Source of the DNA: Mobula hypostoma
Lineage: Eukaryota
Direction of reading: 5' to 3'
Assembly (NCBI RefSeq): GCF_963921235.1
Contig: NC_086108.1
Span: forward strand, 31,808,001 to 31,872,000
Length of the DNA stretch: 64,000 nt
Shown here piece by piece: positions 1-64,000 of the stretch; within the stretch, counting starts at the first letter, position 1; the number at the start of each line of letters is the position of its first letter. Under the pieces are notes generated by a model. It saw nothing but the letters and a program-made list of their open reading frames with translations. It did not search any database and had not been told where the DNA came from. The position numbers were made by a program, and so were the translations under genes.

Positions 1-440
1 AACATTCAATGTTGATCACAACTCCATGGACAATGCTTGAACGCAGCAAGACACAGACACTTTCATGGTTTGACTAAAGGAGTGGCAGATGGCATTCATG
101 CTTGTTAGGTAATAGCCATCTCCAATGAAAACCTAAACATCTCCCCTTGACATTCAATCGCATGACCGCTCATGAGATGCCACACTAAACATAATATTAA
201 CCAGAAGTTTAATTTGACTGGTAACCAAGGTTAGAGGCTAGACTTTGTGTAATGACTAACTCAGTTCCTGACTTTTTAAAAGGCCTTTCTACAATCTAAT
301 AAGGTATATCACAAGAGCAATGTGCTACTCTCAACTTGCTTGGATGAATGCAACTCTAATAGCATTTGTTGATCAAACACATTGAGGACAGACCAGCCTG
401 ACTGATTGGGACCCCATCCACCATGCTAAATATTCACTCT
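1..440 (+). mobile_element. Old degenerate LINE fragment (CR1/L2-group RT C-terminal region), same family as 9040-10300
   Basis: Resembles the reverse complement of part of 9040-10300 (e.g. ctccccttgacattcaat, gcttggatgaatgcaactc, gattgggaccccatccacc). No intact ORF. Confidence 0.5.
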
Positions 441-922
441 TGCAAAGTACATTGAGAAACAGCCAATTGCAAGGAACAATAAATGCTAGCACAGACATTG
501 ATGTGACTTATGTACTAATATTGGTTATTCACTTTCAAGTTCCTTCCCTTCAAAGACATGTCACCATCGCAATTGATCATAATTTGGTTGGTAAGAAATC
601 CAATGTAAATCAAGATGACCACATTCATCAGAAATTATGAATACTTGAAGGTTCGAATTTCCATTCCGACCCCAGTTAGTCCAACAGAGATTGAGTATTG
701 CTTTGAGAATGTTCTCTTCCTCATCTGGAAAGTACTTTTGAGCGCCTTTTTTTTTAAAAAAAGAGAAAACATTAAACTGCACCGCACAACCAAAACGGTT
801 CAGTGCGATCTTTGCCACAGAAGAACTGGGCATCACAAGGACATGTGGAAGAATTCTGATCTTCTAAAAGCACACATACACATCCTTCATGTGGTAAATG
901 ATAATGGCTGAAGGGCAAAGAT

Positions 923-3660
923 AATAGACAATAGGTGCAGAAGTAGACCATTCGGCCCTTCAAGCCTGCACCGCCATTCTGAGATCATGGCTGATCATCT
1001 ACTATCAATACCCAGTTCCTCCCTTGTCCCCATAACCCTTGATTCCCCTATCCATAAGATACCTATCTAGCTCCTTCTTGAAAGCATCCAGAGAATTGGC
1101 CTCCACTGCCTTCTGAGGCAGAGCATTCCACACCTCCACAACTCTCTGGGAGAAGTTGTTCCTCCTCAACTCTGTCCTAAATTACCTACCCCTTATTCTT
1201 AAACCATGCCCTCTGGCATTGGACTCTCCCAGCATCTGGAACATATTTCCTGCCTCTGTCTTGTCCAATCCCTTAATAATCTTATGTGTCTCAATCAGAT
1301 CCCCCCCTCAATCTCCTTAATTTCAGCGTGTACAAGCCCAGTCTCTCTAACCTCTCTGCGTAAGACAATCCGGACATCCCAGGAATTAACCTAGTGAACC
1401 TACGCTGCACCTCCTCCACAGCCAGGCGGTCTCTCCTTAACCCTGGAGACCAAAACTGCAGACAATACTCCAGGTGTGGTCTCACCAGGGCCCTGTACAA
1501 ATGCAAAAGGATTTCCTTGCTCTTGTACTCAGTTCCCTTTGTAATAAAGGCCAACATTCCATTAGCCTTCTTCACTGCCTGCTGCACTTGCTCATTCACC
1601 TTCAGAGACTGATGAACAAGTACTCCTAGATCTCTTTGTATTTCTCCCTTACCTAACTCCACACCGTTCAGATAATAATCTGCCTTCCTGTTCTTGCTCC
1701 CAAAGTGAATAACCTCACACTTATTCACATTAAACGCCATCTGCCAAGTTTCTGCCCACTCACCCAGCCTATCCAAGTCACCTTGAATTCTCCTAACATC
1801 CTCATCACATGTCCCACTGCCACCCAGCTTAGTATCATCAGCAAACTTGCTGATGTTATTCACAATGTCTTCCTCTAAATCAATGACGTAAATCGTAAAC
1901 AGCTATGGTCCCAATACCGAGCCCTGTGGCACCCCACTAGTCACCACCTGCCATTCCGAGAAACACCCATTCACTGCTACCCTTTGCTTCCTATCTGCCA
2001 ACCAGTTTTCTATCCATGTCAATATCCTCCCCCGCAATGCCATGAGCTCTGATTTTACCCACCAATCTCCTATGTGGTACCTTATCAAATGCCTTCTGAA
2101 AGTCAAGGTACACCACATCCACTGGATCTCCCGCATCTATCTTCCTGGTTACATCCTCGAAAAACTCCAACAGATTAGTCAAGCATGATTTGCCCTTGGT
2201 AAATCCATGCTGGCTTGGCCCAATCTTATCACTGCTATCAAGATATGCCGCCATTTCATCTTTAATAATGGACTCCAGCATCTTCCCCACTACTGATGTT
2301 AGGCTAACAGGGCGATAGTTCTGTTTTTCTCCCTCCCTCCTTTCTTAAAAAGTGGGATAACATTAGCCATTTGCCAATCCTCAGGAACTGATCCTGAATC
2401 TAAGGAACATTGGAAAATGTTCACCAATGCATCCGCAGTTTCCAGAGCCACCTCCTTTAGTACCCTAGGATGCAGACCATCTGGACCTGGGGTATTGTTA
2501 GCCTTCAGCCCCATCAGTCTACTCATCACCGTTTCCTTCCTAATGTCAATCTGTTTCAGTTCCTCTGTTACCCTATGTCCTTGGCCCATCCATACATCTG
2601 GGAGATTGCTTGTGTCTTCCCTAGTGAAGACAGATCCAAAGTACTTATTAAATTTGTCTGCCATTTCTGTTTCCCATTACAATTTCTCCCAATTCATTCT
2701 TCAAGGGCCCAACATTGTTCTTAACTATCTTCCTTCTCTTCACATACCTAAAAAAACTTTTGCTATCCTCCTTTATATTCCTAGCTAGCTTGCGTTCATA
2801 CCTCATTTTTTCTCCCCGTATTACCTTTTTAGTTAAGTTCTGTTGCTCCTTAAAAATTTCCCAATCATCCGTCTTCCCACTCACCTTAGCTCTGTTATAC
2901 TTCTTTTTTAATGCTATGCTATCTCTGACTTCCTTTGTCAACCACTGTGGCCACTTTCCCCCCTTTGAATCCTTCCTTCTCTGGGGGATGAACTGATTTT
3001 GCACCTTGTGCATTATTCCCAAGAATACCTGCCATTGCTGTTCCACTGTCTTTTCTGCTAGGATATCCGACCAGTCAACTTTGGCCAGCTCCTCCCTCAT
3101 GGCTCCATAGTCTCCTTTGTTCAACTGCAATACTGACACTTCTGATCTGCCCTTATCCCTCTCAACTTGCAGATAAAAACTTATCATATTATGGTCACTA
3201 CCTCCTAATGGTTCCTTTACTTCAAGGTCACTTATCAAATCCTGTCCATTGCACAACACTAAATCCAGAATAGCCTTATCCCTGGTCGGCTCTCGTACAA
3301 GCTGCTCCAAAAATGCATCCCATAGGCACTCTACAAACTCCCTATCCTGGGGTCCAGTACCAACCTGATTTTCCCAGTTCACCTGCATGTTGAAATCCCC
3401 CATAACTACTGCGACATTTCCTTTGCCACATGCCATTGTTAAATCCCTATTCAACTTGCACCCAATATCCATGCTACTGTTTGGGGACCTGTAGATAACA
3501 CCTATTAGGGTCTTTTTGCCCTTACTGTTCCTCAGTTCTATCCACACTGACTACTTCTCCTGATTCTATGTCCCCCCTTGCAAGGGAATGAATCTCATTC
3601 CTCACCAACAGGGCCACCCCACCCGCTCTGCCCACCTTTCTGTCCCTTCGATAGCACGTA
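923..3660 (-). mobile_element. CR1-clade LINE, 5'-truncated, frameshifted ORF2 (APE endonuclease end plus RT)
   Basis: Consecutive ORFs carry GVIYRSPN, VMGDFN, LDLVL, GGSDHN (APE), then PGPDGLHPRVLKE, QHGFTKGKSCLTNL, YLDFQKAFDKVPH, SGVPQGSVLGP, ISKFADDTKL, YRALVRPHLEY. CR1-type 3' UTR at ~923-1050. Confidence 0.95.
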
Positions 3661-3786
3661 TAGCACGCAAGACAGGGCAAACCCATCACCAACAGAAACA
3701 CTAAAAAGGAGCCATAAAATAAAAGATAGAAAACGCATTTACTACAAGTGGGGGAAAAAAAAGTCCTCGATTAAAACATGTAATAC

Positions 3787-3908
3787 CTTTGCTTCTGGAT
3801 TAGCAGCCAGAATTTTTGCTCCACATTCCACAGAGGCATAGTTATTGAAGTTTTTCTGTAGTTTTTTCCCAGAATGAAGCCCACTGCTAGACGTATGCAA
3901 TGACTGAC
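3787..3908 (-). CDS. SUCO: SUCO coding exon 8 (start of the SUN-like domain)
   Basis: cag|GT CAG TCA...GCA AAG|gtatta, 122 nt, phase 1 to 0. Encodes (S)[40 protein letters not shown], matching the SUCO motif [20 protein letters not shown]. Confidence 0.95.
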
Positions 3909-4385
3909 CTGAAAGAAAGCTGGCCATTAATATTTTACTTATAAAATCCAGGTTATTCTCTCTTCGGATTTTCAAGTCAAATTTAAGGCTATGGAAAATG
4001 TACTCTCCTGAATGAGTACAGGAATACAGGTAAAAGCTTACAAAGCATGTGTACTTAGTTCAGAGTTGATCAACATACAAAAAGTATTAACACTAAATCT
4101 AGAGATCCTTCAAGGCAGATAATGTGGAATAAAGTTGTAAAAGGAATCAAATAAGCATTTAACTAGGTGACCGAGTAACAAGCAACCAGACTGCAGCAAC
4201 TCTTCTAATCCTGAGCACCTAGGAGGAGAATACAATTAAATTCAAGAAAAAATGCGTAATCTCCACATACAGAGTGGCAGAGGTCAGAATGGAACCCAGG
4301 TCATTAGAACAACCACTGTAGCATTATGACATCTCCTACATGTTCATATACTCAGGTAATCTCTCAATGATTGTCCAATGCGTAC

Positions 4386-4506
4386 TTTTCTCCTTCTCTT
4401 CTTCCATGACTTTCTTTTTCCATTCATCAAATGAGGGAATATCTCCTGGATCTTTAGATGCAGTCAAAGGATCTCCAGCATCTACTCCTCTTGGAACTTC
4501 AGTATT
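4386..4506 (-). CDS. SUCO: SUCO coding exon 7
   Basis: tag|AAT ACT...GAG AAA A|gtacgc, 121 nt, phase 0 to 1. Encodes [40 protein letters not shown] (cf. [27 protein letters not shown]). Confidence 0.95.
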
Positions 4507-5149
4507 CTATTTGGGTCAAAAACAAAAGTTCGGATTCATATGATCTTGCGTTTATTGTTGATACTTGACCGATTTTAAAAAATGCTTCATTGTTTCAATC
4601 ACAAGATTTTTGCAAGCATATGAGTATTTTTACTTAGTACTTTGCTGCAACTCCGAGGTCTGTATGCACTCCAAGCTCAATACCTCCCACTTGTGACCAA
4701 AAAAAATTGTGTTTACAATTTTCAGATACAAATTTGAAACCTTTCCCACCAACTGAAACTTCTTTTGCCTCCTGGCAAATAACCCTCACATAATGCAGGT
4801 ATAATGAAGATGCACAAGAAAGCAAATTCTAGAAACTGGAGAAAAGATATTGAAGCTGCTGGAGGAACTGTAGCCTGACGCTGAGTTCCTCCAGCCACTT
4901 GTTATTTTTTCTTTCGAGATGATAAATTCCCTTCACAACAATCCTCCCCTCCCCCACTCATCCACTCGGTTAAATTGCTGCCTATAAATTGCTTGACAGT
5001 CACAGTATTAATTCCTTGTCAAACAAGTTTCCAAACTGGTTTACAACTTTTGGTCATCTAACAAAATTTCTAGATAAAAGTGTGGAATTGAATTAAACAA
5101 AAAATTGAAAATACCAAGTGCTACAGCAAGTATAATAGCATTGAGGGCT

Positions 5150-5580
5150 GGCATTTCACTAAATTGATTTAGAATGAAAGGGTTGCCTAATGAGGAACGA
5201 TGAAGCAGTTTTGACCACCTGTACTCACTGAATTTTTAGTAGAACAAGAATTGAAAGATGTAAGATTCCAAGGGAACTAGACAAGGTAGATGCTCAGTGG
5301 TTGTTTTCCCTGTTGGGGAAAATCAAAAAGACTAGGCATAGTTTCAGGATAAGACAAATGAAAGCAATTTCTTCTCTCAGAGGACCACTAATTTTTCCAA
5401 CTCTCTACCCAAGACAACCATGAAGGCAGAGTCATTAAATACATTCAAGATCATAAATTTTTCAACTAGTCAGTCAGGAAAGTTGATGAATGGTCAAAAC
5501 TAGTTTAGTCACGATTCCAATGAATGTCAGAACCAAGCCCAAGGGTCACCAAGATCTACACCTGCTTCATATATTCCTGT
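5150..5580 (+). mobile_element. Degenerate CR1 3' fragment
   Basis: Remnant of the RFTRLIPGMKGL.YEERL...LYSLEF...LDKVD region, followed by a CR1-like 3' UTR. Confidence 0.65.
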
Positions 5581-6309
5581 TCAACTACATTGTCAGCTCA
5601 CTTAAAGGACTGTCAGCCTTAAGGTGGAAAAAAAACCATACAATTTTTAACACATTCATTTAAAAGACAATATAGCATCAGAATTTGTTTACAAAAATGG
5701 TCACGAACTCCAAGTAGAATCAATCTAAAGCTGTTTTAGTTTGGTTAAAAATATAAAGCTGAAACCAAGATACAGCAGTGCTAACAGGTACACTTAAAGA
5801 TTATTTTAAAAATCACAAATTTACTGGAAAGACTCAAAAGGCACAAGTGTCTTGTGTATTTTTTGGAGACAGCATGTCACTTTCAGTCAATTAAACCAGT
5901 TTTGAATGACCCTGTTTTTGTGGTAAACAAATTTTCAACTCAATTCATCAAACATTACCAAGTGTACTCAAGGAATGTCTTCTGAACTACTTAAAAAAAA
6001 TAACAGCCAATTTCTCACTGGTTAATATCAGGCAACTCAACTGACATGATAAAGAGAAAAATATTTCAGAATGGATAACATTTCAGCAATTAACATCTGC
6101 ACAAATATTTGTTTGTAGTTATTAAAAACTTGGAAAATCCTGCCACTGTTCAATTTGAAGAATACCCCACAAAAAAAAACACATTACGAAATGATCTTAA
6201 AGCTGTTAATCAAATTTAATTTATAACCCATTTCATTGATATTTTAATATTGGCTCACTTTACTGTTGAAGCTGAGTTTTCAAAAGCAATACACACAAAA
6301 AGCTGGAGG

Positions 6310-7520
6310 AGCTCAGCAAGTTTGGCAGCATCTATGAAAGGACGGAGACACCAAGTGAATTTGAGGGCAGGATGGAAGGTGGTGGCAAAGTTGCTGAAAT
6401 TGCTGAGCTCCACGTGGTACAAGAAGCAGTACCAATGCATTCGTCAATGTAGCTGAGAAACTGTTGGGGAGCATTCTTGGTGTAAGCATAGAATATGGCT
6501 TGTTCAATGTTGCCAATGAAAAGGATGGGGCCCATGCAAGTGCCATAGCTATATGCTTGTCTGAGAGAAAGTGGGAAGAGCCGAAAGCAAAGTTTTTCAA
6601 GTTAAGAATCAGATCTGTCAAATAGAGGATGATGATGGCTAAGGGTGATTGGTAGGGTTTGTCATCAAGAGTTTTGAGGTCTTCCTGTCGGGGGGATAAT
6701 GGTGTACAGGGACTGGATATCTATGGTGAAAATGAGGCACACGGCTGGGGATCTGAAAGTACTTGATATGGTCATGACAGCAGGCAAAGCGTCACAGACA
6801 TGGATAGGGAGGACTGAACAAAGGGGAACAAAATGGAGTAGAAACAGAAGAATACATGTTCAGTGGAGCAGGAGCTGGGAAAAACAATGGGCTAAGCAGG
6901 GCAGCTAGGTTTGGGGATCTTGACTCTGTCACCACATGTGCTTGAAAGGCAAGGTTGGGATTAATGCTGTGATAGTGAAGAGCAGTGCATTCAGGAGGGC
7001 AAGGTTGAAATAGGATCGGGGAAGTGAGGTTGAGATGATGAATGTCCTCTTTGCAGCCAGAAATGCAAGGGTCCAGAGTGCACGGTCCAAGAGGTGGAAG
7101 AAGGCTGAAGGAGTCATTGGTGAGGAGTGGGAAATCCTTGCTAAAGAAGCAGGCCCTGAAACAGAAGTGATGGATAGAACTCATTGAAGTGCAGGCAGAG
7201 GGGGCAAAACAATAAGGTCCCTACTGAGGACACAGCATTCTTCCTCAAAGAGTTAAAGGTCAGAAGTGATAGCGAAGATATGGCAGGGATTGGAGCTGTG
7301 ATCAGTCAAAGGTAGAGGGTTGGAGAAGTCAAAGAGAGTCAGGTGAGAGAAATGAGGGCTTAGAGGAATGAAGGTAGGAAAATAAAGGGCAGGGAAGGTG
7401 TGAGACACCAGAGGTATGTGGGAGTGGTGATTGTAGAAGGAAGTAATACGACCCAGCAGTAGCATGAGAAATCTCAGTCTGGAGGTGGCCTTTGCACTTT
7501 TTTTGGGAGGTGTGGGGTGA
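6310..7520 (-). mobile_element. Old Penelope-like element fragment (RT region)
   Basis: ORF remnants LILNLKNFAFGSSHFL, QQFLSYIDECIG, NFSNFATTFHPALKF are homologous to the younger PLE at 22322-25666. Confidence 0.75.
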
Positions 7521-7663
7521 AGAACAAGATAATTGGGGAGAAAAGCCTTGTAAATAAGAATACACGCAACTTCTGGTTAAAAAATGAGTATACCCTAGAT
7601 TGAAAATTCAATCAATAACAAAAGGAATCACATATAACAATGTTGTGCTGAAATAATTCTTAC

Positions 7664-7844
7664 TTCTACCAAGTCTTCCTTTTGCAGAACTTGACTTTTG
7701 TTGGATTTTTTTTCTATTGCTGGCTTCTCTTTATCAGCTTCAGACACACTCTTTGGAATCTCAGAAAGAACGGGTTCAGAACTGGAATTAGGTACTTCTC
7801 CCTTGCCATTTGAAGATTCCCCATCATTAGATTTTTCCTGAGGG
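7664..7844 (-). CDS. SUCO: SUCO coding exon 6
   Basis: tttattatag|C CCT CAG...GTA GAA|gtaaga, 181 nt, phase 2 to 0. Encodes PQEKSNDGESSNGKGEVPNSSSEPVL...QKEDLVE. An alternative in-frame donor (TTG|gtagaa) would end the exon at 7670. Confidence 0.85.
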
Positions 7845-8032
7845 CTATAATAAAGAATCAAATGATTTCTAAATCCTTCATTCTACAGCCAGAAACATTA
7901 CCATTAACTCATTTTCCGTATAAATTATAGTTATTCCTTACAATTCTATTTGTACTCATCAGGCACTGCACATCTAGCACCACAAAGAAAATAATACATT
8001 TTGCAAAACCACAAGCCTTGAAGAACACTCAC

Positions 8033-8164
8033 CTTTCAGGCAGGCTGGTAGAGGACAGGGGCTTGCTTTGCGGAATAGCCTCACTGTCCCTTCCAGCTTC
8101 ACAGTCAGCTTTTGACTGTTCATAGCTTATTATGGGAATATCATCACTGGAATTTTCTATTGCA
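8033..8164 (-). CDS. SUCO: SUCO coding exon 5
   Basis: tttttcttag|T GCA ATA...GAA AG|gtgagt, 132 nt, phase 2 to 2. Encodes AIENSSDDIPIISYEQSKADCEAGRDSEAIPQSKPLSSTSLPE (cf. SUCO EIEKSGTIPI...EQSETDCDVG). Confidence 0.9.
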
Positions 8165-8471
8165 CTAAGAAAAAGAAATAATGACATTGATTAACGTTTC
8201 CTTCATTCAGATCTTCCTCAAACCTGCCTGAATAACCTTAAAGATAGAAACACATCCCAAACTAATCAAATATTAGTTTTAAAGGTATAAAAAAACTTAT
8301 TTTACAGTTACTTTGATTGAGATTGCTTCTCATATCCCTAAGAATTAATCCACATTGCGATTTCCATACCTTGCAGAAAATAATTCCATTAAAACGTCAT
8401 ATTTTGGTTATTTACATTTCAGAGGGTAATTAGTGACTCAGGTAAGTTGCAACATAGTGTAGAACACTTGC

Positions 8472-8614
8472 CTATGCTGAGAGAAGGTGTTTTCTGAGGT
8501 AGACGGACTGGAAATGTTATCAATATTAGCAGCTATGCTGCGAGGTGGTTCCACTTGTCCTACAGAACGCTCCAATCCAGGTTCAAGAAAATCAGACTTT
8601 TCAGATTTCACATG
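8472..8614 (-). CDS. SUCO: SUCO coding exon 4 (GC donor)
   Basis: ttacaaacag|CAT GTG...CAT AG|gcaagt, 143 nt, phase 0 to 2. Encodes HVKSEKSDFLEPGLERSVGQVEPPRSIAANIDNISSPSTSENTFSQH (cf. SUCO VENISSSSTSEIT). Confidence 0.88.
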
Positions 8615-9039
8615 CTGTTTGTAAAGAAAATAGTTTTGTTAAAGTAAAATAATATGTTCTATTAAAAGTCTAATGTGGATGCAATGGACACTCAATACTC
8701 ATCAATTCAAACACAATATCAATATGTACTTAAAACACTGATTAACATATCATACTCTGTCAAGAAATTTATTGGCCACCGTGGCTCTGGCACAACGTGC
8801 CTGGTTAGAGTTTGCAGACTAAAATCTTTCAAACATCAAAATACAATTTATGATGGATTCAATTTAAAACTAGATACCTTAAGACTTCTATTTTAATCCA
8901 AAACAATTTTCCATTTTCTGAATGCTGAAACAAATTGAGACGAGCCCTCTTACTTGTACCAATCTAGCTCAACTGGAGTTACTAGTTTCTAAGGTTGATT
9001 ATAGTTGAACAATTCACAAAAGAACTAAAATTCATTTTT

Positions 9040-10300
9040 CGGCTCCAGGCATTAGGCAAAGGCATCATTTATTGCCTATCTTTAACTATTTTAAGATGCT
9101 GGTCAGTTTCTTCAATTGTTGCTACTGGTGAAGGTATCCCTACACTGCTGTTGAATAGTTAATTCCAAGATTTGGACCTAGCTACTGCTGATACATTTTA
9201 AAGTCAGAATGATGTGCATCTTTGAGAAAACCTGCCGATCATGATGTTCCCATATACCTGTTATCTTTATCCCACTTGATTGCAGAGTGCATTGATTGGG
9301 AGCTGCTGTATAATAGTCTGTGCAAGTTAACTATGTATTTTGTAGTGACAGACACCATAGTCATCGTGCACCAGTGGTGGGGTGAATACTAGTGGGGCTG
9401 TTGGGGTGCAATCAAGCAGGGCTACTTGGTCCTGTATGGTGTTAAGCAGCTTAAATTTCTGGTGCTCCACTCAGTCAAGTGAAGCACATTCCAGAATGCC
9501 TTGTAGATTACTTGCGAAAAAGCAAGCCAGTTTGCTGCAGGATACCCAGTCTCTTGTAACACCAGCATTTATATAGTGGTTCAGCCAGATTTCTCATTAA
9601 TACTGACGACACCCTCACCCCACCTGAGACATTGACGGCGGGGTGCTTGACAATAGTAATACTACTGAATGCCTAGGTGGTTGGGCTCCCCCTTATTGGT
9701 GATGGTGATTGCCTGGTACTTTTATGAATGCTTCTTGTCACTAATCTGCCCCTCCCAATGTTATCAAATGAACGCAGGCCTGAGCTGCTTCATTTGCTAA
9801 GATGTGATGGGATAGAACCAATTATGGTTGAACACAACTCCGATGTTATTATGGAAGAAATGTAATCAACAAAATAGCTGGGCCAAGAGAACTGCCTCAA
9901 AACCTAGTGCAGTAAAAATGATTGACACTGATAATCACAACCATCTTCTGTTGTGCAAGCTATTATTCTAGACACTGGAATATTTACCTTTTATATTTCA
10001 GTTTGCCCAGGGGTCCTTGATGTCATGGTAATCACTATCACCTCACATATGATATTCAGCTCTGTAGTGCATGTTTGGATTATGGCTTGGTGCAAAATGA
10101 TCCCGAACCCCAAAGTAGGCCTAAGCAATCAAGTGCTAGATAATGGTATTGTGGATGGCAGCTTCCACTTTGGTAGGAAGCAGAAAAGCTGAGCAATAAT
10201 TAACTAGATTGGATTTATTTTTCCACAATATCAGTAAACAGTGTTAAAAGTGTACTAGAACAGCTTAGTTAAAGGAACCGTTTGTTCGGCAGCATGTCTT
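9040..10300 (-). mobile_element. Old degenerate LINE (CR1/L2 group), 3' portion
   Basis: Recognised as a decayed copy of a common chondrichthyan LINE (gcatcatttattgccta..., tggggtgcaatcaagcagggctacttggtcc). No intact ORF and boundaries are approximate. Confidence 0.55.
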
Positions 10301-11805
10301 CAATACTGCAAATGGAATGCTCTGTCTCTAATATATTCAATTCACTCAGTCATTTCTTCATATCACATGTAGTGGCTTGAATTAGCATAAACTGACTTGT
10401 GATGGCTTTGATATCAGCACAATCCAGATGGATAATCTATTTGGCATTTCTGGCTGAATATTGTTATGGCTGCTTTGAACTCCATTTTCCTCAAGTGGAG
10501 CAACCTTTTTTAGTTATCAACTAACAGTGCAAATGGGAACAGTGGACTTATTGCTTATGGTTTTATTCTATTGCTTTTTAAATTTTAATTTCCTATTGCA
10601 GCAATTGAAAATACATCTTGTAAGACAATCTGCACACTATTTTAAGAACATCACAAACCTTAACTGTATGCCAGTTTTTTAAAATATATATATCTCAAAA
10701 AATTAACTTGAAAACCCACACTTCCAAACAATCCTCCAAATCAAATACTATTTCATGATTCTATCACATCTTTTTCAATAAGTGGGAAAATTGGCTGGAA
10801 CTCGCTAACAAAACTGACAGACCTTCCTCATATGAATTGCAGCAGTGAGAGAAGATGGAACTTTCACTCTCACACAAAATTAAGAACAGTCAATAAGGAT
10901 TTTTGACAACAATACTCACTTTTTGTGATGACTCAAAGTAAACAAAAGGACTACAAAATCTTTTTCTACAATCAGGCTATGAAGAGTTAAAAATACACTC
11001 ACATCCAAACTATGAGCCTTGACACGCAAGCTACTACTGGGCACTGTCACAATTAACTGGTTTCCCCATTCTGGACAAACAGCCATTGACTGCACTGGTT
11101 TATATGTGAATAATGGATCTTTTGTATAAGATCTCAAAGAACATCCAAAGGTAGTTATTCAAACAAAATGTGCCTTCAAGAGGAGAATGTTGCAAATATT
11201 TATTAAAATTGTATGATGTAAAAAAAAATTAGGGTAAACTTGTTTTTTAGAGGCAGGAATGAAATCTTGCATCAGCTGGACTCCTATATGATCCTATAAA
11301 ATGACATGATTTTAGATCATCTACTGTCAAATCAGTATTAAAAACATCTTTTCCAGTGTAAAGTTGCTATTGCAATTTAATATATCAAGGCAAAATATTT
11401 TCAAGTCATCAAAAATCGTGCCTGTTCCAGCTATAGATACTGTACTATTTAATCTGCCTCATCCTTCCAGCAAAAAAAAATGTTCTTCTCTTCCATCAAC
11501 ACTTTACTAGTACTGCAATGTTATCTTTCCAACTTCTCATGCTTCGTGTCATCAGCACAAAGGAACTTCAGCAAATATTTCACATGACTTTTGCAATGAC
11601 AGCCACTATCACAACAATAAAAGGCTATGAATTAATAATCCACTTAACAGTTTTACTCAAATAGCAGGAATGGTAAACTTAAAACATGCAAATATCTAGG
11701 TAGGTACTGTTTTGCCTTTAGAGCCACTGGACTTCGTGCAAATAGTAAGTCACATTTCACAAATGAAAACTTGTAGATAGCATATCAACTTATATAAATC
11801 TTAAC

Positions 11806-11907
11806 CTGATGGCTTGCTTTTGTGTACTCTTCTGGCAGGGGATCTAGCTGTCCGCCAATATCTGAACGTTTCACATCTGTGGATTCATCAGTTGCATCCT
11901 GCTTGGG
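11806..11907 (-). CDS. SUCO: SUCO coding exon 3
   Basis: catctag|CCC AAG CAG GAT...CAT CAG|gttaag, 102 nt, phase 0 to 0, open: PKQDATDESTDVKRSDIGGQLDPLPEEYTKASHQ. Fits between exons 2 and 4. Alternative in-frame acceptor at 11898. Confidence 0.75.
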
Positions 11908-12032
11908 CTAGATGATATTAAAATGTAACTTGAAGTTAAATGGAATTCTGACAGTTAATCTAAACAAATCGTAATAAAACAATAAAATTACAGAAAGTAC
12001 ACTTAGTTCATGCCCAAGTAAAATCTGCAAAA

Positions 12033-12420
12033 GAAGATCCAGGCAGTAGAAATGAGATGCTTCAGAAGACCCTTGGCATCTCCTATACAGACCAGGTCTC
12101 AAACAGTAAGATACAAAGAACCATCATCCAGCACGAGACATTACGAAGAGTGACTGTCCACAGTAAGGAAGAGGAAACTGAGATGGTACGGCCACATAAC
12201 AAGATCAAGTGGACTCTCAAAGAACATTCTTCAGGGAACAGTGCAGGGGAAAAGAAAAAGGGCAAGCAGAGGAAGAAACTGACAGACAACATTGCAGAGT
12301 AGATCAGAGAGGAGCTTTGCCCTCAACCCAGGCACTCACTCACGACATAAGAGACGGAGGCAACTGGTGCAGCGCCCATCTGTACAACACCCCTACTACA
12401 ACCCAGACAGGTACAGGATC
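12033..12420 (+). mobile_element. RTE-clade LINE 3' fragment
   Basis: Reads KIQAVEMRCFRR.LGISYTD..., KRKLRWYGHITRSSGLSKNILQGTVQGKRK across frameshifts, typical of the RTE ORF C-terminus. Confidence 0.8.
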
Positions 12421-12568
12421 CATAAATGTAAAAATGACGAATGTAATTACAGCGTCACCAATTGCCAAAAATATTTATTGGAAACTGAAGGATAAAAGGA
12501 CATTTTACCTTCCAACATCTGAGCTTGGAAAAAGTACAAATCTTATTGTGATCCTTAAAACCTCTTAC

Positions 12569-12659
12569 CTTTTTTTCAAAGTGCTCATTTTGTGCAACAT
12601 GTGTTACTGATGAGGAACTCTCCTGCTGCCCAGTACAACCTACATGCCAATGAGGGCAC
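12569..12659 (-). CDS. SUCO: SUCO coding exon 2
   Basis: gcattgacag|G TGC CCT...AAA AAG|gtaaga, 91 nt, phase 2 to 0. Completes the Trp codon from exon 1. Encodes CPHWHVGCTGQQESSSSVTHVAQNEHFEKK (cf. SUCO LPSWRVCCKESSS...VQFQKK). Confidence 0.9.
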
Positions 12660-13529
12660 CTGTCAATGCAGAGAAATGTTCATGAGCAACATAAAGTGGC
12701 ACTCAGAATTATCATCTTGTGAGTAGCACAAAGTAATCTGCAACGTTTATGAGCAATTTGCCCAAGTACAACTTTCAACACATATTTTGGCAATAACCCA
12801 GATCCCCTCCTCATCAGGTCAATTATCAGACTGCTCACTTGACTAAATGAGCAGAAATTTCCCCAAGTTTACATTTAAAACCATATCAATCGTCATTCTT
12901 CAGTTTGTGCTGGAACACTTCCATACACACCCCAGACTCACCATCAGCAATAAAACAAAATTCATTTCAAAATTGTAATGAAACAATAAACAATCCACTC
13001 ACAAGGTTTTGCTCAAAAGTAAAGACGACAAATATATCATTTAAACTTTTTCTTTAAAGCTCATCACCACCCCCAAACAACTTCATGTAAATCGCCAACA
13101 TCCAAGATCAGGATCACAAACCCGCACTTCAACTAAAGCATGAATTTAGAAAAAATAAACGGAATAGAATGAAGGGAAGACAAAAGGGAGAAAAATACCA
13201 TGCTGTAACTTCAGAATAATCCCTTAATTATGCATTGACAATAGAATCAAAGTTTCCAGACTATGAATAGAGACATTGGATTAACACAAAGCCAACAGTG
13301 GATTTGAAGCTGACTAGAATGTTTTCTAAATTCCTGAATATTATTTTGTTTCAGGAAAATGCATACATCAGCAAATCCAACTGCCTGGTTTCTCTCCAAG
13401 TAAAACACTGTCCTTACGCCACCTTGCATAAGATACTCATTTGACATGGGAGACACAAAGCACAAATCTAAAGCAGAGTTGGTAATTGGGTTATACACAT
13501 TGGCATATGCACTGTGATACAATGGAATG

Positions 13530-14055
13530 CTTTCATTTGTACATTAAACTAGACAGATAACTCCATACACAGGTACATCAAGTATAAAAGAGAAAAACAG
13601 AATGCAGACTATAATGTTATGGTGGAGAAAGTGCAGTGCAGGTAGACAATAATGGCGAGGGCCATGTCTAGGTAGACAGATCAAAGGCTCATTTTTAATC
13701 ATATAGAAGATCCATTCAAAATAGTCTTATGACAACAGGACAGAAGCCATCCTTGAGCCTCATGGTGAACGCTCTCAAGATTTTGCATCTTCTCTCTGAT
13801 GGGAGGAAGAACAGGAAGCAGGATGACCAGGGTGGAAGGGATCCTTGATTAGGTTGGCTGCTTTTCCATGGACAGAGTCATGGTTGGAAAGCTGGTTTCC
13901 GTAATGCTATGGGCTATGTTCACAACTCTGCAGTTTCTTGGATGCCCTTGATAGCATTCTTAGTGCAGTGCATCTGTAAATATCGGTGAGAATCATCAGG
14001 GACATGCCAATTTTCTTAGCCTATTGAGAAAGTAGAAGTGCTATGTAATTTCCAG
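13530..14055 (-). mobile_element. Degenerate Rex1/Babar-like LINE 3' fragment
   Basis: Similar to the IKDPSHPGH..FS.LPSGRR..S...T.R...SF.P C-terminal motif seen in the copies at 19175-19350 and 51775-52086. Confidence 0.6.
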
Positions 14056-14059
14056 CTGC

Positions 14060-17000
14060 ATCATCCGTTAATCTCCTTTTCCATTCTTCGGTATCAGTGA
14101 ATCACCAAAATTGAATGACTTCGACATCAACTTCCTCAATCCACGAGACCTCCTCTTCCATTTTCCCTGTGAAACTAGATACTACTGTCACAGGAAAACG
14201 ATGGGCAATCTGCATTCCATGTCTTAAGGTAACATCTTTTCCTAAGGTGTTCCTGATAATCACCATCATCCTGTTTGCATAGACAGCTGAAGATTTCTGC
14301 AGTTCAGGTCTCACCAGCACTCCTGCAGGCAAGCATGACTCTTCCTCTTGATCATCAGGAGCATCCACCTGAATGATCGAGGCATTGGGCACTCCGGAAA
14401 ATTTGGGGGCTCCTTTCACTCCAGGACACAACAATGACATGCTTAGACTGATGTACTACACAGTTACTAGCTTCCGCTCATCATTCTGCTTAGGAAGAAC
14501 TTGAACCTTCTCAAGAGCAGCTCTGAACAAAGGGTGAATGGATAAGGTTTTCAAAAAGTGCTCTCCATTTCTCTCCTTGGATGCTCCCACGAGCCTCGTC
14601 ACAATGGAAGTATTCGTTCCCACAAAAATGGAAGCTATTCAGCAGCGTTCCTCTGCATTGCAAGTTGTACAGGTGGGTCTAGATTTCCACTGGATGTGTC
14701 ACGTTTAGCTGAAACATTAGCAGACATCCATCGAGTTAGCTCAGCTTGAAGATTTTCCACCTCATTCTTCTAAAGCTCTTTCTCTGTGGCATCAAGGCTC
14801 ACTTTAGCAGAAGCTACCACTGAAGATACAACTGCTTTTGGAAATGCTCCACTTCTTAATCATGTTTTCCTCCTGAGTAACTTAGTAAAAGATGGAGGGC
14901 GCATCTTGCGAGTCATTTGAATACACTGTTACATACCTTGTGGGTATCCTGTGACTATCTTATGACCATGATGTAATTGAATATCTTGTGAGCATGATGT
15001 AATGGTCTTGTGATGGTGGGGTGATGTAATTTTCCCACCAGTGTGAGGTCACGTGAAGACATGTTCCCAACAGAAATATAACGGGAAACCCCTGTTGTTA
15101 CGCAGTTGATTTGTTAATTCGTCAGTTACTCCATTATGCTGCGTATTCGTCTCATGATGGAGTTTCGTTTTGAAGTGGAGTTTTACTTTCTATTGTAAGT
15201 CTAGTATTGGAGAGTGAAGACCTTACTAAAGTATGGGAACCTGAACGATTGGGTAAAGTTGGTGTCGTTCCGCAGTTTAATACAAGATCGACCTTATTGA
15301 ATCTTCATTCAGAAATAGTGGCCTGCATCTGAGATAACCCCTGTAAGATCAGGAAGGTTTGTGCAGTGTTTATTCACCAGGGAAAAGGTCAGTTCCTTTA
15401 AGCCATTTTATTTCCTTCGTCGTGAATCCTTTGAACAGAATCAGCAGTAACGTCATGTCTTCGAAGAAATACGTTTCCAGAGAAGTGTCACTTTAAGACT
15501 GTGTTCCAATTTACCACTTTAAGAACTGTTCCAGAGTTTCCGTATAGCAGTTAACTTCCGGTTAAGTTAGTCGTTTGAATACTTTTCACTATTGTTGAGC
15601 AGAGTTTAATAAATGTTTATGTTTGTTTTTAAAACCTGACTCAATGCTATATTCATTGTTGCTGGTCACGTGACAACAGAGCAATCATGTCATGTGACAG
15701 CTTGCCGTTCACAACTTACCCCAACCTCAAGCAATTTTTCTGAGACAGCTAAATGCCCTTTTTGTGGGACAAACAATGTAGCAGTTTCTCCAACCTGAAA
15801 AGGAAGGCAACTTCTCTCCATCCCCCTGGAATGAGTGCCTGAATTTCATCCTAAAATCTGCTGTACTTTCATCAGTGCTGAAAGCATCTTCTAGAGCTTG
15901 CAGGTAATTAGCTGCCTTTAGGAACCTCACTATATTAACCGTTGGAACCTTTGAACTCTCCATGTCTCTTTTTTCATATCTGAGCACTGCCACTCATCTA
16001 TTAACTGAGATGTCTGCTCCACCCAAGCCACATATTCCCCATCAGATGTGAACTTAACTCCAGAGAACACCCACAGCCTACGATAACTTTGGCATTTATC
16101 AACCAGTGATGTAATAGTCAAAACAAGAAATAGAATTTTTGCCAACCGCTGAAGGACCTATTAGACCTTTCACATCAGACAACTTTCTCATTTCACAGAA
16201 ACAAAAACAACTTGTCTTTAAAGTCTTCACCCTCAGCTATATGCCCCCCTTCTCTCAAAATATGGACTACGCATGACCACACCTCTCCACACTGCACCTT
16301 TCAGGCAGTGCAATTTCAGTTATGTCACTGCTAGTCTGGACTAACGTGACATCCTTACCAGCTGATTGGACAAAATGCCGTTAGATCAATGCAACCGTTC
16401 CAACATCTATTAGAGGACTCAGCACTCTCAGTAGCAGTTCGTCAGGAATTTGAACATACACCCCACTCAAACACAAACATTATTTGTAGTAGATAACTGC
16501 TTTGAATCACACCAACCCTTTATCCCTGCAGCATCCACAATAAAGTACCTTAATCACTTTCCTCAACACAAGCCCAACCACTGGCTTAAACACAAACAGC
16601 AGTCACACAGCATCTGAAATCCTGGATGAGTCCCCACAAATGTAACTCTCTCACCAGAGCTTATACACAAACTTGGCTCATTAGCTAACTCTACTAATAC
16701 ACGTCTGGGGTTGAAATGATCTGGGGCTCAACCAAGTAGGAAGCTCGATTTTAACGAATCAGTCGGCCAAAAAAACAGCTCGTGCACCCCAAATTATAAA
16801 GGAAGTATATTTACCAACCTTAGCTTCATCCAGCTAAAAGGAAAAAGAAAATAAAAGGGACAAAAACAATTCAACTAATCCAATGAACACATAACCACTG
16901 GAGCTCATAATGGAGTATTTGGAGGTGTATCTCTTACTCTGCACTGGAGCACCTGCCACATTCCACACTTCCCTTTGAATCTATCTCAAACAAACTGGCT

Positions 17001-17354
17001 CTCTCTCAGGCATACTGTCCCTTCCTCCTTAGATCCATTCATCTTCACAAAGCACTTCCTGCAACAGGGACTCTCCTTCCAATGGCATTCATCAGCATCT
17101 TCCCTTGGGCCCCGCTCCGTAGCCCTCATCAAAAAGGCCCTAAACTAGACTACCATCCTTCAGAAAACTCTACCCCACAGGCGCTCTAGAACCTTCTCAC
17201 AACCACAATCCTAACTGGCTGACTCACATTCCTAAGCTGTATAACATGAGTCCTTATCTTAGCCGAAAGCAAAACACTTTCCAGCATGGCACACTGCTTT
17301 TACAGAAAACTGCTAATATAAACAACCTCACAGCATCTCAACCAGGACATTACA
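14060..17354 (-). mobile_element. Truncated Gypsy LTR retrotransposon with PNMA-like gag (5' LTR 16641-17354, tRNA-Pro-type PBS ~16619-16636, gag and start of pol)
   Basis: LTR has TG..CA ends. The adjacent minus-strand tggggactcatccaggat resembles the Pro PBS TGGGGGCTCGTCCGGGAT. ORF remnants YRRLWVFSG...WVEQTSQLIDEWQCSD and YLQALEDAFSTDES...FRHSFQGDGEKL are PNMA/Ma-type gag. 14102-14440 is probably pol-derived. Confidence 0.85.
14927..15675 (+). mobile_element. Solo LTR nested in the Gypsy gag
   Basis: TGTTAC...GTGACA ends, TATA-like motif ~15075, AATAAA ~15608. Interrupts the gag remnant (HDMIAL|CIQMTRK). Flanks acac/acag are an imperfect TSD. Confidence 0.75.
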
Positions 17355-17382
17355 GAAGCTTGTCAACATTTGAGATGACGTG

Positions 17383-18245
17383 TGTGACGAGAATACACAT
17401 AAATTAAGATGTTTGCTGGCCTGGGCTAGCAACAGTGACATCAGCAGTTGGTCTGCCACCTGTCCTCAGGGGAGGGAGAGACAAGGCAAACAACGAAGCA
17501 GCATTTGGAGGTGTTAATGAAGGAGCCATCAGTCTGGGTATTGTCAAGAGCGGCTCCCCCTTTGAACCCTGAACTGTTTGAAGTGATGGACAGGCGATAC
17601 CCCAGCAGGGGGATAAAAAGGGACAGGTTCGCTAAGGCAAGTCACACATGACACCCAAGGTAAAGAGACCCTGGAAGCGGTGCGCCTCTCACAAGTCGGT
17701 GGGAAGTACCAAACCATAAACGCACAGGGTGGAAAGGTACGATCAGCGGGAGCCCGGTGTGTGTCCACCCTCGCTTGGGTGCCGGGTTCACTGCAGAGGA
17801 TTGACCGCATCTGGAGGAGGGGTCACAGTCGGTGACCTCAGGTGACATCACAAAGGACCCGCCCAGAAAGCTGCTTGTGAGCAATATTGCCAGTCTGTGA
17901 GTGGAAGCCGTTCTGAATGATCAGTCGTTCCCGTTCTCTCTCTCTCCCCCCCCCATTGTCCATCGCCATAGCAACGATTACTGCGAACTGAACTAAATTG
18001 GACTGAACTTTGTGTCACTTTGAAATTGGTCATTTACCCCTAGACAACGATAGAGCTTGATTGATGCTGTTATCTTAATTCTGTGCACATGTGTGTTTAT
18101 CATTGCTGAACTGTTGCATTTATTATCCTTTCGATTACTGTGTTGCTTGTTTCTTTAATAAAACTTTCTTAGTTCTAGTAATCCAGACTCCAACTGAGTG
18201 AGCCATTTCTGCTGGTTTGGCAACCCAGTTACGGGGTACGTAACA
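17383..18245 (+). mobile_element. Solo LTR (family A, copy 1)
   Basis: TGTGAC...GTAACA ends, perfect 4-bp TSD cgtg, gataaaa TATA-like motif, AATAAA ~18157. Highly similar to 42201-43283. Confidence 0.92.
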
Positions 18246-18354
18246 CGTGCCAAATCTTCGCACACTTCTTAAAGAAAAAGTAGGTGGCTCCATGTTTCCG
18301 TTATGTTGAACCAGTCCAACCTGTTTTAATTGAGTTAGTTTTATTGATTCGATA

Positions 18355-19753
18355 GGTTTCAATTAGGTCACCCTCATTCTTCTGAATTCTAGTGAATACA
18401 GGCCCAGAGCCAAACACTCTTCATATGACAAGCCGTTTAGTCCTGGAATCATTTTCGTGAACCTCCAGTTTCATCACAACCTTTCGAAGATAGGGTACTG
18501 AAAGAAATGACAAAAGTTATCATAGAGGCATTGGTGATGATTTACCAAAAAATCATCACCAAAGCCTCTAGACTCTGGGCAGATCCCGGAGGATTAGAAG
18601 ACGGCAAATGTCATGCCACTGTTCAGAAAAGGATGTAGGCAAAAGGCAGGTAACTATAGGCCAGTTAGTTTAACATCTGCAGTTAGGAAATGCTTGAAAT
18701 TATTCTTCTTCTTCGGCTGTCCATCGATTTCGATGTTGACTGAGGCCTGGGCAAGGTTATATGGAAGACTGACAGTTACCCATGCTGCAAGTCTCCCCTC
18801 TCTACGCCACCGATGTTATCCAGACCTTCAGATCACTAGACCGATGCCTTAACCGCTTGGCACGTGCCAACACTTGAAGCTATTAAACAAATAGCGAGGC
18901 ATCTGGAAAGAAATGGATCCATCAGGCAGATGCAGCATGGATTCAGGAAAGGCAGATCCTGTTTGATAAACTTACTGGAGTTCTTTGAGGATGTTAGATT
19001 AGATTCAACTTTATTGTCATTGTGCCGAGTACAGACACAAAGCCAATGAAATGCAGTTAGCATCTAACTAGAAATGCAAAGGATAGTGTTATTTACAAAA
19101 TAACTGCGAATAAGAAGTGCTACAGCACACAAATATAAAAGTACTGAGACAGTACAATATGGCTGCAATACTGCTTAGCACTGTGATGTGAGGTTCAGCA
19201 GGGTCACAGCCTCAGGGAAGAAGCTCTTCCTGTGCCTGCTGGTGCAGGAGCGAAGGCTCCTGTAGCATCTACCAGATGGGAGAAAAGTAAAAGGTCCATG
19301 GTTAGGGTGAGATGCATCCATGATAATGCTTTTCGCCCTGTCTAGGCAGTGTTTATAATGAGTACAGTGGATAGAGGGGAACAGATAGACGTAATTTGGA
19401 TTTCCAGAAAGCATTTGATAAGGTGCCACAGAAAAGACTTATCCATAAGATAAGGATGCATAGAGTTGGGGGTGATGTATTAGCATGGTTAGAGGACTGG
19501 TTAACTAATAGAAAGCAGAGTTGGGATACTTGAGTGTTACTCTGGTCGGCAATCAGTGGTGAGCGGTGTGCCAGGGGTCTGTGCTGGGCCCACACTGTTC
19601 ACAATATACATTAATGATCTAAAAGAGTGTAGTGTATCTAAGTTTGCTGATGATACTAATCTGAGTGAAAAAACAATTAAGCAGAAGATATGGAGAGTCT
19701 GCAGAGACATAGAAGGTTAAGAGAGTGGGCAAGGGTCTGGCAGATGGAGTACA
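18355..19753. mobile_element. CR1 insertion with an internal inversion (minus piece ~18355-18495, plus piece ~18495-19753), interrupted by a short SINE-like insert (~18704-18871) and a Rex1-like fragment (~18994-19352)
   Basis: Plus piece encodes RVLKE..., PLFRKG..AGNYRPVSLTS, QHGFRKGRSCLINLLEFFED, DFQKAFDKVP, KFADDT. Minus piece corresponds to the downstream RFTR.IPG...RMR.DLIET region. Confidence 0.8.
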
Positions 19754-22700
19754 AAATACTCTACCAACACCCCTTATCAGGTGGTTTCTCACATGCACCG
19801 TGTAAAAAAACTTATTAACTTAAAAAAAAATTTGAACATTAATATTTAGCAAGAATGGGCACAAAATGTATACAGCCTGAGAAGAATGTTATGACCTGTA
19901 CTAGGGAGGTATCATATGATATTGAAGAGTATTGGTCCCCAATATATAGACATTAGCTCTAGAAAGGCAATGTGGCAAATGCAGAGAAACCAGATAATAT
20001 TCAAGAAGAAAGTATGTCAGACTTAGGGATATATACATTCTCACACCTTTCTGATTTAATTGCACATCAGGCATTGTAAAATTTAACTTATGTATTTTTA
20101 ATTAAACACCAAGGATGCCTTTTACTCTTGACAAAACATTCTACCTGAAATATGTAATTCAGATACCACATACATGGGCTGGTTAAAAGATGCGAGATGA
20201 AATGAAAAATGCCACAAAGTATTTTGTTCATGACTGTACAGGAAGGGATCCTGTGGCTTGGGAGCAAAACTTGTGGAAGACCTGGGTGGCATAACATTTC
20301 CATCATTACAACCAACAATTTCTGTAGAAATTAGGGCTGAAATATATTAATTTCAAGAATTGCTCTTGTTACCAGAAGTTCAGAGAGCTCTGGCAAAATA
20401 ACAAGATTAGAACATAAACGGCACAAGTCTTCATCATCCTTATATGCCCATGCCAACTGACACAATCCAATTCACCCTCTAATTTTACCTTTAACCTTGT
20501 CTCTACACAGCTCCTGTAGCTTAATGGAATGCTGTAAATTATGGAGATTCTTAATTACTTGTGTCACATTGAATGTTTTAAAAATGACAAAATAAGATGT
20601 ATGGACTGGATTTCCAGTAGCACTTCAAAAATACATTAATACTCAGTCCAGATTAAGAGTTTACACTCAAAATGTCAAATGTCTATTTCCCTTCACAAAC
20701 GCCGCTTGATCTGTTGAGTTGCAGCTGCTCTTCTTTTCGTCCAGATTCCAATCTCAGTAGTCTCATGTCTTCACACATTTTGGAACATGCTTGTGGTTTC
20801 TAGATTGCATCTCCTCAAGACTGATTACCAACAAACTTGACGCAGCCTGCTCTGTTCCAAGAAAACATCATTAAATGGTCAGCAGTGTGTACAGGAAATG
20901 ATCCAGAGCTTTAAAGCTCTTCTCCCCAAATCACTCACAATCCACGCAGATTTTTAATTCCACCATCTGCCAGAATTCAGCATTCCCACAAGGGCAAGGC
21001 CCGCAAAAAAGGCTGCTTTCAGTGCAACTTTTGACCGCACAGGACTGAAGAACATTCATTTAAAGCATGCTTACACTCACCTAATCTAATCATCCAGCCC
21101 ATTGAACAGCTTGATGCTCCATAATAGAGTACAGCTCAACAACAATATTCTGCCCTGGCAGTCCCAGCTGTGGTGAGCATGATCACTGAGGTGGCAAGTC
21201 TATAAATAGCTTAATCAGAGAAGACAACTTTATAACCAATTCAAGTCTCATTGGACCTCACAACACATTTCAAATAGGCCTGCAGAAACATATGGAATAA
21301 TCTACAAAAAAAAAGGTTGCTTCCATTTGGGACATTATAGATGGCACCATAGGGAATTTGACATTAGGTTCAAGGATGCTTGCAGGTTCAATCAAATAAA
21401 GATGCATCCTGGAAATATATTCTTCCCACCACTTTATCTCTACAGAATACTGAGGAAGAAAACCACCTCAGTGCAAGTAGAGGAAGCTGAACTATCACCT
21501 GCTTGGATCTGACACCAAAGTTTTGAATCACTACTGGCTGTGCCAACTATTCCCCATTATCTAAGCCAGGATACATGATAACCAACTGTGCAAAACACTG
21601 AGACAATATCTTCGTACCTTTGGAAAGTTCTACCTCTCCAAAAATATTTTACACTAAATGATCAGTTGCAGGTGCTTTAACAATAGATTATCCTTCATGT
21701 AGAACCTCAAGGTGCAGAAGGGCATGATTCAGCCTGCAAGTCAGAAGGCTAACATTGAATATTCTAGAAGTGGAGTCTTAATGTTGAAATGTACCCATGG
21801 GAACACATAACACTGCATTGTGACCAGCAATTGGTCTGAATAACTTGCCAATATGGAAAGAGAATAGCAGATGAAAAGAATGCAGAGGGAATTTATCCAA
21901 GTCATGTTCTAGGCACACCCATCTTATCAGATGGCCAACAACATCAGGGTAGCATCTTTAGGTTGAGAAAGTTAGGCTGAATGTTTAAATTAGCATGGTC
22001 AGTTCAGGCCAAGGGCTGCTGGAGTGGTAGACAGATGCATGCACACTCCACATTAAACAGGTCACTAGTATATAACTATATTTAGAATGCATTGAGTAGT
22101 GTTTTTCATTTGCATTCTATTAATAGGAAATGGAAGGAAAACAGTAGGAAATATCTAGCCACTATTTGGAGAAAGACAAAATTAAGTCCTATAAGGCTGA
22201 GCAGCTGGCACCAACAGCTAATATACAGCTGCATGAGATAAACAATGCCCCACTGTGATACCTGTCCACCTTGTTCTCTATTGAGAGTCATGGTCTCACC
22301 AACAGGAGTAACTTATGAAACTTTATCAGCTCAGGGGATCTCCCATCCACTGCTACCAACCTTACAGTTCCCACACTTTCCCTTTTTACCTCCTACCCAA
22401 GATCCACAAACCTGCCTGTCTCGGTAGACCCATTGTCTCAGCTTGCTTCTGCCCCACCGAACTCATTTCTGCATACCTCGACACGGCTTTATCCCCCTTG
22501 TTCAATCCCTTCCCACCTATGTTCGTGACACTTCTCACGCTCTGAATCTTTTCAATGATTTTAAGTTCCCTGGCCCCGACCATGGATGTCCAGTCCCTAT
22601 ATACCTCCATTCCCCACCAGGAAGGTCACAAAGCTCTCCGCTTCTTTTTGGATTCCAGACCTAACCAGTTCCCGTCTACCACCACTCTCCTCTGTCTAGC

Positions 22701-23633
22701 AGAATTAGTCCTTACTCTTAATTTCTCCTTTGGCTCCTCCCACTTCCTCCAAACTAAAGGTGTAGCCATAGGCACCTGTATGGGTCCCAGCTTGGCTTTG
22801 TGGAACAATCCATGTTCCAAGCCTATACTGATATCTGTCCCCCACTTTTCCTTCGCTAAATCGATGACTGCATTGGTGCTGCTTCCTTGCATGCATGCTG
22901 AGCTCGTTGACTTCATTTACTTTGCCTCCAGCTTCCACCCTGCCCTTAAGTTTACCTGGTCCATTTCCGACACCACCCTCTCCTTTCTTTATCTTTCTGT
23001 CTCTACCTCTGGAAACAGCTTATCTACTGATGTCTACTATAAGCCTACAAACTCTCACAGCTACCTGGACTGTTCCTCTTCCCACCATCTCTTGCAAAAA
23101 TGCCATCACCTTCTCGCAATTCCTCCGTCTCCGCCGCATCTGCTCTCAGGATGAGGCTTTTCATTCCAGGACGGAGGAGATGTCCTTTCTTAAAGAAAGG
23201 GGCTTCCCTTCCTCCACCATCAACACTGCTCTCAAACGCATCTCTCCCATTACGCACATCTGCTCTCATTTCATCCTCCCGCCACCCCACTAGGAATAGG
23301 GTCCCCTTTGTCCTCACCTACCACCTCACCAGCCTCCGGGTCCAACATATAATTCTCTGTAACTTCCGCCACCTCCAACGGGATCCCACCACTAAGCACA
23401 TCTTTCCCTCCCCCCCCTTTCTGCTTTCCGCAGGGATCACTCCCTACGGGACTCCCTTGTCCATTCGTCCCCCCATCCCTTCCCACCGATCTCCTTCCCG
23501 GCACCTATCCTTGTAAGCAGAACAAGTGCTAAACATGCCCTTACACTTCCTCCCTCACCACCATTCAGGGCCCTAGACAGTCCTTCCAGGTGAGGCCATA
23601 CTTCACCTGTGAGTCAGCTGGGGTGATATACTG

Positions 23634-24968
23634 CAGGGTTCCCGAACCCTTTTTTGCACCGCAGACCAGTTTAATATGGACAATCTTCTTGCGGACTAGC
23701 CGACCGGCGGGGGAGTCTTTCACAGTTAAGATTGCCAACTTTCTCACTCCCAAATAAGGAAAAAAAAGTAGCAGTCAAATCCTGGGACACTTTACAATGA
23801 CTACCATGACCATGAAGCCTTGCACGGGCACCGGTGTGCGCATGCGTGAAGTGCGCATGTTGTTAGAGTGGATTTCTTTTTGGGTAGATGATTTGTTTAC
23901 ACTTAAATGACTTTGGCCACCAGAATTCTATTTTAACTGTTTGACAAAGGACTGTGGATTGAGTCCACCACAATGGGCTTCCTAAAAGGTGTGAATACCA
24001 GATACTTCTGGTGCCTGATGCTGTAGCTTCGAAGACAGTATGATCTATACATTATAAATATTAATTGTCTTCTATGTTGGCACGTAAAATGCCAAATAAA
24101 TGTATTGTGGATTGAAATAAAGGCTGTGGATACCAACCCAGACATGTTGGCGTCAGAAAGGATGAAATCCGAAGGTGTGATGTTTACATGTAACTTCAAA
24201 AGGAAGCATTGTCTATGCATTGTCTGTAACTTTTTAAGTAGCGATTGCCTTTGTGTTTAGCATATAAATATCGAGCCCACATTTAGCTAGCAGACCTTTC
24301 TGCGGAAAGCGTCTCCGTCCATAAGATGCCTGCTGTACCTTGTTGTATTGAATAAAGAAGCTGCTTTGTATCTACCAGTGACTCTGTCTCTCCGGTAATT
24401 TCATCCACGCTACAACACATGTAATGTGCGCATTCGCGTACACGCCGATTTTTCCCCCACAAATCGGTTTTGCCTTCATCTTCCCGGCTATACTGTACAT
24501 ACATTATTTCTACTTTGTATAGGATGTGTATTTATCATATCATTCCTGCTTTTACTATATGTTAAGTGTTATTTATTTTCCGTTTTGTGTTATTTGGTAT
24601 GATTTGTTAGGTTATTTTTGGGTCTGGGAACGCTCAAAATTTTTTCCCATAAAAATTAATGGTAATTGCTTCTTCGCTTCGTGCCATTTCGGCACGAAAG
24701 GCTTCATAGAACGCTCTACCTTAGCGGGGGGGGGGGAGGAGAAGAGAAATACGGGACAAAGGCGGTGCCGTATGGGACAAATGAATTTAGCCCAATACAC
24801 AGGATGCCCCAGCTAATATGGGATAGTTGGCAACCCTATGTTCAAGGTCAACAGTGCGTGACAGCGAATGAGGAAAGGTGCAGCTGACTCATATCATTTC
24901 CTCACGTCCCGGTAGCACAGGCTTTGCAGCCTGGTACCAGCCCACAGCCCGGTGGTTGGGGGCCACTG
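23634..24968. mobile_element. Non-autonomous hAT (Charlie-like) composite element
   Basis: Imperfect TIRs CAGGGTTCCCGAACC / CAGTGGCCCCCAACC and a perfect 8-bp TSD atatactg (23626-23633, 24969-24976). Confidence 0.88.
23861..24417 (+). mobile_element. Solo LTR inside the hAT element
   Basis: TGTT...AACA ends, 5-bp TSD catgt (23856-23860, 24418-24422), AATAAA at 24351. Confidence 0.85.
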
Positions 24969-25673
24969 ATATACTGCGTCCGGTGCTCCCGATGCAGCCT
25001 TCTATATATTGGCAAGACCTGAGGCAGGCTGGGAGACTGTTTCGCTGAACACCTACACTCTGTCCGCCAAAGAAAGCAGGATCTCCCAGTGGCCACACAT
25101 TTTAATTCCACGTCCCATTCCCATTCTGCTATGTCTATCCACGGCCTCCTCTACTGCCACATTCAGGTTGGAGGAAAAACATCTTATATTCCGTCTGGGT
25201 AGCCTCCAACCTGATGGCATGAACATTGACTTCTCTAATTTCCGCTAATGCCCCACCTCCCCTTCCTAACCCATCGCTTATTTTTTTTCCTCTCTCTTTT
25301 TTCTCCCTCTGTCCCTCTCACTATAACTCTTTGCCTGTCCTCCGGGTTTTCCCCCTCCCCCTTTCTTTCTCCCTGGGCCTCCCGTCCCATGATCCTCTCC
25401 CTTCTCCAGCCTCGTATCCCTTTTGCCAATCAACTTTCCAGCTCTTAGCTCCATCCCTCCCCCTCCTGTCTTCTCCTATCATTTTGGATCTCCCCCTCCC
25501 CCTTTCAAATCCCTTACTATCTCTTCTTTCAGTTAGTCCTGACGGAGGGTCTCGATCCGAAACGTCAACTGTACCTCTTCCTAGAGATGCTGCCTGGCCT
25601 GCTGTGTTCAGCAGCACTTTTTGTGTGTGTTGCTTGAAATTCCAGCATCTGCAAATTTCCTCGTGTTAACTTA

Positions 25674-26241
25674 TGAAACCTCAGTTTCCTTGGACTGCAT
25701 ACGTCTAGGGAATACACACTCTGGTCCCTCCAAATCCGTGAGATTGGGATGGCCCTCCCACTCCAAACCCTGGTTTGTGTGAATGCTGTGTAATTTGCAA
25801 TCCTGTTACAAATCTGTGCCAAGAAATAACAGACAGCACACTGCATAGGATGAAAGGAACTTATGAATGTTAACTTAACTAAAGCGTTAGTAAAGAACAA
25901 AAAGAGCACATTATAATTAAACAGTCAAACGTGCACAAGTTGGAGCTCAACTCGTCCAAAGACATATTCACCAATCCTCAGTGGATCGCCACTTAGTCCA
26001 TTGAATCATGTCCCCACTGGGTTGAATCCTATGACCGGTTCTCTCCAGCATCTTCTCTCTTCACCTCCCACCAAACTAAGAACCCCCAGCTCACACCAGT
26101 GTCAGACTCACAAAAAAAAACCTGCTCCCCTGATTGGATAGCTCACATTGCAAAGCACCTGTTATCTCTAACCATAACCCACACTCTGCTTCTACAGAAA
26201 GACCATTATGTTAGCAGTGAAACCTTTACCAGGGTGTTACA
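25674..26241 (-). mobile_element. Solo LTR, distantly similar to the Gypsy LTR at 16641-17354
   Basis: TG...CA ends, 4-bp TSD ctta. Shares motifs (ggagctca, ctcacatt..aagc, ctgctt.tacagaaa) with 16641-17354. Confidence 0.75.
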
Positions 26242-26557
26242 CTTAAGACAGGAACGATAATCAAGTCAAGCTGTTTCTAAGCAAAACTTGCAAGGAGATA
26301 AGGGACAATGGGTTTACTGCTGGGATATCTCCAATCGCACACAGGGCGGCTAAGCAGATACCAGAGCTGGCCATTGCCATAGCAAAAGCAGTAACAGGAA
26401 CTCAGGCCAACGAATAATTAGGCCAGGCCATTGTAGCCCACCAGATCCAAGTGAAGGGGAAAAAACCTCAATGTAGACTCACTGAGGAGCAGTGCATATG
26501 CATTGGATTGTGGTAACCTGTAATAATAATGAATTGCATTCTCTTTCCCCAAGAATA

Positions 26558-27955
26558 CAATGCCTTGTAAAAGTATTCAGTCCCCAACCCTTTGTTCAAA
26601 TAACAACCAGGGATTTTATCAATTTAACTGAGAATTTTTATTTGTGAATCACATGCTTGTTTTTCAATTTTGAACCCAAAAATCAGAAAATTATGAACCA
26701 TGAAAAACTAAAAATTCAGAAACTGGAAGGTCAACAGTTCATCCCCCTTTGCTCGGTACTTGGTTGAGTCACCTCTTGCAGCGATTACAGCCAATAGTCT
26801 TTTTGGATAAGTCTCTATTAGTTTTGCACAACATGATGATTTTCCCACTCCTCCTTGAAAATTTGCTCAAGCTGTGCTAGGTTAAGTGGGGAGTGGCAGT
26901 GGACAGCAACAGTGAGACCTTGCCGGAGATGTTCAATGGGTTAAGGTCAGGATTCTGACTGGGCCACACAAGAACATAAATTCTCTTCATTCGAAGCCAC
27001 TTGATGGTTGCTCTGACAGTGCACTCTGGGTTACCGTCCTGCCGAAAAACAAACCTCATACCCAGTTTAAGCTTTCTGGTAGAAGCTATCGAGTTTTTAA
27101 ATCCAGGATCTCTCTGTATTTAACAGCATTCATCTTCCCATCAATCCTGACCAGATTTCCAGTCCTTGCTGCTGAAAACCATGGCATGGTGCTACCTCCA
27201 CCATACTTTACAGTAGGGATGGTGTCACCAAGCAGACTTATTATTAGTTTTTTATATATAAAATTATATATTAGATTTATACCACACATACCACTTAGGT
27301 AGAGGCCAAAAAGTTTCATCTTAGTTTCATCCGACCACAAGACCTTCTTAAACATCTTTACAGCATAATCTAAATGATGCTTTGCCAAGTCTTTACAGGC
27401 AAGAATGTGCTCTTTATTTTTAAGCCAAGGCTTCTTCCTTGCCACTCTTCAATAAATAACCATTTTGTGCAAGGCCTCGGGGATTGTGGAGCCATAAACT
27501 TCATCTCCAGTTGCAGCCAATGACTTCTGCAGCTCACGCACTGCTGGTGACACAGCAGCCTCTCTTACATTCTTCTCCTGCGATTAAGTTTAGAAGGGTA
27601 GCCTGACCTAGGTAGTGTGGCTGTAATTTCATGATGGGCTGCACTGAGCCCCAAGGTATGTTTAGTGCCTTTGAGAGTCTTGGATCCTTCCCCAGATTTG
27701 TGCAGATTTGCAAATCTCACCTGAGAAAAGTTAGCATAGCAACGACAAAAGTGATGAACATTTTCAGCATCAATTTTGGTTTTTAATTTTTACTAAACGG
27801 TTGACAGGTTTTGAAATGTTTCTTTTGATTTAACACGATGCACAATGTTTTACAGATTAGCTTATAAAATCCTACTTCAATATATTTTAAATTTTTTAAA
27901 TGAGACAGTAAAATATGAATATCAATGTGGGGGCAGAATACTTGTTAAGGCACTG
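26558..27955 (-). mobile_element. Tc1-family DNA transposon with a decayed DD34E-type transposase
   Basis: TA|CAATGCCTTGTAAAAGTATTCAG ... GAATACTTGTTAAGGCACTG|TA TIRs. ORF remnants [41 protein letters not shown]. Confidence 0.93.
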
Positions 27956-29055
27956 TATATGTAAAAAGAAATATGATATTTTCCATACTAGAGAGAATGG
28001 GACTGTTAATGAGTTTGAGAGCTCTGGGCACAAATGCCAAAATCGATCGCTCACAAAAGTCCTTTTGTTTGCGAAGTAGCAGATTGTACCGAGACTGGTT
28101 TTTGATCATCTCACAAGATGCATTTGATTTATGGATCCATTAATGGAAGTGTCACAAGCTGGATACTACACCCAGGGAGCCTAGGAAATAGCTTATACAA
28201 AATATCAATCTAACAGCAGCATTTTAATACCAACTTGTTCCATTTAAAACAGGCTCCAAGCTCAAGTGTCAACTGGTCTTGACATAGAGATGTCTGTGGA
28301 ATTACCCAAAATTTATTGAAACACTAATAAGCTAAATTTCAGAATTTAACAGAATGTGTTAACCAAAAACTGAGTTCAATATAGAACTGAAGGCACTCAG
28401 GATATGGCACTATTTCCACCGAGTGCCAGCTATCCTCAATAACATCAGGAATCTAAAGTCAGAAGTACCATTTGTGGTAGAAAACAAAATGCCTGTGTAC
28501 AAATTTCTATTTAGCTCAGTGAAACTCAATCTGTAATCACCAGCAAATATTAAAGCTTACTAAAAACATCCAACACACAACACAGCCAGCTTTCTTCCAA
28601 CATTAGAGATCACTTTAGCAGCCAGAACTAAAGAGGCATTAATGGAGACATACAGGCTGGCTGCCGCACTTTTTGGTTGAATGTAGACATATGAATACAT
28701 TTTAAAAGAAAGTACACTTATTTCTACTGACCAGAAATTTATAAAAGACATTAGAAAGCCCCGTTAATCTTCATACACCTTGCCAACACAAACTTCAGAA
28801 AATTCCATTTAAAGACATGAAAATAAACTGTAGAATACCATTTCTCACTCCCATTATAAAACATCAAATCACCTTACTGTCAGCGATGTCACAAGATATC
28901 TGCTAATAAAAACAGATATCCGTGACATAGATTACTGTAGTATTCATTTATTTTAATATTTAGGCCTTGCAGAAATTATTCACCACAGGCAAAGTAAAAA
29001 AAAAAATCACAGAAAGAACACAAATCAAGGAAAGCAACCTATAAAAATGAATTAG

Positions 29056-29335
29056 TGTAGCGGTGTGCTACACACAGCGCTAAAATAACCACATGTAGTC
29101 GGTGAGTTAGAGTCGCGATGAAAGAGGTTTATTCAAACTTCGCGGCCTGCTTTAAAGCCTTCCTGTTCCCGCCCTCCCTGGGCGGGACTGCTGTGGGGAA
29201 TGCATATTCCCAGACCCTTTCCACGCGCGGGATTCTCCCCCTGCTGGTGAAGATGGCCTGGCGCCCTTTTTGGCCTCTGCCTGCGCGCACTGTTTCGTGA
29301 GCCGCTTCGTGTGTGCTAGAAAGTGGGTCACCACA
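29056..29335 (-). mobile_element. Short (280 bp) CpG-rich solo LTR
   Basis: TGTAG...CCACA ends, 4-bp TSD ttag, AATAAA on the minus strand (~29128-29133). Confidence 0.8.
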
Positions 29336-31124
29336 TTAGTCCCTTACAGGGTATTTCCCTATTGCAAAATTAAGACGCCCATTTTTTTTAACCAAATTAA
29401 CCGTATACAGACTGAAAACACTCGCTGCCAGTCCATATTCAGTCAGATTCCTTCTACAATTATTTTGAGACTGCAATTCAATATATTTAAACAATTTTGT
29501 TACTAATTATTCCTGATTTTGATTATTTGCATGGCAATCAATTTAAAATGCACCCAGGCAGACCAGCAACTTAACAAAATTCAGGTCTGCAAATACACAA
29601 ACTATCAACAGCTATGAATAGAACTTATTTAAAGCTCTTTGATTTAGATGGTGACAGTCATGCTAATGTCACCAAACAGGAGTTTCATAATGTAGCATTG
29701 TAAAATTTTTAAAAACCTCCCCAACTCCAACTCAAAAGTAAAAAATACTAACATTTCTAAAAAGTTTCTCTATAATCAGCAAATTCTCACTAGCACAACT
29801 AAAATGTCCCATCTTTAAGTTTAATATTCCTTAACATTCCATCATAATCAAAGTAGCATTGTGTTTAAAGAGAACAGAATAAGAAACCAAAAAATTAGAC
29901 ATTTCATATACAACCTAAAACATTAAAACAAAATTAAAGGAATTAAAATTCGAAACCAAGTTAAGCAACACAGCCTGTTTGATGTTCAGGCACGTGTCGG
30001 GCCAGGCCCAGGCTGATAGCAAGCCCTTGTCTTTATATCAAATCTGCATTCAAGTACTTTTTCTTTAAAAAACAAAAAAGCAGAAGTGACAACAGTGCAG
30101 AAACAGTAAAAATTTGATGCTTCAAAAGCTTTTCAAAATTAAATTCTACTTAGATGAAATCTCAATTTAAATGATAAGAGAAACAAAAAAGGGAGCATCG
30201 CTTGCTCAATCTGCTGTGTTTTGATCATGAGCAAGACTAATTAAGTGCACTACCTTAAGAATCACAGTTTGCAGTTGTTATACAGATGTGCACCACAGAA
30301 AGTTACACAAATTTGCTGTGGTGGGCAAAACATTGGCAATACCAGTTAAGGATATGCATTAACTGACCTTCTGTTTCTGTCTTGGGAATTAGTAACTGAA
30401 TTACACTTCCATGTTATATACACACACACACTAAACTCCAGTTTAGCTGTGCTCTACAAGAAGCTTCAGCGTCTCAGACTAAGGAGAAGGCCGGGTGGGA
30501 AGCAAAGAGCTTCCATTCGTAAGTTATGTTTAAAATTTCATTTAAGCCCTGTATATTCACTTTCTTACTCCCAAACCCTCCCACAAAACATTTGATACAA
30601 GCTAAACAAACAATTTGTGTGTACTAGGAACTTTGTCCAATCATAATCTGGAGAGGAAACTATTAACAATGGATTGAAAAAATTTCCTCCCTTTGCCTTA
30701 CCTACAGTTCCTTTCATTTCATAGTCTTACAATAAAAAGTGTGGTGTCTATCATTTACTGACATGACGGTTCACGAACTGTACAAAATAATAAATTGAGA
30801 ATCATTTGTTATTTCAATCTTGACCCAGTGAACACTATTACAGTTGAATCATACAATAGGTTAAACAATAATGATTAATAAAGATATCACAATGTTGTAT
30901 TGTGGGGGGCCATATGGAGTTCACAAACAGATCTAAATACCTTTTTTCATACATATTGAGAAACAGAAAGGTTCTTAATTAACTCAGAGAAAGACAGATC
31001 TCAGAAAAACTATTTTCAGGAATTAAAATGCTGATCAAAAAAGTGGTCACATAAAATTAGTACAACTATGAACTGTAGATACAAAAGAACAGGCCGATAC
31101 TGAATTTCACTTAATACCTGCCAA

Positions 31125-31540
31125 TAATAAGACCATAAAATATAGGAGCAGAAGTAGGCCATTCAGCCCATCGAGTCCACTATGCCATTCAATCATGGGC
31201 TGATCCATTTCTTCCAGTCATCCCTAATCCTCTACCTTCTCTCCATACCCTTTGATGCCCTGGTTAATCAAGAACCTATCTCTGCCTTAATTGCACCCAG
31301 TGACAAATTGCAAAGATTTATCACCCTCTGACTAAAGTAATTTCTCTGCATCTGTGTTCTAAATAGATATCCTTCAATCCTGAAGTCGTGCCCTCTTGTC
31401 CTGGACTCCCCTACCATGGAAAATAACTTTGCCATACGTAATCTGTTCAGGCCTTTTAACAGTTAGAATGTTTCCTTGAGATTCCGCCCCCCCCATTCTC
31501 CTGAACTCCAAGGAATACAGCCCAAGAGTTGCCAGATGTA
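31125..31540 (-). mobile_element. CR1 3' end fragment
   Basis: LATLGLYSLEFRRMGG remnant plus the CR1 3' UTR (taggagcagaagtaggccattcagccc). Confidence 0.85.
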
Positions 31541-31972
31541 CTGAACGAAGTAATTTAAGTCTTCCAGTGATCATTGATTTGATACAAGATCAAAGTGAGA
31601 ATAATCATTTAAAGCTGTACAGTTCATACAAATTAATATAACACTGCAAAGTGCAGCTACAATACTGCAAAGTGCACAGAAACACACCAAGAGGTATTAA
31701 AATATTCAAGTTCATTTGAACATAATTGAATGGAATAGTTGTAGAAATCAAGAGATGGCAGTTTATACAATTAGCAAACAAGTACATTTATAGCTGCTCT
31801 AGAAATACCATTGTGTATTTTAAAGTCGCTTTCTACTTTTCTGATATACAAGTAAATGAAAATTTGAAAAGTTACACTGGAATTAAGTCAGTTTACAGTT
31901 GCAAAGGGTACAACATTCTCACATTTTAATGCATGCACTTTTGAATCTTGAAACATGGGATTTCTATATTAT

Positions 31973-34900
31973 GCAAACAACAGGAATTCTGCAGATGCTG
32001 GAAATTCAAGCAACACACAAAGTTGCTGGTGAATGCAGCAGGCCAGGCAGCATCTCTAGGAAGAGGTACAGTCGACGTTTCAGGCCGAGACCCTTCGTCA
32101 AGAATAACTAAGGGAGAGTTAGTAAGAGATTTGGAAGTGGGAGGGGGGAGACTTCTGGTAGAGCTCATGGAGTGAACTCGTGTTCTTGACTCGCTCCATT
32201 ACCTCTGAGTTTTTCTTCTTATGATCAGCTATATTTTAATTAACCATTAAGGTATCGACTTTTACAATATTTTGAAATAAATTGGGCTCTTTGATAATCA
32301 GATGCGTTTAAGGCCTGCTATGTCTAAGAATGGAAAAAACGGGAAGGATGGCAAACCTCCGGTTAGACCGAAAGGTACCAATTTTCCTCCGACTGAACCA
32401 CCGTTGACTTTGAAAGCTATATCGGAGCTAATTCAAAGGGAAATTTCAACCTCTGTTACGGAGCTGATTCGTGCGGAAATCTCAACCTCTTGTTACGGAG
32501 CTGATTCGTGCGGAAATTTCAATTAATTTCCAGAAAATTGCCGATTCAATCGATAACATACAAACATCTATTACGGAACATCAGTCGGCTATATCTGATC
32601 TTCAAAAATCCACGCAACAAACTGAACTTAAGTTGGAGAAAATCGAAGAAACAATTAATGTAATGAAGAAGAAACTTGACCTTTAAAAACTCTGACTTAG
32701 AATCCAGAAGGCGACGGTAGAATCTTCGAATGATTGGGGTGCGTGAAGCTGTTGAATCTGATAACCCTATGAAGTATTTTTCTCAACTTTTAAAAGATGC
32801 ATTTCCTACTGTATTTCCTGACCAACCACCGTTATTGGATCGCATTCACAGAGTTCAATCATGCTCGTCTAAGTTAGATAAACCTCGACATAGATAAACC
32901 TCGACATGTCATCTTACGCTTTCATTGCATTCAAGACAAGGAGAAACTGTTTCGTTTCGTTCGATCTAAAGGTTACATTGATTTTTTGGATCTTAAGTTC
33001 CGATTCGTGGAGGATTTCAGTAAACCAATTCAGGATCAACGGGTTCGTTACAGATCTGTGATGTCGGAACTCTACAAGATGGATTTAAAACCAGCGCTGC
33101 TTTACCCTGCATGTCTAAGGATTCGTACGTTGGATGAAGCCCTCTGTTTTTTTTGAATCTCCATCAGATGCCCAGAGTTATCTGGATCAATTTTCACCTT
33201 CAACATCTTAATCGTAATTTTTAACCATCTCCGTTTGATCGGAGGTTGTGAATTTGTCAGTCTTAATTTTTTTTGCCTTATATGGGCAGAAAAGTTTATT
33301 TTTGGATTGATTAATATGGTTGCTAAACTTTCTTTCTATCTGTGTCATTCCTTTCTTTTTCCCAGGGGATTCTGGGTGGTTATTCTCACCGTCATTCTAC
33401 GTATTTCCTTTGAGGCCTTAAATTTTGTAGTTTTTAAATCTACTTCTTTTTGTAGGTTTTCATAACTAGTTTATGTTAATAATTTCATTTCTTTTTTTGT
33501 TTACTCATAGGGTCTGGGGTTTGTTGGGGTTTGTTGCGGTTTTTTTATATTTTCTGACTTTTTCTCTGTTATATTAAGTGTTTGTTTTAATTGATTTACC
33601 TTTTTTTATTCTTTTACTGTTTTATAACTAGCTGATCTTTTTTATATTTACACTTTTTTTAGGGAGCGTATACCGGAAGTCATGGGGGTAGTTTTAGTGC
33701 TTGCTTCTTTCTGGCAGGTCTGTGTTAGATTTAGCCTTGGGGTCATGGGGTGGGGGGTGGTGGGAGGGGCTTCACATTTTAGTTTCTTTCTTCTTGGGCT
33801 ATGTACACTATTGAAGTATTGGTTGCATTCTCCTTCCCGGTATCTCTTATTTGTTCTGTTCCCTTTCCGGGTTCATGGGTCGAGCCTATCGTCAATCCTC
33901 CTTGTTGTGGGTTGACTTTAGGGTTTATGGAGTCTATTATTAATTTTGTCTCCTGGAATACTAATGGTCTTAATCATCCTATTAAAAGGAAACAAGTTTT
34001 TAAAGTGTTCCGGAGACTTAAAGCACAAATTTTATTTTTACAAGAGACCCATGTGCGGAGGGGGGACAGACTACGTTTTTTAAATTCTGGAAGGAACAAC
34101 AGTTTCATTCGAACTCCAACGCTAAGATTCGAGGCGTCTCTATTTTTATAGACTCCTCAGTTACTTTTATACAACATGATATTATTTCTGATCCGAATGG
34201 TAGATTTCTACTGGTTAGTGGTCTACTATTTAATAAAAAGGTAGTTTTGGTTAATGTTTATGCTCCTAATATAGACTGTCCGGAATTTTATAAATCATTA
34301 TTCAATCAGTTCCCAAATTTGAATGAGTTTTCATTGATCTGGGGCGGAGATCTTAATACCTGTTTATCTCCAGCTTTGGACCGTTCAGCTCCTCTACGGA
34401 CCTTACCTAATAAATCTGCAACTTTGATTAATTCATTCCTCTCTTATTCTGGGTCGACGGACATTTGGCATTTTTTGCATCCTCAGGAAAAAGATTTTTC
34501 TTTTTTTTCACATGTTCACCACTCCTATTCAAGAATTGATTATTCCTTTATTGACTCTCGCCTTATTTCTTCAGTGATTAAATGTGATTATGACTCTATA
34601 ACCATTTCGGATCATGCTCCACTTAAGCTTTCTATTAAAATTCAGGCCAATACACAAAATAATAGACAATGGTGTTTTAATTCGCTGTTGCTTCAGGACT
34701 CGGACTTTGTTAACTTTATAAATGAACAGATTGATCATTTTTTTTTACAATCAACTATACAGAGGATATTTCTGTGAACATTCTTTGGGATACTTTTAAA
34801 GCTTATATTCGTGATCAGATTATCTCGTATTCTGCTGCTTTGAGGAAGAAGCTGAAGCAGGAGGAGTTGGTAATTGTGGACAAGATTAAGGAAATTGATA

Positions 34901-37900
34901 AGAAATATGTTACAGCTCCCTCTGAGGAGTTATATAAACAAAGAACTGAACTTCAAATGGAACACAGTTTATTACTTTCGTCCTCGATTCTAAACCAATT
35001 AAAGAAAACAAGAAGTGAATTTTATGTACACAGTGACAAAATTGGCAAACTGCTGGCTAACCAATTGAAGTTTAATTATGCTAAATCTCAAATTAATCAG
35101 ATTTATAATCAAAATGACCGACTATTACTTGATCATGCGGGGATTAATCAAACCTTCCGTGATTTTTATTCTTCCTTATATCAATCAGAGTCTCCTCGAG
35201 ACTCTAAATATATGAATGATTTTTTAGATAACCGAGACTTCCCTGAGATTTCACAGGATATGTCTTCTATGTTAGATACTCCATTACTACTGATGAGATT
35301 AAGAATGTTATTTCCTCTATGAATTTGGGGAAAGCTCCTGGCCCTGATGGGTTTACCGTAGAATTTTATAAATGTTTTGCACCTTCATTAATCCCTTGGT
35401 TCTGTAGGGTTTTCGAGGCTTCATTAAAACTTGGTAAGCTTCCCGAATCTTTCAATAGAGCGTCAATCTCTCTAATATTAAAGAAAGATAAAGATCCTGC
35501 TCAATGTGCATCTTATAGACCAATATCTAAATGTTGATTCTAAAGTTTTTTCTAAATTATTAGCAAACAGATTAGAAAAAGTACTTCCTTTTATTATTTC
35601 AGAAGACCAAACGGGTTTTATTAAAGGTCGTTACTCTTTTTATAACATTCGCACACTGTTAAATATTGTTTATACCCCCTCACAAAATGTTCCTGAGTGT
35701 GTTATCACTTTAGATGCTGAGAAAGCTTTTGATAGAGTAGAATGGCCTTACTTATTTAAGGTGCTTGAAATGTTTAATTTTAGCTCGAAATTTATATCCT
35801 GGATCAAACTGTTATATCATTCTCCTGTGGCCTCGGTCCGTACTAACTCTCTAAGCTCACCTTTTTTCCCTCTTTTTCGAGGCACTCGACAAGGTTGTCA
35901 AGACTCTTAGTCCTTTATTATTTGATATTGCATTAGAACCTCTTGCAATTGCCATTCGAGAATCTCAAATATTACTGGGATAACTCAGGGCTTATAGTCC
36001 CATAAAATATCACTCTATGCTGATGACTTACTTTTATATATTTCTAATCTTCAAAAATCCATCCCTGCTGTTTTAGAGTTATTAGCACAATTTAGTCTCT
36101 TTTCAGGTTATAAATTAAATCTTAGTAAGAGTGAACTTTTCCCGATTAATAAACAACTTCCCTTATATCATAACTTTCCATTTAAATTGATTATTATTTT
36201 TCATATCTTGGGATTAAAATTACTTGTAAATACAAAGATTTATTTAAGATTAACTTTTTACCCTTAATTGACCATATTACTCAACTTTCATCTAAATGGT
36301 TTCCTTTATATTTAACTTTAATTGGTCGTATTAATGCAGTTAAGATGTTTTTTTTGCCAAAATTTCTATATATATTTCAGGCATTACCAATCTTTGTTCC
36401 AACATCTTTTTTTGATGAAGTTGACTCAAAAATTTCTTCATTTATTTGGCAAAATAAAAACCCGAGACTGGGTAAAATACATTTACAGAAAGCTAAAAGA
36501 GATGGAGGTTTAGCATTACCCAACTTTAGATTTTATTATTGGGCAATTAATATTCGACATATGAAATTTTGGTTACTTGACCAGGATATACTATCCATTC
36601 CTAAATGGGTAGCATTGGAATTACAATCTGTTCAGGGCTATACACTTGGCTCTATTTCAGGTTCCTCTCTTCCTTTTGATTTGAAACGCCTCAAACAGGT
36701 ATCTAACCCGATAGTTAAATATACCTTACGTATTTGGTTTCAATTCAGAAAATTTTTTGATCTTAACCAATTTGGGGTAGCGATTCCTATTTTAGGTAAC
36801 ATATTTTTTCCTCCCTCTTTTACGGATCCTGCTTTTCAAATTTGGAAGCTTAAGGGTATTTCACGGTTTTTGGATTTATTTTTAGATGGTTCCCTTATGT
36901 CTTTTGAACAATTATCTAATAAATATAATTTATCAAGAATACATTTTTTAGATATCTACAAGTTAGAAATTTCCTAAGTACTATACTTTCTTCTTTTCCA
37001 ATGCTTCCTCCTACATACATTTTAGATACTATAATTAACCTTAATCCATGTCAGAAAGGTGCATTGGCTATGATTTATAATATTATTATGAAACTTAGGA
37101 AAGCTCCATTTGATAAGATTAGGGTAGATTGGGAACAGGAATTGGGGTCTATCATTTCCGTGGATGACTGGGGGCAGATTTTACAATTAGTCAATACTTC
37201 CTCTATTTGTGCTAAACATTCCCTAATTCAATTTAAAGTTGTTCATAGAGCACATATGTCCAAAGATAAATTAGCTCGCTTTTATTCTCATATTAATCCT
37301 TTTTGTGATAGATGTCCGGGGCAGATAGCCTCTTTAACTCATATGTTTTGGTCTTGTCCTACTCTGGAAACGTTTTGGAGAGACATTTTTAATATTATCT
37401 CCAAGGTATTGAATATAGATATCTCTCCTCATCCTGTTACTGCTATCTTTGGACTACCTAAAATTTCCAGTAATCTTTCTCCTTCAGCCCGTAGAATGAT
37501 TGCATTTCTTACTTTAATGGCGAAAAGATGTATCTTACAACACTGGAAAGAGCTTAATGCTCCAACTACCTTTTTTTGGTTTTCTCAGACGATATTATGC
37601 TTGAATTTGGAGAAAATTAGAAGCAATCTTTATGATTCCTCACTTAAATTTGAACAGACCTGGAGATCTTTTATTCAATATTTTCATTTAATGTAATTTT
37701 TTCTCTTTTTTTTTGCTCCATATTTATATACCCCTCTTGTTTTTTTTTATTGTTTTTAATGGAGGTCAGGATTGAGGACGTGATTTTAAGTTTTTTTTAA
37801 ACTCTGCTTGGTTCCAAGTTAGCCCATTGCTTTGCTTTGCTTTTAGTTAGTTGCACGGTGGTTTTTTTTTCCTTTTCTCTATTGGTGTATGTATATATAT

Positions 37901-39203
37901 ATAAAAATTAGTATACTATTACGTTACCTTAGTATGTTATGTTTAAATTACATTGTTTGTATCATTTTTTTGTATTAATAACTCCTGTAATTTTATTATA
38001 TTCTAACAGTGTATTAGTGCCTTTATGGCTTACCTTTTTGTAAGATTTAAAAAGAAAGAAAGAAAGTGGGAGGGGGAGGGGGAGATCCAAAATGATAGAA
38101 GACAGGAGGGGAACAGATGGAGCCAAGAGCTGGACAGGTGATTGGCAAAGGGGATATGAGAGGATCATGGGACAGGAGGCCCAGGGAGAAGGAAAAGGTG
38201 GGGGGGGGGGAGAGAACCCACAGGATGGGCAAGGGGTATAGTCAGAGGGACAGAGGGAGAAGGAGAGTGAGAGAAAGAATGTGTTATTATTCTCCATAAC
38301 TTCCGCCACCTCCAACGGGATCCCACCACTAAGCACATCTTCCCCCCCCCCTGCTTTCCGCAGGCATCGCTCCCTATGCGATTCCCTTGTCCATTCGTCC
38401 CCCCCATCCCTCCCGGCACTTATCTTTGTAAGTGGAACAAGCGCTACACATGCCCTTACACTTCCTCCCTTACCACCATTCAGGCCCCAGACAGTCCTTC
38501 CAGGTGAGGCGACACTTCACCTGTGAGTCAGCTGGGGTGATATACTTCGTCCGGTGCTCCCGATGTGGCCTTCTATATATTGGCGAGACCCGACGCAGAC
38601 CGGGAGACCACTTTGCTGAACACCTACCCTCTGTCCGCCAGAGAAAGCAGGATCTCCCAGTGGCCACACATTTTAATTCCACATCCCATTCCCATTCTGA
38701 CATATCTATCCACGGCCTCCTCTACTGTAAAGATGAAGCCACACTCAGGTTGGAGGAACAACACCTTATATTCCATCTGGGTAGCCTCCAACCTGATGGC
38801 ATGAACATCGACTTCTCTAACTTCCGCTAATGCCCCACCTCCCCCTCGTACCCCATCCGTGATTTATTTTTATACACACATTCTTTCTCTCACTCTCCTT
38901 CTCCCTCTGACTATACCCTTGCCCATCCTCTGGGTTCCTCCCCGCCGCCTTTTCCTTCTCCCTGGGCCTCCTGTCCCATGATCCTCTCATATCCCCTTTG
39001 CCAATCACCTGTCCAGCTCTTGGCTCCATCCCTCCCCCTCCTGACTCCTCCGATAATTTTGGATCTCCCCCTCCCCCTCTCAAATCTCTTACTAACTCTC
39101 CCTTCAGTTAGTCCTGACGAAGGGTCTCGGCCTGAAACATCGACTGTACCTCTTCCAAGAGATGCTGCCTGGCCTGCTGCGTTCACCAGCAACTTTGATG
39201 TAT
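31973..39203 (+). mobile_element. Penelope-like element: inverted pLTR (31973-32147 and 38064-~38280) joined to a GIY-YIG 3' fragment with pLTR (~38281-39203), split by an L1 insertion
   Basis: ORF 38432-38830 (HFTCESAGVIYFVRCSRCGLLYIGETRRRPGDHFAEH...PVATHFN...LEEQHLIFHLGSLQPDGMN) is a GIY-YIG domain. 13-bp TSD atttctatattat at 31960-31972 and 39204-39216. Confidence 0.9.
32148..38063 (+). mobile_element. Apparently full-length (~5.9 kb) L1-clade LINE, inactivated (ORF1 ~32302-33210, ORF2 ~33927-37696)
   Basis: ORF1 remnants NLRMIGVREAVE, LLDRIHRV, KPRHVILRFH, RFVEDFS, PALLYPA. ORF2 SWNTNGLN, FLQETH, NVYAPN, GGDLN, SRIDY, ISDHAP, KAPGPDGF, LDAEKAFDRVEW, RGTRQGC, LYADD, CDRC...HMFWSC. (aaag)n tail. 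13-bp TSD aagtgggaggggg (32135-32147, 38064-38076). Confidence 0.95.
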
Positions 39204-39329
39204 ATTTCTATATTATATTTCATTAAACAGACAAGGCTTTGTTTAGACAGCGAATGAGAATTTTATCTGCTCAAAACTATTTCCATCATCCAAAGAAGAT
39301 GCAAATAAATTAAAATGCTGAAAGCTTTT

Positions 39330-42050
39330 ATAAGACCATAAGACATAGGAGCAGAATTAGGCCACTGAGATCTTCCGAGTCTGGTCTACCATTTAAAGAT
39401 GGCAGATATATTTCCCTCTCAACCAGATTCAAAGAGCACTTGTTAGTAAAGTATGGATTCAGTATACAACCTTAAGATTCATCTTCCCCACAGACAACCA
39501 TGAGAACAAAGAAAATGGAACCCTCCAAAGAAAAACATACACAAGCCTCACAACTGGCAAAAAAAGCCAAAAACACAATGTAAAAAACAAACCAAAAGAA
39601 AGTTTGAGTCCTGGCATAATCAGTTCAGCTCAGTATTTGTTATCTACAGGTTGCCCCAGCTCTCCTGCCTTCTTCCCATAACCTTTCATGTCCTGACTTA
39701 CCAAAAATCAACCTTCACTTTAAATACACCCAATGACTAGGCCTCCACAATTGCCTGTGGCAACAAGTTCAGATTCACCACTGTCTGGCTGAAGAAAATC
39801 CTACTCATCTCTGTCCTAAATGGATGTCCCTCTATTCTGAGGTTGTGTCCTCTGATCCTCAACTCCCCACAGGAAACATTCTCTCCAGATCTACTCTGAG
39901 GCCTTTCAACATTCAAAAGGCTTCTATGAGATACCCCTTCATTCTCTAAATTCCAGTGAGTACAGGCCCAAAGCCATCAAACACTCCTAAGTTAACGCTT
40001 TCATTCCCAGAATCACTTTCATAAACATTCTTTGAAGCTTCTTCAATGTCAGCACATTCTTTCTTAGACAAGGGCCCAAAATTGCTCACAATACTCCAAG
40101 TGAGGCCTCACCAGTGACTTAGATTACATCCTTGTTTTTTTTTAATATTCTGGATTTTCCTTCCTGACCACAACTCAATCTGCAAGTTAACCTTTAGGGA
40201 ATCCTACACAAGGACTCCCAGTTCCCAATGCACCATGGGTTTTTGAATTCTCTCCCCATTTAGAAAATAGTCTATGCTTTTGTTCCTTCCAGCAAAGTGC
40301 ATGACCATACACTTGCCAACACTGTATTCCATCTGCCCATTCTCCTAAACTAAGTCATTCTGCAGCCTCTCTGCTTCTTTGACACTACCTGCCCCTCTAT
40401 CAATCTTTATCTCACCTGCAAACTTGGTCACACTATGGACCCCTATGGAACACCACTGGTCACCAGCAGCCAATCAGAAAAGGCTCCCCTTATTCCCACA
40501 CATTGCCTCTTGCCAATCAGCCAATGCTCTATCCAAGCTAGTATCTTTCCTGTACTATCAAGGGCTCTTAAATTCTTAAATAGCCTCATATGCAGCACCT
40601 TGTACAAGGCCTTCTAAAAATCAAGCACACAACCTCCACTGATTCTCCTTTGTCTAGCCTGCTTGTTAGTTCCTCAAAGAATTCCAACAGATTGGTCAGG
40701 CAAGATTTCCCCTGAAAGAAACCATGCTGACTTTGGCTTATTTTACCATGTGCTTTCAAGTACCCCAAAGCCTCATCCTTAATAATCGACTCCGATGTCT
40801 TCCCAACCACTGAGGTCAGACTACCTAACCTATAGTTCTCTTTCTTCTGCCTCTCTCTCTCTTCTTGGAGAGTGGAGTGACATTTGCAACTTTCCAATCT
40901 TCCAGAACCATTCCAGAATCTCGAGATTCTTGAAAGATGATTACTAATGCCTCCATAATCTCTTTAACTACCTCTTTCAGAACTCTGGGGTGTAGTCCAT
41001 CTGGTCCAGGTGACTTATCCACCTTCTGACCTTTCAGCTTCCCAAGCATCTTCCCAGTAATACCAACTGCACTCACTTCTGCCCTGGCACACTCAAACTT
41101 CCACCATTTTGTTAGTGTTCCACAATGAAAACTGACAAAATATTTTAGTTCTTCTGCCATTTCCTTGTCGCCATTACTATACCTCCAGCATCATTTTCCA
41201 GTACTCCAATATCTACTCTCTCCTCAGTCTTGATATATCTGAAAACAACTTCTGGTATTCTTTGATATAATTGGCTAGCTTACCTTCAGATTTCATCTTT
41301 CCTTCCTTATGCTATTTTAGTTGCCTTGTTAGTTTTTGAAAGCTTCCCAATCCTTTACCTTCCCACTAATTATTGCTCAGCTATTTGCCCCCTCTCTTGC
41401 CCTTATGTCAGCTTTGACTTCCCTTGTCAGCCACAGTTGTGTCATCCTGCCTTTAGGACACCACTACTTCTTTGGGATGGATCTATCTTGCACCTTTCGA
41501 ATTGCTCCTAGAAACTCCAGCCATTGCTACTCTGCCATAATGCTTGTTAGTATCCCCTTCAAATCAACTTTGGCCAGCTCCTCTCTCATGACTCAGTAAT
41601 CCCCTTTACTCCACTGTAATATTTATACATCTGATTTTAGCTTTTCCCTCTGAAATTGCAGAGTAAATTCTACATTATGATCACTGGCTCCTTAACCTTA
41701 AGCCCCCTAATCAATTCCAGTTCATTACACAACACTCAATCTGGAATATCAGATCCTCTGGTAGGCTCAACCACAAGGTGTTCTAAAAAGCTATCTCTTA
41801 GACATTCAACAAATTCTATTAGGATCCAAAATCAGCAGCAAACTGATTTTTCCAATTACCTGTGTATTAAAATCTTCCATGACTGTCGCAACATGGCCCT
41901 TTTAAACATGCGTTTTCTGTCTCCCATTGTAACTTGCAGCCCACATAATGGCTAGTGTTTGGAAGCTTGTATATAACTCCCAGTCTTTTTACACTTGCAA
42001 TTCCTCAACTCTGCCCACAATTCTGCATCTTCTGATCTCATGTCATCTTT
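39330..42050 (-). mobile_element. Older CR1 LINE, 5'-truncated and decayed, with a small unrelated insert at ~39426-39660
   Basis: KSPGPDGLHPRVLKE, DWKVANVTPL, SQHGFFQGKSCLTNLLEFFEE remnants. CR1 3' UTR at ~39330-39420. Confidence 0.85.
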
Positions 42051-42328
42051 TTCATACATTTATGAATTACATCTGCTTGTATCTTAAAAAATTGTGGACA
42101 GTACTCAACTACAGTTAAATCTACAGAATGAAGATGTTCTCAAACTGCTTCAGATCAAATTAGATTAGATACAACTTTATTGTCCTTGTGCTGAGTACAG
42201 TGTGACAAGAATATACATAGATAAGATGTTAACAACAGGAATTCTGCAGATGCTGGAAATTCAAGCAACATACATCAAAGTTGCTGGTGAACGCAGCAGG
42301 CCAGGTAGCATCTATAGGAAGAGGCGCA

Positions 42329-42362
42329 GTCGACGTTTCAGGCCGAGACCCTTCGTCAGGAC
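42329..42362 (-). ncRNA. Minimal type I hammerhead ribozyme motif (predicted), minus-strand copy
   Basis: Reads gtc-CTGACGA-AGG gtctcgg CCT-GAAA-C-GTC-gac: the CUGANGA/GAAA/NUH core with stem I gtc/gac, stem II AGG/CCT and a palindromic ACGT stem III. Confidence 0.75.
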
Positions 42363-42367
42363 GAAGG

Positions 42368-42401
42368 GTCCTGACGAAGGGTCTCGGCCTGAAACGTCGA
42401 C
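42368..42401 (+). ncRNA. Minimal type I hammerhead ribozyme motif (predicted), plus-strand copy
   Basis: CTGACGA 42371-42377, stem II 42378-42390, GAAA 42391-42394, predicted cleavage after GTC at 42398. Same motif as the minus-strand copy. Confidence 0.75.
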
Positions 42402-43290
42402 TGCGCCTCTTCCTATAGATGCTACCTGGCCTGCTGCGTTCACCAGCAACTTTGATGTATGTTGTTAGATAAGATGTTAGCTGTCCTGTGTGATCAGCAG
42501 TTGGTCTGCCACCTGTCTTCAAGAGAGAGATAAGGAACACAATGAAACAGCATCTGGAGATGTGTAATGAAGGGACGGGAGAGAGAGAGCTGTCTGGAGC
42601 GGCTCCCCCTTTGAACCCTGAACTGTTTGAAGTGATGGACAGGCGATACCCCAGCAGGGGGATAAAAAGGGACAGGTTTGCTAAGGCACGTCACACGACA
42701 CCCGAGGTAACGAGACCCTGGAAGCGGTGCGCCTCTCACGAGTCGGTGGGAAGTACCGGACAACGCACAGGGTGGAAAGGTACAATCAGCGGGAACCCGG
42801 TGTGTGTCCGCCCTTGCTTGGGTGCCGGGTTCACTGCAGAGGATCGACCGCATCTGGAGGAGGGGTCACAGTCGGTGACCTCAGGTGACATCACCAAGGA
42901 CCTGCCCAAAAGCTGCTTGTGAGCCATATCGCCGGTCTGTGAGTGGAAGCCGTGTCTGAATGATCAGTCGTTCCCTTTCTCTCTCTCCCCCGTTGTCCAT
43001 CGCCATGGCAACGATTACTGCGAACTGAACTAAATTGGACTGAACTTTTGTATCACTTTGAAATTTGGTCATTTACCCCAGACAACGATAGAGCTTGATT
43101 GATGCTGTTATCTTAATTCTGTGCACATGTGTGTTTATCATTGCTGAACTGTTGCATTTATTATCCTTTCGATTACTGTGTTGCTTGTTTTTTTAATAAA
43201 ACTTTCTTAGTTCTAGTAATCCAGACTCCAACTGAGTGATCCATTTCTACTGGTTTGGCAACCCAGTTACGGGGTACGTAACAACAGATA

Positions 43291-44919
43291 CAGGTTTCCC
43301 TCGCCATCCGAAGGTAGAGCGTTCCTATGAAACAGTTCGTAAGCCAGAATGTCGTAAAGCGAAGAAGCAATTACCATTTATATGGGAAAATTTTGTGAGC
43401 GTTCGCAGACCCAAAAATAACCTACCGAATCATGCCAAGTAACACATAAAACCTAAAATAACAGTAACATATAGTAAAAGCAGGAATGGTATGATAAATA
43501 CACAGCCTATATAAAGTAGAAATACTTTTCCACAATCATTGCCGGCACTGTTCTCCATAGCGAAAATCGCACGCGACTGCTCTCGGCAGAAAATATCACG
43601 CAAGCACTGTTGGCAAAAACACTCTCTCCAGTAACCTTTAAACTATGAAGCAGCCAAATCATACTAAATAACACGTAAAAATAAACAGCCTATATAAAGT
43701 AGAAATAATGTGTAGTATCACTTACAGGAATCGGGAAAACATCGAGCACACTGATGACAGTGTGTTAGATTGAGTCATCAGAGGCTGGGGTGGTGCAGTG
43801 GCCCCCACCCTCCAGGCCGCTGACCGATACTGATCCGCGAAGCATGCAGGGGCACAGCAGTAGCCGGTACTCACCCAGCACATCTTTAAGAAAAAAGCGA
43901 AAATAAACATGCTAATTAATTAGGTGCCGCCCGGCATGTAAATGTCAGCCCAGATCAGAGGCGACCCAATCGGCAATCACCCCTGATCTGGGCCGACATT
44001 TACGTGCCGGGCGGCACCTAATTAATTAGCATGTTTATTTTGGCTTTTTTCTTAAAGATGTGCTGGGTGCCTCCCGGCTACCGCTGCATTCTCCGCGAAT
44101 CGGTATCTGTCTGTGGCCTGGGGGTTGGGGTGGTGGTACATGGGGTGTCATCTCATCGTCGTCTGTTTCCACGAGGGCAGGCAGGTCATCATCTTCTACG
44201 TCTGCCTGCCTTGATGTCGAAGGTCGAGGTTCGTCATCTGCTGTGGCTGATGTGAAAGGCTTGCTTGACTGCTGAGCCTCGTGCATTTTTCGATCATACA
44301 GTTCTTTGTAAGCACTCAAACCATCTTGCAAATACGCTCTAAACCAACGTACCCTTTCAAAATTAAAGTCATACTTCATCATTGCACTGAAAATCTCACG
44401 TAGTTGCTTCACGTTTAGTTCCTGGACGACTTCACTTTCGCTACTGAATTTGGTTTCAATTGTTATCCTTTCTTCTTCCAATTGCATCAGCTCTTCATCT
44501 ATCAGTTCTTGGTCATGGGATGCCAAAACCTCCAACATCATCTTCATCAACTTCCACAAGCCAAACTCACTTTGCCTTTACTTCGTTCACCACGATCGAA
44601 ACGCTTAATTATGTCTAGTTTTATGCTACGTGTAACACCCTTACGAGCTCTTTTAGGCTTTTCCAACATCTTGCAAATAGCTGCTCACAGGCACGTGTTT
44701 AAGCAATGCCAGTGAGAATGCAGTTCCGAACCCGGGGGAGAGCGGCTGCTCGGGGTGCGCGCTGCCTTTTTTTTTTAATCGCGCACTGGTTTTCCCCGCG
44801 CGCTGCCTTTCTTCGTAACAGTGAAAATACCTTCTGTTAGTGAAAACAGGGAACTAATGTAGGTCTTTCGTAACAGTGAGGTTTCATAAAACGAACGTTC
44901 GAAAAGCGGGGGACACCTG
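43291..44919 (-). mobile_element. Tigger/pogo-like DNA transposon, internally deleted
   Basis: TA|CAGGTTTCCCTCGC ... GCGGGGGACACCTG|TA TIRs. N-terminal HTH remnant (KPKRARKGVTRSIKLDIIKRFDRGERSK, ~44580-44665) lies next to a Tigger/TIGD1-like C-terminus (EVLASHDQELIDEELMQLEEE...YKELYDRK). The DDE core is missing. Confidence 0.88.
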
Positions 44920-46429
44920 TACAAAGCCAATGAAATGCAGTTAGCATCTAACCAGAAATGCAAAGAATAGCGTTATTTACAAAATAACTGCAAATAAAAA
45001 GTGCTACAGCACACAAATATAAAAGTACTGAGACAGTACAACATGGCTGCAATACTGCTTAGTACTGTGATGTGAGGTTCAGCAGGGTCACAGCCTCAGG
45101 GAAGAAGCTCTTCCTGTGCCTGCTGGTGCAGGAGCAGAGGCTCCTGTAGCGCCTACCAGATGGGAGGAGAGTAAAAAGTTCATGGTAAGGGTGAGATGCA
45201 TCCTTGATAATGCTTTTCGCCCCGCTTAGGCAGCATTTATGGTAGATGTTCTCAATGGTGGGCAGTTTTCACCACATGCTGGAGTGCTTTGCAGTCCGAT
45301 ACAGGACAATTGCCATACCACACTGAGATGCAGTTGGTGAGTATGCCCTCAATGGTACAGCGGTAAAAACTCAATTGCTAAAACACTGGATAAGCTCAAA
45401 TTACAGGTAGGAGGAAAAAAAGATAAGAATTGGGTAAAATAGGTGCTAAGAGGATAATAAAGAACCAGTGTCCTGCAAATTTTATTTAATTGAATCAAGT
45501 ATGATAGCCTTATGTTCCTCATCTTTGTCACCCTACGTGTAAAATATGTTTAAAAACTGGACAGCTGTAGTCAATTGCCTCACCATGCAAAAATAAGATG
45601 GGGTGCATCTATTTGCAAATCACAACAAAATGCAAAAGGATCTGTACCTATCAATGAGCAGCTTCACTACAGCATGATCTCACTATCAAAATCTCCACTT
45701 ATTTCAACAAATAACCAAGTATGCATCTTAAATACAAAATTAAGCCCTCCACACTGTTAATGTAAGGATACCTTTAAGTGGCGCAATATATGCTCTTGCA
45801 ACTGAAGGATTCTCAGGGGCCGAGGCCTATTAAAACTAGAGTCTCGTTTCCACAAACAGCAAACTGCTCCAGTGAGATCAATTCCCTCATCCTTTGCTCT
45901 TCCTTTGTGTTTGTTTCCTCTCCAATTCTAATTTAAGTTTAAATTGACTTTTTCTCATAGTCATTAACCAATTTGTTCTCAATTTAGTTGGTCATTCCAG
46001 ATGATACTTCATTAAATGCACAAATTTTGCAGTAAAAGGGAATGTTACCTTCTACAGTAACAAACACTTCCATTCCTGTCCATGAAGGAAGATACCTCAT
46101 TGGTTGAAATGGTATGATTATGGATCCTGTCACTTCAAAGCTTCCAGATGTCTCTAAAATAACCTTGAGACTTAAAATAGTTTATGCTGCCAATTCCTTT
46201 AAACCAGCAGAGGGATGTTTAAAAAAAATCCAATTCAGAACTTGAAACAGTTCCATTTTTAAAGAATATACTATTCTCAAAAACACAATAAAATTAGCTT
46301 GCTCATACCTGTACATTTGGGATATTTCATATGCATATACTGGGAGACTTCCACTGCTTTTGTTTTGTTTCCAATAGCAGGAATTAGTACAGAACTAAAT
46401 GCTCATAGCATGAGGATTTTAAAAAATAG

Positions 46430-47180
46430 TTAATAATCTTCAGACTACAGATACAGGAATCAGGAACAAATAAACTTATCAGATCAAGCAGCACCTGTGA
46501 GGGAGGAGAAGGAATTGACAGCATTTTGGCCCAAGACACTGCATCAGGACTGATTGAAGGGACGTAGCAGACAGAAAGGTGAGTGGGGAGAGAACATAGG
46601 TGAGGCAGGGACCAGCAAGAGATAGGTGGAGCTAGGGATGATGGGGTGAAGGAACCAGTTGGGAGTGGGAAGGCAAAAAAGAGATAGAGACAGGTGGGTG
46701 ATAGGTGGAAGCAGACAAGAAACAAGGCATATGGAATCAAGCAACACACATCAAAGTTGCTGGTGAACGCAGCAGGCCAGGCAGCACTGGAAATTCAGCA
46801 ACACACAAGTTGCTGGTGAACGCAGCAGGCCAGGCAGCATCTGCAGAATTCCTGTTGTTTGCATATGGAATCAGGTGGGGTGGGAAAAAGAAAGGGGAAA
46901 GACAGACACAGACTAGGCAGGGACACAGACTAAAAGTGATAGAATCTGACATGTAGGGAAAGTGGTAACAGGAACTATTCAGAGGGAGACTAAATGCAGA
47001 TGAAACCCGAGAGTGCATTCAGGGGTGAAGTGTACAGGTGGTAGATGGACAAAACCATGAGGTACAGAGGGACAAAAACGGCTAACAGGGGAAAAACTGC
47101 CTAAAGAGAAAGTGAAAGCATGAGGCAAAAGATTATGTGAAATTGGAAAAATCCATACTCATACGATTGGGTTAGATTAG
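46430..47180 (-). mobile_element. Old Penelope-like pLTR/3' fragment
   Basis: Degenerate terminus (gacagcattttggcccaagacactgcatcaggactga), purine-rich UTR, and aaattggaaaaatccatactcat matching the GIY-YIG C-terminus. Confidence 0.6.
46740..46860. mobile_element. Rearranged Penelope pLTR mini-insertion (tandem plus inverted pieces)
   Basis: Two tandem gcaacacac..aagttgctggtgaacgcagcaggccaggcagca units, then gcagaattcctgttgttt. 13-bp TSD gcatatggaatca (46727-46739, 46861-46873). Confidence 0.85.
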
Positions 47181-47319
47181 GTCAGTTTCACTACAGCAGC
47201 TTGACACCTTTATCAAATAATTGAGAATGCATTACTCATGTCAAGGGTCAACAGAGGCCAATATGCTGAGACAGCCTACAAGAGTCACCATGCGTCCATT
47301 GCCAATACAGCATACCCAC

Positions 47320-47492
47320 AAATTATTAATCCTAACCCACACGTCTTTGGATTCTGGGAAGAAACAAGAGCACCCAGAGTAAACCCACACAATCATGGGG
47401 AGAACACATAAATTCCTAACAGGCAGTAAGAGGAATTGCTGATTGCAGGTGCTCTAAGGCATTGCACTAACTGCTACTCTACAGCGCCACCC
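47320..47492 (-). mobile_element. Degenerate tRNA-derived SINE (V-SINE/HE1-like)
   Basis: gtctttgga..tgggaagaaac.agagcacccagag.aaacccacac.atcatggggagaac core. A similar remnant lies at ~53660-53790. Confidence 0.6.
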
Positions 47493-48982
47493 AGGATTGT
47501 AGACCACCCTGGCAGAATAAAAGGTGTTGCTCTTCAAATTTGTGATGAGTCTCACTCTAGTGATGGAGAAGGCAGAGGACTGAGAGGTAAGTATGGGAAT
47601 GGAGAGTGAAAATAGCCTGCAACCAAAGCTCAGAATTCCACAAAATCTCAGTCATCCTCAACCTCCTCCAATGCCAGTTAACAACCTGTTCTTTTTAATG
47701 CAATGCAAAATAAAGCTCAAGAACTCAAGAATACAAGAAACGAGAGGAATGGGTCGCACTTATTTCCTTGCATTAAATAAAAGAGGTGGTCCTGATCTTG
47801 GCCTCCATTTCACTTTTCCTCTTGTCCTGATCAACTTTGAAACAAATAATGTCTAAAAACAAAAGCCTTGAGCATTAATGACAGCATCCATATCTGTGGT
47901 AGAGAACTCACAAGAATGACAACCCTTTCAGAAGAATTTTTTCACCCATGATTTCAAAGTACAAGGTTCAAATTTATTATCAAAGTATGCGATATGCAAC
48001 CTTGAGATTCATCTTGCAAGCACTCAAAGAAACACCATCAAATTTTCCCCCAAAAAAGCACACACAAAGACTGCCAAATATCAAATTTGCAGAAGAGGAC
48101 AAATCAGGTAAATTACAAAAAAATGTAAACAAATTCACTTGGAACATGAACTGCAGAATCCACAGGCTGTGGAGCTTGTTCAGTGCTGAGGCAAGTGAAG
48201 CCCATCCAAGAGAGGCATTGATAGGGTAGAGAGTCTTTATATCCAAGAGAAATACATCAAATACTAGATTTAAGATGAGATCAGGAAACAAAGGAAAATT
48301 GCAAAACCTGTTATACACAGACTGGTAGGTGCTTGGAACACTGCTATGGAAAGTAGTGGAAGCAGATATGATAGAAGCATTTAGGAGCTATTTACAGGCA
48401 CAGGAACAGGCATACAGAGTGCATGGGGCCTGTTCCTGTGCTGTAACGTTCTTTAAGATGAACTGCAAGGCAAGTACCCAAGGCTGCAATTCAGTAAACA
48501 GTTGTGCAAACCCTTAACTGCTGGGTAGTTTGAGCATTTAAAGTGCTTTCAGTAGTTAAAAACTATTTATACTATTACAAGCATAAATATTTGTTCTGTT
48601 GGGCCCTATTACCAAAGAAGTTTATGATTATGCATTACTTCCACCACAAAAAAATGATAGATTTTCTAGTAAGCATGCTGTTAAAACCTCTCTGGTAGAC
48701 TACCTTCTTTTGAAAGGTTTCTCAGGTGTTATATTGAAACCTTATTGCTTATTTCGGAAGCATGCATGTTACTTGTACTGAAGAGGAATAGAACAATAAC
48801 CATTTAATCATTTATGACATTAGATCAAAACAACTTCAAGGCTGTCATTTTAAAAAGCAGCAAATTGAACAATTTAAGATCTCTCCATTCCGGAACCAGA
48901 AAACTATATCGTTTGAAACGCAAATGGGAGGGGTGGGGAAGAACCTGTAGCTAAAATAGGGACAAGATGGCCAATTAGCCCC

Positions 48983-49891
48983 CTCTCTTCACCATTTACA
49001 CCTCGGACTTCAACTACTGCACAGAGTCTTGTCATCTTCAGAAGTTTTCTGATGACTCTGCCATAGTTGGATGCATCAGCAAGGGAGATGAGGCTGCGTA
49101 CAGGGCTACAGTAGGAAACTTTGTCACATGGTGTGAGCAGAATTATCTGCAGCTTAATGTGAAAAAGACTAAGGAGCTGGTGGTAGACCTGAGGAGGGCT
49201 AAGGCACCAGTGACCCCTATTTCCATCCGGGGGTCAGTGTGGACATAGTGGAGGATTACAAATACCTGGGGATACGAATTGACAATAAACTGGACTGGTC
49301 AAAGAACACTGAGGCTGTCTACAAGAAGGGTCAGAGCCACCTCTACTTCCTGAGGAGACTGAGGTCCTTTAACATCTGTCGGACGATGCTGAGGATGTTC
49401 TACGAGTCTGTGGTGTCAGTGCTATCATGTTTGCTGTTGTGGGCTGGGGCAGCAGGCTGAGGGTAGCAGACACCAACAGAATCAACAAACTCATTCATAA
49501 GGCCAGTGATGTTGTGGGGATGGAACTGGACTCTCTGACGGTGGTGTCTGAAAAGAGGATGTTGTCCAAGTTGCATGCCATCTTGGACAATATCTCCCAT
49601 CCACTACATAATGGACTGGTTGGGCACAGGAGTACATTCAGCCAGAGTCTCATTCCACCGAGATGCAACACTGAGCGTCATAGGAAGTCATTCCTGCCTG
49701 TGGCCATCAAACTTTACAACTCATCCCTTGGAGGGTCAGACACCTTGAGCCAATAGGCTGGTCCTGGACTTATTTCCTGGCATAATTTACATATTACTAT
49801 TTAATTATTTATGGCTTTACTACTATTTAGTTATTTACGGTGCAACTGTAACGAAAACCAATTTCCCTCGGGATCAATAAAGTATGACTAT
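48983..49891 (+). mobile_element. Rex1/Babar LINE, 3' portion
   Basis: LFTIYTSDFNYCTESCHLQKFSDDSAIVGCI, LQLNVKKTKELVVD, YKYLGIRIDNKLDW, LYFLRRLRSF, CNTERHRKSFLPVAIKLYN. Ends gggatcaataaagtatgactat. Confidence 0.92.
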
Positions 49892-50602
49892 CTTGTGCCA
49901 TGCATTCTAAGGACTGGATATTTTGCAGCCAGTTCCAACAGAATCGTCTGGAAATCATGAAAAGCCTTATCCCAACATTGCTTTCAAGCACAGAAATTTG
50001 GGACCTAATGAATGGCAATTGGTTGTATAACTGACAAAACCCTAACCAGCACAGTTTAACAACATGACTTCTTTGCACAAAAATGCACTTTTTAAAGTTG
50101 TTCTTGTATCAGTGTATAATTTTTTGTGAATGCTTATAATAAAATTTATTGCAGCAAATAAGTTTTTACTGCACTTCTGCATACCTGCATTTATGCATCC
50201 GACAGTAAACTGAATTTTGTCCTTGATCTTTTGCTACACCCAGGGGCAGACCCTAGTCTTGTTGTGGTTACATCAACATTATACCAAAAATGTAATGGGG
50301 TAAATGATGAATTCTCAAATCCTGTGCTATCAAATGACATTGATTTCACTGAGCTAAATGGATTCAGAGACAAAGAGTAGGAAGCCAAGTTATTTGTTTA
50401 AATTTGCTTCAATGTTTTTAATTGTACGTTTTAGAACTAGACATTTAAAATATTTATAGCCTTAGCAATCAGCAGAGCCTCACCAGCCACTTTGCTGGCT
50501 ATGACAAGAAATTTGTTTTTACACCACTCACAACCCATCTTTATTCGTACCATTCCACTGGACTTAAAGGTGCAGAAGGCAAGTGAGATGAAAAGCACAT
50601 TG

Positions 50603-50798
50603 ACACGAGGAAATCTGCAGATGCTGGAAATTCAAGCAACACACACAAAAAATTCTGGTGAACGCAGCAGGCCAGACAGCATCTATAGGAAGAGGTACAG
50701 TCGACGTTTCGGGCCGGGACCCTTCGCCCGAAATGTCGACTGTACCTCTTCCTATAGATGCTGCCTGGCCTGCTGCGTTCAGCAGCATTTTTTGTGTA
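50603..50798. mobile_element. Fold-back Penelope pLTR mini-element
   Basis: Inverted arms meet at gggacccttc|gcccgaaatgtcgac. Probable decayed TSD aaaagcacattg / aaaggcactttg. Confidence 0.85.
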
Positions 50799-51569
50799 AA
50801 AGGCACTTTGGTTGGGACAATCGGAAGTAGTACTGGTTCAACTCAATTTAGCACCTTGCTATCCTGTGCCACTGAAGTTATGATCTCTAATGTGCTCTGA
50901 AACATCAAAAATCAGTAAATGAGCTATATTCTGGTTATACATCGCCATTCCAGCCATGAACTAAATTGAGAAGCAACATATTACAAGGCACTGAACAAAA
51001 AATGTACTTGTGAAACTGACTGGATAGCTCAAGCAGGAAGGGCAAGTGAAGCCACATTGACTGTTTCAGCTCCTCAATCATAGGATGTTGCATTTAAACA
51101 GATTAAAAGCAAAACAAAGATATTTAAAAGACAAATAGAATCCTCAAGAAAGTTGATCAAGTTTGACTTCATGTTTTAAGATTAATTGCAATCAACAACT
51201 AAAAAAATCAGATGTAAAGACTTCGGGAAAAAAACTACAAAACCTGGTACAAAAAGCTGGAAACAGTCAGTACTTGTAGAGAGAACAGACTATGTAATGC
51301 TGTCTGTGCATCAAAACTGACACAAGCCAATAGGAACCATTTTTGTTCTCCATGCCTAGTAACAGGATAGTAGTCAATCAGCTAGTAAGTCAGGCAAAAA
51401 AAAAATCATACCCATGTTCCAAAGGAAAGGAACATATCTGGACTTCAATTCAGTGAAGTAGAGCAGAATTATAACCAATAATGAACAGTTAACTCAATTA
51501 CTTTTTAAGTTCATCACTGGGTTTGATATTTGTTGCTGGTTAGGGAGGGGAATAATTGTTTCACCACTT

Positions 51570-52098
51570 CAGAATCAGGTTTACTATCACCGGCGTGTGA
51601 TGTGAAATTTGTGAACTTAGCAGCAGCAGTTCAATGCAATACATAATCTAGCAGAGAGAGAAAAATAATAAAAAGAAAACAATAAGTAAATCAATTACAC
51701 ATACTGAAAAATTTTGTTTTAATGTGCAAAAACAAAATACTGTATATTAAAAAAGTGAGGTAGTGTTCAAAGCTTCAACATCCATTTAGGAATCGGATGG
51801 TAGAGGGGAATAAACTGTTCCTGAATTGATGAGTGTGTGCCTTCAGGCTTCTGCATCTCCAATCTGATGGTAACAGTGAGAAAAGCGCATGCCCTGGGTG
51901 CTGAAGGTCCTTAATAATGGGTGCTGCCTTTCTGAGACACCACTCCCTGAAGATGTCCTGGGTACTTTGTAGGCTAGTGCCCAAGATGGAGCTGACTAGA
52001 TCTACAACCTTCTGCAGCTTCTTTCGGTCCTGTGTAGTAGCCCCTCCATAACAGACAGTGATGCAGCCTGTCAGAATGCTCTCCACAGTGTAACTACA
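51570..52098 (-). mobile_element. Rex1/Babar-like LINE 3' fragment
   Basis: ORF 51775-52086: ESILTGCITVCYG...LQKVV...IIKDLQHPGHALFSLLPS...FRNSLFPSTIRFLN. Confidence 0.85.
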
Positions 52099-52099
52099 G

Positions 52100-52620
52100 A
52101 CACATCATCTGCAATGCTGCTCTCTGGAAACCATGTACCTTTATTCCTTGGTCCTGATGTTCCACAATACTCCCCAACGTGCCACCATTTGTTGTACAAG
52201 TCCTATCCTGGTTGACTTTCCAAAATGCAACATTTTGCACTTATCCAAACTGAGAACCATTTGCCAGTCTGTGGCCCACTCACCAAGCTGATCCCCTTGT
52301 ATTTTGTGATAACCTTCTTCACTGTCAACAATACCATTTATTTGAGTGTCATCTGAAAACTTACTAATCATGCCTCGTACATTCTCATCCATGTCATTTA
52401 TATAAACAATGAAAAGTAAAAGTCCAAGCATTGATTTCCATGCCACACCACTAGTGAGAGGCCTCCATTCCAGGAAACAACCTTCTAACTGTTACTCTGC
52501 TTACTGCCATTAAACCAATCATGAATCCAATTAGCTATTCCCCTTGGATCTCATATGATCTAACCTTCCAGAGTTGGCCACTGTATCAAATCTCATCGAA
52601 GACCTTGCTGAAGCTGACAT
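52100..52620 (-). mobile_element. CR1 RT fragment
   Basis: LFIVYINDMDENVRGMISKFSDDT, WQMVLSLDKCKMLHFGK. Confidence 0.8.
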
Positions 52621-53382
52621 TGACTAAAGGGTGGGCAGGACATGTGGTGGTATAGCCGTGAGATGAGGGGGAGGGGAGACAGTGAACAGAGTGCTTGAAG
52701 AACAAGGGAGGTCATGATCATAATGCATCCAAGTTATTGAAGGAGGAACAAACAAAATGGTGAATATTGGTAATGTTAATCCTTGATGTCCTAACTCTAC
52801 ACATTCAAGATGCCTCACTACCAACCAGCGTAGGCAATGAAATTCTACAAATCGTTAAACAGCAAAGGACTCAGTAAATGCCACATAGATCATGGAAGAT
52901 GACCAAGTTTACCAGAAAGTAGAACTGTTTTATTATCAAAACCCAGAATAATAAACAGCTATGACATATTGTAACTGATTAGCTGGCAGAAAACACATGG
53001 TACACAAATGAATTCTTCCCACTTAATCAAAATATTAAATCTCCTGGCTCAATGCATAATTTTAACGTGTACACCTCTTATCCTTCTAGAAAATGAACAC
53101 CTGTAATCATTACAAATTTTGATAAGCTACAGGAATCTCCACTGAGAAATTCTGAAAATTGCAGTTAGATACTGTGTTGTAGCTTACTTTTAAAAAAAAA
53201 ATCAAGGAATCCATTTGTTTTATCATTCTCTTGCAATAATGTAACCTATTGAAAACATTTCTTTCATCTTGGTGCTGCAGATCAGGAACTTTGCACATCT
53301 TCGTTGTAAGTCTGAGTCACAGAGCAGGCCCTTTCACCCATATGACCATCAAGCACCCATTGACAATCATCCATTTTATTCT

Positions 53383-53554
53383 GACCAAGGGTCTCGGCCT
53401 GAAACATCGACTGTACCTCTTCCTAGAGATGCTGCCTGGCCTGCTGCGTTCACCAGCAACTTTGATATGTGTTGCTTGAATTTCCAGCATCTGCAGAATT
53501 CCTGTTGTTGATGCGTGTTGCTTGAATTTCCAGCATCTGCAGAATTCCTGTTGT
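53383..53554 (+). mobile_element. Penelope pLTR mini-insertion with a tandem-duplicated 3' end
   Basis: Begins inside a mutated hammerhead core (ct|gaccaagggtctcggcctgaaacatcgac). The terminal ~41 nt occur twice. 14-bp TSD atccattttattct (53369-53382, 53555-53568). Confidence 0.88.
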
Positions 53555-56043
53555 ATCCATTTTATTCTCTTATCTTCATCAACCACCCACACCTCACACA
53601 CTCCCCATCTAGATTCGAGCACTCACATACATGCTGCAGGCTTATTTCAGCAGCCAATTAACCCCAACACTGCGTATGTTTTTGGAAAGTGGAAGGAAAC
53701 CCATGCAAAGGGAGAATGTACAAACACCACAAAGGTAACATTGGTGATCCAGATTGAACTGGAATCACTGGTGTTGGCAGCAACTCTTAGCTAAATGATT
53801 CTTTAGACATTCCTGAAATTTTCCGTTTTCCTCCCAGAGGACCTCATCTATTGGTAGTTAAGTAAATTTTAATTTCAAATATTTGCCCTGAAATGCATCT
53901 ATCTTAATCCTCTGAATCCCTTTGCAGTTATCTTAAAATTGTGCATCAAATGCCATTTCATGTCAAAATTAAAATTATTCTTCTTACTGCACATTTTTTC
54001 TTAGGCTTGTCTTCCTCTGTTTTTGGTGAGGGACAAGAGCCTTCAAGTTAACAAGATAAGCAACATGGCTTGTCTTAGTTAATCAGATCAAAGAATTGTG
54101 AAATTGACAGTGCACCGATGTGTGCAAATTTGAGTGGCTCAGTTCAATTTCAAATCGTTTGCAGAAAGATAGAGTGAAAAGAGAAGTGAATAAAAGCAGA
54201 AGATAAATAAAAAATTTAAATAAACAAGAAATATAATAGTTAATTTATAGGTCTAGAGGAACAATTAGCAGTAAATAACCCTTAATGACCATGAAGTTAA
54301 ATTGATTAAAAAAAACAAATTGCAGGAACTTAGCTTGCACTAATCATCCAACTATAGCATCTTCAGCCATTCAGTGCATTTCAAGACAACCAGAAAGTCA
54401 AAGCTTTCAGAAGGCAAATGTGGAATACTGCAACTCAGTCAACAACTTTTGGATATTCACATTCCTCTCACCCATTTTTATAGTTGTTTTTCATTTGTGC
54501 ATAATTGCAAGTATCAATTGCCTCATTTTTTCTTTTATTATGAACTAAAATATTTAATTGTTAGAGAATAAAAATATAGTGAGGACAAATTTTCAGATAT
54601 TAATATTATTCTCCAAGCACCAGTACAATCTGTTCCCACTTCTTTGCAATGTAACTCGCAGGCTGGTGAACACATTTTAAGTTTTGAGAAAAATCCTTAA
54701 TATCTAAGCAAATCAACACATTTTCAATGCAACTTTGAAATCAAAACTAGTACTAAAAAGTAGGGCAACTAAAAACTTACTTGAGGTCATGCATCATATG
54801 TAAATTGGGGTAAAAAGTTAATAGCCAGATCTTGGACATGATTATCCAATACATTAGCTTGTGCCCACTTGGGCTCTTGCTCTCTTACAGGAGCCAGAAA
54901 CTAGAAACAATATTTTGCAAAGTATGCTGGATTTGGATAGTTACTTAAAACTAACATTGTAAACTACATATAATTTCCGTTAATATTAAGCCCAGTGAAC
55001 TTAAATAATTCAAGTGTCACAGTGCTTTAGAAAATTCAACAAGACTGGGAAATTAAACAGCTTTAAGAGAAAAAGATAGGAAACAGGTGTTTGATATAGA
55101 CAACAAATTAGTCACTTGTTTTATACGGACAACAAAGTAGCTGAGACTGCAGATGATCATGTCTCCTTAAGAGCCAGAGGCAGGAAAGTTAAGATAGGAG
55201 GTGACCTTGAATGCAGTTGGCAATGTTGATACTACAGTCAAGGATCTAATGTCTAAATGATTTCTTGCTCAAGGAAAGCATGCAATCCGTTTACTCCTTT
55301 CACCACCAGGCATCCATCCACACGTACTGATGATATAATTGAAGCTAAGGGCATCACATTCAGAGCCATATGGAGTTCACAACATGCTACCCTATACAGA
55401 CCTGCTATCTGGCAACTCTTCAAAAGCAATTGTAAACTTTACAGTAGCACCATAAGAACTTTTGAGAACCAATTCCAAATTATAAGGCTTGGTTCAGAGT
55501 CGAAATGAAAACTAAAATAGAATTACATGTCACATGCAGAAAAACATTTTAAAAATAAATACAGCGATTTTAAGCTATAGAAATAACACTTTTAAATGCA
55601 GATGTCAGTTGAGGAGAGAAGACGAAGAATGAAAAATTACAAGAGACGTCGTAAGGACACAAAACCTTCAGAATCATTCGGACAGCACGTAAAAGCGACC
55701 GTAGATTGGCAGAGAGACATGAAGAAACCAAACACACCACCCCATAATAATGGCCTCATATTTTCTATCAGTACAAAGGCAGGATTCTGAGGTATTTTCC
55801 CCCCGAAAGAAATCCCCCAATTACATTATGAAACTTCAAACTTGTTAGGAGCCTCCGTCCGTCCCATTTTCAGCCAGAAACTGTTGAAAGCGAAACAGCG
55901 CCCTAGCTGAAGACCAGGCCTAGTTGGAATGCAAGCCTGTGGGTTAGGGACACAAGTCTGGGGTGAGGGATAGAAATGGGGGGTGGGGGGGGAAGAGTAT
56001 AGTGTTGTTGAAGGGGAAGGCGGGCTGCCCCTGCATCACTTAC

Positions 56044-56096
56044 CAGTATAACACCGAGATACTCAAACATACAAACAAAACGTGCCGCTGGTTCAT
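56044..56096 (-). CDS. SUCO: SUCO coding exon 1 (signal peptide)
   Basis: aaaagATG AAC CAG...TAC TG|gtaagt. Encodes MNQRHVLFVCLSISVLY(W) and ends in phase 2, matching exon 2. Comparable to SUCO MKKHRRALALVSCLFLCSLVW. Lies in a CpG-rich region. Confidence 0.88.
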
Positions 56097-56940
56097 CTTT
56101 TCACAGTAATTGACATCCTCGTAGCCTTTCCTCCACCGGACGCTCTCTTTAATCGTCCTTCGCTCGGTCACTGGGCTCCATGGAGGCTCAGCAGCCCGTC
56201 GCCTCCACTGACGCCGGGAACCAACAGGCCGCGACGCCGCGCGTTGCACATGGGAGCCCCGTCCGCCGACTCGCGCTGTCGAGTTGGAACCTCATTAGTA
56301 TTTAAAAAGTCGGCCACGCCGCCTGGCTGCCCGTGCCCCCGCCCATCTCACCTCCTCCCCGCCCCTCCTCCTCCTCTAACCATGCCGACCATTGAAAGCA
56401 GAGTGTGAAAAATACTCCTCCCGCCTGCACCCATTGACGCAACAAACAGGGGCGAGGAACCGCCCACTCAGCAACCTCATCTGTTGTTGCGTCAACAACT
56501 GAGCTCACCGCGTCAAGCCGGAATGCACGGTGGGAGTTGTAGTTGTAGCGTAGAGAGACGCGTTACCGACGCGACATGAGGCATGTGGTGAAAGGGTAAC
56601 TGTACCAGAGACGGATGTTCTGAGCACTCCACTGGCGTGATGTGGTTAATTCAGATGGGCGGCGGTGCTTTTTTTAGGGCGTAGTTGTTTCCCCAAATAA
56701 CCAAGACGCGATATTTAACTTCCGACTACGGCGGGAATGATGGAAGGTCTGGCGGCTGGTTGAATGACGTAGCGCTGAATTGGCGCTGTGATTGGACCAG
56801 TGGGCAGGAGCGACGGGTCGCGCAGTGCGTGCGTTCCGGTGTGCAAGTTTATTCCCCCATCTTCGCTCCTCGTCCCGGGCCGCTGCCTGGGCTCCTCACT
56901 TCATCCATCCGTCTGTCTCCTTCGCCTCCCACGGGCGACG
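56097..56940. promoter_or_regulatory. CpG-island bidirectional promoter and 5' UTRs of SUCO and TMED5
   Basis: CpG-dense region between two divergent ATGs. ZNF143/SBS-type ACTACAACTCCCA (minus strand, 56531-56543), inverted CCAAT boxes (56779-56783, 56791-56795), ETS-type CCGGAA (56518-56523, and minus strand 56834-56839), TGACG half-sites. Confidence 0.85.
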
Positions 56941-57108
56941 ATGGGTGCGATGTCATGGCTGCCGTTTATGGTCTGCGGTTTGGCGAGAGTCGCGTTCGGT
57001 TTCTCTCAGTCCTATGATAGCGATTTCACTTTCACTCTGCCGGCGGGGCAGAAGGAGTGTTTCTACCAAACTATGAAGAAAGATGCCACCCTGGAGATTG
57101 AATATCAG
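56941..57108 (+). CDS. TMED5: TMED5 (p24 gamma family) coding exon 1: signal peptide and start of the GOLD domain
   Basis: gcgacgATGG Kozak context. Encodes MGAMSWLPFMVCGLARVAFGFSQSYDSDFTFTLPAGQKECFYQTMKKDATLEIEYQ|gttggc, matching TMED5 WLPF...DSDFTFTLPAGQKECFYQ...LEIEYQ. I did not find exon 2 in the window. Confidence 0.92.
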
Positions 57109-57324
57109 GTTGGCAACAGGCGCGTTTCTGTACTTAGTGTTATTTCTGTATACAGCCACTTAGTGATGTTTTCTTTAAAATTATGGCTCTATTATGAAAG
57201 TGAGTATAAATACAAAGTATTTGGGATACTTGTTCAATAATATTCCTGTAGTGGTCGTAGTTTCTGTATGGGTATTAGTATATTTCTCTGTTTCTTAACT
57301 ATCAGTAAGAACATACACCTTATA

Positions 57325-57538
57325 ACAAACCCAAGAGGTACTGCAGATGCTGGAAATCTAGAACAATACACACATTGTGCTGGAGGAACTCAGCAGGTCA
57401 AGCAGCACCTATGGACAAGAATAAGCAGTGGGCATTTTGGACCGAGACGATGAAGATGAGTCTTGGCCCAAAACATTAACTGTTTATTCCCATTCATAGA
57501 TGCTTCCTTCACTTGCTCAGCTCCTCCAGCACATTGTT
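57325..57538. mobile_element. Older fold-back Penelope pLTR mini-element
   Basis: ctgcagatgctggaaatct...tgctggaggaactcagcaggtca arm and inverted cttgctcagctcctccagca arm, with a decayed tgaagatgagtcttggcccaaaacatt core at the centre. Confidence 0.7.
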
Positions 57539-58329
57539 GTAAGATGCAATATACACAAAGACTGAACAACCAATCTAGAAAAGTAACTGAGTATTAATAG
57601 CTCATGCTGTTGCAAACACACAATTTATCTGACCCTGTAAAATGAAACTTTTTCAAGACTACATTAGTGTTCCACCAAACACCTATGCAGAACTTGAAAA
57701 TCTCATTACCCTCGTGGCCAATTCCCATCCTACCTCAACCTTTACTTGATCCCTATCCATCATGAGCCCTTGCCTTTGTCAGAATCAGTACTTATGTTAC
57801 TTTGCTCCTCCAACCTCCACATTCATTGGATCATCCTTGGCAATTTCTGCCATATTCTACCATCAGACATATCTTCTCCTCCTCTTTGCATTCCAAAAGG
57901 ACCATCCCATTGTCTCCATAGATGTTGCTCTTTGGGTAGTTTGTGCTCCAGATTCTAGTATCTGCAGTGTCTTGTGTTTACAGAGGAACAGTTCCCTTTA
58001 TCACTCCCTGGTCTATTCTTCCATCTTTCTCAAAGAATCCCCTGTCACAGCTCAGTCCTGCACAATTGTAGATGAAAAGCAGCAAATTAGTCAAAATCCT
58101 ACTCCAACCAGGCCTATTGGTCAATGAGGTACCACTATACTAACATTTGCTAGCACTCTGTCACTGCCATAGCCTGGAATGGCGACCATGAAGCAAGTAT
58201 GCCCAAGGTGCCATGTGGAACACAAAATGTTGGCATACAGTGCCACCCCTTGATTTTCTAAAACCCATCCATTATAAAAGGATTTTTTTGCACACTTTTG
58301 TTGATTGCAAGATCCTGTTGGATATTGGT

Positions 58330-59830
58330 AATAGACAAGAGGTGCAGGAGTAGGCCATTCGGCCCTTCGAGCCAGCACTGCCATTCACTGTGATCATGGA
58401 TGATCATCCACAGTCACTACCCCGGTCCTGCCTTCTCCCCATATCACTTGACTCCGCTTTCTTTAAGAGCTCTATCTAACTCTTTCTTGAAAGCATCCAG
58501 AGAATTCACCTCCACAACCTTCTGAGGCAGAGCATTCCACAGATCCACAACTCTCTGGGTGAAAAAGTTTTTCCTCAACTCCATCCTAAATGGCCTACCC
58601 CTTACTCTGAAACTGTGGCCTCTGGTTCTGGACTCCCCCAACATCGGGAACATGTTTCCTGCCTCCAGCGTGTCCAATCCCTTAATAATCTTATATGTTT
58701 CGATCAGATCCTCTCTCATCCTTCTAAATTCCAGTGTATACAAGCCCAGTTGTTCCAATTGTTCCAATCTTTCGACATATGACAGTTGCGCCATCTGGGG
58801 AATTAACCTCGTGAACCTATGCTGCAGTCCCTCGATAGCAAGAATTTCCTTCCTCAAATTTGGAGACCAAAACTGCACACAATACTCCAGGTGTGGTCTC
58901 ACCAGGGCCCTGTACAGCTGCAGAAGGACCTCTTTGCTCTTATACTCAATTCCCCTTGTTATGAAGGCCAGCATACCATTAGCTTTCTTCACTGCCTGCT
59001 GTACTTGCATGCTTGTTTTCAGTGACTGATGTACAAGAACACCTAGATCCCGTTGTACTTCCCCTTTTCCTAACTTGACTCCGTTTAGATAATAATCTGC
59101 CTTCCTGCTCTTACCACCAAAGTGGATAACCTCACATTTATCCACATTAAACTGCATCTGCCCACTCACCCAACCTGTCCAAGTCACCCTGCATTCTCAA
59201 AACATCCTCCTCACATTTTACACTGCCACCCAGCTTTGTGTCATCTGCAAATTTGCTAATGTTATTTTTAATCCCTTCATCTAAATCATTAATGTATATT
59301 GTAAATAGCTGCGGTCCCAGCACCGAGCCTTGCGGTACCCCACTGGTCACCGCCTGCCATTCCGAAAGGGACCTGTTAATCGCTAATCTTTGTTTCCTGT
59401 CAGCCAGCCAATTTTCAATCCATGTCAGTACTCTGCCCCCAATACCATGTGTCCTAATTTTGCCCACTAATCTGCTATGTGGGACCTTATCAAAGGCTTT
59501 CTGAAAGCCCAGGTACACTACATCCACTGGCTCTCCCGTGTCCATTTTCATAGGTACATCCTCAAAAAATCCCAGAAGAATAGTCAAGCATGATTTCCCC
59601 TTCGTAAATCCATGCTGACTCGGACCGATCCTGTTACTGCTATCCAGATGTGTCGTAATTTCATCCTTTATCATTGACTCCAGCATCTTCCCCACCACTG
59701 ATGTCAGGCTTAAATGGTCTATAATTCCCTGTTTTCCTTCTCCCTCCTTTCTTAAAAAGTGGGATAACATTAGCTACCCTCCAATCCACAGGAACTGATC
59801 CTGAATCTATAGAACATTGGAAAATGATTA
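58330..59830 (-). mobile_element. CR1 LINE, 5'-truncated RT region
   Basis: ORFs 59147-59770 and 58444-59187 carry the CR1 RT motifs, followed by the CR1 3' UTR. Confidence 0.95.
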
Positions 59831-59841
59831 TGTGGAATACT

Positions 59842-60590
59842 GCAAGGCAAGTTTATTTGTATAGCATTTTTCAAACAAGGGCAGTTCAAAGTGCTTTACA
59901 GAGAACAAGATATAAAAATCAAACATCAAATCTCAGACATACAAAGGAGAATAAAATCATGCAAAAAATAGATAATGTTAAATAGATTTAAAGAGGGATA
60001 AAAGTTACAGTGCAGGAGATTCTAATTAAAAGCTAAAGCAAAAAGAAAAGTTTTAAGCCTTGATTTTAAAAGAGCTTAAAGTTGGAGTAGACTTCAGATC
60101 CTCTGGAAGGTTTTTCCAGATATGTGGAGCATAGTAACTAAAACCTGCTTCGCCATGTTTAGTTTTGACCCCGGGGGCAGTAAGCAAACCCACCCCAGAT
60201 GACCTGAGACCTCAGGAAGGTTCATAATGCAACAGAGATTGAAGATGTATTTTGGCCCAAGACCATTCAGTGCTTCATAAATCAGTAGTAATATTTTAAA
60301 GACAAATCTCCGATGGACAGGAAGCCAGTGTTGCGATCTGAGAACTAGGGTGATGTGTTCTACTTGCTTGGTCTCAGTGAGGACACTAGCAGCAGTGTTC
60401 TGAATGAGCTGCAGCTGTCTGAGGGATATTTTTACAGAAACCTGTGAAAACCATTACAGTTGACAAGCCTACTAAAAATAAATGCATGGACAAGTGTTTT
60501 TTCAATCTTGCCGAGACCCTTTCATTCTTGCTAAATTTTTAAGATGGTAGTAGGCTGACTTTGTAATTGTCTTAATATGGCGTGTAAAAC
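59842..60590 (-). mobile_element. L2-clade LINE 3' fragment
   Basis: gcaaggcaagtttatttgtatagcatttt...caaagtgctttaca tail. Minus-strand remnants of AYYHLKNLAR, VHAFIFSRL, QLIQNTAA, EHITLVLRSQHWLPV, SYYAPHIW. Confidence 0.75.
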
Positions 60591-61013
60591 TTAGTGGTTC
60601 ATTTGCAAGGTCTGACAGCAAGGGAGCTGCGTGGCCTCGGTTGTGGTACAGACCAGGCCTCATTTATTCCTTGGGGTCGGAGGTTTCAGCCACCAAGGAA
60701 GGAGATGCCAGAGCTGGCTGTGTGCTGTAGATTCTGTGCGGGGTTTCAGGCAGACTCCTCCCACTGTGCTGCTCTCTAGTGCTTGCTCAGTGGGAGACGA
60801 GCTGGATTGCTTTCTCTGCAGCTGCACTGAGTGATATGGGGAACTGCTGCAGGTTGTTCCTGCAGAAACATGGCTCTCAGGGATTCGGCCAAATTAGTAT
60901 TTTTTGCTGTGTAGCTATGTTATCTGCTATTATAATTATGTGATATAAGTGCTGTGTGTGACTGTTGGTTCTGTGTTTTGCATCTTGGATCCAAAGGAAC
61001 GCTGTTTCATTTA

Positions 61014-61242
61014 AAAACACAAGCAGGAGGAAATCTGCAGATGCAGGAAATTTAAGCAACACACACAAAAAATGCTGGTGAATGCAGCAGGCCAGGCAGC
61101 ATCTGTAGGAAGAGGTACAGTTGACGTTTCGGGCCGAGACCCTTCGTCAGACCCTTCAGGTCCTGGCCCGAAACGTCGACTGTAACTCTTCCGATAGATG
61201 CTGCCTGGCCTGCTGCGTTCACCAGCATTTTTTGTGTGTGTT
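61014..61242. mobile_element. Fold-back Penelope pLTR mini-element
   Basis: Inverted arms meet at gagacccttcgtcag|acccttcaggtcct|ggcccgaaacgtcgac. 13-bp TSD gctgtttcattta (61001-61013, 61243-61255). Confidence 0.9.
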
Positions 61243-61748
61243 GCTGTTTCATTTAGGTGTATTCCTGTGTCTGCTTGAATGGTAATTGAGCTTCAACTTG
61301 ATCATTATCTTTACTTCTAAATGGAGTAGTGAATGATTTTCTTACAACCCAACAGCAATGAGATGTCTTCACAGTAGATGTCTCACGTCAGTTTGGCTTC
61401 AGCGAGATAGTCGTGAGAACATAGAATTTTGGATAATATGTTTTGAAATCCTCACAGACCTGGTGGACACATCAGTAGCAGTATAGCAAATAGTTGGGCC
61501 AAATGATCAAAGGTTCATTTTATTGTACAATATGTATGCATGTACAATACAACTCTGATACGTCTTCTCCAAAGAGCCAAGAAATACAGAAAGGCCATAC
61601 ATCAACCTCCCCCCGCACGTGAAAAAGGAAACAAAACTCACAGACCCCAAAATCCCCACCCACTCCCCCACAAAAAAAGCAATGATAGAATCGAGTTCCC
61701 TACTTCGCTCTGCTTGTGTTTCTTCTTGTATTGTGTGTGAGTGAACAC

Positions 61749-64000
61749 TAGATAGAAAATAGGTTCAGGAGTAGGCCATTCGGCCCTTCGAGCCTGCACC
61801 GCCATTTATTATGATCATGGCTGATCATCCAACTCAGAACCCCGCCCCAGCCTTCCCTCCATACCCCCTGATCCCCGTAGCCACAAGGGCCATATCTAAC
61901 TCCCTCTTAAATATAGCCAATGAACTGGCCTCAACTGTTTCCTGTGGCAGAGAATTCCACAGATTCACCACTCTCTGTGTGAAGAAGTTTTTCCTAATCT
62001 CGGTCCTAAAAGGCTTCCCCTTTATCCTCAAACTGTGACCCCTTGTTCTGGACTTCCCCAACATCGGGAACAATCTTCCTGCATCTAGCCTGTCCAATCC
62101 CTTTAGGATTTTATACGTTTCAATCAGATCCCCTCTCAATCTTCTAAATTCCAACGAGTACAAGCCCAGTTCATCCAGTCTTTCTTCATATGAAAGTCCT
62201 GCCATCCCAGGAATCAATCTGGTGAACCTTCTTTGTACTCCCTCTATGGCAAGGATGTCTTCCCTCAGATTAGGGAACCAAAACTGCACATAATACTCCA
62301 GGTGTGGTCTCACCAAGGCCTTGTACAACTGCAGTAGTACCTCCCTGCTCCTGTACTCGAATCCTCTCGCTATAACTGCCAGCATACCATTCGCCTTTTT
62401 CACCGCCTGCTGTACCTGCATGCCCACTTTCAATGACTGGTGTATAATGACACCCAGGTCTCGTTGCACCTCCCCTTTTCCTAATCGGCCACCATTCAGA
62501 TAATAATCTGTTTTCCTATTTTTGCCACCAAAGTGGATAACTTCACATTTATCCACATTAAATTGCATCTGCCATGAATTTGCCCACTCATCCAACCTAT
62601 CCAAGTCACTCTGCATCCTCTCAGCATCCTCCTCACAGCTAACACTGCCACCCAGCTTCATGTCATCCGCAAACTTGGAGATGCTGCATTTAATTCCCTC
62701 ATCCAAGTCATTAATATATATTGTAAACAACTGGGGTCCCAGCACTGAGCCTTGCGGTACCCCACTAGTCACCGCCTGCCATTCTGAAAAGATCCCGTTT
62801 ATTCCCACTCTTTGCTTCCTGTCTGCTAACCAATTCTCCATCCACATCAATACCTTACCCCCAATACCGTGTGCTTTAAGTTTGCACACTAATCTCCTGT
62901 GTGGGATCTTGTCAAAAGCCTTTTGAAAATCCAAATATACCACATCCACTGGTTCTCCCCTATCCACTCTACTAGTTACATCCTCAAAAAATTCTATGAG
63001 ATTCATCGGACACGATTTTCCTTTCACAAATCCATGCTGACTTTGTCCGATGATTTCACCGCTTTCCAAATGTGCTGTTATCACATCTTTGGTAACTGAC
63101 TCCAGCAGTTTCCCCACCGCCGACGTTAGGCTAACCGGTCTATAATTCCCCGGTTTCTCTCTCCCTCCTTTTTTAAAAAGTGGAGTTACATTAGCCACCC
63201 TCCAATCTTCAGGAACTAGTCCAGAATCTAACGAGTTTTGAAAAATTATCACTAATGCATCCACTATTTCTTGGGCTACTTCCTTAAGCACTCTAGGATG
63301 CAGACCATCTGGCCCTGGGGATTTATCTGCCTTCAATCCCTTCAATTTACCTAACACCACTTCCCTACTAACATGTATTTCACTCAGTTCCTCCATCTCA
63401 CCTGACCCTCTGTCCCCTACTATTTCTGGAAGATTATTTATGCCCTCCTTAGTGAAGACAGAACCAAAGTAATTATTCAATTGGTCTGCCATGTCCTTGC
63501 TCCCCATAATCAATTCACCTGTTTCTGTCTGTAGGGGACCTACATTTGTCTTTACCAGTCTTTTCCTTTTTACATATCTATAAAAGCTTTTACAGTCAGT
63601 TTTTATGTTCCCTGCCAGTTTTTTCTCATAATCTTTTTTCCCCTTCCTAATTAAGCCCTTTGTCCTCCTCTGCTGAACTCTGAATTTCTCCCAGTCCTCA
63701 GGTGAGCCACTTTCTCTGGCTAATTTGTATGCTTCTTCTTGGAATTGATACTATCCCTAATTTCTCTTGTCAGCCACAGGTGCACTACCTTCCTTGATTT
63801 ATTCTTTTGCCAAACTGGGATGAACAATTGTTGTAGTTCATCCATGCAACCTTTAAATGCTAGCCACTGCATATCCAACGTCAATCCTTTAAGTGTCATT
63901 TGCCAGTCTATCTTAGCTAATTCACGTCTCATACCTTCAAAGTTACCCTTCTTTAAGTTCAGAACCTTTGTTTCTGAATTAACTATGTCACTCTCCATCT
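61749..64000 (-). mobile_element. Young CR1 LINE running off the right edge, with a 559-aa uninterrupted RT-containing frame (61834-63513)
   Basis: CR1 RT motifs lie in one frame through the C-terminus (GIRGYGGKAGAGF). There is an apparent frameshift near 63720-63740. Confidence 0.96.

Follow-up and report, generated by a model that had tools for sequence, protein, structure and literature searches.

The six short inserts dispersed over positions 42,232 to 61,242 of the window, i.e., the 64,000-nt stretch of Mobula hypostoma DNA analysed here, are short insertion products of a Penelope-like element (PLE). They probably arose through priming of reverse transcription by the two nicked strands of the target, each at one of two internal start sites, followed by run-off of the reverse transcriptase (RT) from the 5′ end of the RNA. 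In most cases, a single RNA would have served both strands. Its 5′ terminus probably coincides with the first base of the hammerhead ribozyme, so that the RT would run off after ~100-130 bases. The templates would be uncleaved, often 3′-truncated RNAs. Microhomology would then serve to link the cDNA ends with one another or with the target, small templated insertions being added in the process. Long copies likely stem from RNAs continuing upstream (read-through, tandem or circular). The layout of such inserts has already been published; the run-off reading was not encountered in the literature covered. The six inserts themselves are likely ordinary dead copies, and the stubs dead ends.

Parent element and inserts of the window

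Positions in the element are counted from the predicted cut between GAAACGTC and GACTG (C = 0; negative values are upstream). Copies of the element terminate at either of two 3′ ends lying 35 nt apart: S1 (~ +66) and S2 (+101), the latter carrying the tail. Judging from its sequence, the parent of the inserts is an abundant, endonuclease-bearing (EN+) PLE of the Neptune type, represented in the genome by tens of thousands of near-identical copies; PLE termini number hundreds of thousands. A full-length copy (L055) comprises a pseudo-LTR (pLTR) of 359 bp, a tail, which is the start of the next unit, and an ORF. Translations of L055 and a second copy (L136, with RT motifs, linker and GIY-YIG end) revealed a single ORF coding for RT and, at its C-terminus, a GIY-YIG endonuclease. 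The linker between the two domains reads C-X4-C-X2-C in both copies, fitting the Neptune motif CX2-5CxxC given in the available part of PMC8557442. Homologues of the ORF matched PF00078 and some also PF01541; a direct Pfam scan of three pieces of L055 and a PDB search returned no match, and a weak GIY-YIG match at 38432-38827 of the window (E 0.0089) fell below the cut-off.

The pLTR, recognized by partial tandems and a one-sided tail of 30-40 bp, is represented here with a 35-nt tail; in a collection of 56 arm pairs in which hot-spot loci are over-represented, 53 have it on one arm and not on the other. By eye, a minimal hammerhead can be recognized in the young copies and in the consensus lines of the subfamilies: the CUGANGA and GAAA core, an NUH site, helix I of 4-5 bp, an extra base before helix II and a palindromic remnant of helix III. 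The same core, short helix I, extra base and helix III remnant are reported for metazoan PLEs in the available part of PMC4209133. An Rfam scan of the 64-kb window yielded no match to a hammerhead family; the matches to mir-3926 and mir-2131 were below gathering scores and merely reflect palindromes.

All six inserts listed in the initial annotation are present (Table 1), and they consist, as it had proposed, of end-pieces of the PLE. Its statement that most carry their own target-site duplication (TSD) agrees with the perfect 13-14 bp TSDs of four inserts (42232, 46740, 53383 and 61014); at 50603 and 57325, the best candidates were 8-9 nt with one mismatch, within the null obtained from 150 random position pairs. 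The parsed arm ends also bear out a break point within ~30 nt upstream of the cut in five of the six. Still, calling the family hammerhead-bearing was an overstatement: the core is intact in 42232 (both arms) and 61014 (one arm) but not in the other four, and insert 46740 is devoid of the hammerhead because its pieces end at +22 and +19. The core pattern has five matches in the window, vs. a chance mean of 1.31 (3 of 100 shuffles reach five). The 5-nt spacer of insert 42232 was likely copied by a snap-back of the cDNA end. Overall, head-to-head inserts use each of the two 3′ ends once and possess TSDs of mostly 13-15 bp (range 10-16 bp). A MITE (DNA transposon) origin was rejected on the grounds of the unequal ends (S1, S2), these TSD lengths and the identity of the sequence with the PLE terminus.

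Table 1. PLE-derived features of the window (positions counted from its first letter; element coordinates relative to the predicted cut)
Feature	Window position	Strand	Element coordinates and remarks
Long 5′-truncated copy	22319..25667	+	~ -1970 to tail; interrupted near 23635-24966
Single arm, missed by the initial annotation	31973..32147	-	+101 to -74
Long 5′-truncated copy, GIY-YIG coding end	38285..39209	+	-893 to ~ +66
Insert 42232, TSD, left copy	42218..42231		14 bp; right copy 42466-42479
Insert 42232, arm to S2 (tail)	42232..42362	-	+101 to -30; intact minimal hammerhead core
Insert 42232, spacer	42363..42367		5 nt, templated
Insert 42232, arm to S1	42368..42465	+	-30 to +66; intact core
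Insert 46740, three pieces	46740..46860		+71 to +22 and +79 to +19 (minus); tail +85 to +101 (plus)
Insert 46740, TSD	46727-46739 / 46861-46873		13 bp
Insert 50603, head-to-head	50603..50797		+100 to -23 (minus); -10 to ~ +60 (plus); core incomplete
Insert 53383	53383..53554	+	Stub -27 to +101, then direct repeat +56 to +101; substitution in core
Insert 53383, TSD	53369-53382 / 53555-53568		14 bp
Insert 57325, old subfamily, head-to-head	57332..57540		+99 to -17 and -26 to +63
Insert 61014, head-to-head	61014..61242		+99 to -27 (core intact); -18 to ~ +66; 8-nt spacer
Insert 61014, TSD	61001-61013 / 61243-61255		13 bp

The 5′ ends of the arms and the template RNA

The clustering of break points at the ribozyme suggested initially turned out to be real, but its peak marks the 5′ border of the ribozyme, on the first bases of helix I (-33 to -29), and misses the cut. 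Of the arms reaching -21 in 117 10-kb stretches taken without selection, 9 of 48 young and 47 of 98 old ones ended in [-35,-21); these counts exclude the window, three edge arms and one local duplicate, and the ends of old arms are placed less precisely. The clustering in this interval exceeds chance: young arms end there at a per-base rate of 0.013, whereas beyond -45 the rate does not exceed ~0.001. Roughly a third of the short young arms have their end at other places, downstream of -21. Exact-pattern counts genome-wide gave 6,945 arms starting at -33 to -29 (10, 19, 25, 33 and 13 at the successive positions, counted by hand among the first 100 matches listed), 4,114 matches for the -38 to -34 pattern (49 of the first 100 listed being a long-copy variant) and 33,450 arms continuing past -39. 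The peak is also found in single-arm stubs (13 of 30 loci); therefore, pairing between arms is not its cause.

It is highly improbable that the stubs were copied from ribozyme-cleaved RNA. None of the 50 young arms in the unselected stretches ends at the cut, and the peak lies 30 nt upstream of it, in a part absent from cleaved RNA, so for the young family this option is largely refuted; eight of 128 old arms do end within [-3,4), but old alignments break there at a CpG-rich, variable spot.

The peak probably represents the physical 5′ end of the RNA instead. This end falls most frequently on A(-31), where transcription from the pLTR promoter probably begins; the initiator consensus is YYANWYY. 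Template jumps provide the main evidence on this point. Among 90 tail-to-ORF loci examined (of 359 matches), 27 show a jump that starts at a cDNA end and lands in the ORF between +135 and ~ +1277, and eight of these leave exactly at A(-31), with extra bases that are A-rich (up to eight A) or absent. Later passes or partner arms extend beyond -47 in 0 of 18 cases, compared with 38 of 48 ordinary young arms (p 2e-9, hand tally), and none of the 18 later passes crosses the end of the first one. Stops are repeated at +15 (twice, L281), at -42 (twice, L271) and at -85 and -84 (L318). Since the RT stops again at the same coordinate after a jump, also at coordinates outside the hot spot, the end behaves as a physical template end and not as a stall at a structure. 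Of the initial proposal of stereotyped PLE products of RT stalling or template switching, the stereotyped products are supported, stalling at the ribozyme structure being less likely.

A pause and drop-off of the RT near -30 on a long RNA, caused by an RNA or cDNA structure or by a factor at a splice acceptor, is considered an unlikely, though the most serious, competitor of run-off. The bases of the peak lie in the loop of a predicted hairpin and, in all six subfamily consensus lines, coincide with a polypyrimidine-YAG splice acceptor, so that more than one cause could produce the end; snap-back insertions were found repeatedly at -30, and an intron of D. virilis ends at helix I according to the available part of PMC4209133. 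Against pausing speak the repeated stops after jumps, a fold no stronger than that of shuffled sequences (z -0.67) and the rarity of stops at the hairpin's 3′ foot, [-21,-11). Moreover, only 2 of 46 pLTRs lying upstream after a long ORF passage stop in the peak zone (L246 and L300, possibly not full-length copies), a borderline contrast to the 9 of 48 young arms (p 0.051).

Other traces of the RNA ends are mixed. A cap-derived G before A(-31) was not found (G 31, A 34, C 35 by hand count in the first 100 matches listed of 2,799), nor was a G present at any of the eight -31 jumps; one G precedes A(-46) in L304. The A-run control gave 39 matches at -31 and 8 at -27, counts that have no denominator. 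As regards a possible poly(A) jump, extra A-runs of at least five bases lie between TSD and element at 5 of 30 loci chosen for A-runs (L323, L325, L339, L348 and L351), and between arms or pieces at L342 and L330 of the same choice. No recurrent sequence indicative of a spliced exon 1 was found upstream of stubs at 30 loci or among the first 100 matches listed for the -33 to -29 pattern. Joints at -31 in contigs, which cannot show starts, probably derive from older subfamilies whose 3′ UTR differs. An origin of the RNA from polymerase III is a minor option: the first T4 run coincides with three jump ends (+235, +237, +239), whereas the majority lie elsewhere.

Arm pairing, recurrent junctions and tandem units

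In the hot-spot-enriched set, the S1 arm is longer in 14 pairs, the S2 arm in 13, and the two are within 3 nt in 26. The S1 arm was therefore not made by fold-back copying of the S2 arm. At three diagnostic sites, the haplotypes of the two arms disagree in 7 of the 53 pairs, vs. 41.8 upon shuffling, pointing to a common source. Later gene conversion could partly account for the concordance of the arms. The unselected young pairs, read by hand (the 5′ coordinate of tailed arms being derived by hand from arm length), comprised five short-short, six long-long and one mixed pair.

The shared haplotype of 46 of 53 pairs is also what would be expected if cDNA, or an antisense template, folded at a palindrome and copied itself, one end then being trimmed by the endonuclease. 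Some long pairs ending no more than 5 nt apart (-572/-577, -641/-638) fit such self-priming as well, and junction palindromes are taken as its sign in rotifer PLEs (PMC3846280, available part). Even so, it is very unlikely: the tail-less arm reaches further 5′ than the tailed one in 14 of 53 pairs, L111 and L041 show an excess of this arm of 208-790 nt, single-arm stubs have the same end, and in L156 and L214, two of the seven discordant pairs, the arms carry two haplotypes and look like the products of two RNAs. About as unlikely is a non-autonomous, retrozyme-like hairpin family copied in trans from master stubs, an option close to one that the initial annotation had envisaged. Identical junctions do recur, that of insert 42232 at 12 loci, and the first 50 of 254 loci had one common blunt junction in 10 and one common 2-nt junction in 7 (hand count); short tandem hammerhead units exist, too (L262, L263 and L356). 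However, the 10 examined loci with the 42232 junction belong to three subfamilies (A1, A2 and B), with the tail on the left in five and on the right in five, and a self-propagating stub family was rejected on this basis. Furthermore, arm haplotypes track those of the autonomous element, the core is kept in only two of the six window inserts, and two 310-bp arrays differ in haplotype. Under the run-off reading, the same junctions would be re-created many times because the ends are joined by microhomology with small templated insertions; end joining by a polymerase-theta-type route is known.

Retrozymes consist of head-to-tail units with a complete hammerhead, whereas the six inserts are head-to-head or single, and the recurrence of their junctions gives no sign of propagation as a unit from a master. 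The stubs carry no ORF-side sequence; in another PLE, such sequence was needed for internal priming in vitro (PMC11167929, available part). Distinct from the six inserts are rare tandem units of 262-310 bp elsewhere in the genome (L262, L263 and L356). L262 and L356 are arrays of two or more tandem units that bear a hammerhead motif and fall within the 150-450 bp typical of retrozymes; their 310-bp units form four junctions at one locus and two at the other. The junction joins +276 to -33, is splice-like and does not lie at the cut; two L262 units have a CpG change beside the cut site. Apparently, a 310-nt hammerhead unit with a splice-like junction was copied in a rolling-circle manner at two loci. 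A back-spliced exon of 310 nt would hold both the ribozyme and the RT start sites and could be copied round and round.

Known systems and implications

The available parts of PMC8557442 and PMC3846280 describe EN+ PLE insertion units as a 5′-truncated copy with an adjacent inverted copy and a one-sided tail of 30-40 bp, and explain the inversion by self-priming. The inserts reported here are alike in the head-to-head layout, the one-sided 35-nt tail, TSDs and partial tandems, but a large share have arms of only ~100-130 nt whose 5′ ends form a common, sharp edge, which those parts do not describe. More generally, no description of a run-off edge at helix I was found in the openly accessible main texts and listings covered.

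As documented in the available part of PMC11167929, the Anolis Poseidon protein PAc nicks and extends both strands in vitro from two internal starts bounding the tail, makes shorter products from 5′-truncated RNA and uses uncleaved RNA, in which the hammerhead is upstream of the start sites. The inserts share the paired start sites, the extension of both strands, uncleaved RNA and the upstream hammerhead; Poseidon is, however, a different clade from the element with the Neptune linker found here, and strict pairing of S1 and S2, an RNA 5′ end at helix I and template jumps do not appear in that part of the paper. The available part of PMC4209133 reports minimal hammerheads of metazoan PLEs as solo motifs and as opposite-strand pairs 100-700 bp apart, leaves the ends of short copies unmapped and proposes cleavage and circular templates, whereas the stubs are read here as products of uncleaved RNA. 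Compared with non-LTR retrozymes (PMC7229834; bioRxiv 10.64898/2026.07.22.740005; available parts), L262 and L356 are similar as pLTR-derived head-to-tail 310-bp units with one hammerhead each; they differ in their minimal hammerhead, a splice-like instead of a ribozyme-cut junction and their confinement to two loci, and the six window inserts are not tandem units. Local DNA amplification is proposed in the available part of the bioRxiv paper, while the data presented here point to rolling-circle reverse transcription.

Priming near the RNA 5′ end, run-off and a jump with added bases are known from the minus-strand strong-stop DNA of LTR elements and the end-to-end jumping of R2 RT. The stubs resemble these in all three respects; the differences are that target DNA primes at two internal sites and that the run-off product itself is integrated.

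Tentatively, the copies may be viewed as a fossil map of the PLE cycle: transcription starting exactly at the first base of the ribozyme, strong-stop-like stubs from linear uncleaved RNA, jumps to 3′ ends including oligo(A), long copies from circular or tandem RNA lacking a 5′ end at that place, and small circles, e.g., the back-spliced 310-nt exon, giving rise to retrozyme-like arrays in one step. These findings bear on the origin of pseudo-LTRs, inverted ends and tails in PLEs and on the role of their hammerheads; in vitro work on a full-length PLE protein exists for a single case, according to the available part of PMC11167929. The near-identical copies allow predictions exact to the base: transcripts starting at A(-31), a single priming event per start site per insertion, no cleaved RNA in stubs, and a spliced circle as the route from PLE to retrozyme. 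Run-off at the edge of the ribozyme, if right, would be a testable clue to how PLEs move.

Penelope termini in the window and their parent element

The six short inserts of the window, all of which were found again, represent the 3′ terminus of a repeat present there also as long copies. A full-length copy elsewhere in the genome, L055, comprises a 359-bp pseudo-LTR (pLTR) followed by a ~3.5 kb unit, whose ORF combines reverse transcriptase (RT) motifs, a C-X4-C-X2-C linker and a GIY-YIG end; its homologs carry PF00078, some also PF01541, and the top match is a shark protein. Since this linker fits the Neptune-type feature described between RT and EN in the consulted portion of PMC8557442, the parent is classed on this feature as a putative Neptune-type Penelope-like element (PLE). 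Coordinates are counted from the C of GUC at the predicted hammerhead cut (zero). Copies terminate either at S1 (about +66) or at S2 (+101); the intervening 35 nt (the tail) are the opening bases of the next unit. The terminal profile search returned 272 matches in 1.234 Mb, which extrapolates to several hundred thousand PLE termini, of at least six subfamily groups, in the 3.48-Gb genome.

The initial annotation placed the break near the hammerhead in five of the six inserts, and the junctions indeed lie at -30 to -10 in five. It also credited most of them with their own target-site duplications (TSDs), which are perfect (13-14 bp) in four and not above chance in two, and called them hammerhead-bearing, which holds for the two with an intact core but not for the other four. 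Overall, the inserts are real, belong to a known insertion kind rather than to a separate mobile family, and carry a mechanistic signal that has fairly good support and can be tested. The general layout (head-to-head arms, one-sided tail) is already known from the excerpts of PMC8557442 and PMC3846280, as are solo and opposite-strand minimal hammerheads from those of PMC4209133.

Features of the window and the two tandem arrays elsewhere in the genome
Position	Feature	Observation
42232 (start)	PLE insert	Intact hammerhead core
46740 (start)	PLE insert	Stops at +22 and +19
50603 (start)	PLE insert	
53383 (start)	PLE insert	
57325 (start)	PLE insert	Directly downstream of the GOLD-domain frame
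61014 (start)	PLE insert	Intact hammerhead core
56779-57240	Reading frame	emp24/gp25L/p24 (GOLD) match, E 1.5e-07; probably the opening exon of a TMED-type host gene
18994-19356; 42160-42200 and 44921-45240	Older repeat	Interrupted at 42160-42200/44921-45240 by ~2.7 kb of nested insertions, including insert 42232
17440-18245; 42493-43283	800-bp repeat	Two copies, 91% identical; looks like a solo LTR
43803-44130	Self-palindrome, 338 columns (82%)	Lies in a repeat resembling a DNA transposon; the end of this repeat recurs at 24501-24722 inside a long PLE copy
33783-37696	Decayed LINE	Endonuclease-like start
61834-63750	638-aa RT frame	RVT_1, E 9e-33; another LINE family, several copies in the window
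G000:C2:157815500-157818500	Array L262	Four copies of the +276 to -33 junction
G000:C50:58410983-58414011	Array L356	Two copies of the +276 to -33 junction

The 5′ boundary at helix I

A set of 117 stretches, each 10 kb long and located at fixed positions, was parsed for all termini and gave 213 PLE-terminal pieces (arms); three stretch-edge arms, the window and one local duplicate were left out. Among arms of the young subfamilies (n = 59), 34 extend past -285, and 9 of the 48 reaching -21 end in [-35,-21), the same interval holding the ends of 47 of 98 old arms (n = 151). The breakpoint clustering claimed initially is real, but it peaks on the first strand of helix I, and 0 of 50 young arms in the sampled stretches end at the cut itself. 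Genome-wide, exact patterns found 6,945 arms starting at -33 to -29 (10, 19, 25, 33 and 13 per base in the first 100, counted by hand), 4,114 matches at -38 to -34, about half of them a long-copy variant, and 33,450 arms continuing past -39, with only approximate ratios, since the fixed parts of the patterns differ. Neither the helix I edge, nor the strict pairing of S1 with S2, nor the jumps considered below were found described in the portions of the literature searched.

In 27 of the 90 tail-into-ORF loci examined (out of 359; hand tally), the cDNA order shows an arm begun at S1 or S2 and next a jump into the ORF, which lands between +135 and about +1277 (often between +235 and +276), whereupon the RT traverses the terminus a second time. 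Eight of the 27 jumps depart exactly at A(-31). At 13 loci with a first pass ending at -31 to -46, none of the 18 later passes or partner arms went beyond -47, as against 38 of 48 ordinary young arms (p 2e-9); stops are repeated elsewhere at +15 in L281, -42 in L271 and -85/-84 in L318. Halting of the RT at a pause site cannot explain stops private to single insertions; a bounded RNA can. Of 46 upstream pLTRs belonging to long read-through copies, only 2 stop within the peak zone (p 0.051 vs. young arms), the far ends of both lying beyond the sequence read.

Hence, the peak quite probably reflects a physical RNA end, and that this end would be a transcription start site has a nearly even chance. 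The surroundings of A(-31) match the initiator consensus YYANWYY in five of six subfamily consensus lines, and a pyrimidine likewise precedes the A of further jump ends, located at -46, -50 and about -84; PLE promoters are known to reside in the pLTR. Still, the excess of G before A(-31) expected of a capped start was not found in the 100 of 2,799 matches counted. At the -31 jumps no G precedes this base, and extra bases are none or A-rich, with a maximum of eight A (L277). Trimming of the RNA to a folded or protein-bound domain is a possible alternative to initiation. At L323, L325, L337, L339, L342, L348 and L351, 5-16 A directly precede A(-31), outside the TSD wherever one was found, and a poly(A)-tail jump and untemplated addition are the alternatives offered.

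Paired arms and the recurrent junction

Among 56 young head-to-head pairs, in which hot-spot loci are over-represented, 53 have the tail on exactly one arm. The tail-less arm reaches farther 5′ in 14 pairs and the tailed one in 13, the two being within 3 nt in 26; L041 and L111 have tail-less arms that exceed their partners by 208-790 nt. Since a fold-back copy cannot exceed its template, derivation of the tail-less arm from the tailed one is rejected, and the two arms are primed separately. Both usually come from one source RNA or locus, because only 7 of 53 pairs are discordant at three diagnostic sites vs. 41.8 expected by shuffling; those at L156 and L214 seem to derive from two RNAs each. 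Without selection, pairs were short-short (5), long-long (6) or mixed (1). The inter-arm spacer of L239 is a short CCTAA-type repeat, presumably resembling the reverse strand of the telomeric repeat. The paired arms match the in vitro behavior of an Anolis PLE, where, in the consulted part of PMC11167929, both strands are extended from two internal sites bounding the tail.

There are 254 loci with a symmetric junction at -30, their spacers being of many kinds, and the exact junction of insert 42232 recurs at 12. The self-propagating family envisaged as one option by the initial annotation is not supported: in the 10 loci examined, the tail is on the left in five and on the right in five, and the arms are divided among subfamilies A1, A2 and B, a pattern that a single master could not produce. 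The spacer is the complement of five bases adjoining a 3-nt match within the same arm, so snap-back synthesis followed by end joining could re-create it repeatedly.

Splice-like signals and tandem arrays

In every subfamily, a pyrimidine tract ending in YAG lies ahead of the ribozyme, in a position like that in the D. virilis PLE, whose intron ends at helix I according to the consulted part of PMC4209133. Arrays L262 and L356 consist of a tandem 310-bp unit (-33 to +276); GT follows +276 in the reference copy, and this pyrimidine tract with CAG precedes -33, an arrangement that fits a GT donor joined to a polypyrimidine-CAG acceptor. The arrays, on separate contigs, carry different haplotypes, and both stop mid-unit. 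Most simply, a back-spliced RNA circle of 310 nt was likely copied in rolling-circle fashion, the rival being splicing across a tandem with subsequent DNA amplification. Other repeated units include 262 bp twice in L263 and 340 bp crossing one junction twice in L232; L314 and L318 have a common +252|-85 junction with 4-nt microhomology.

The 310-bp arrays are rare and distinct from the six inserts of the window. Both display the tandem arrangement by which non-LTR retrozymes are recognized in the excerpts of PMC7229834. A PLE origin of retrozymes is proposed in the accessible part of a 2026 preprint (bioRxiv 10.64898/2026.07.22.740005), and these arrays offer a route for it.
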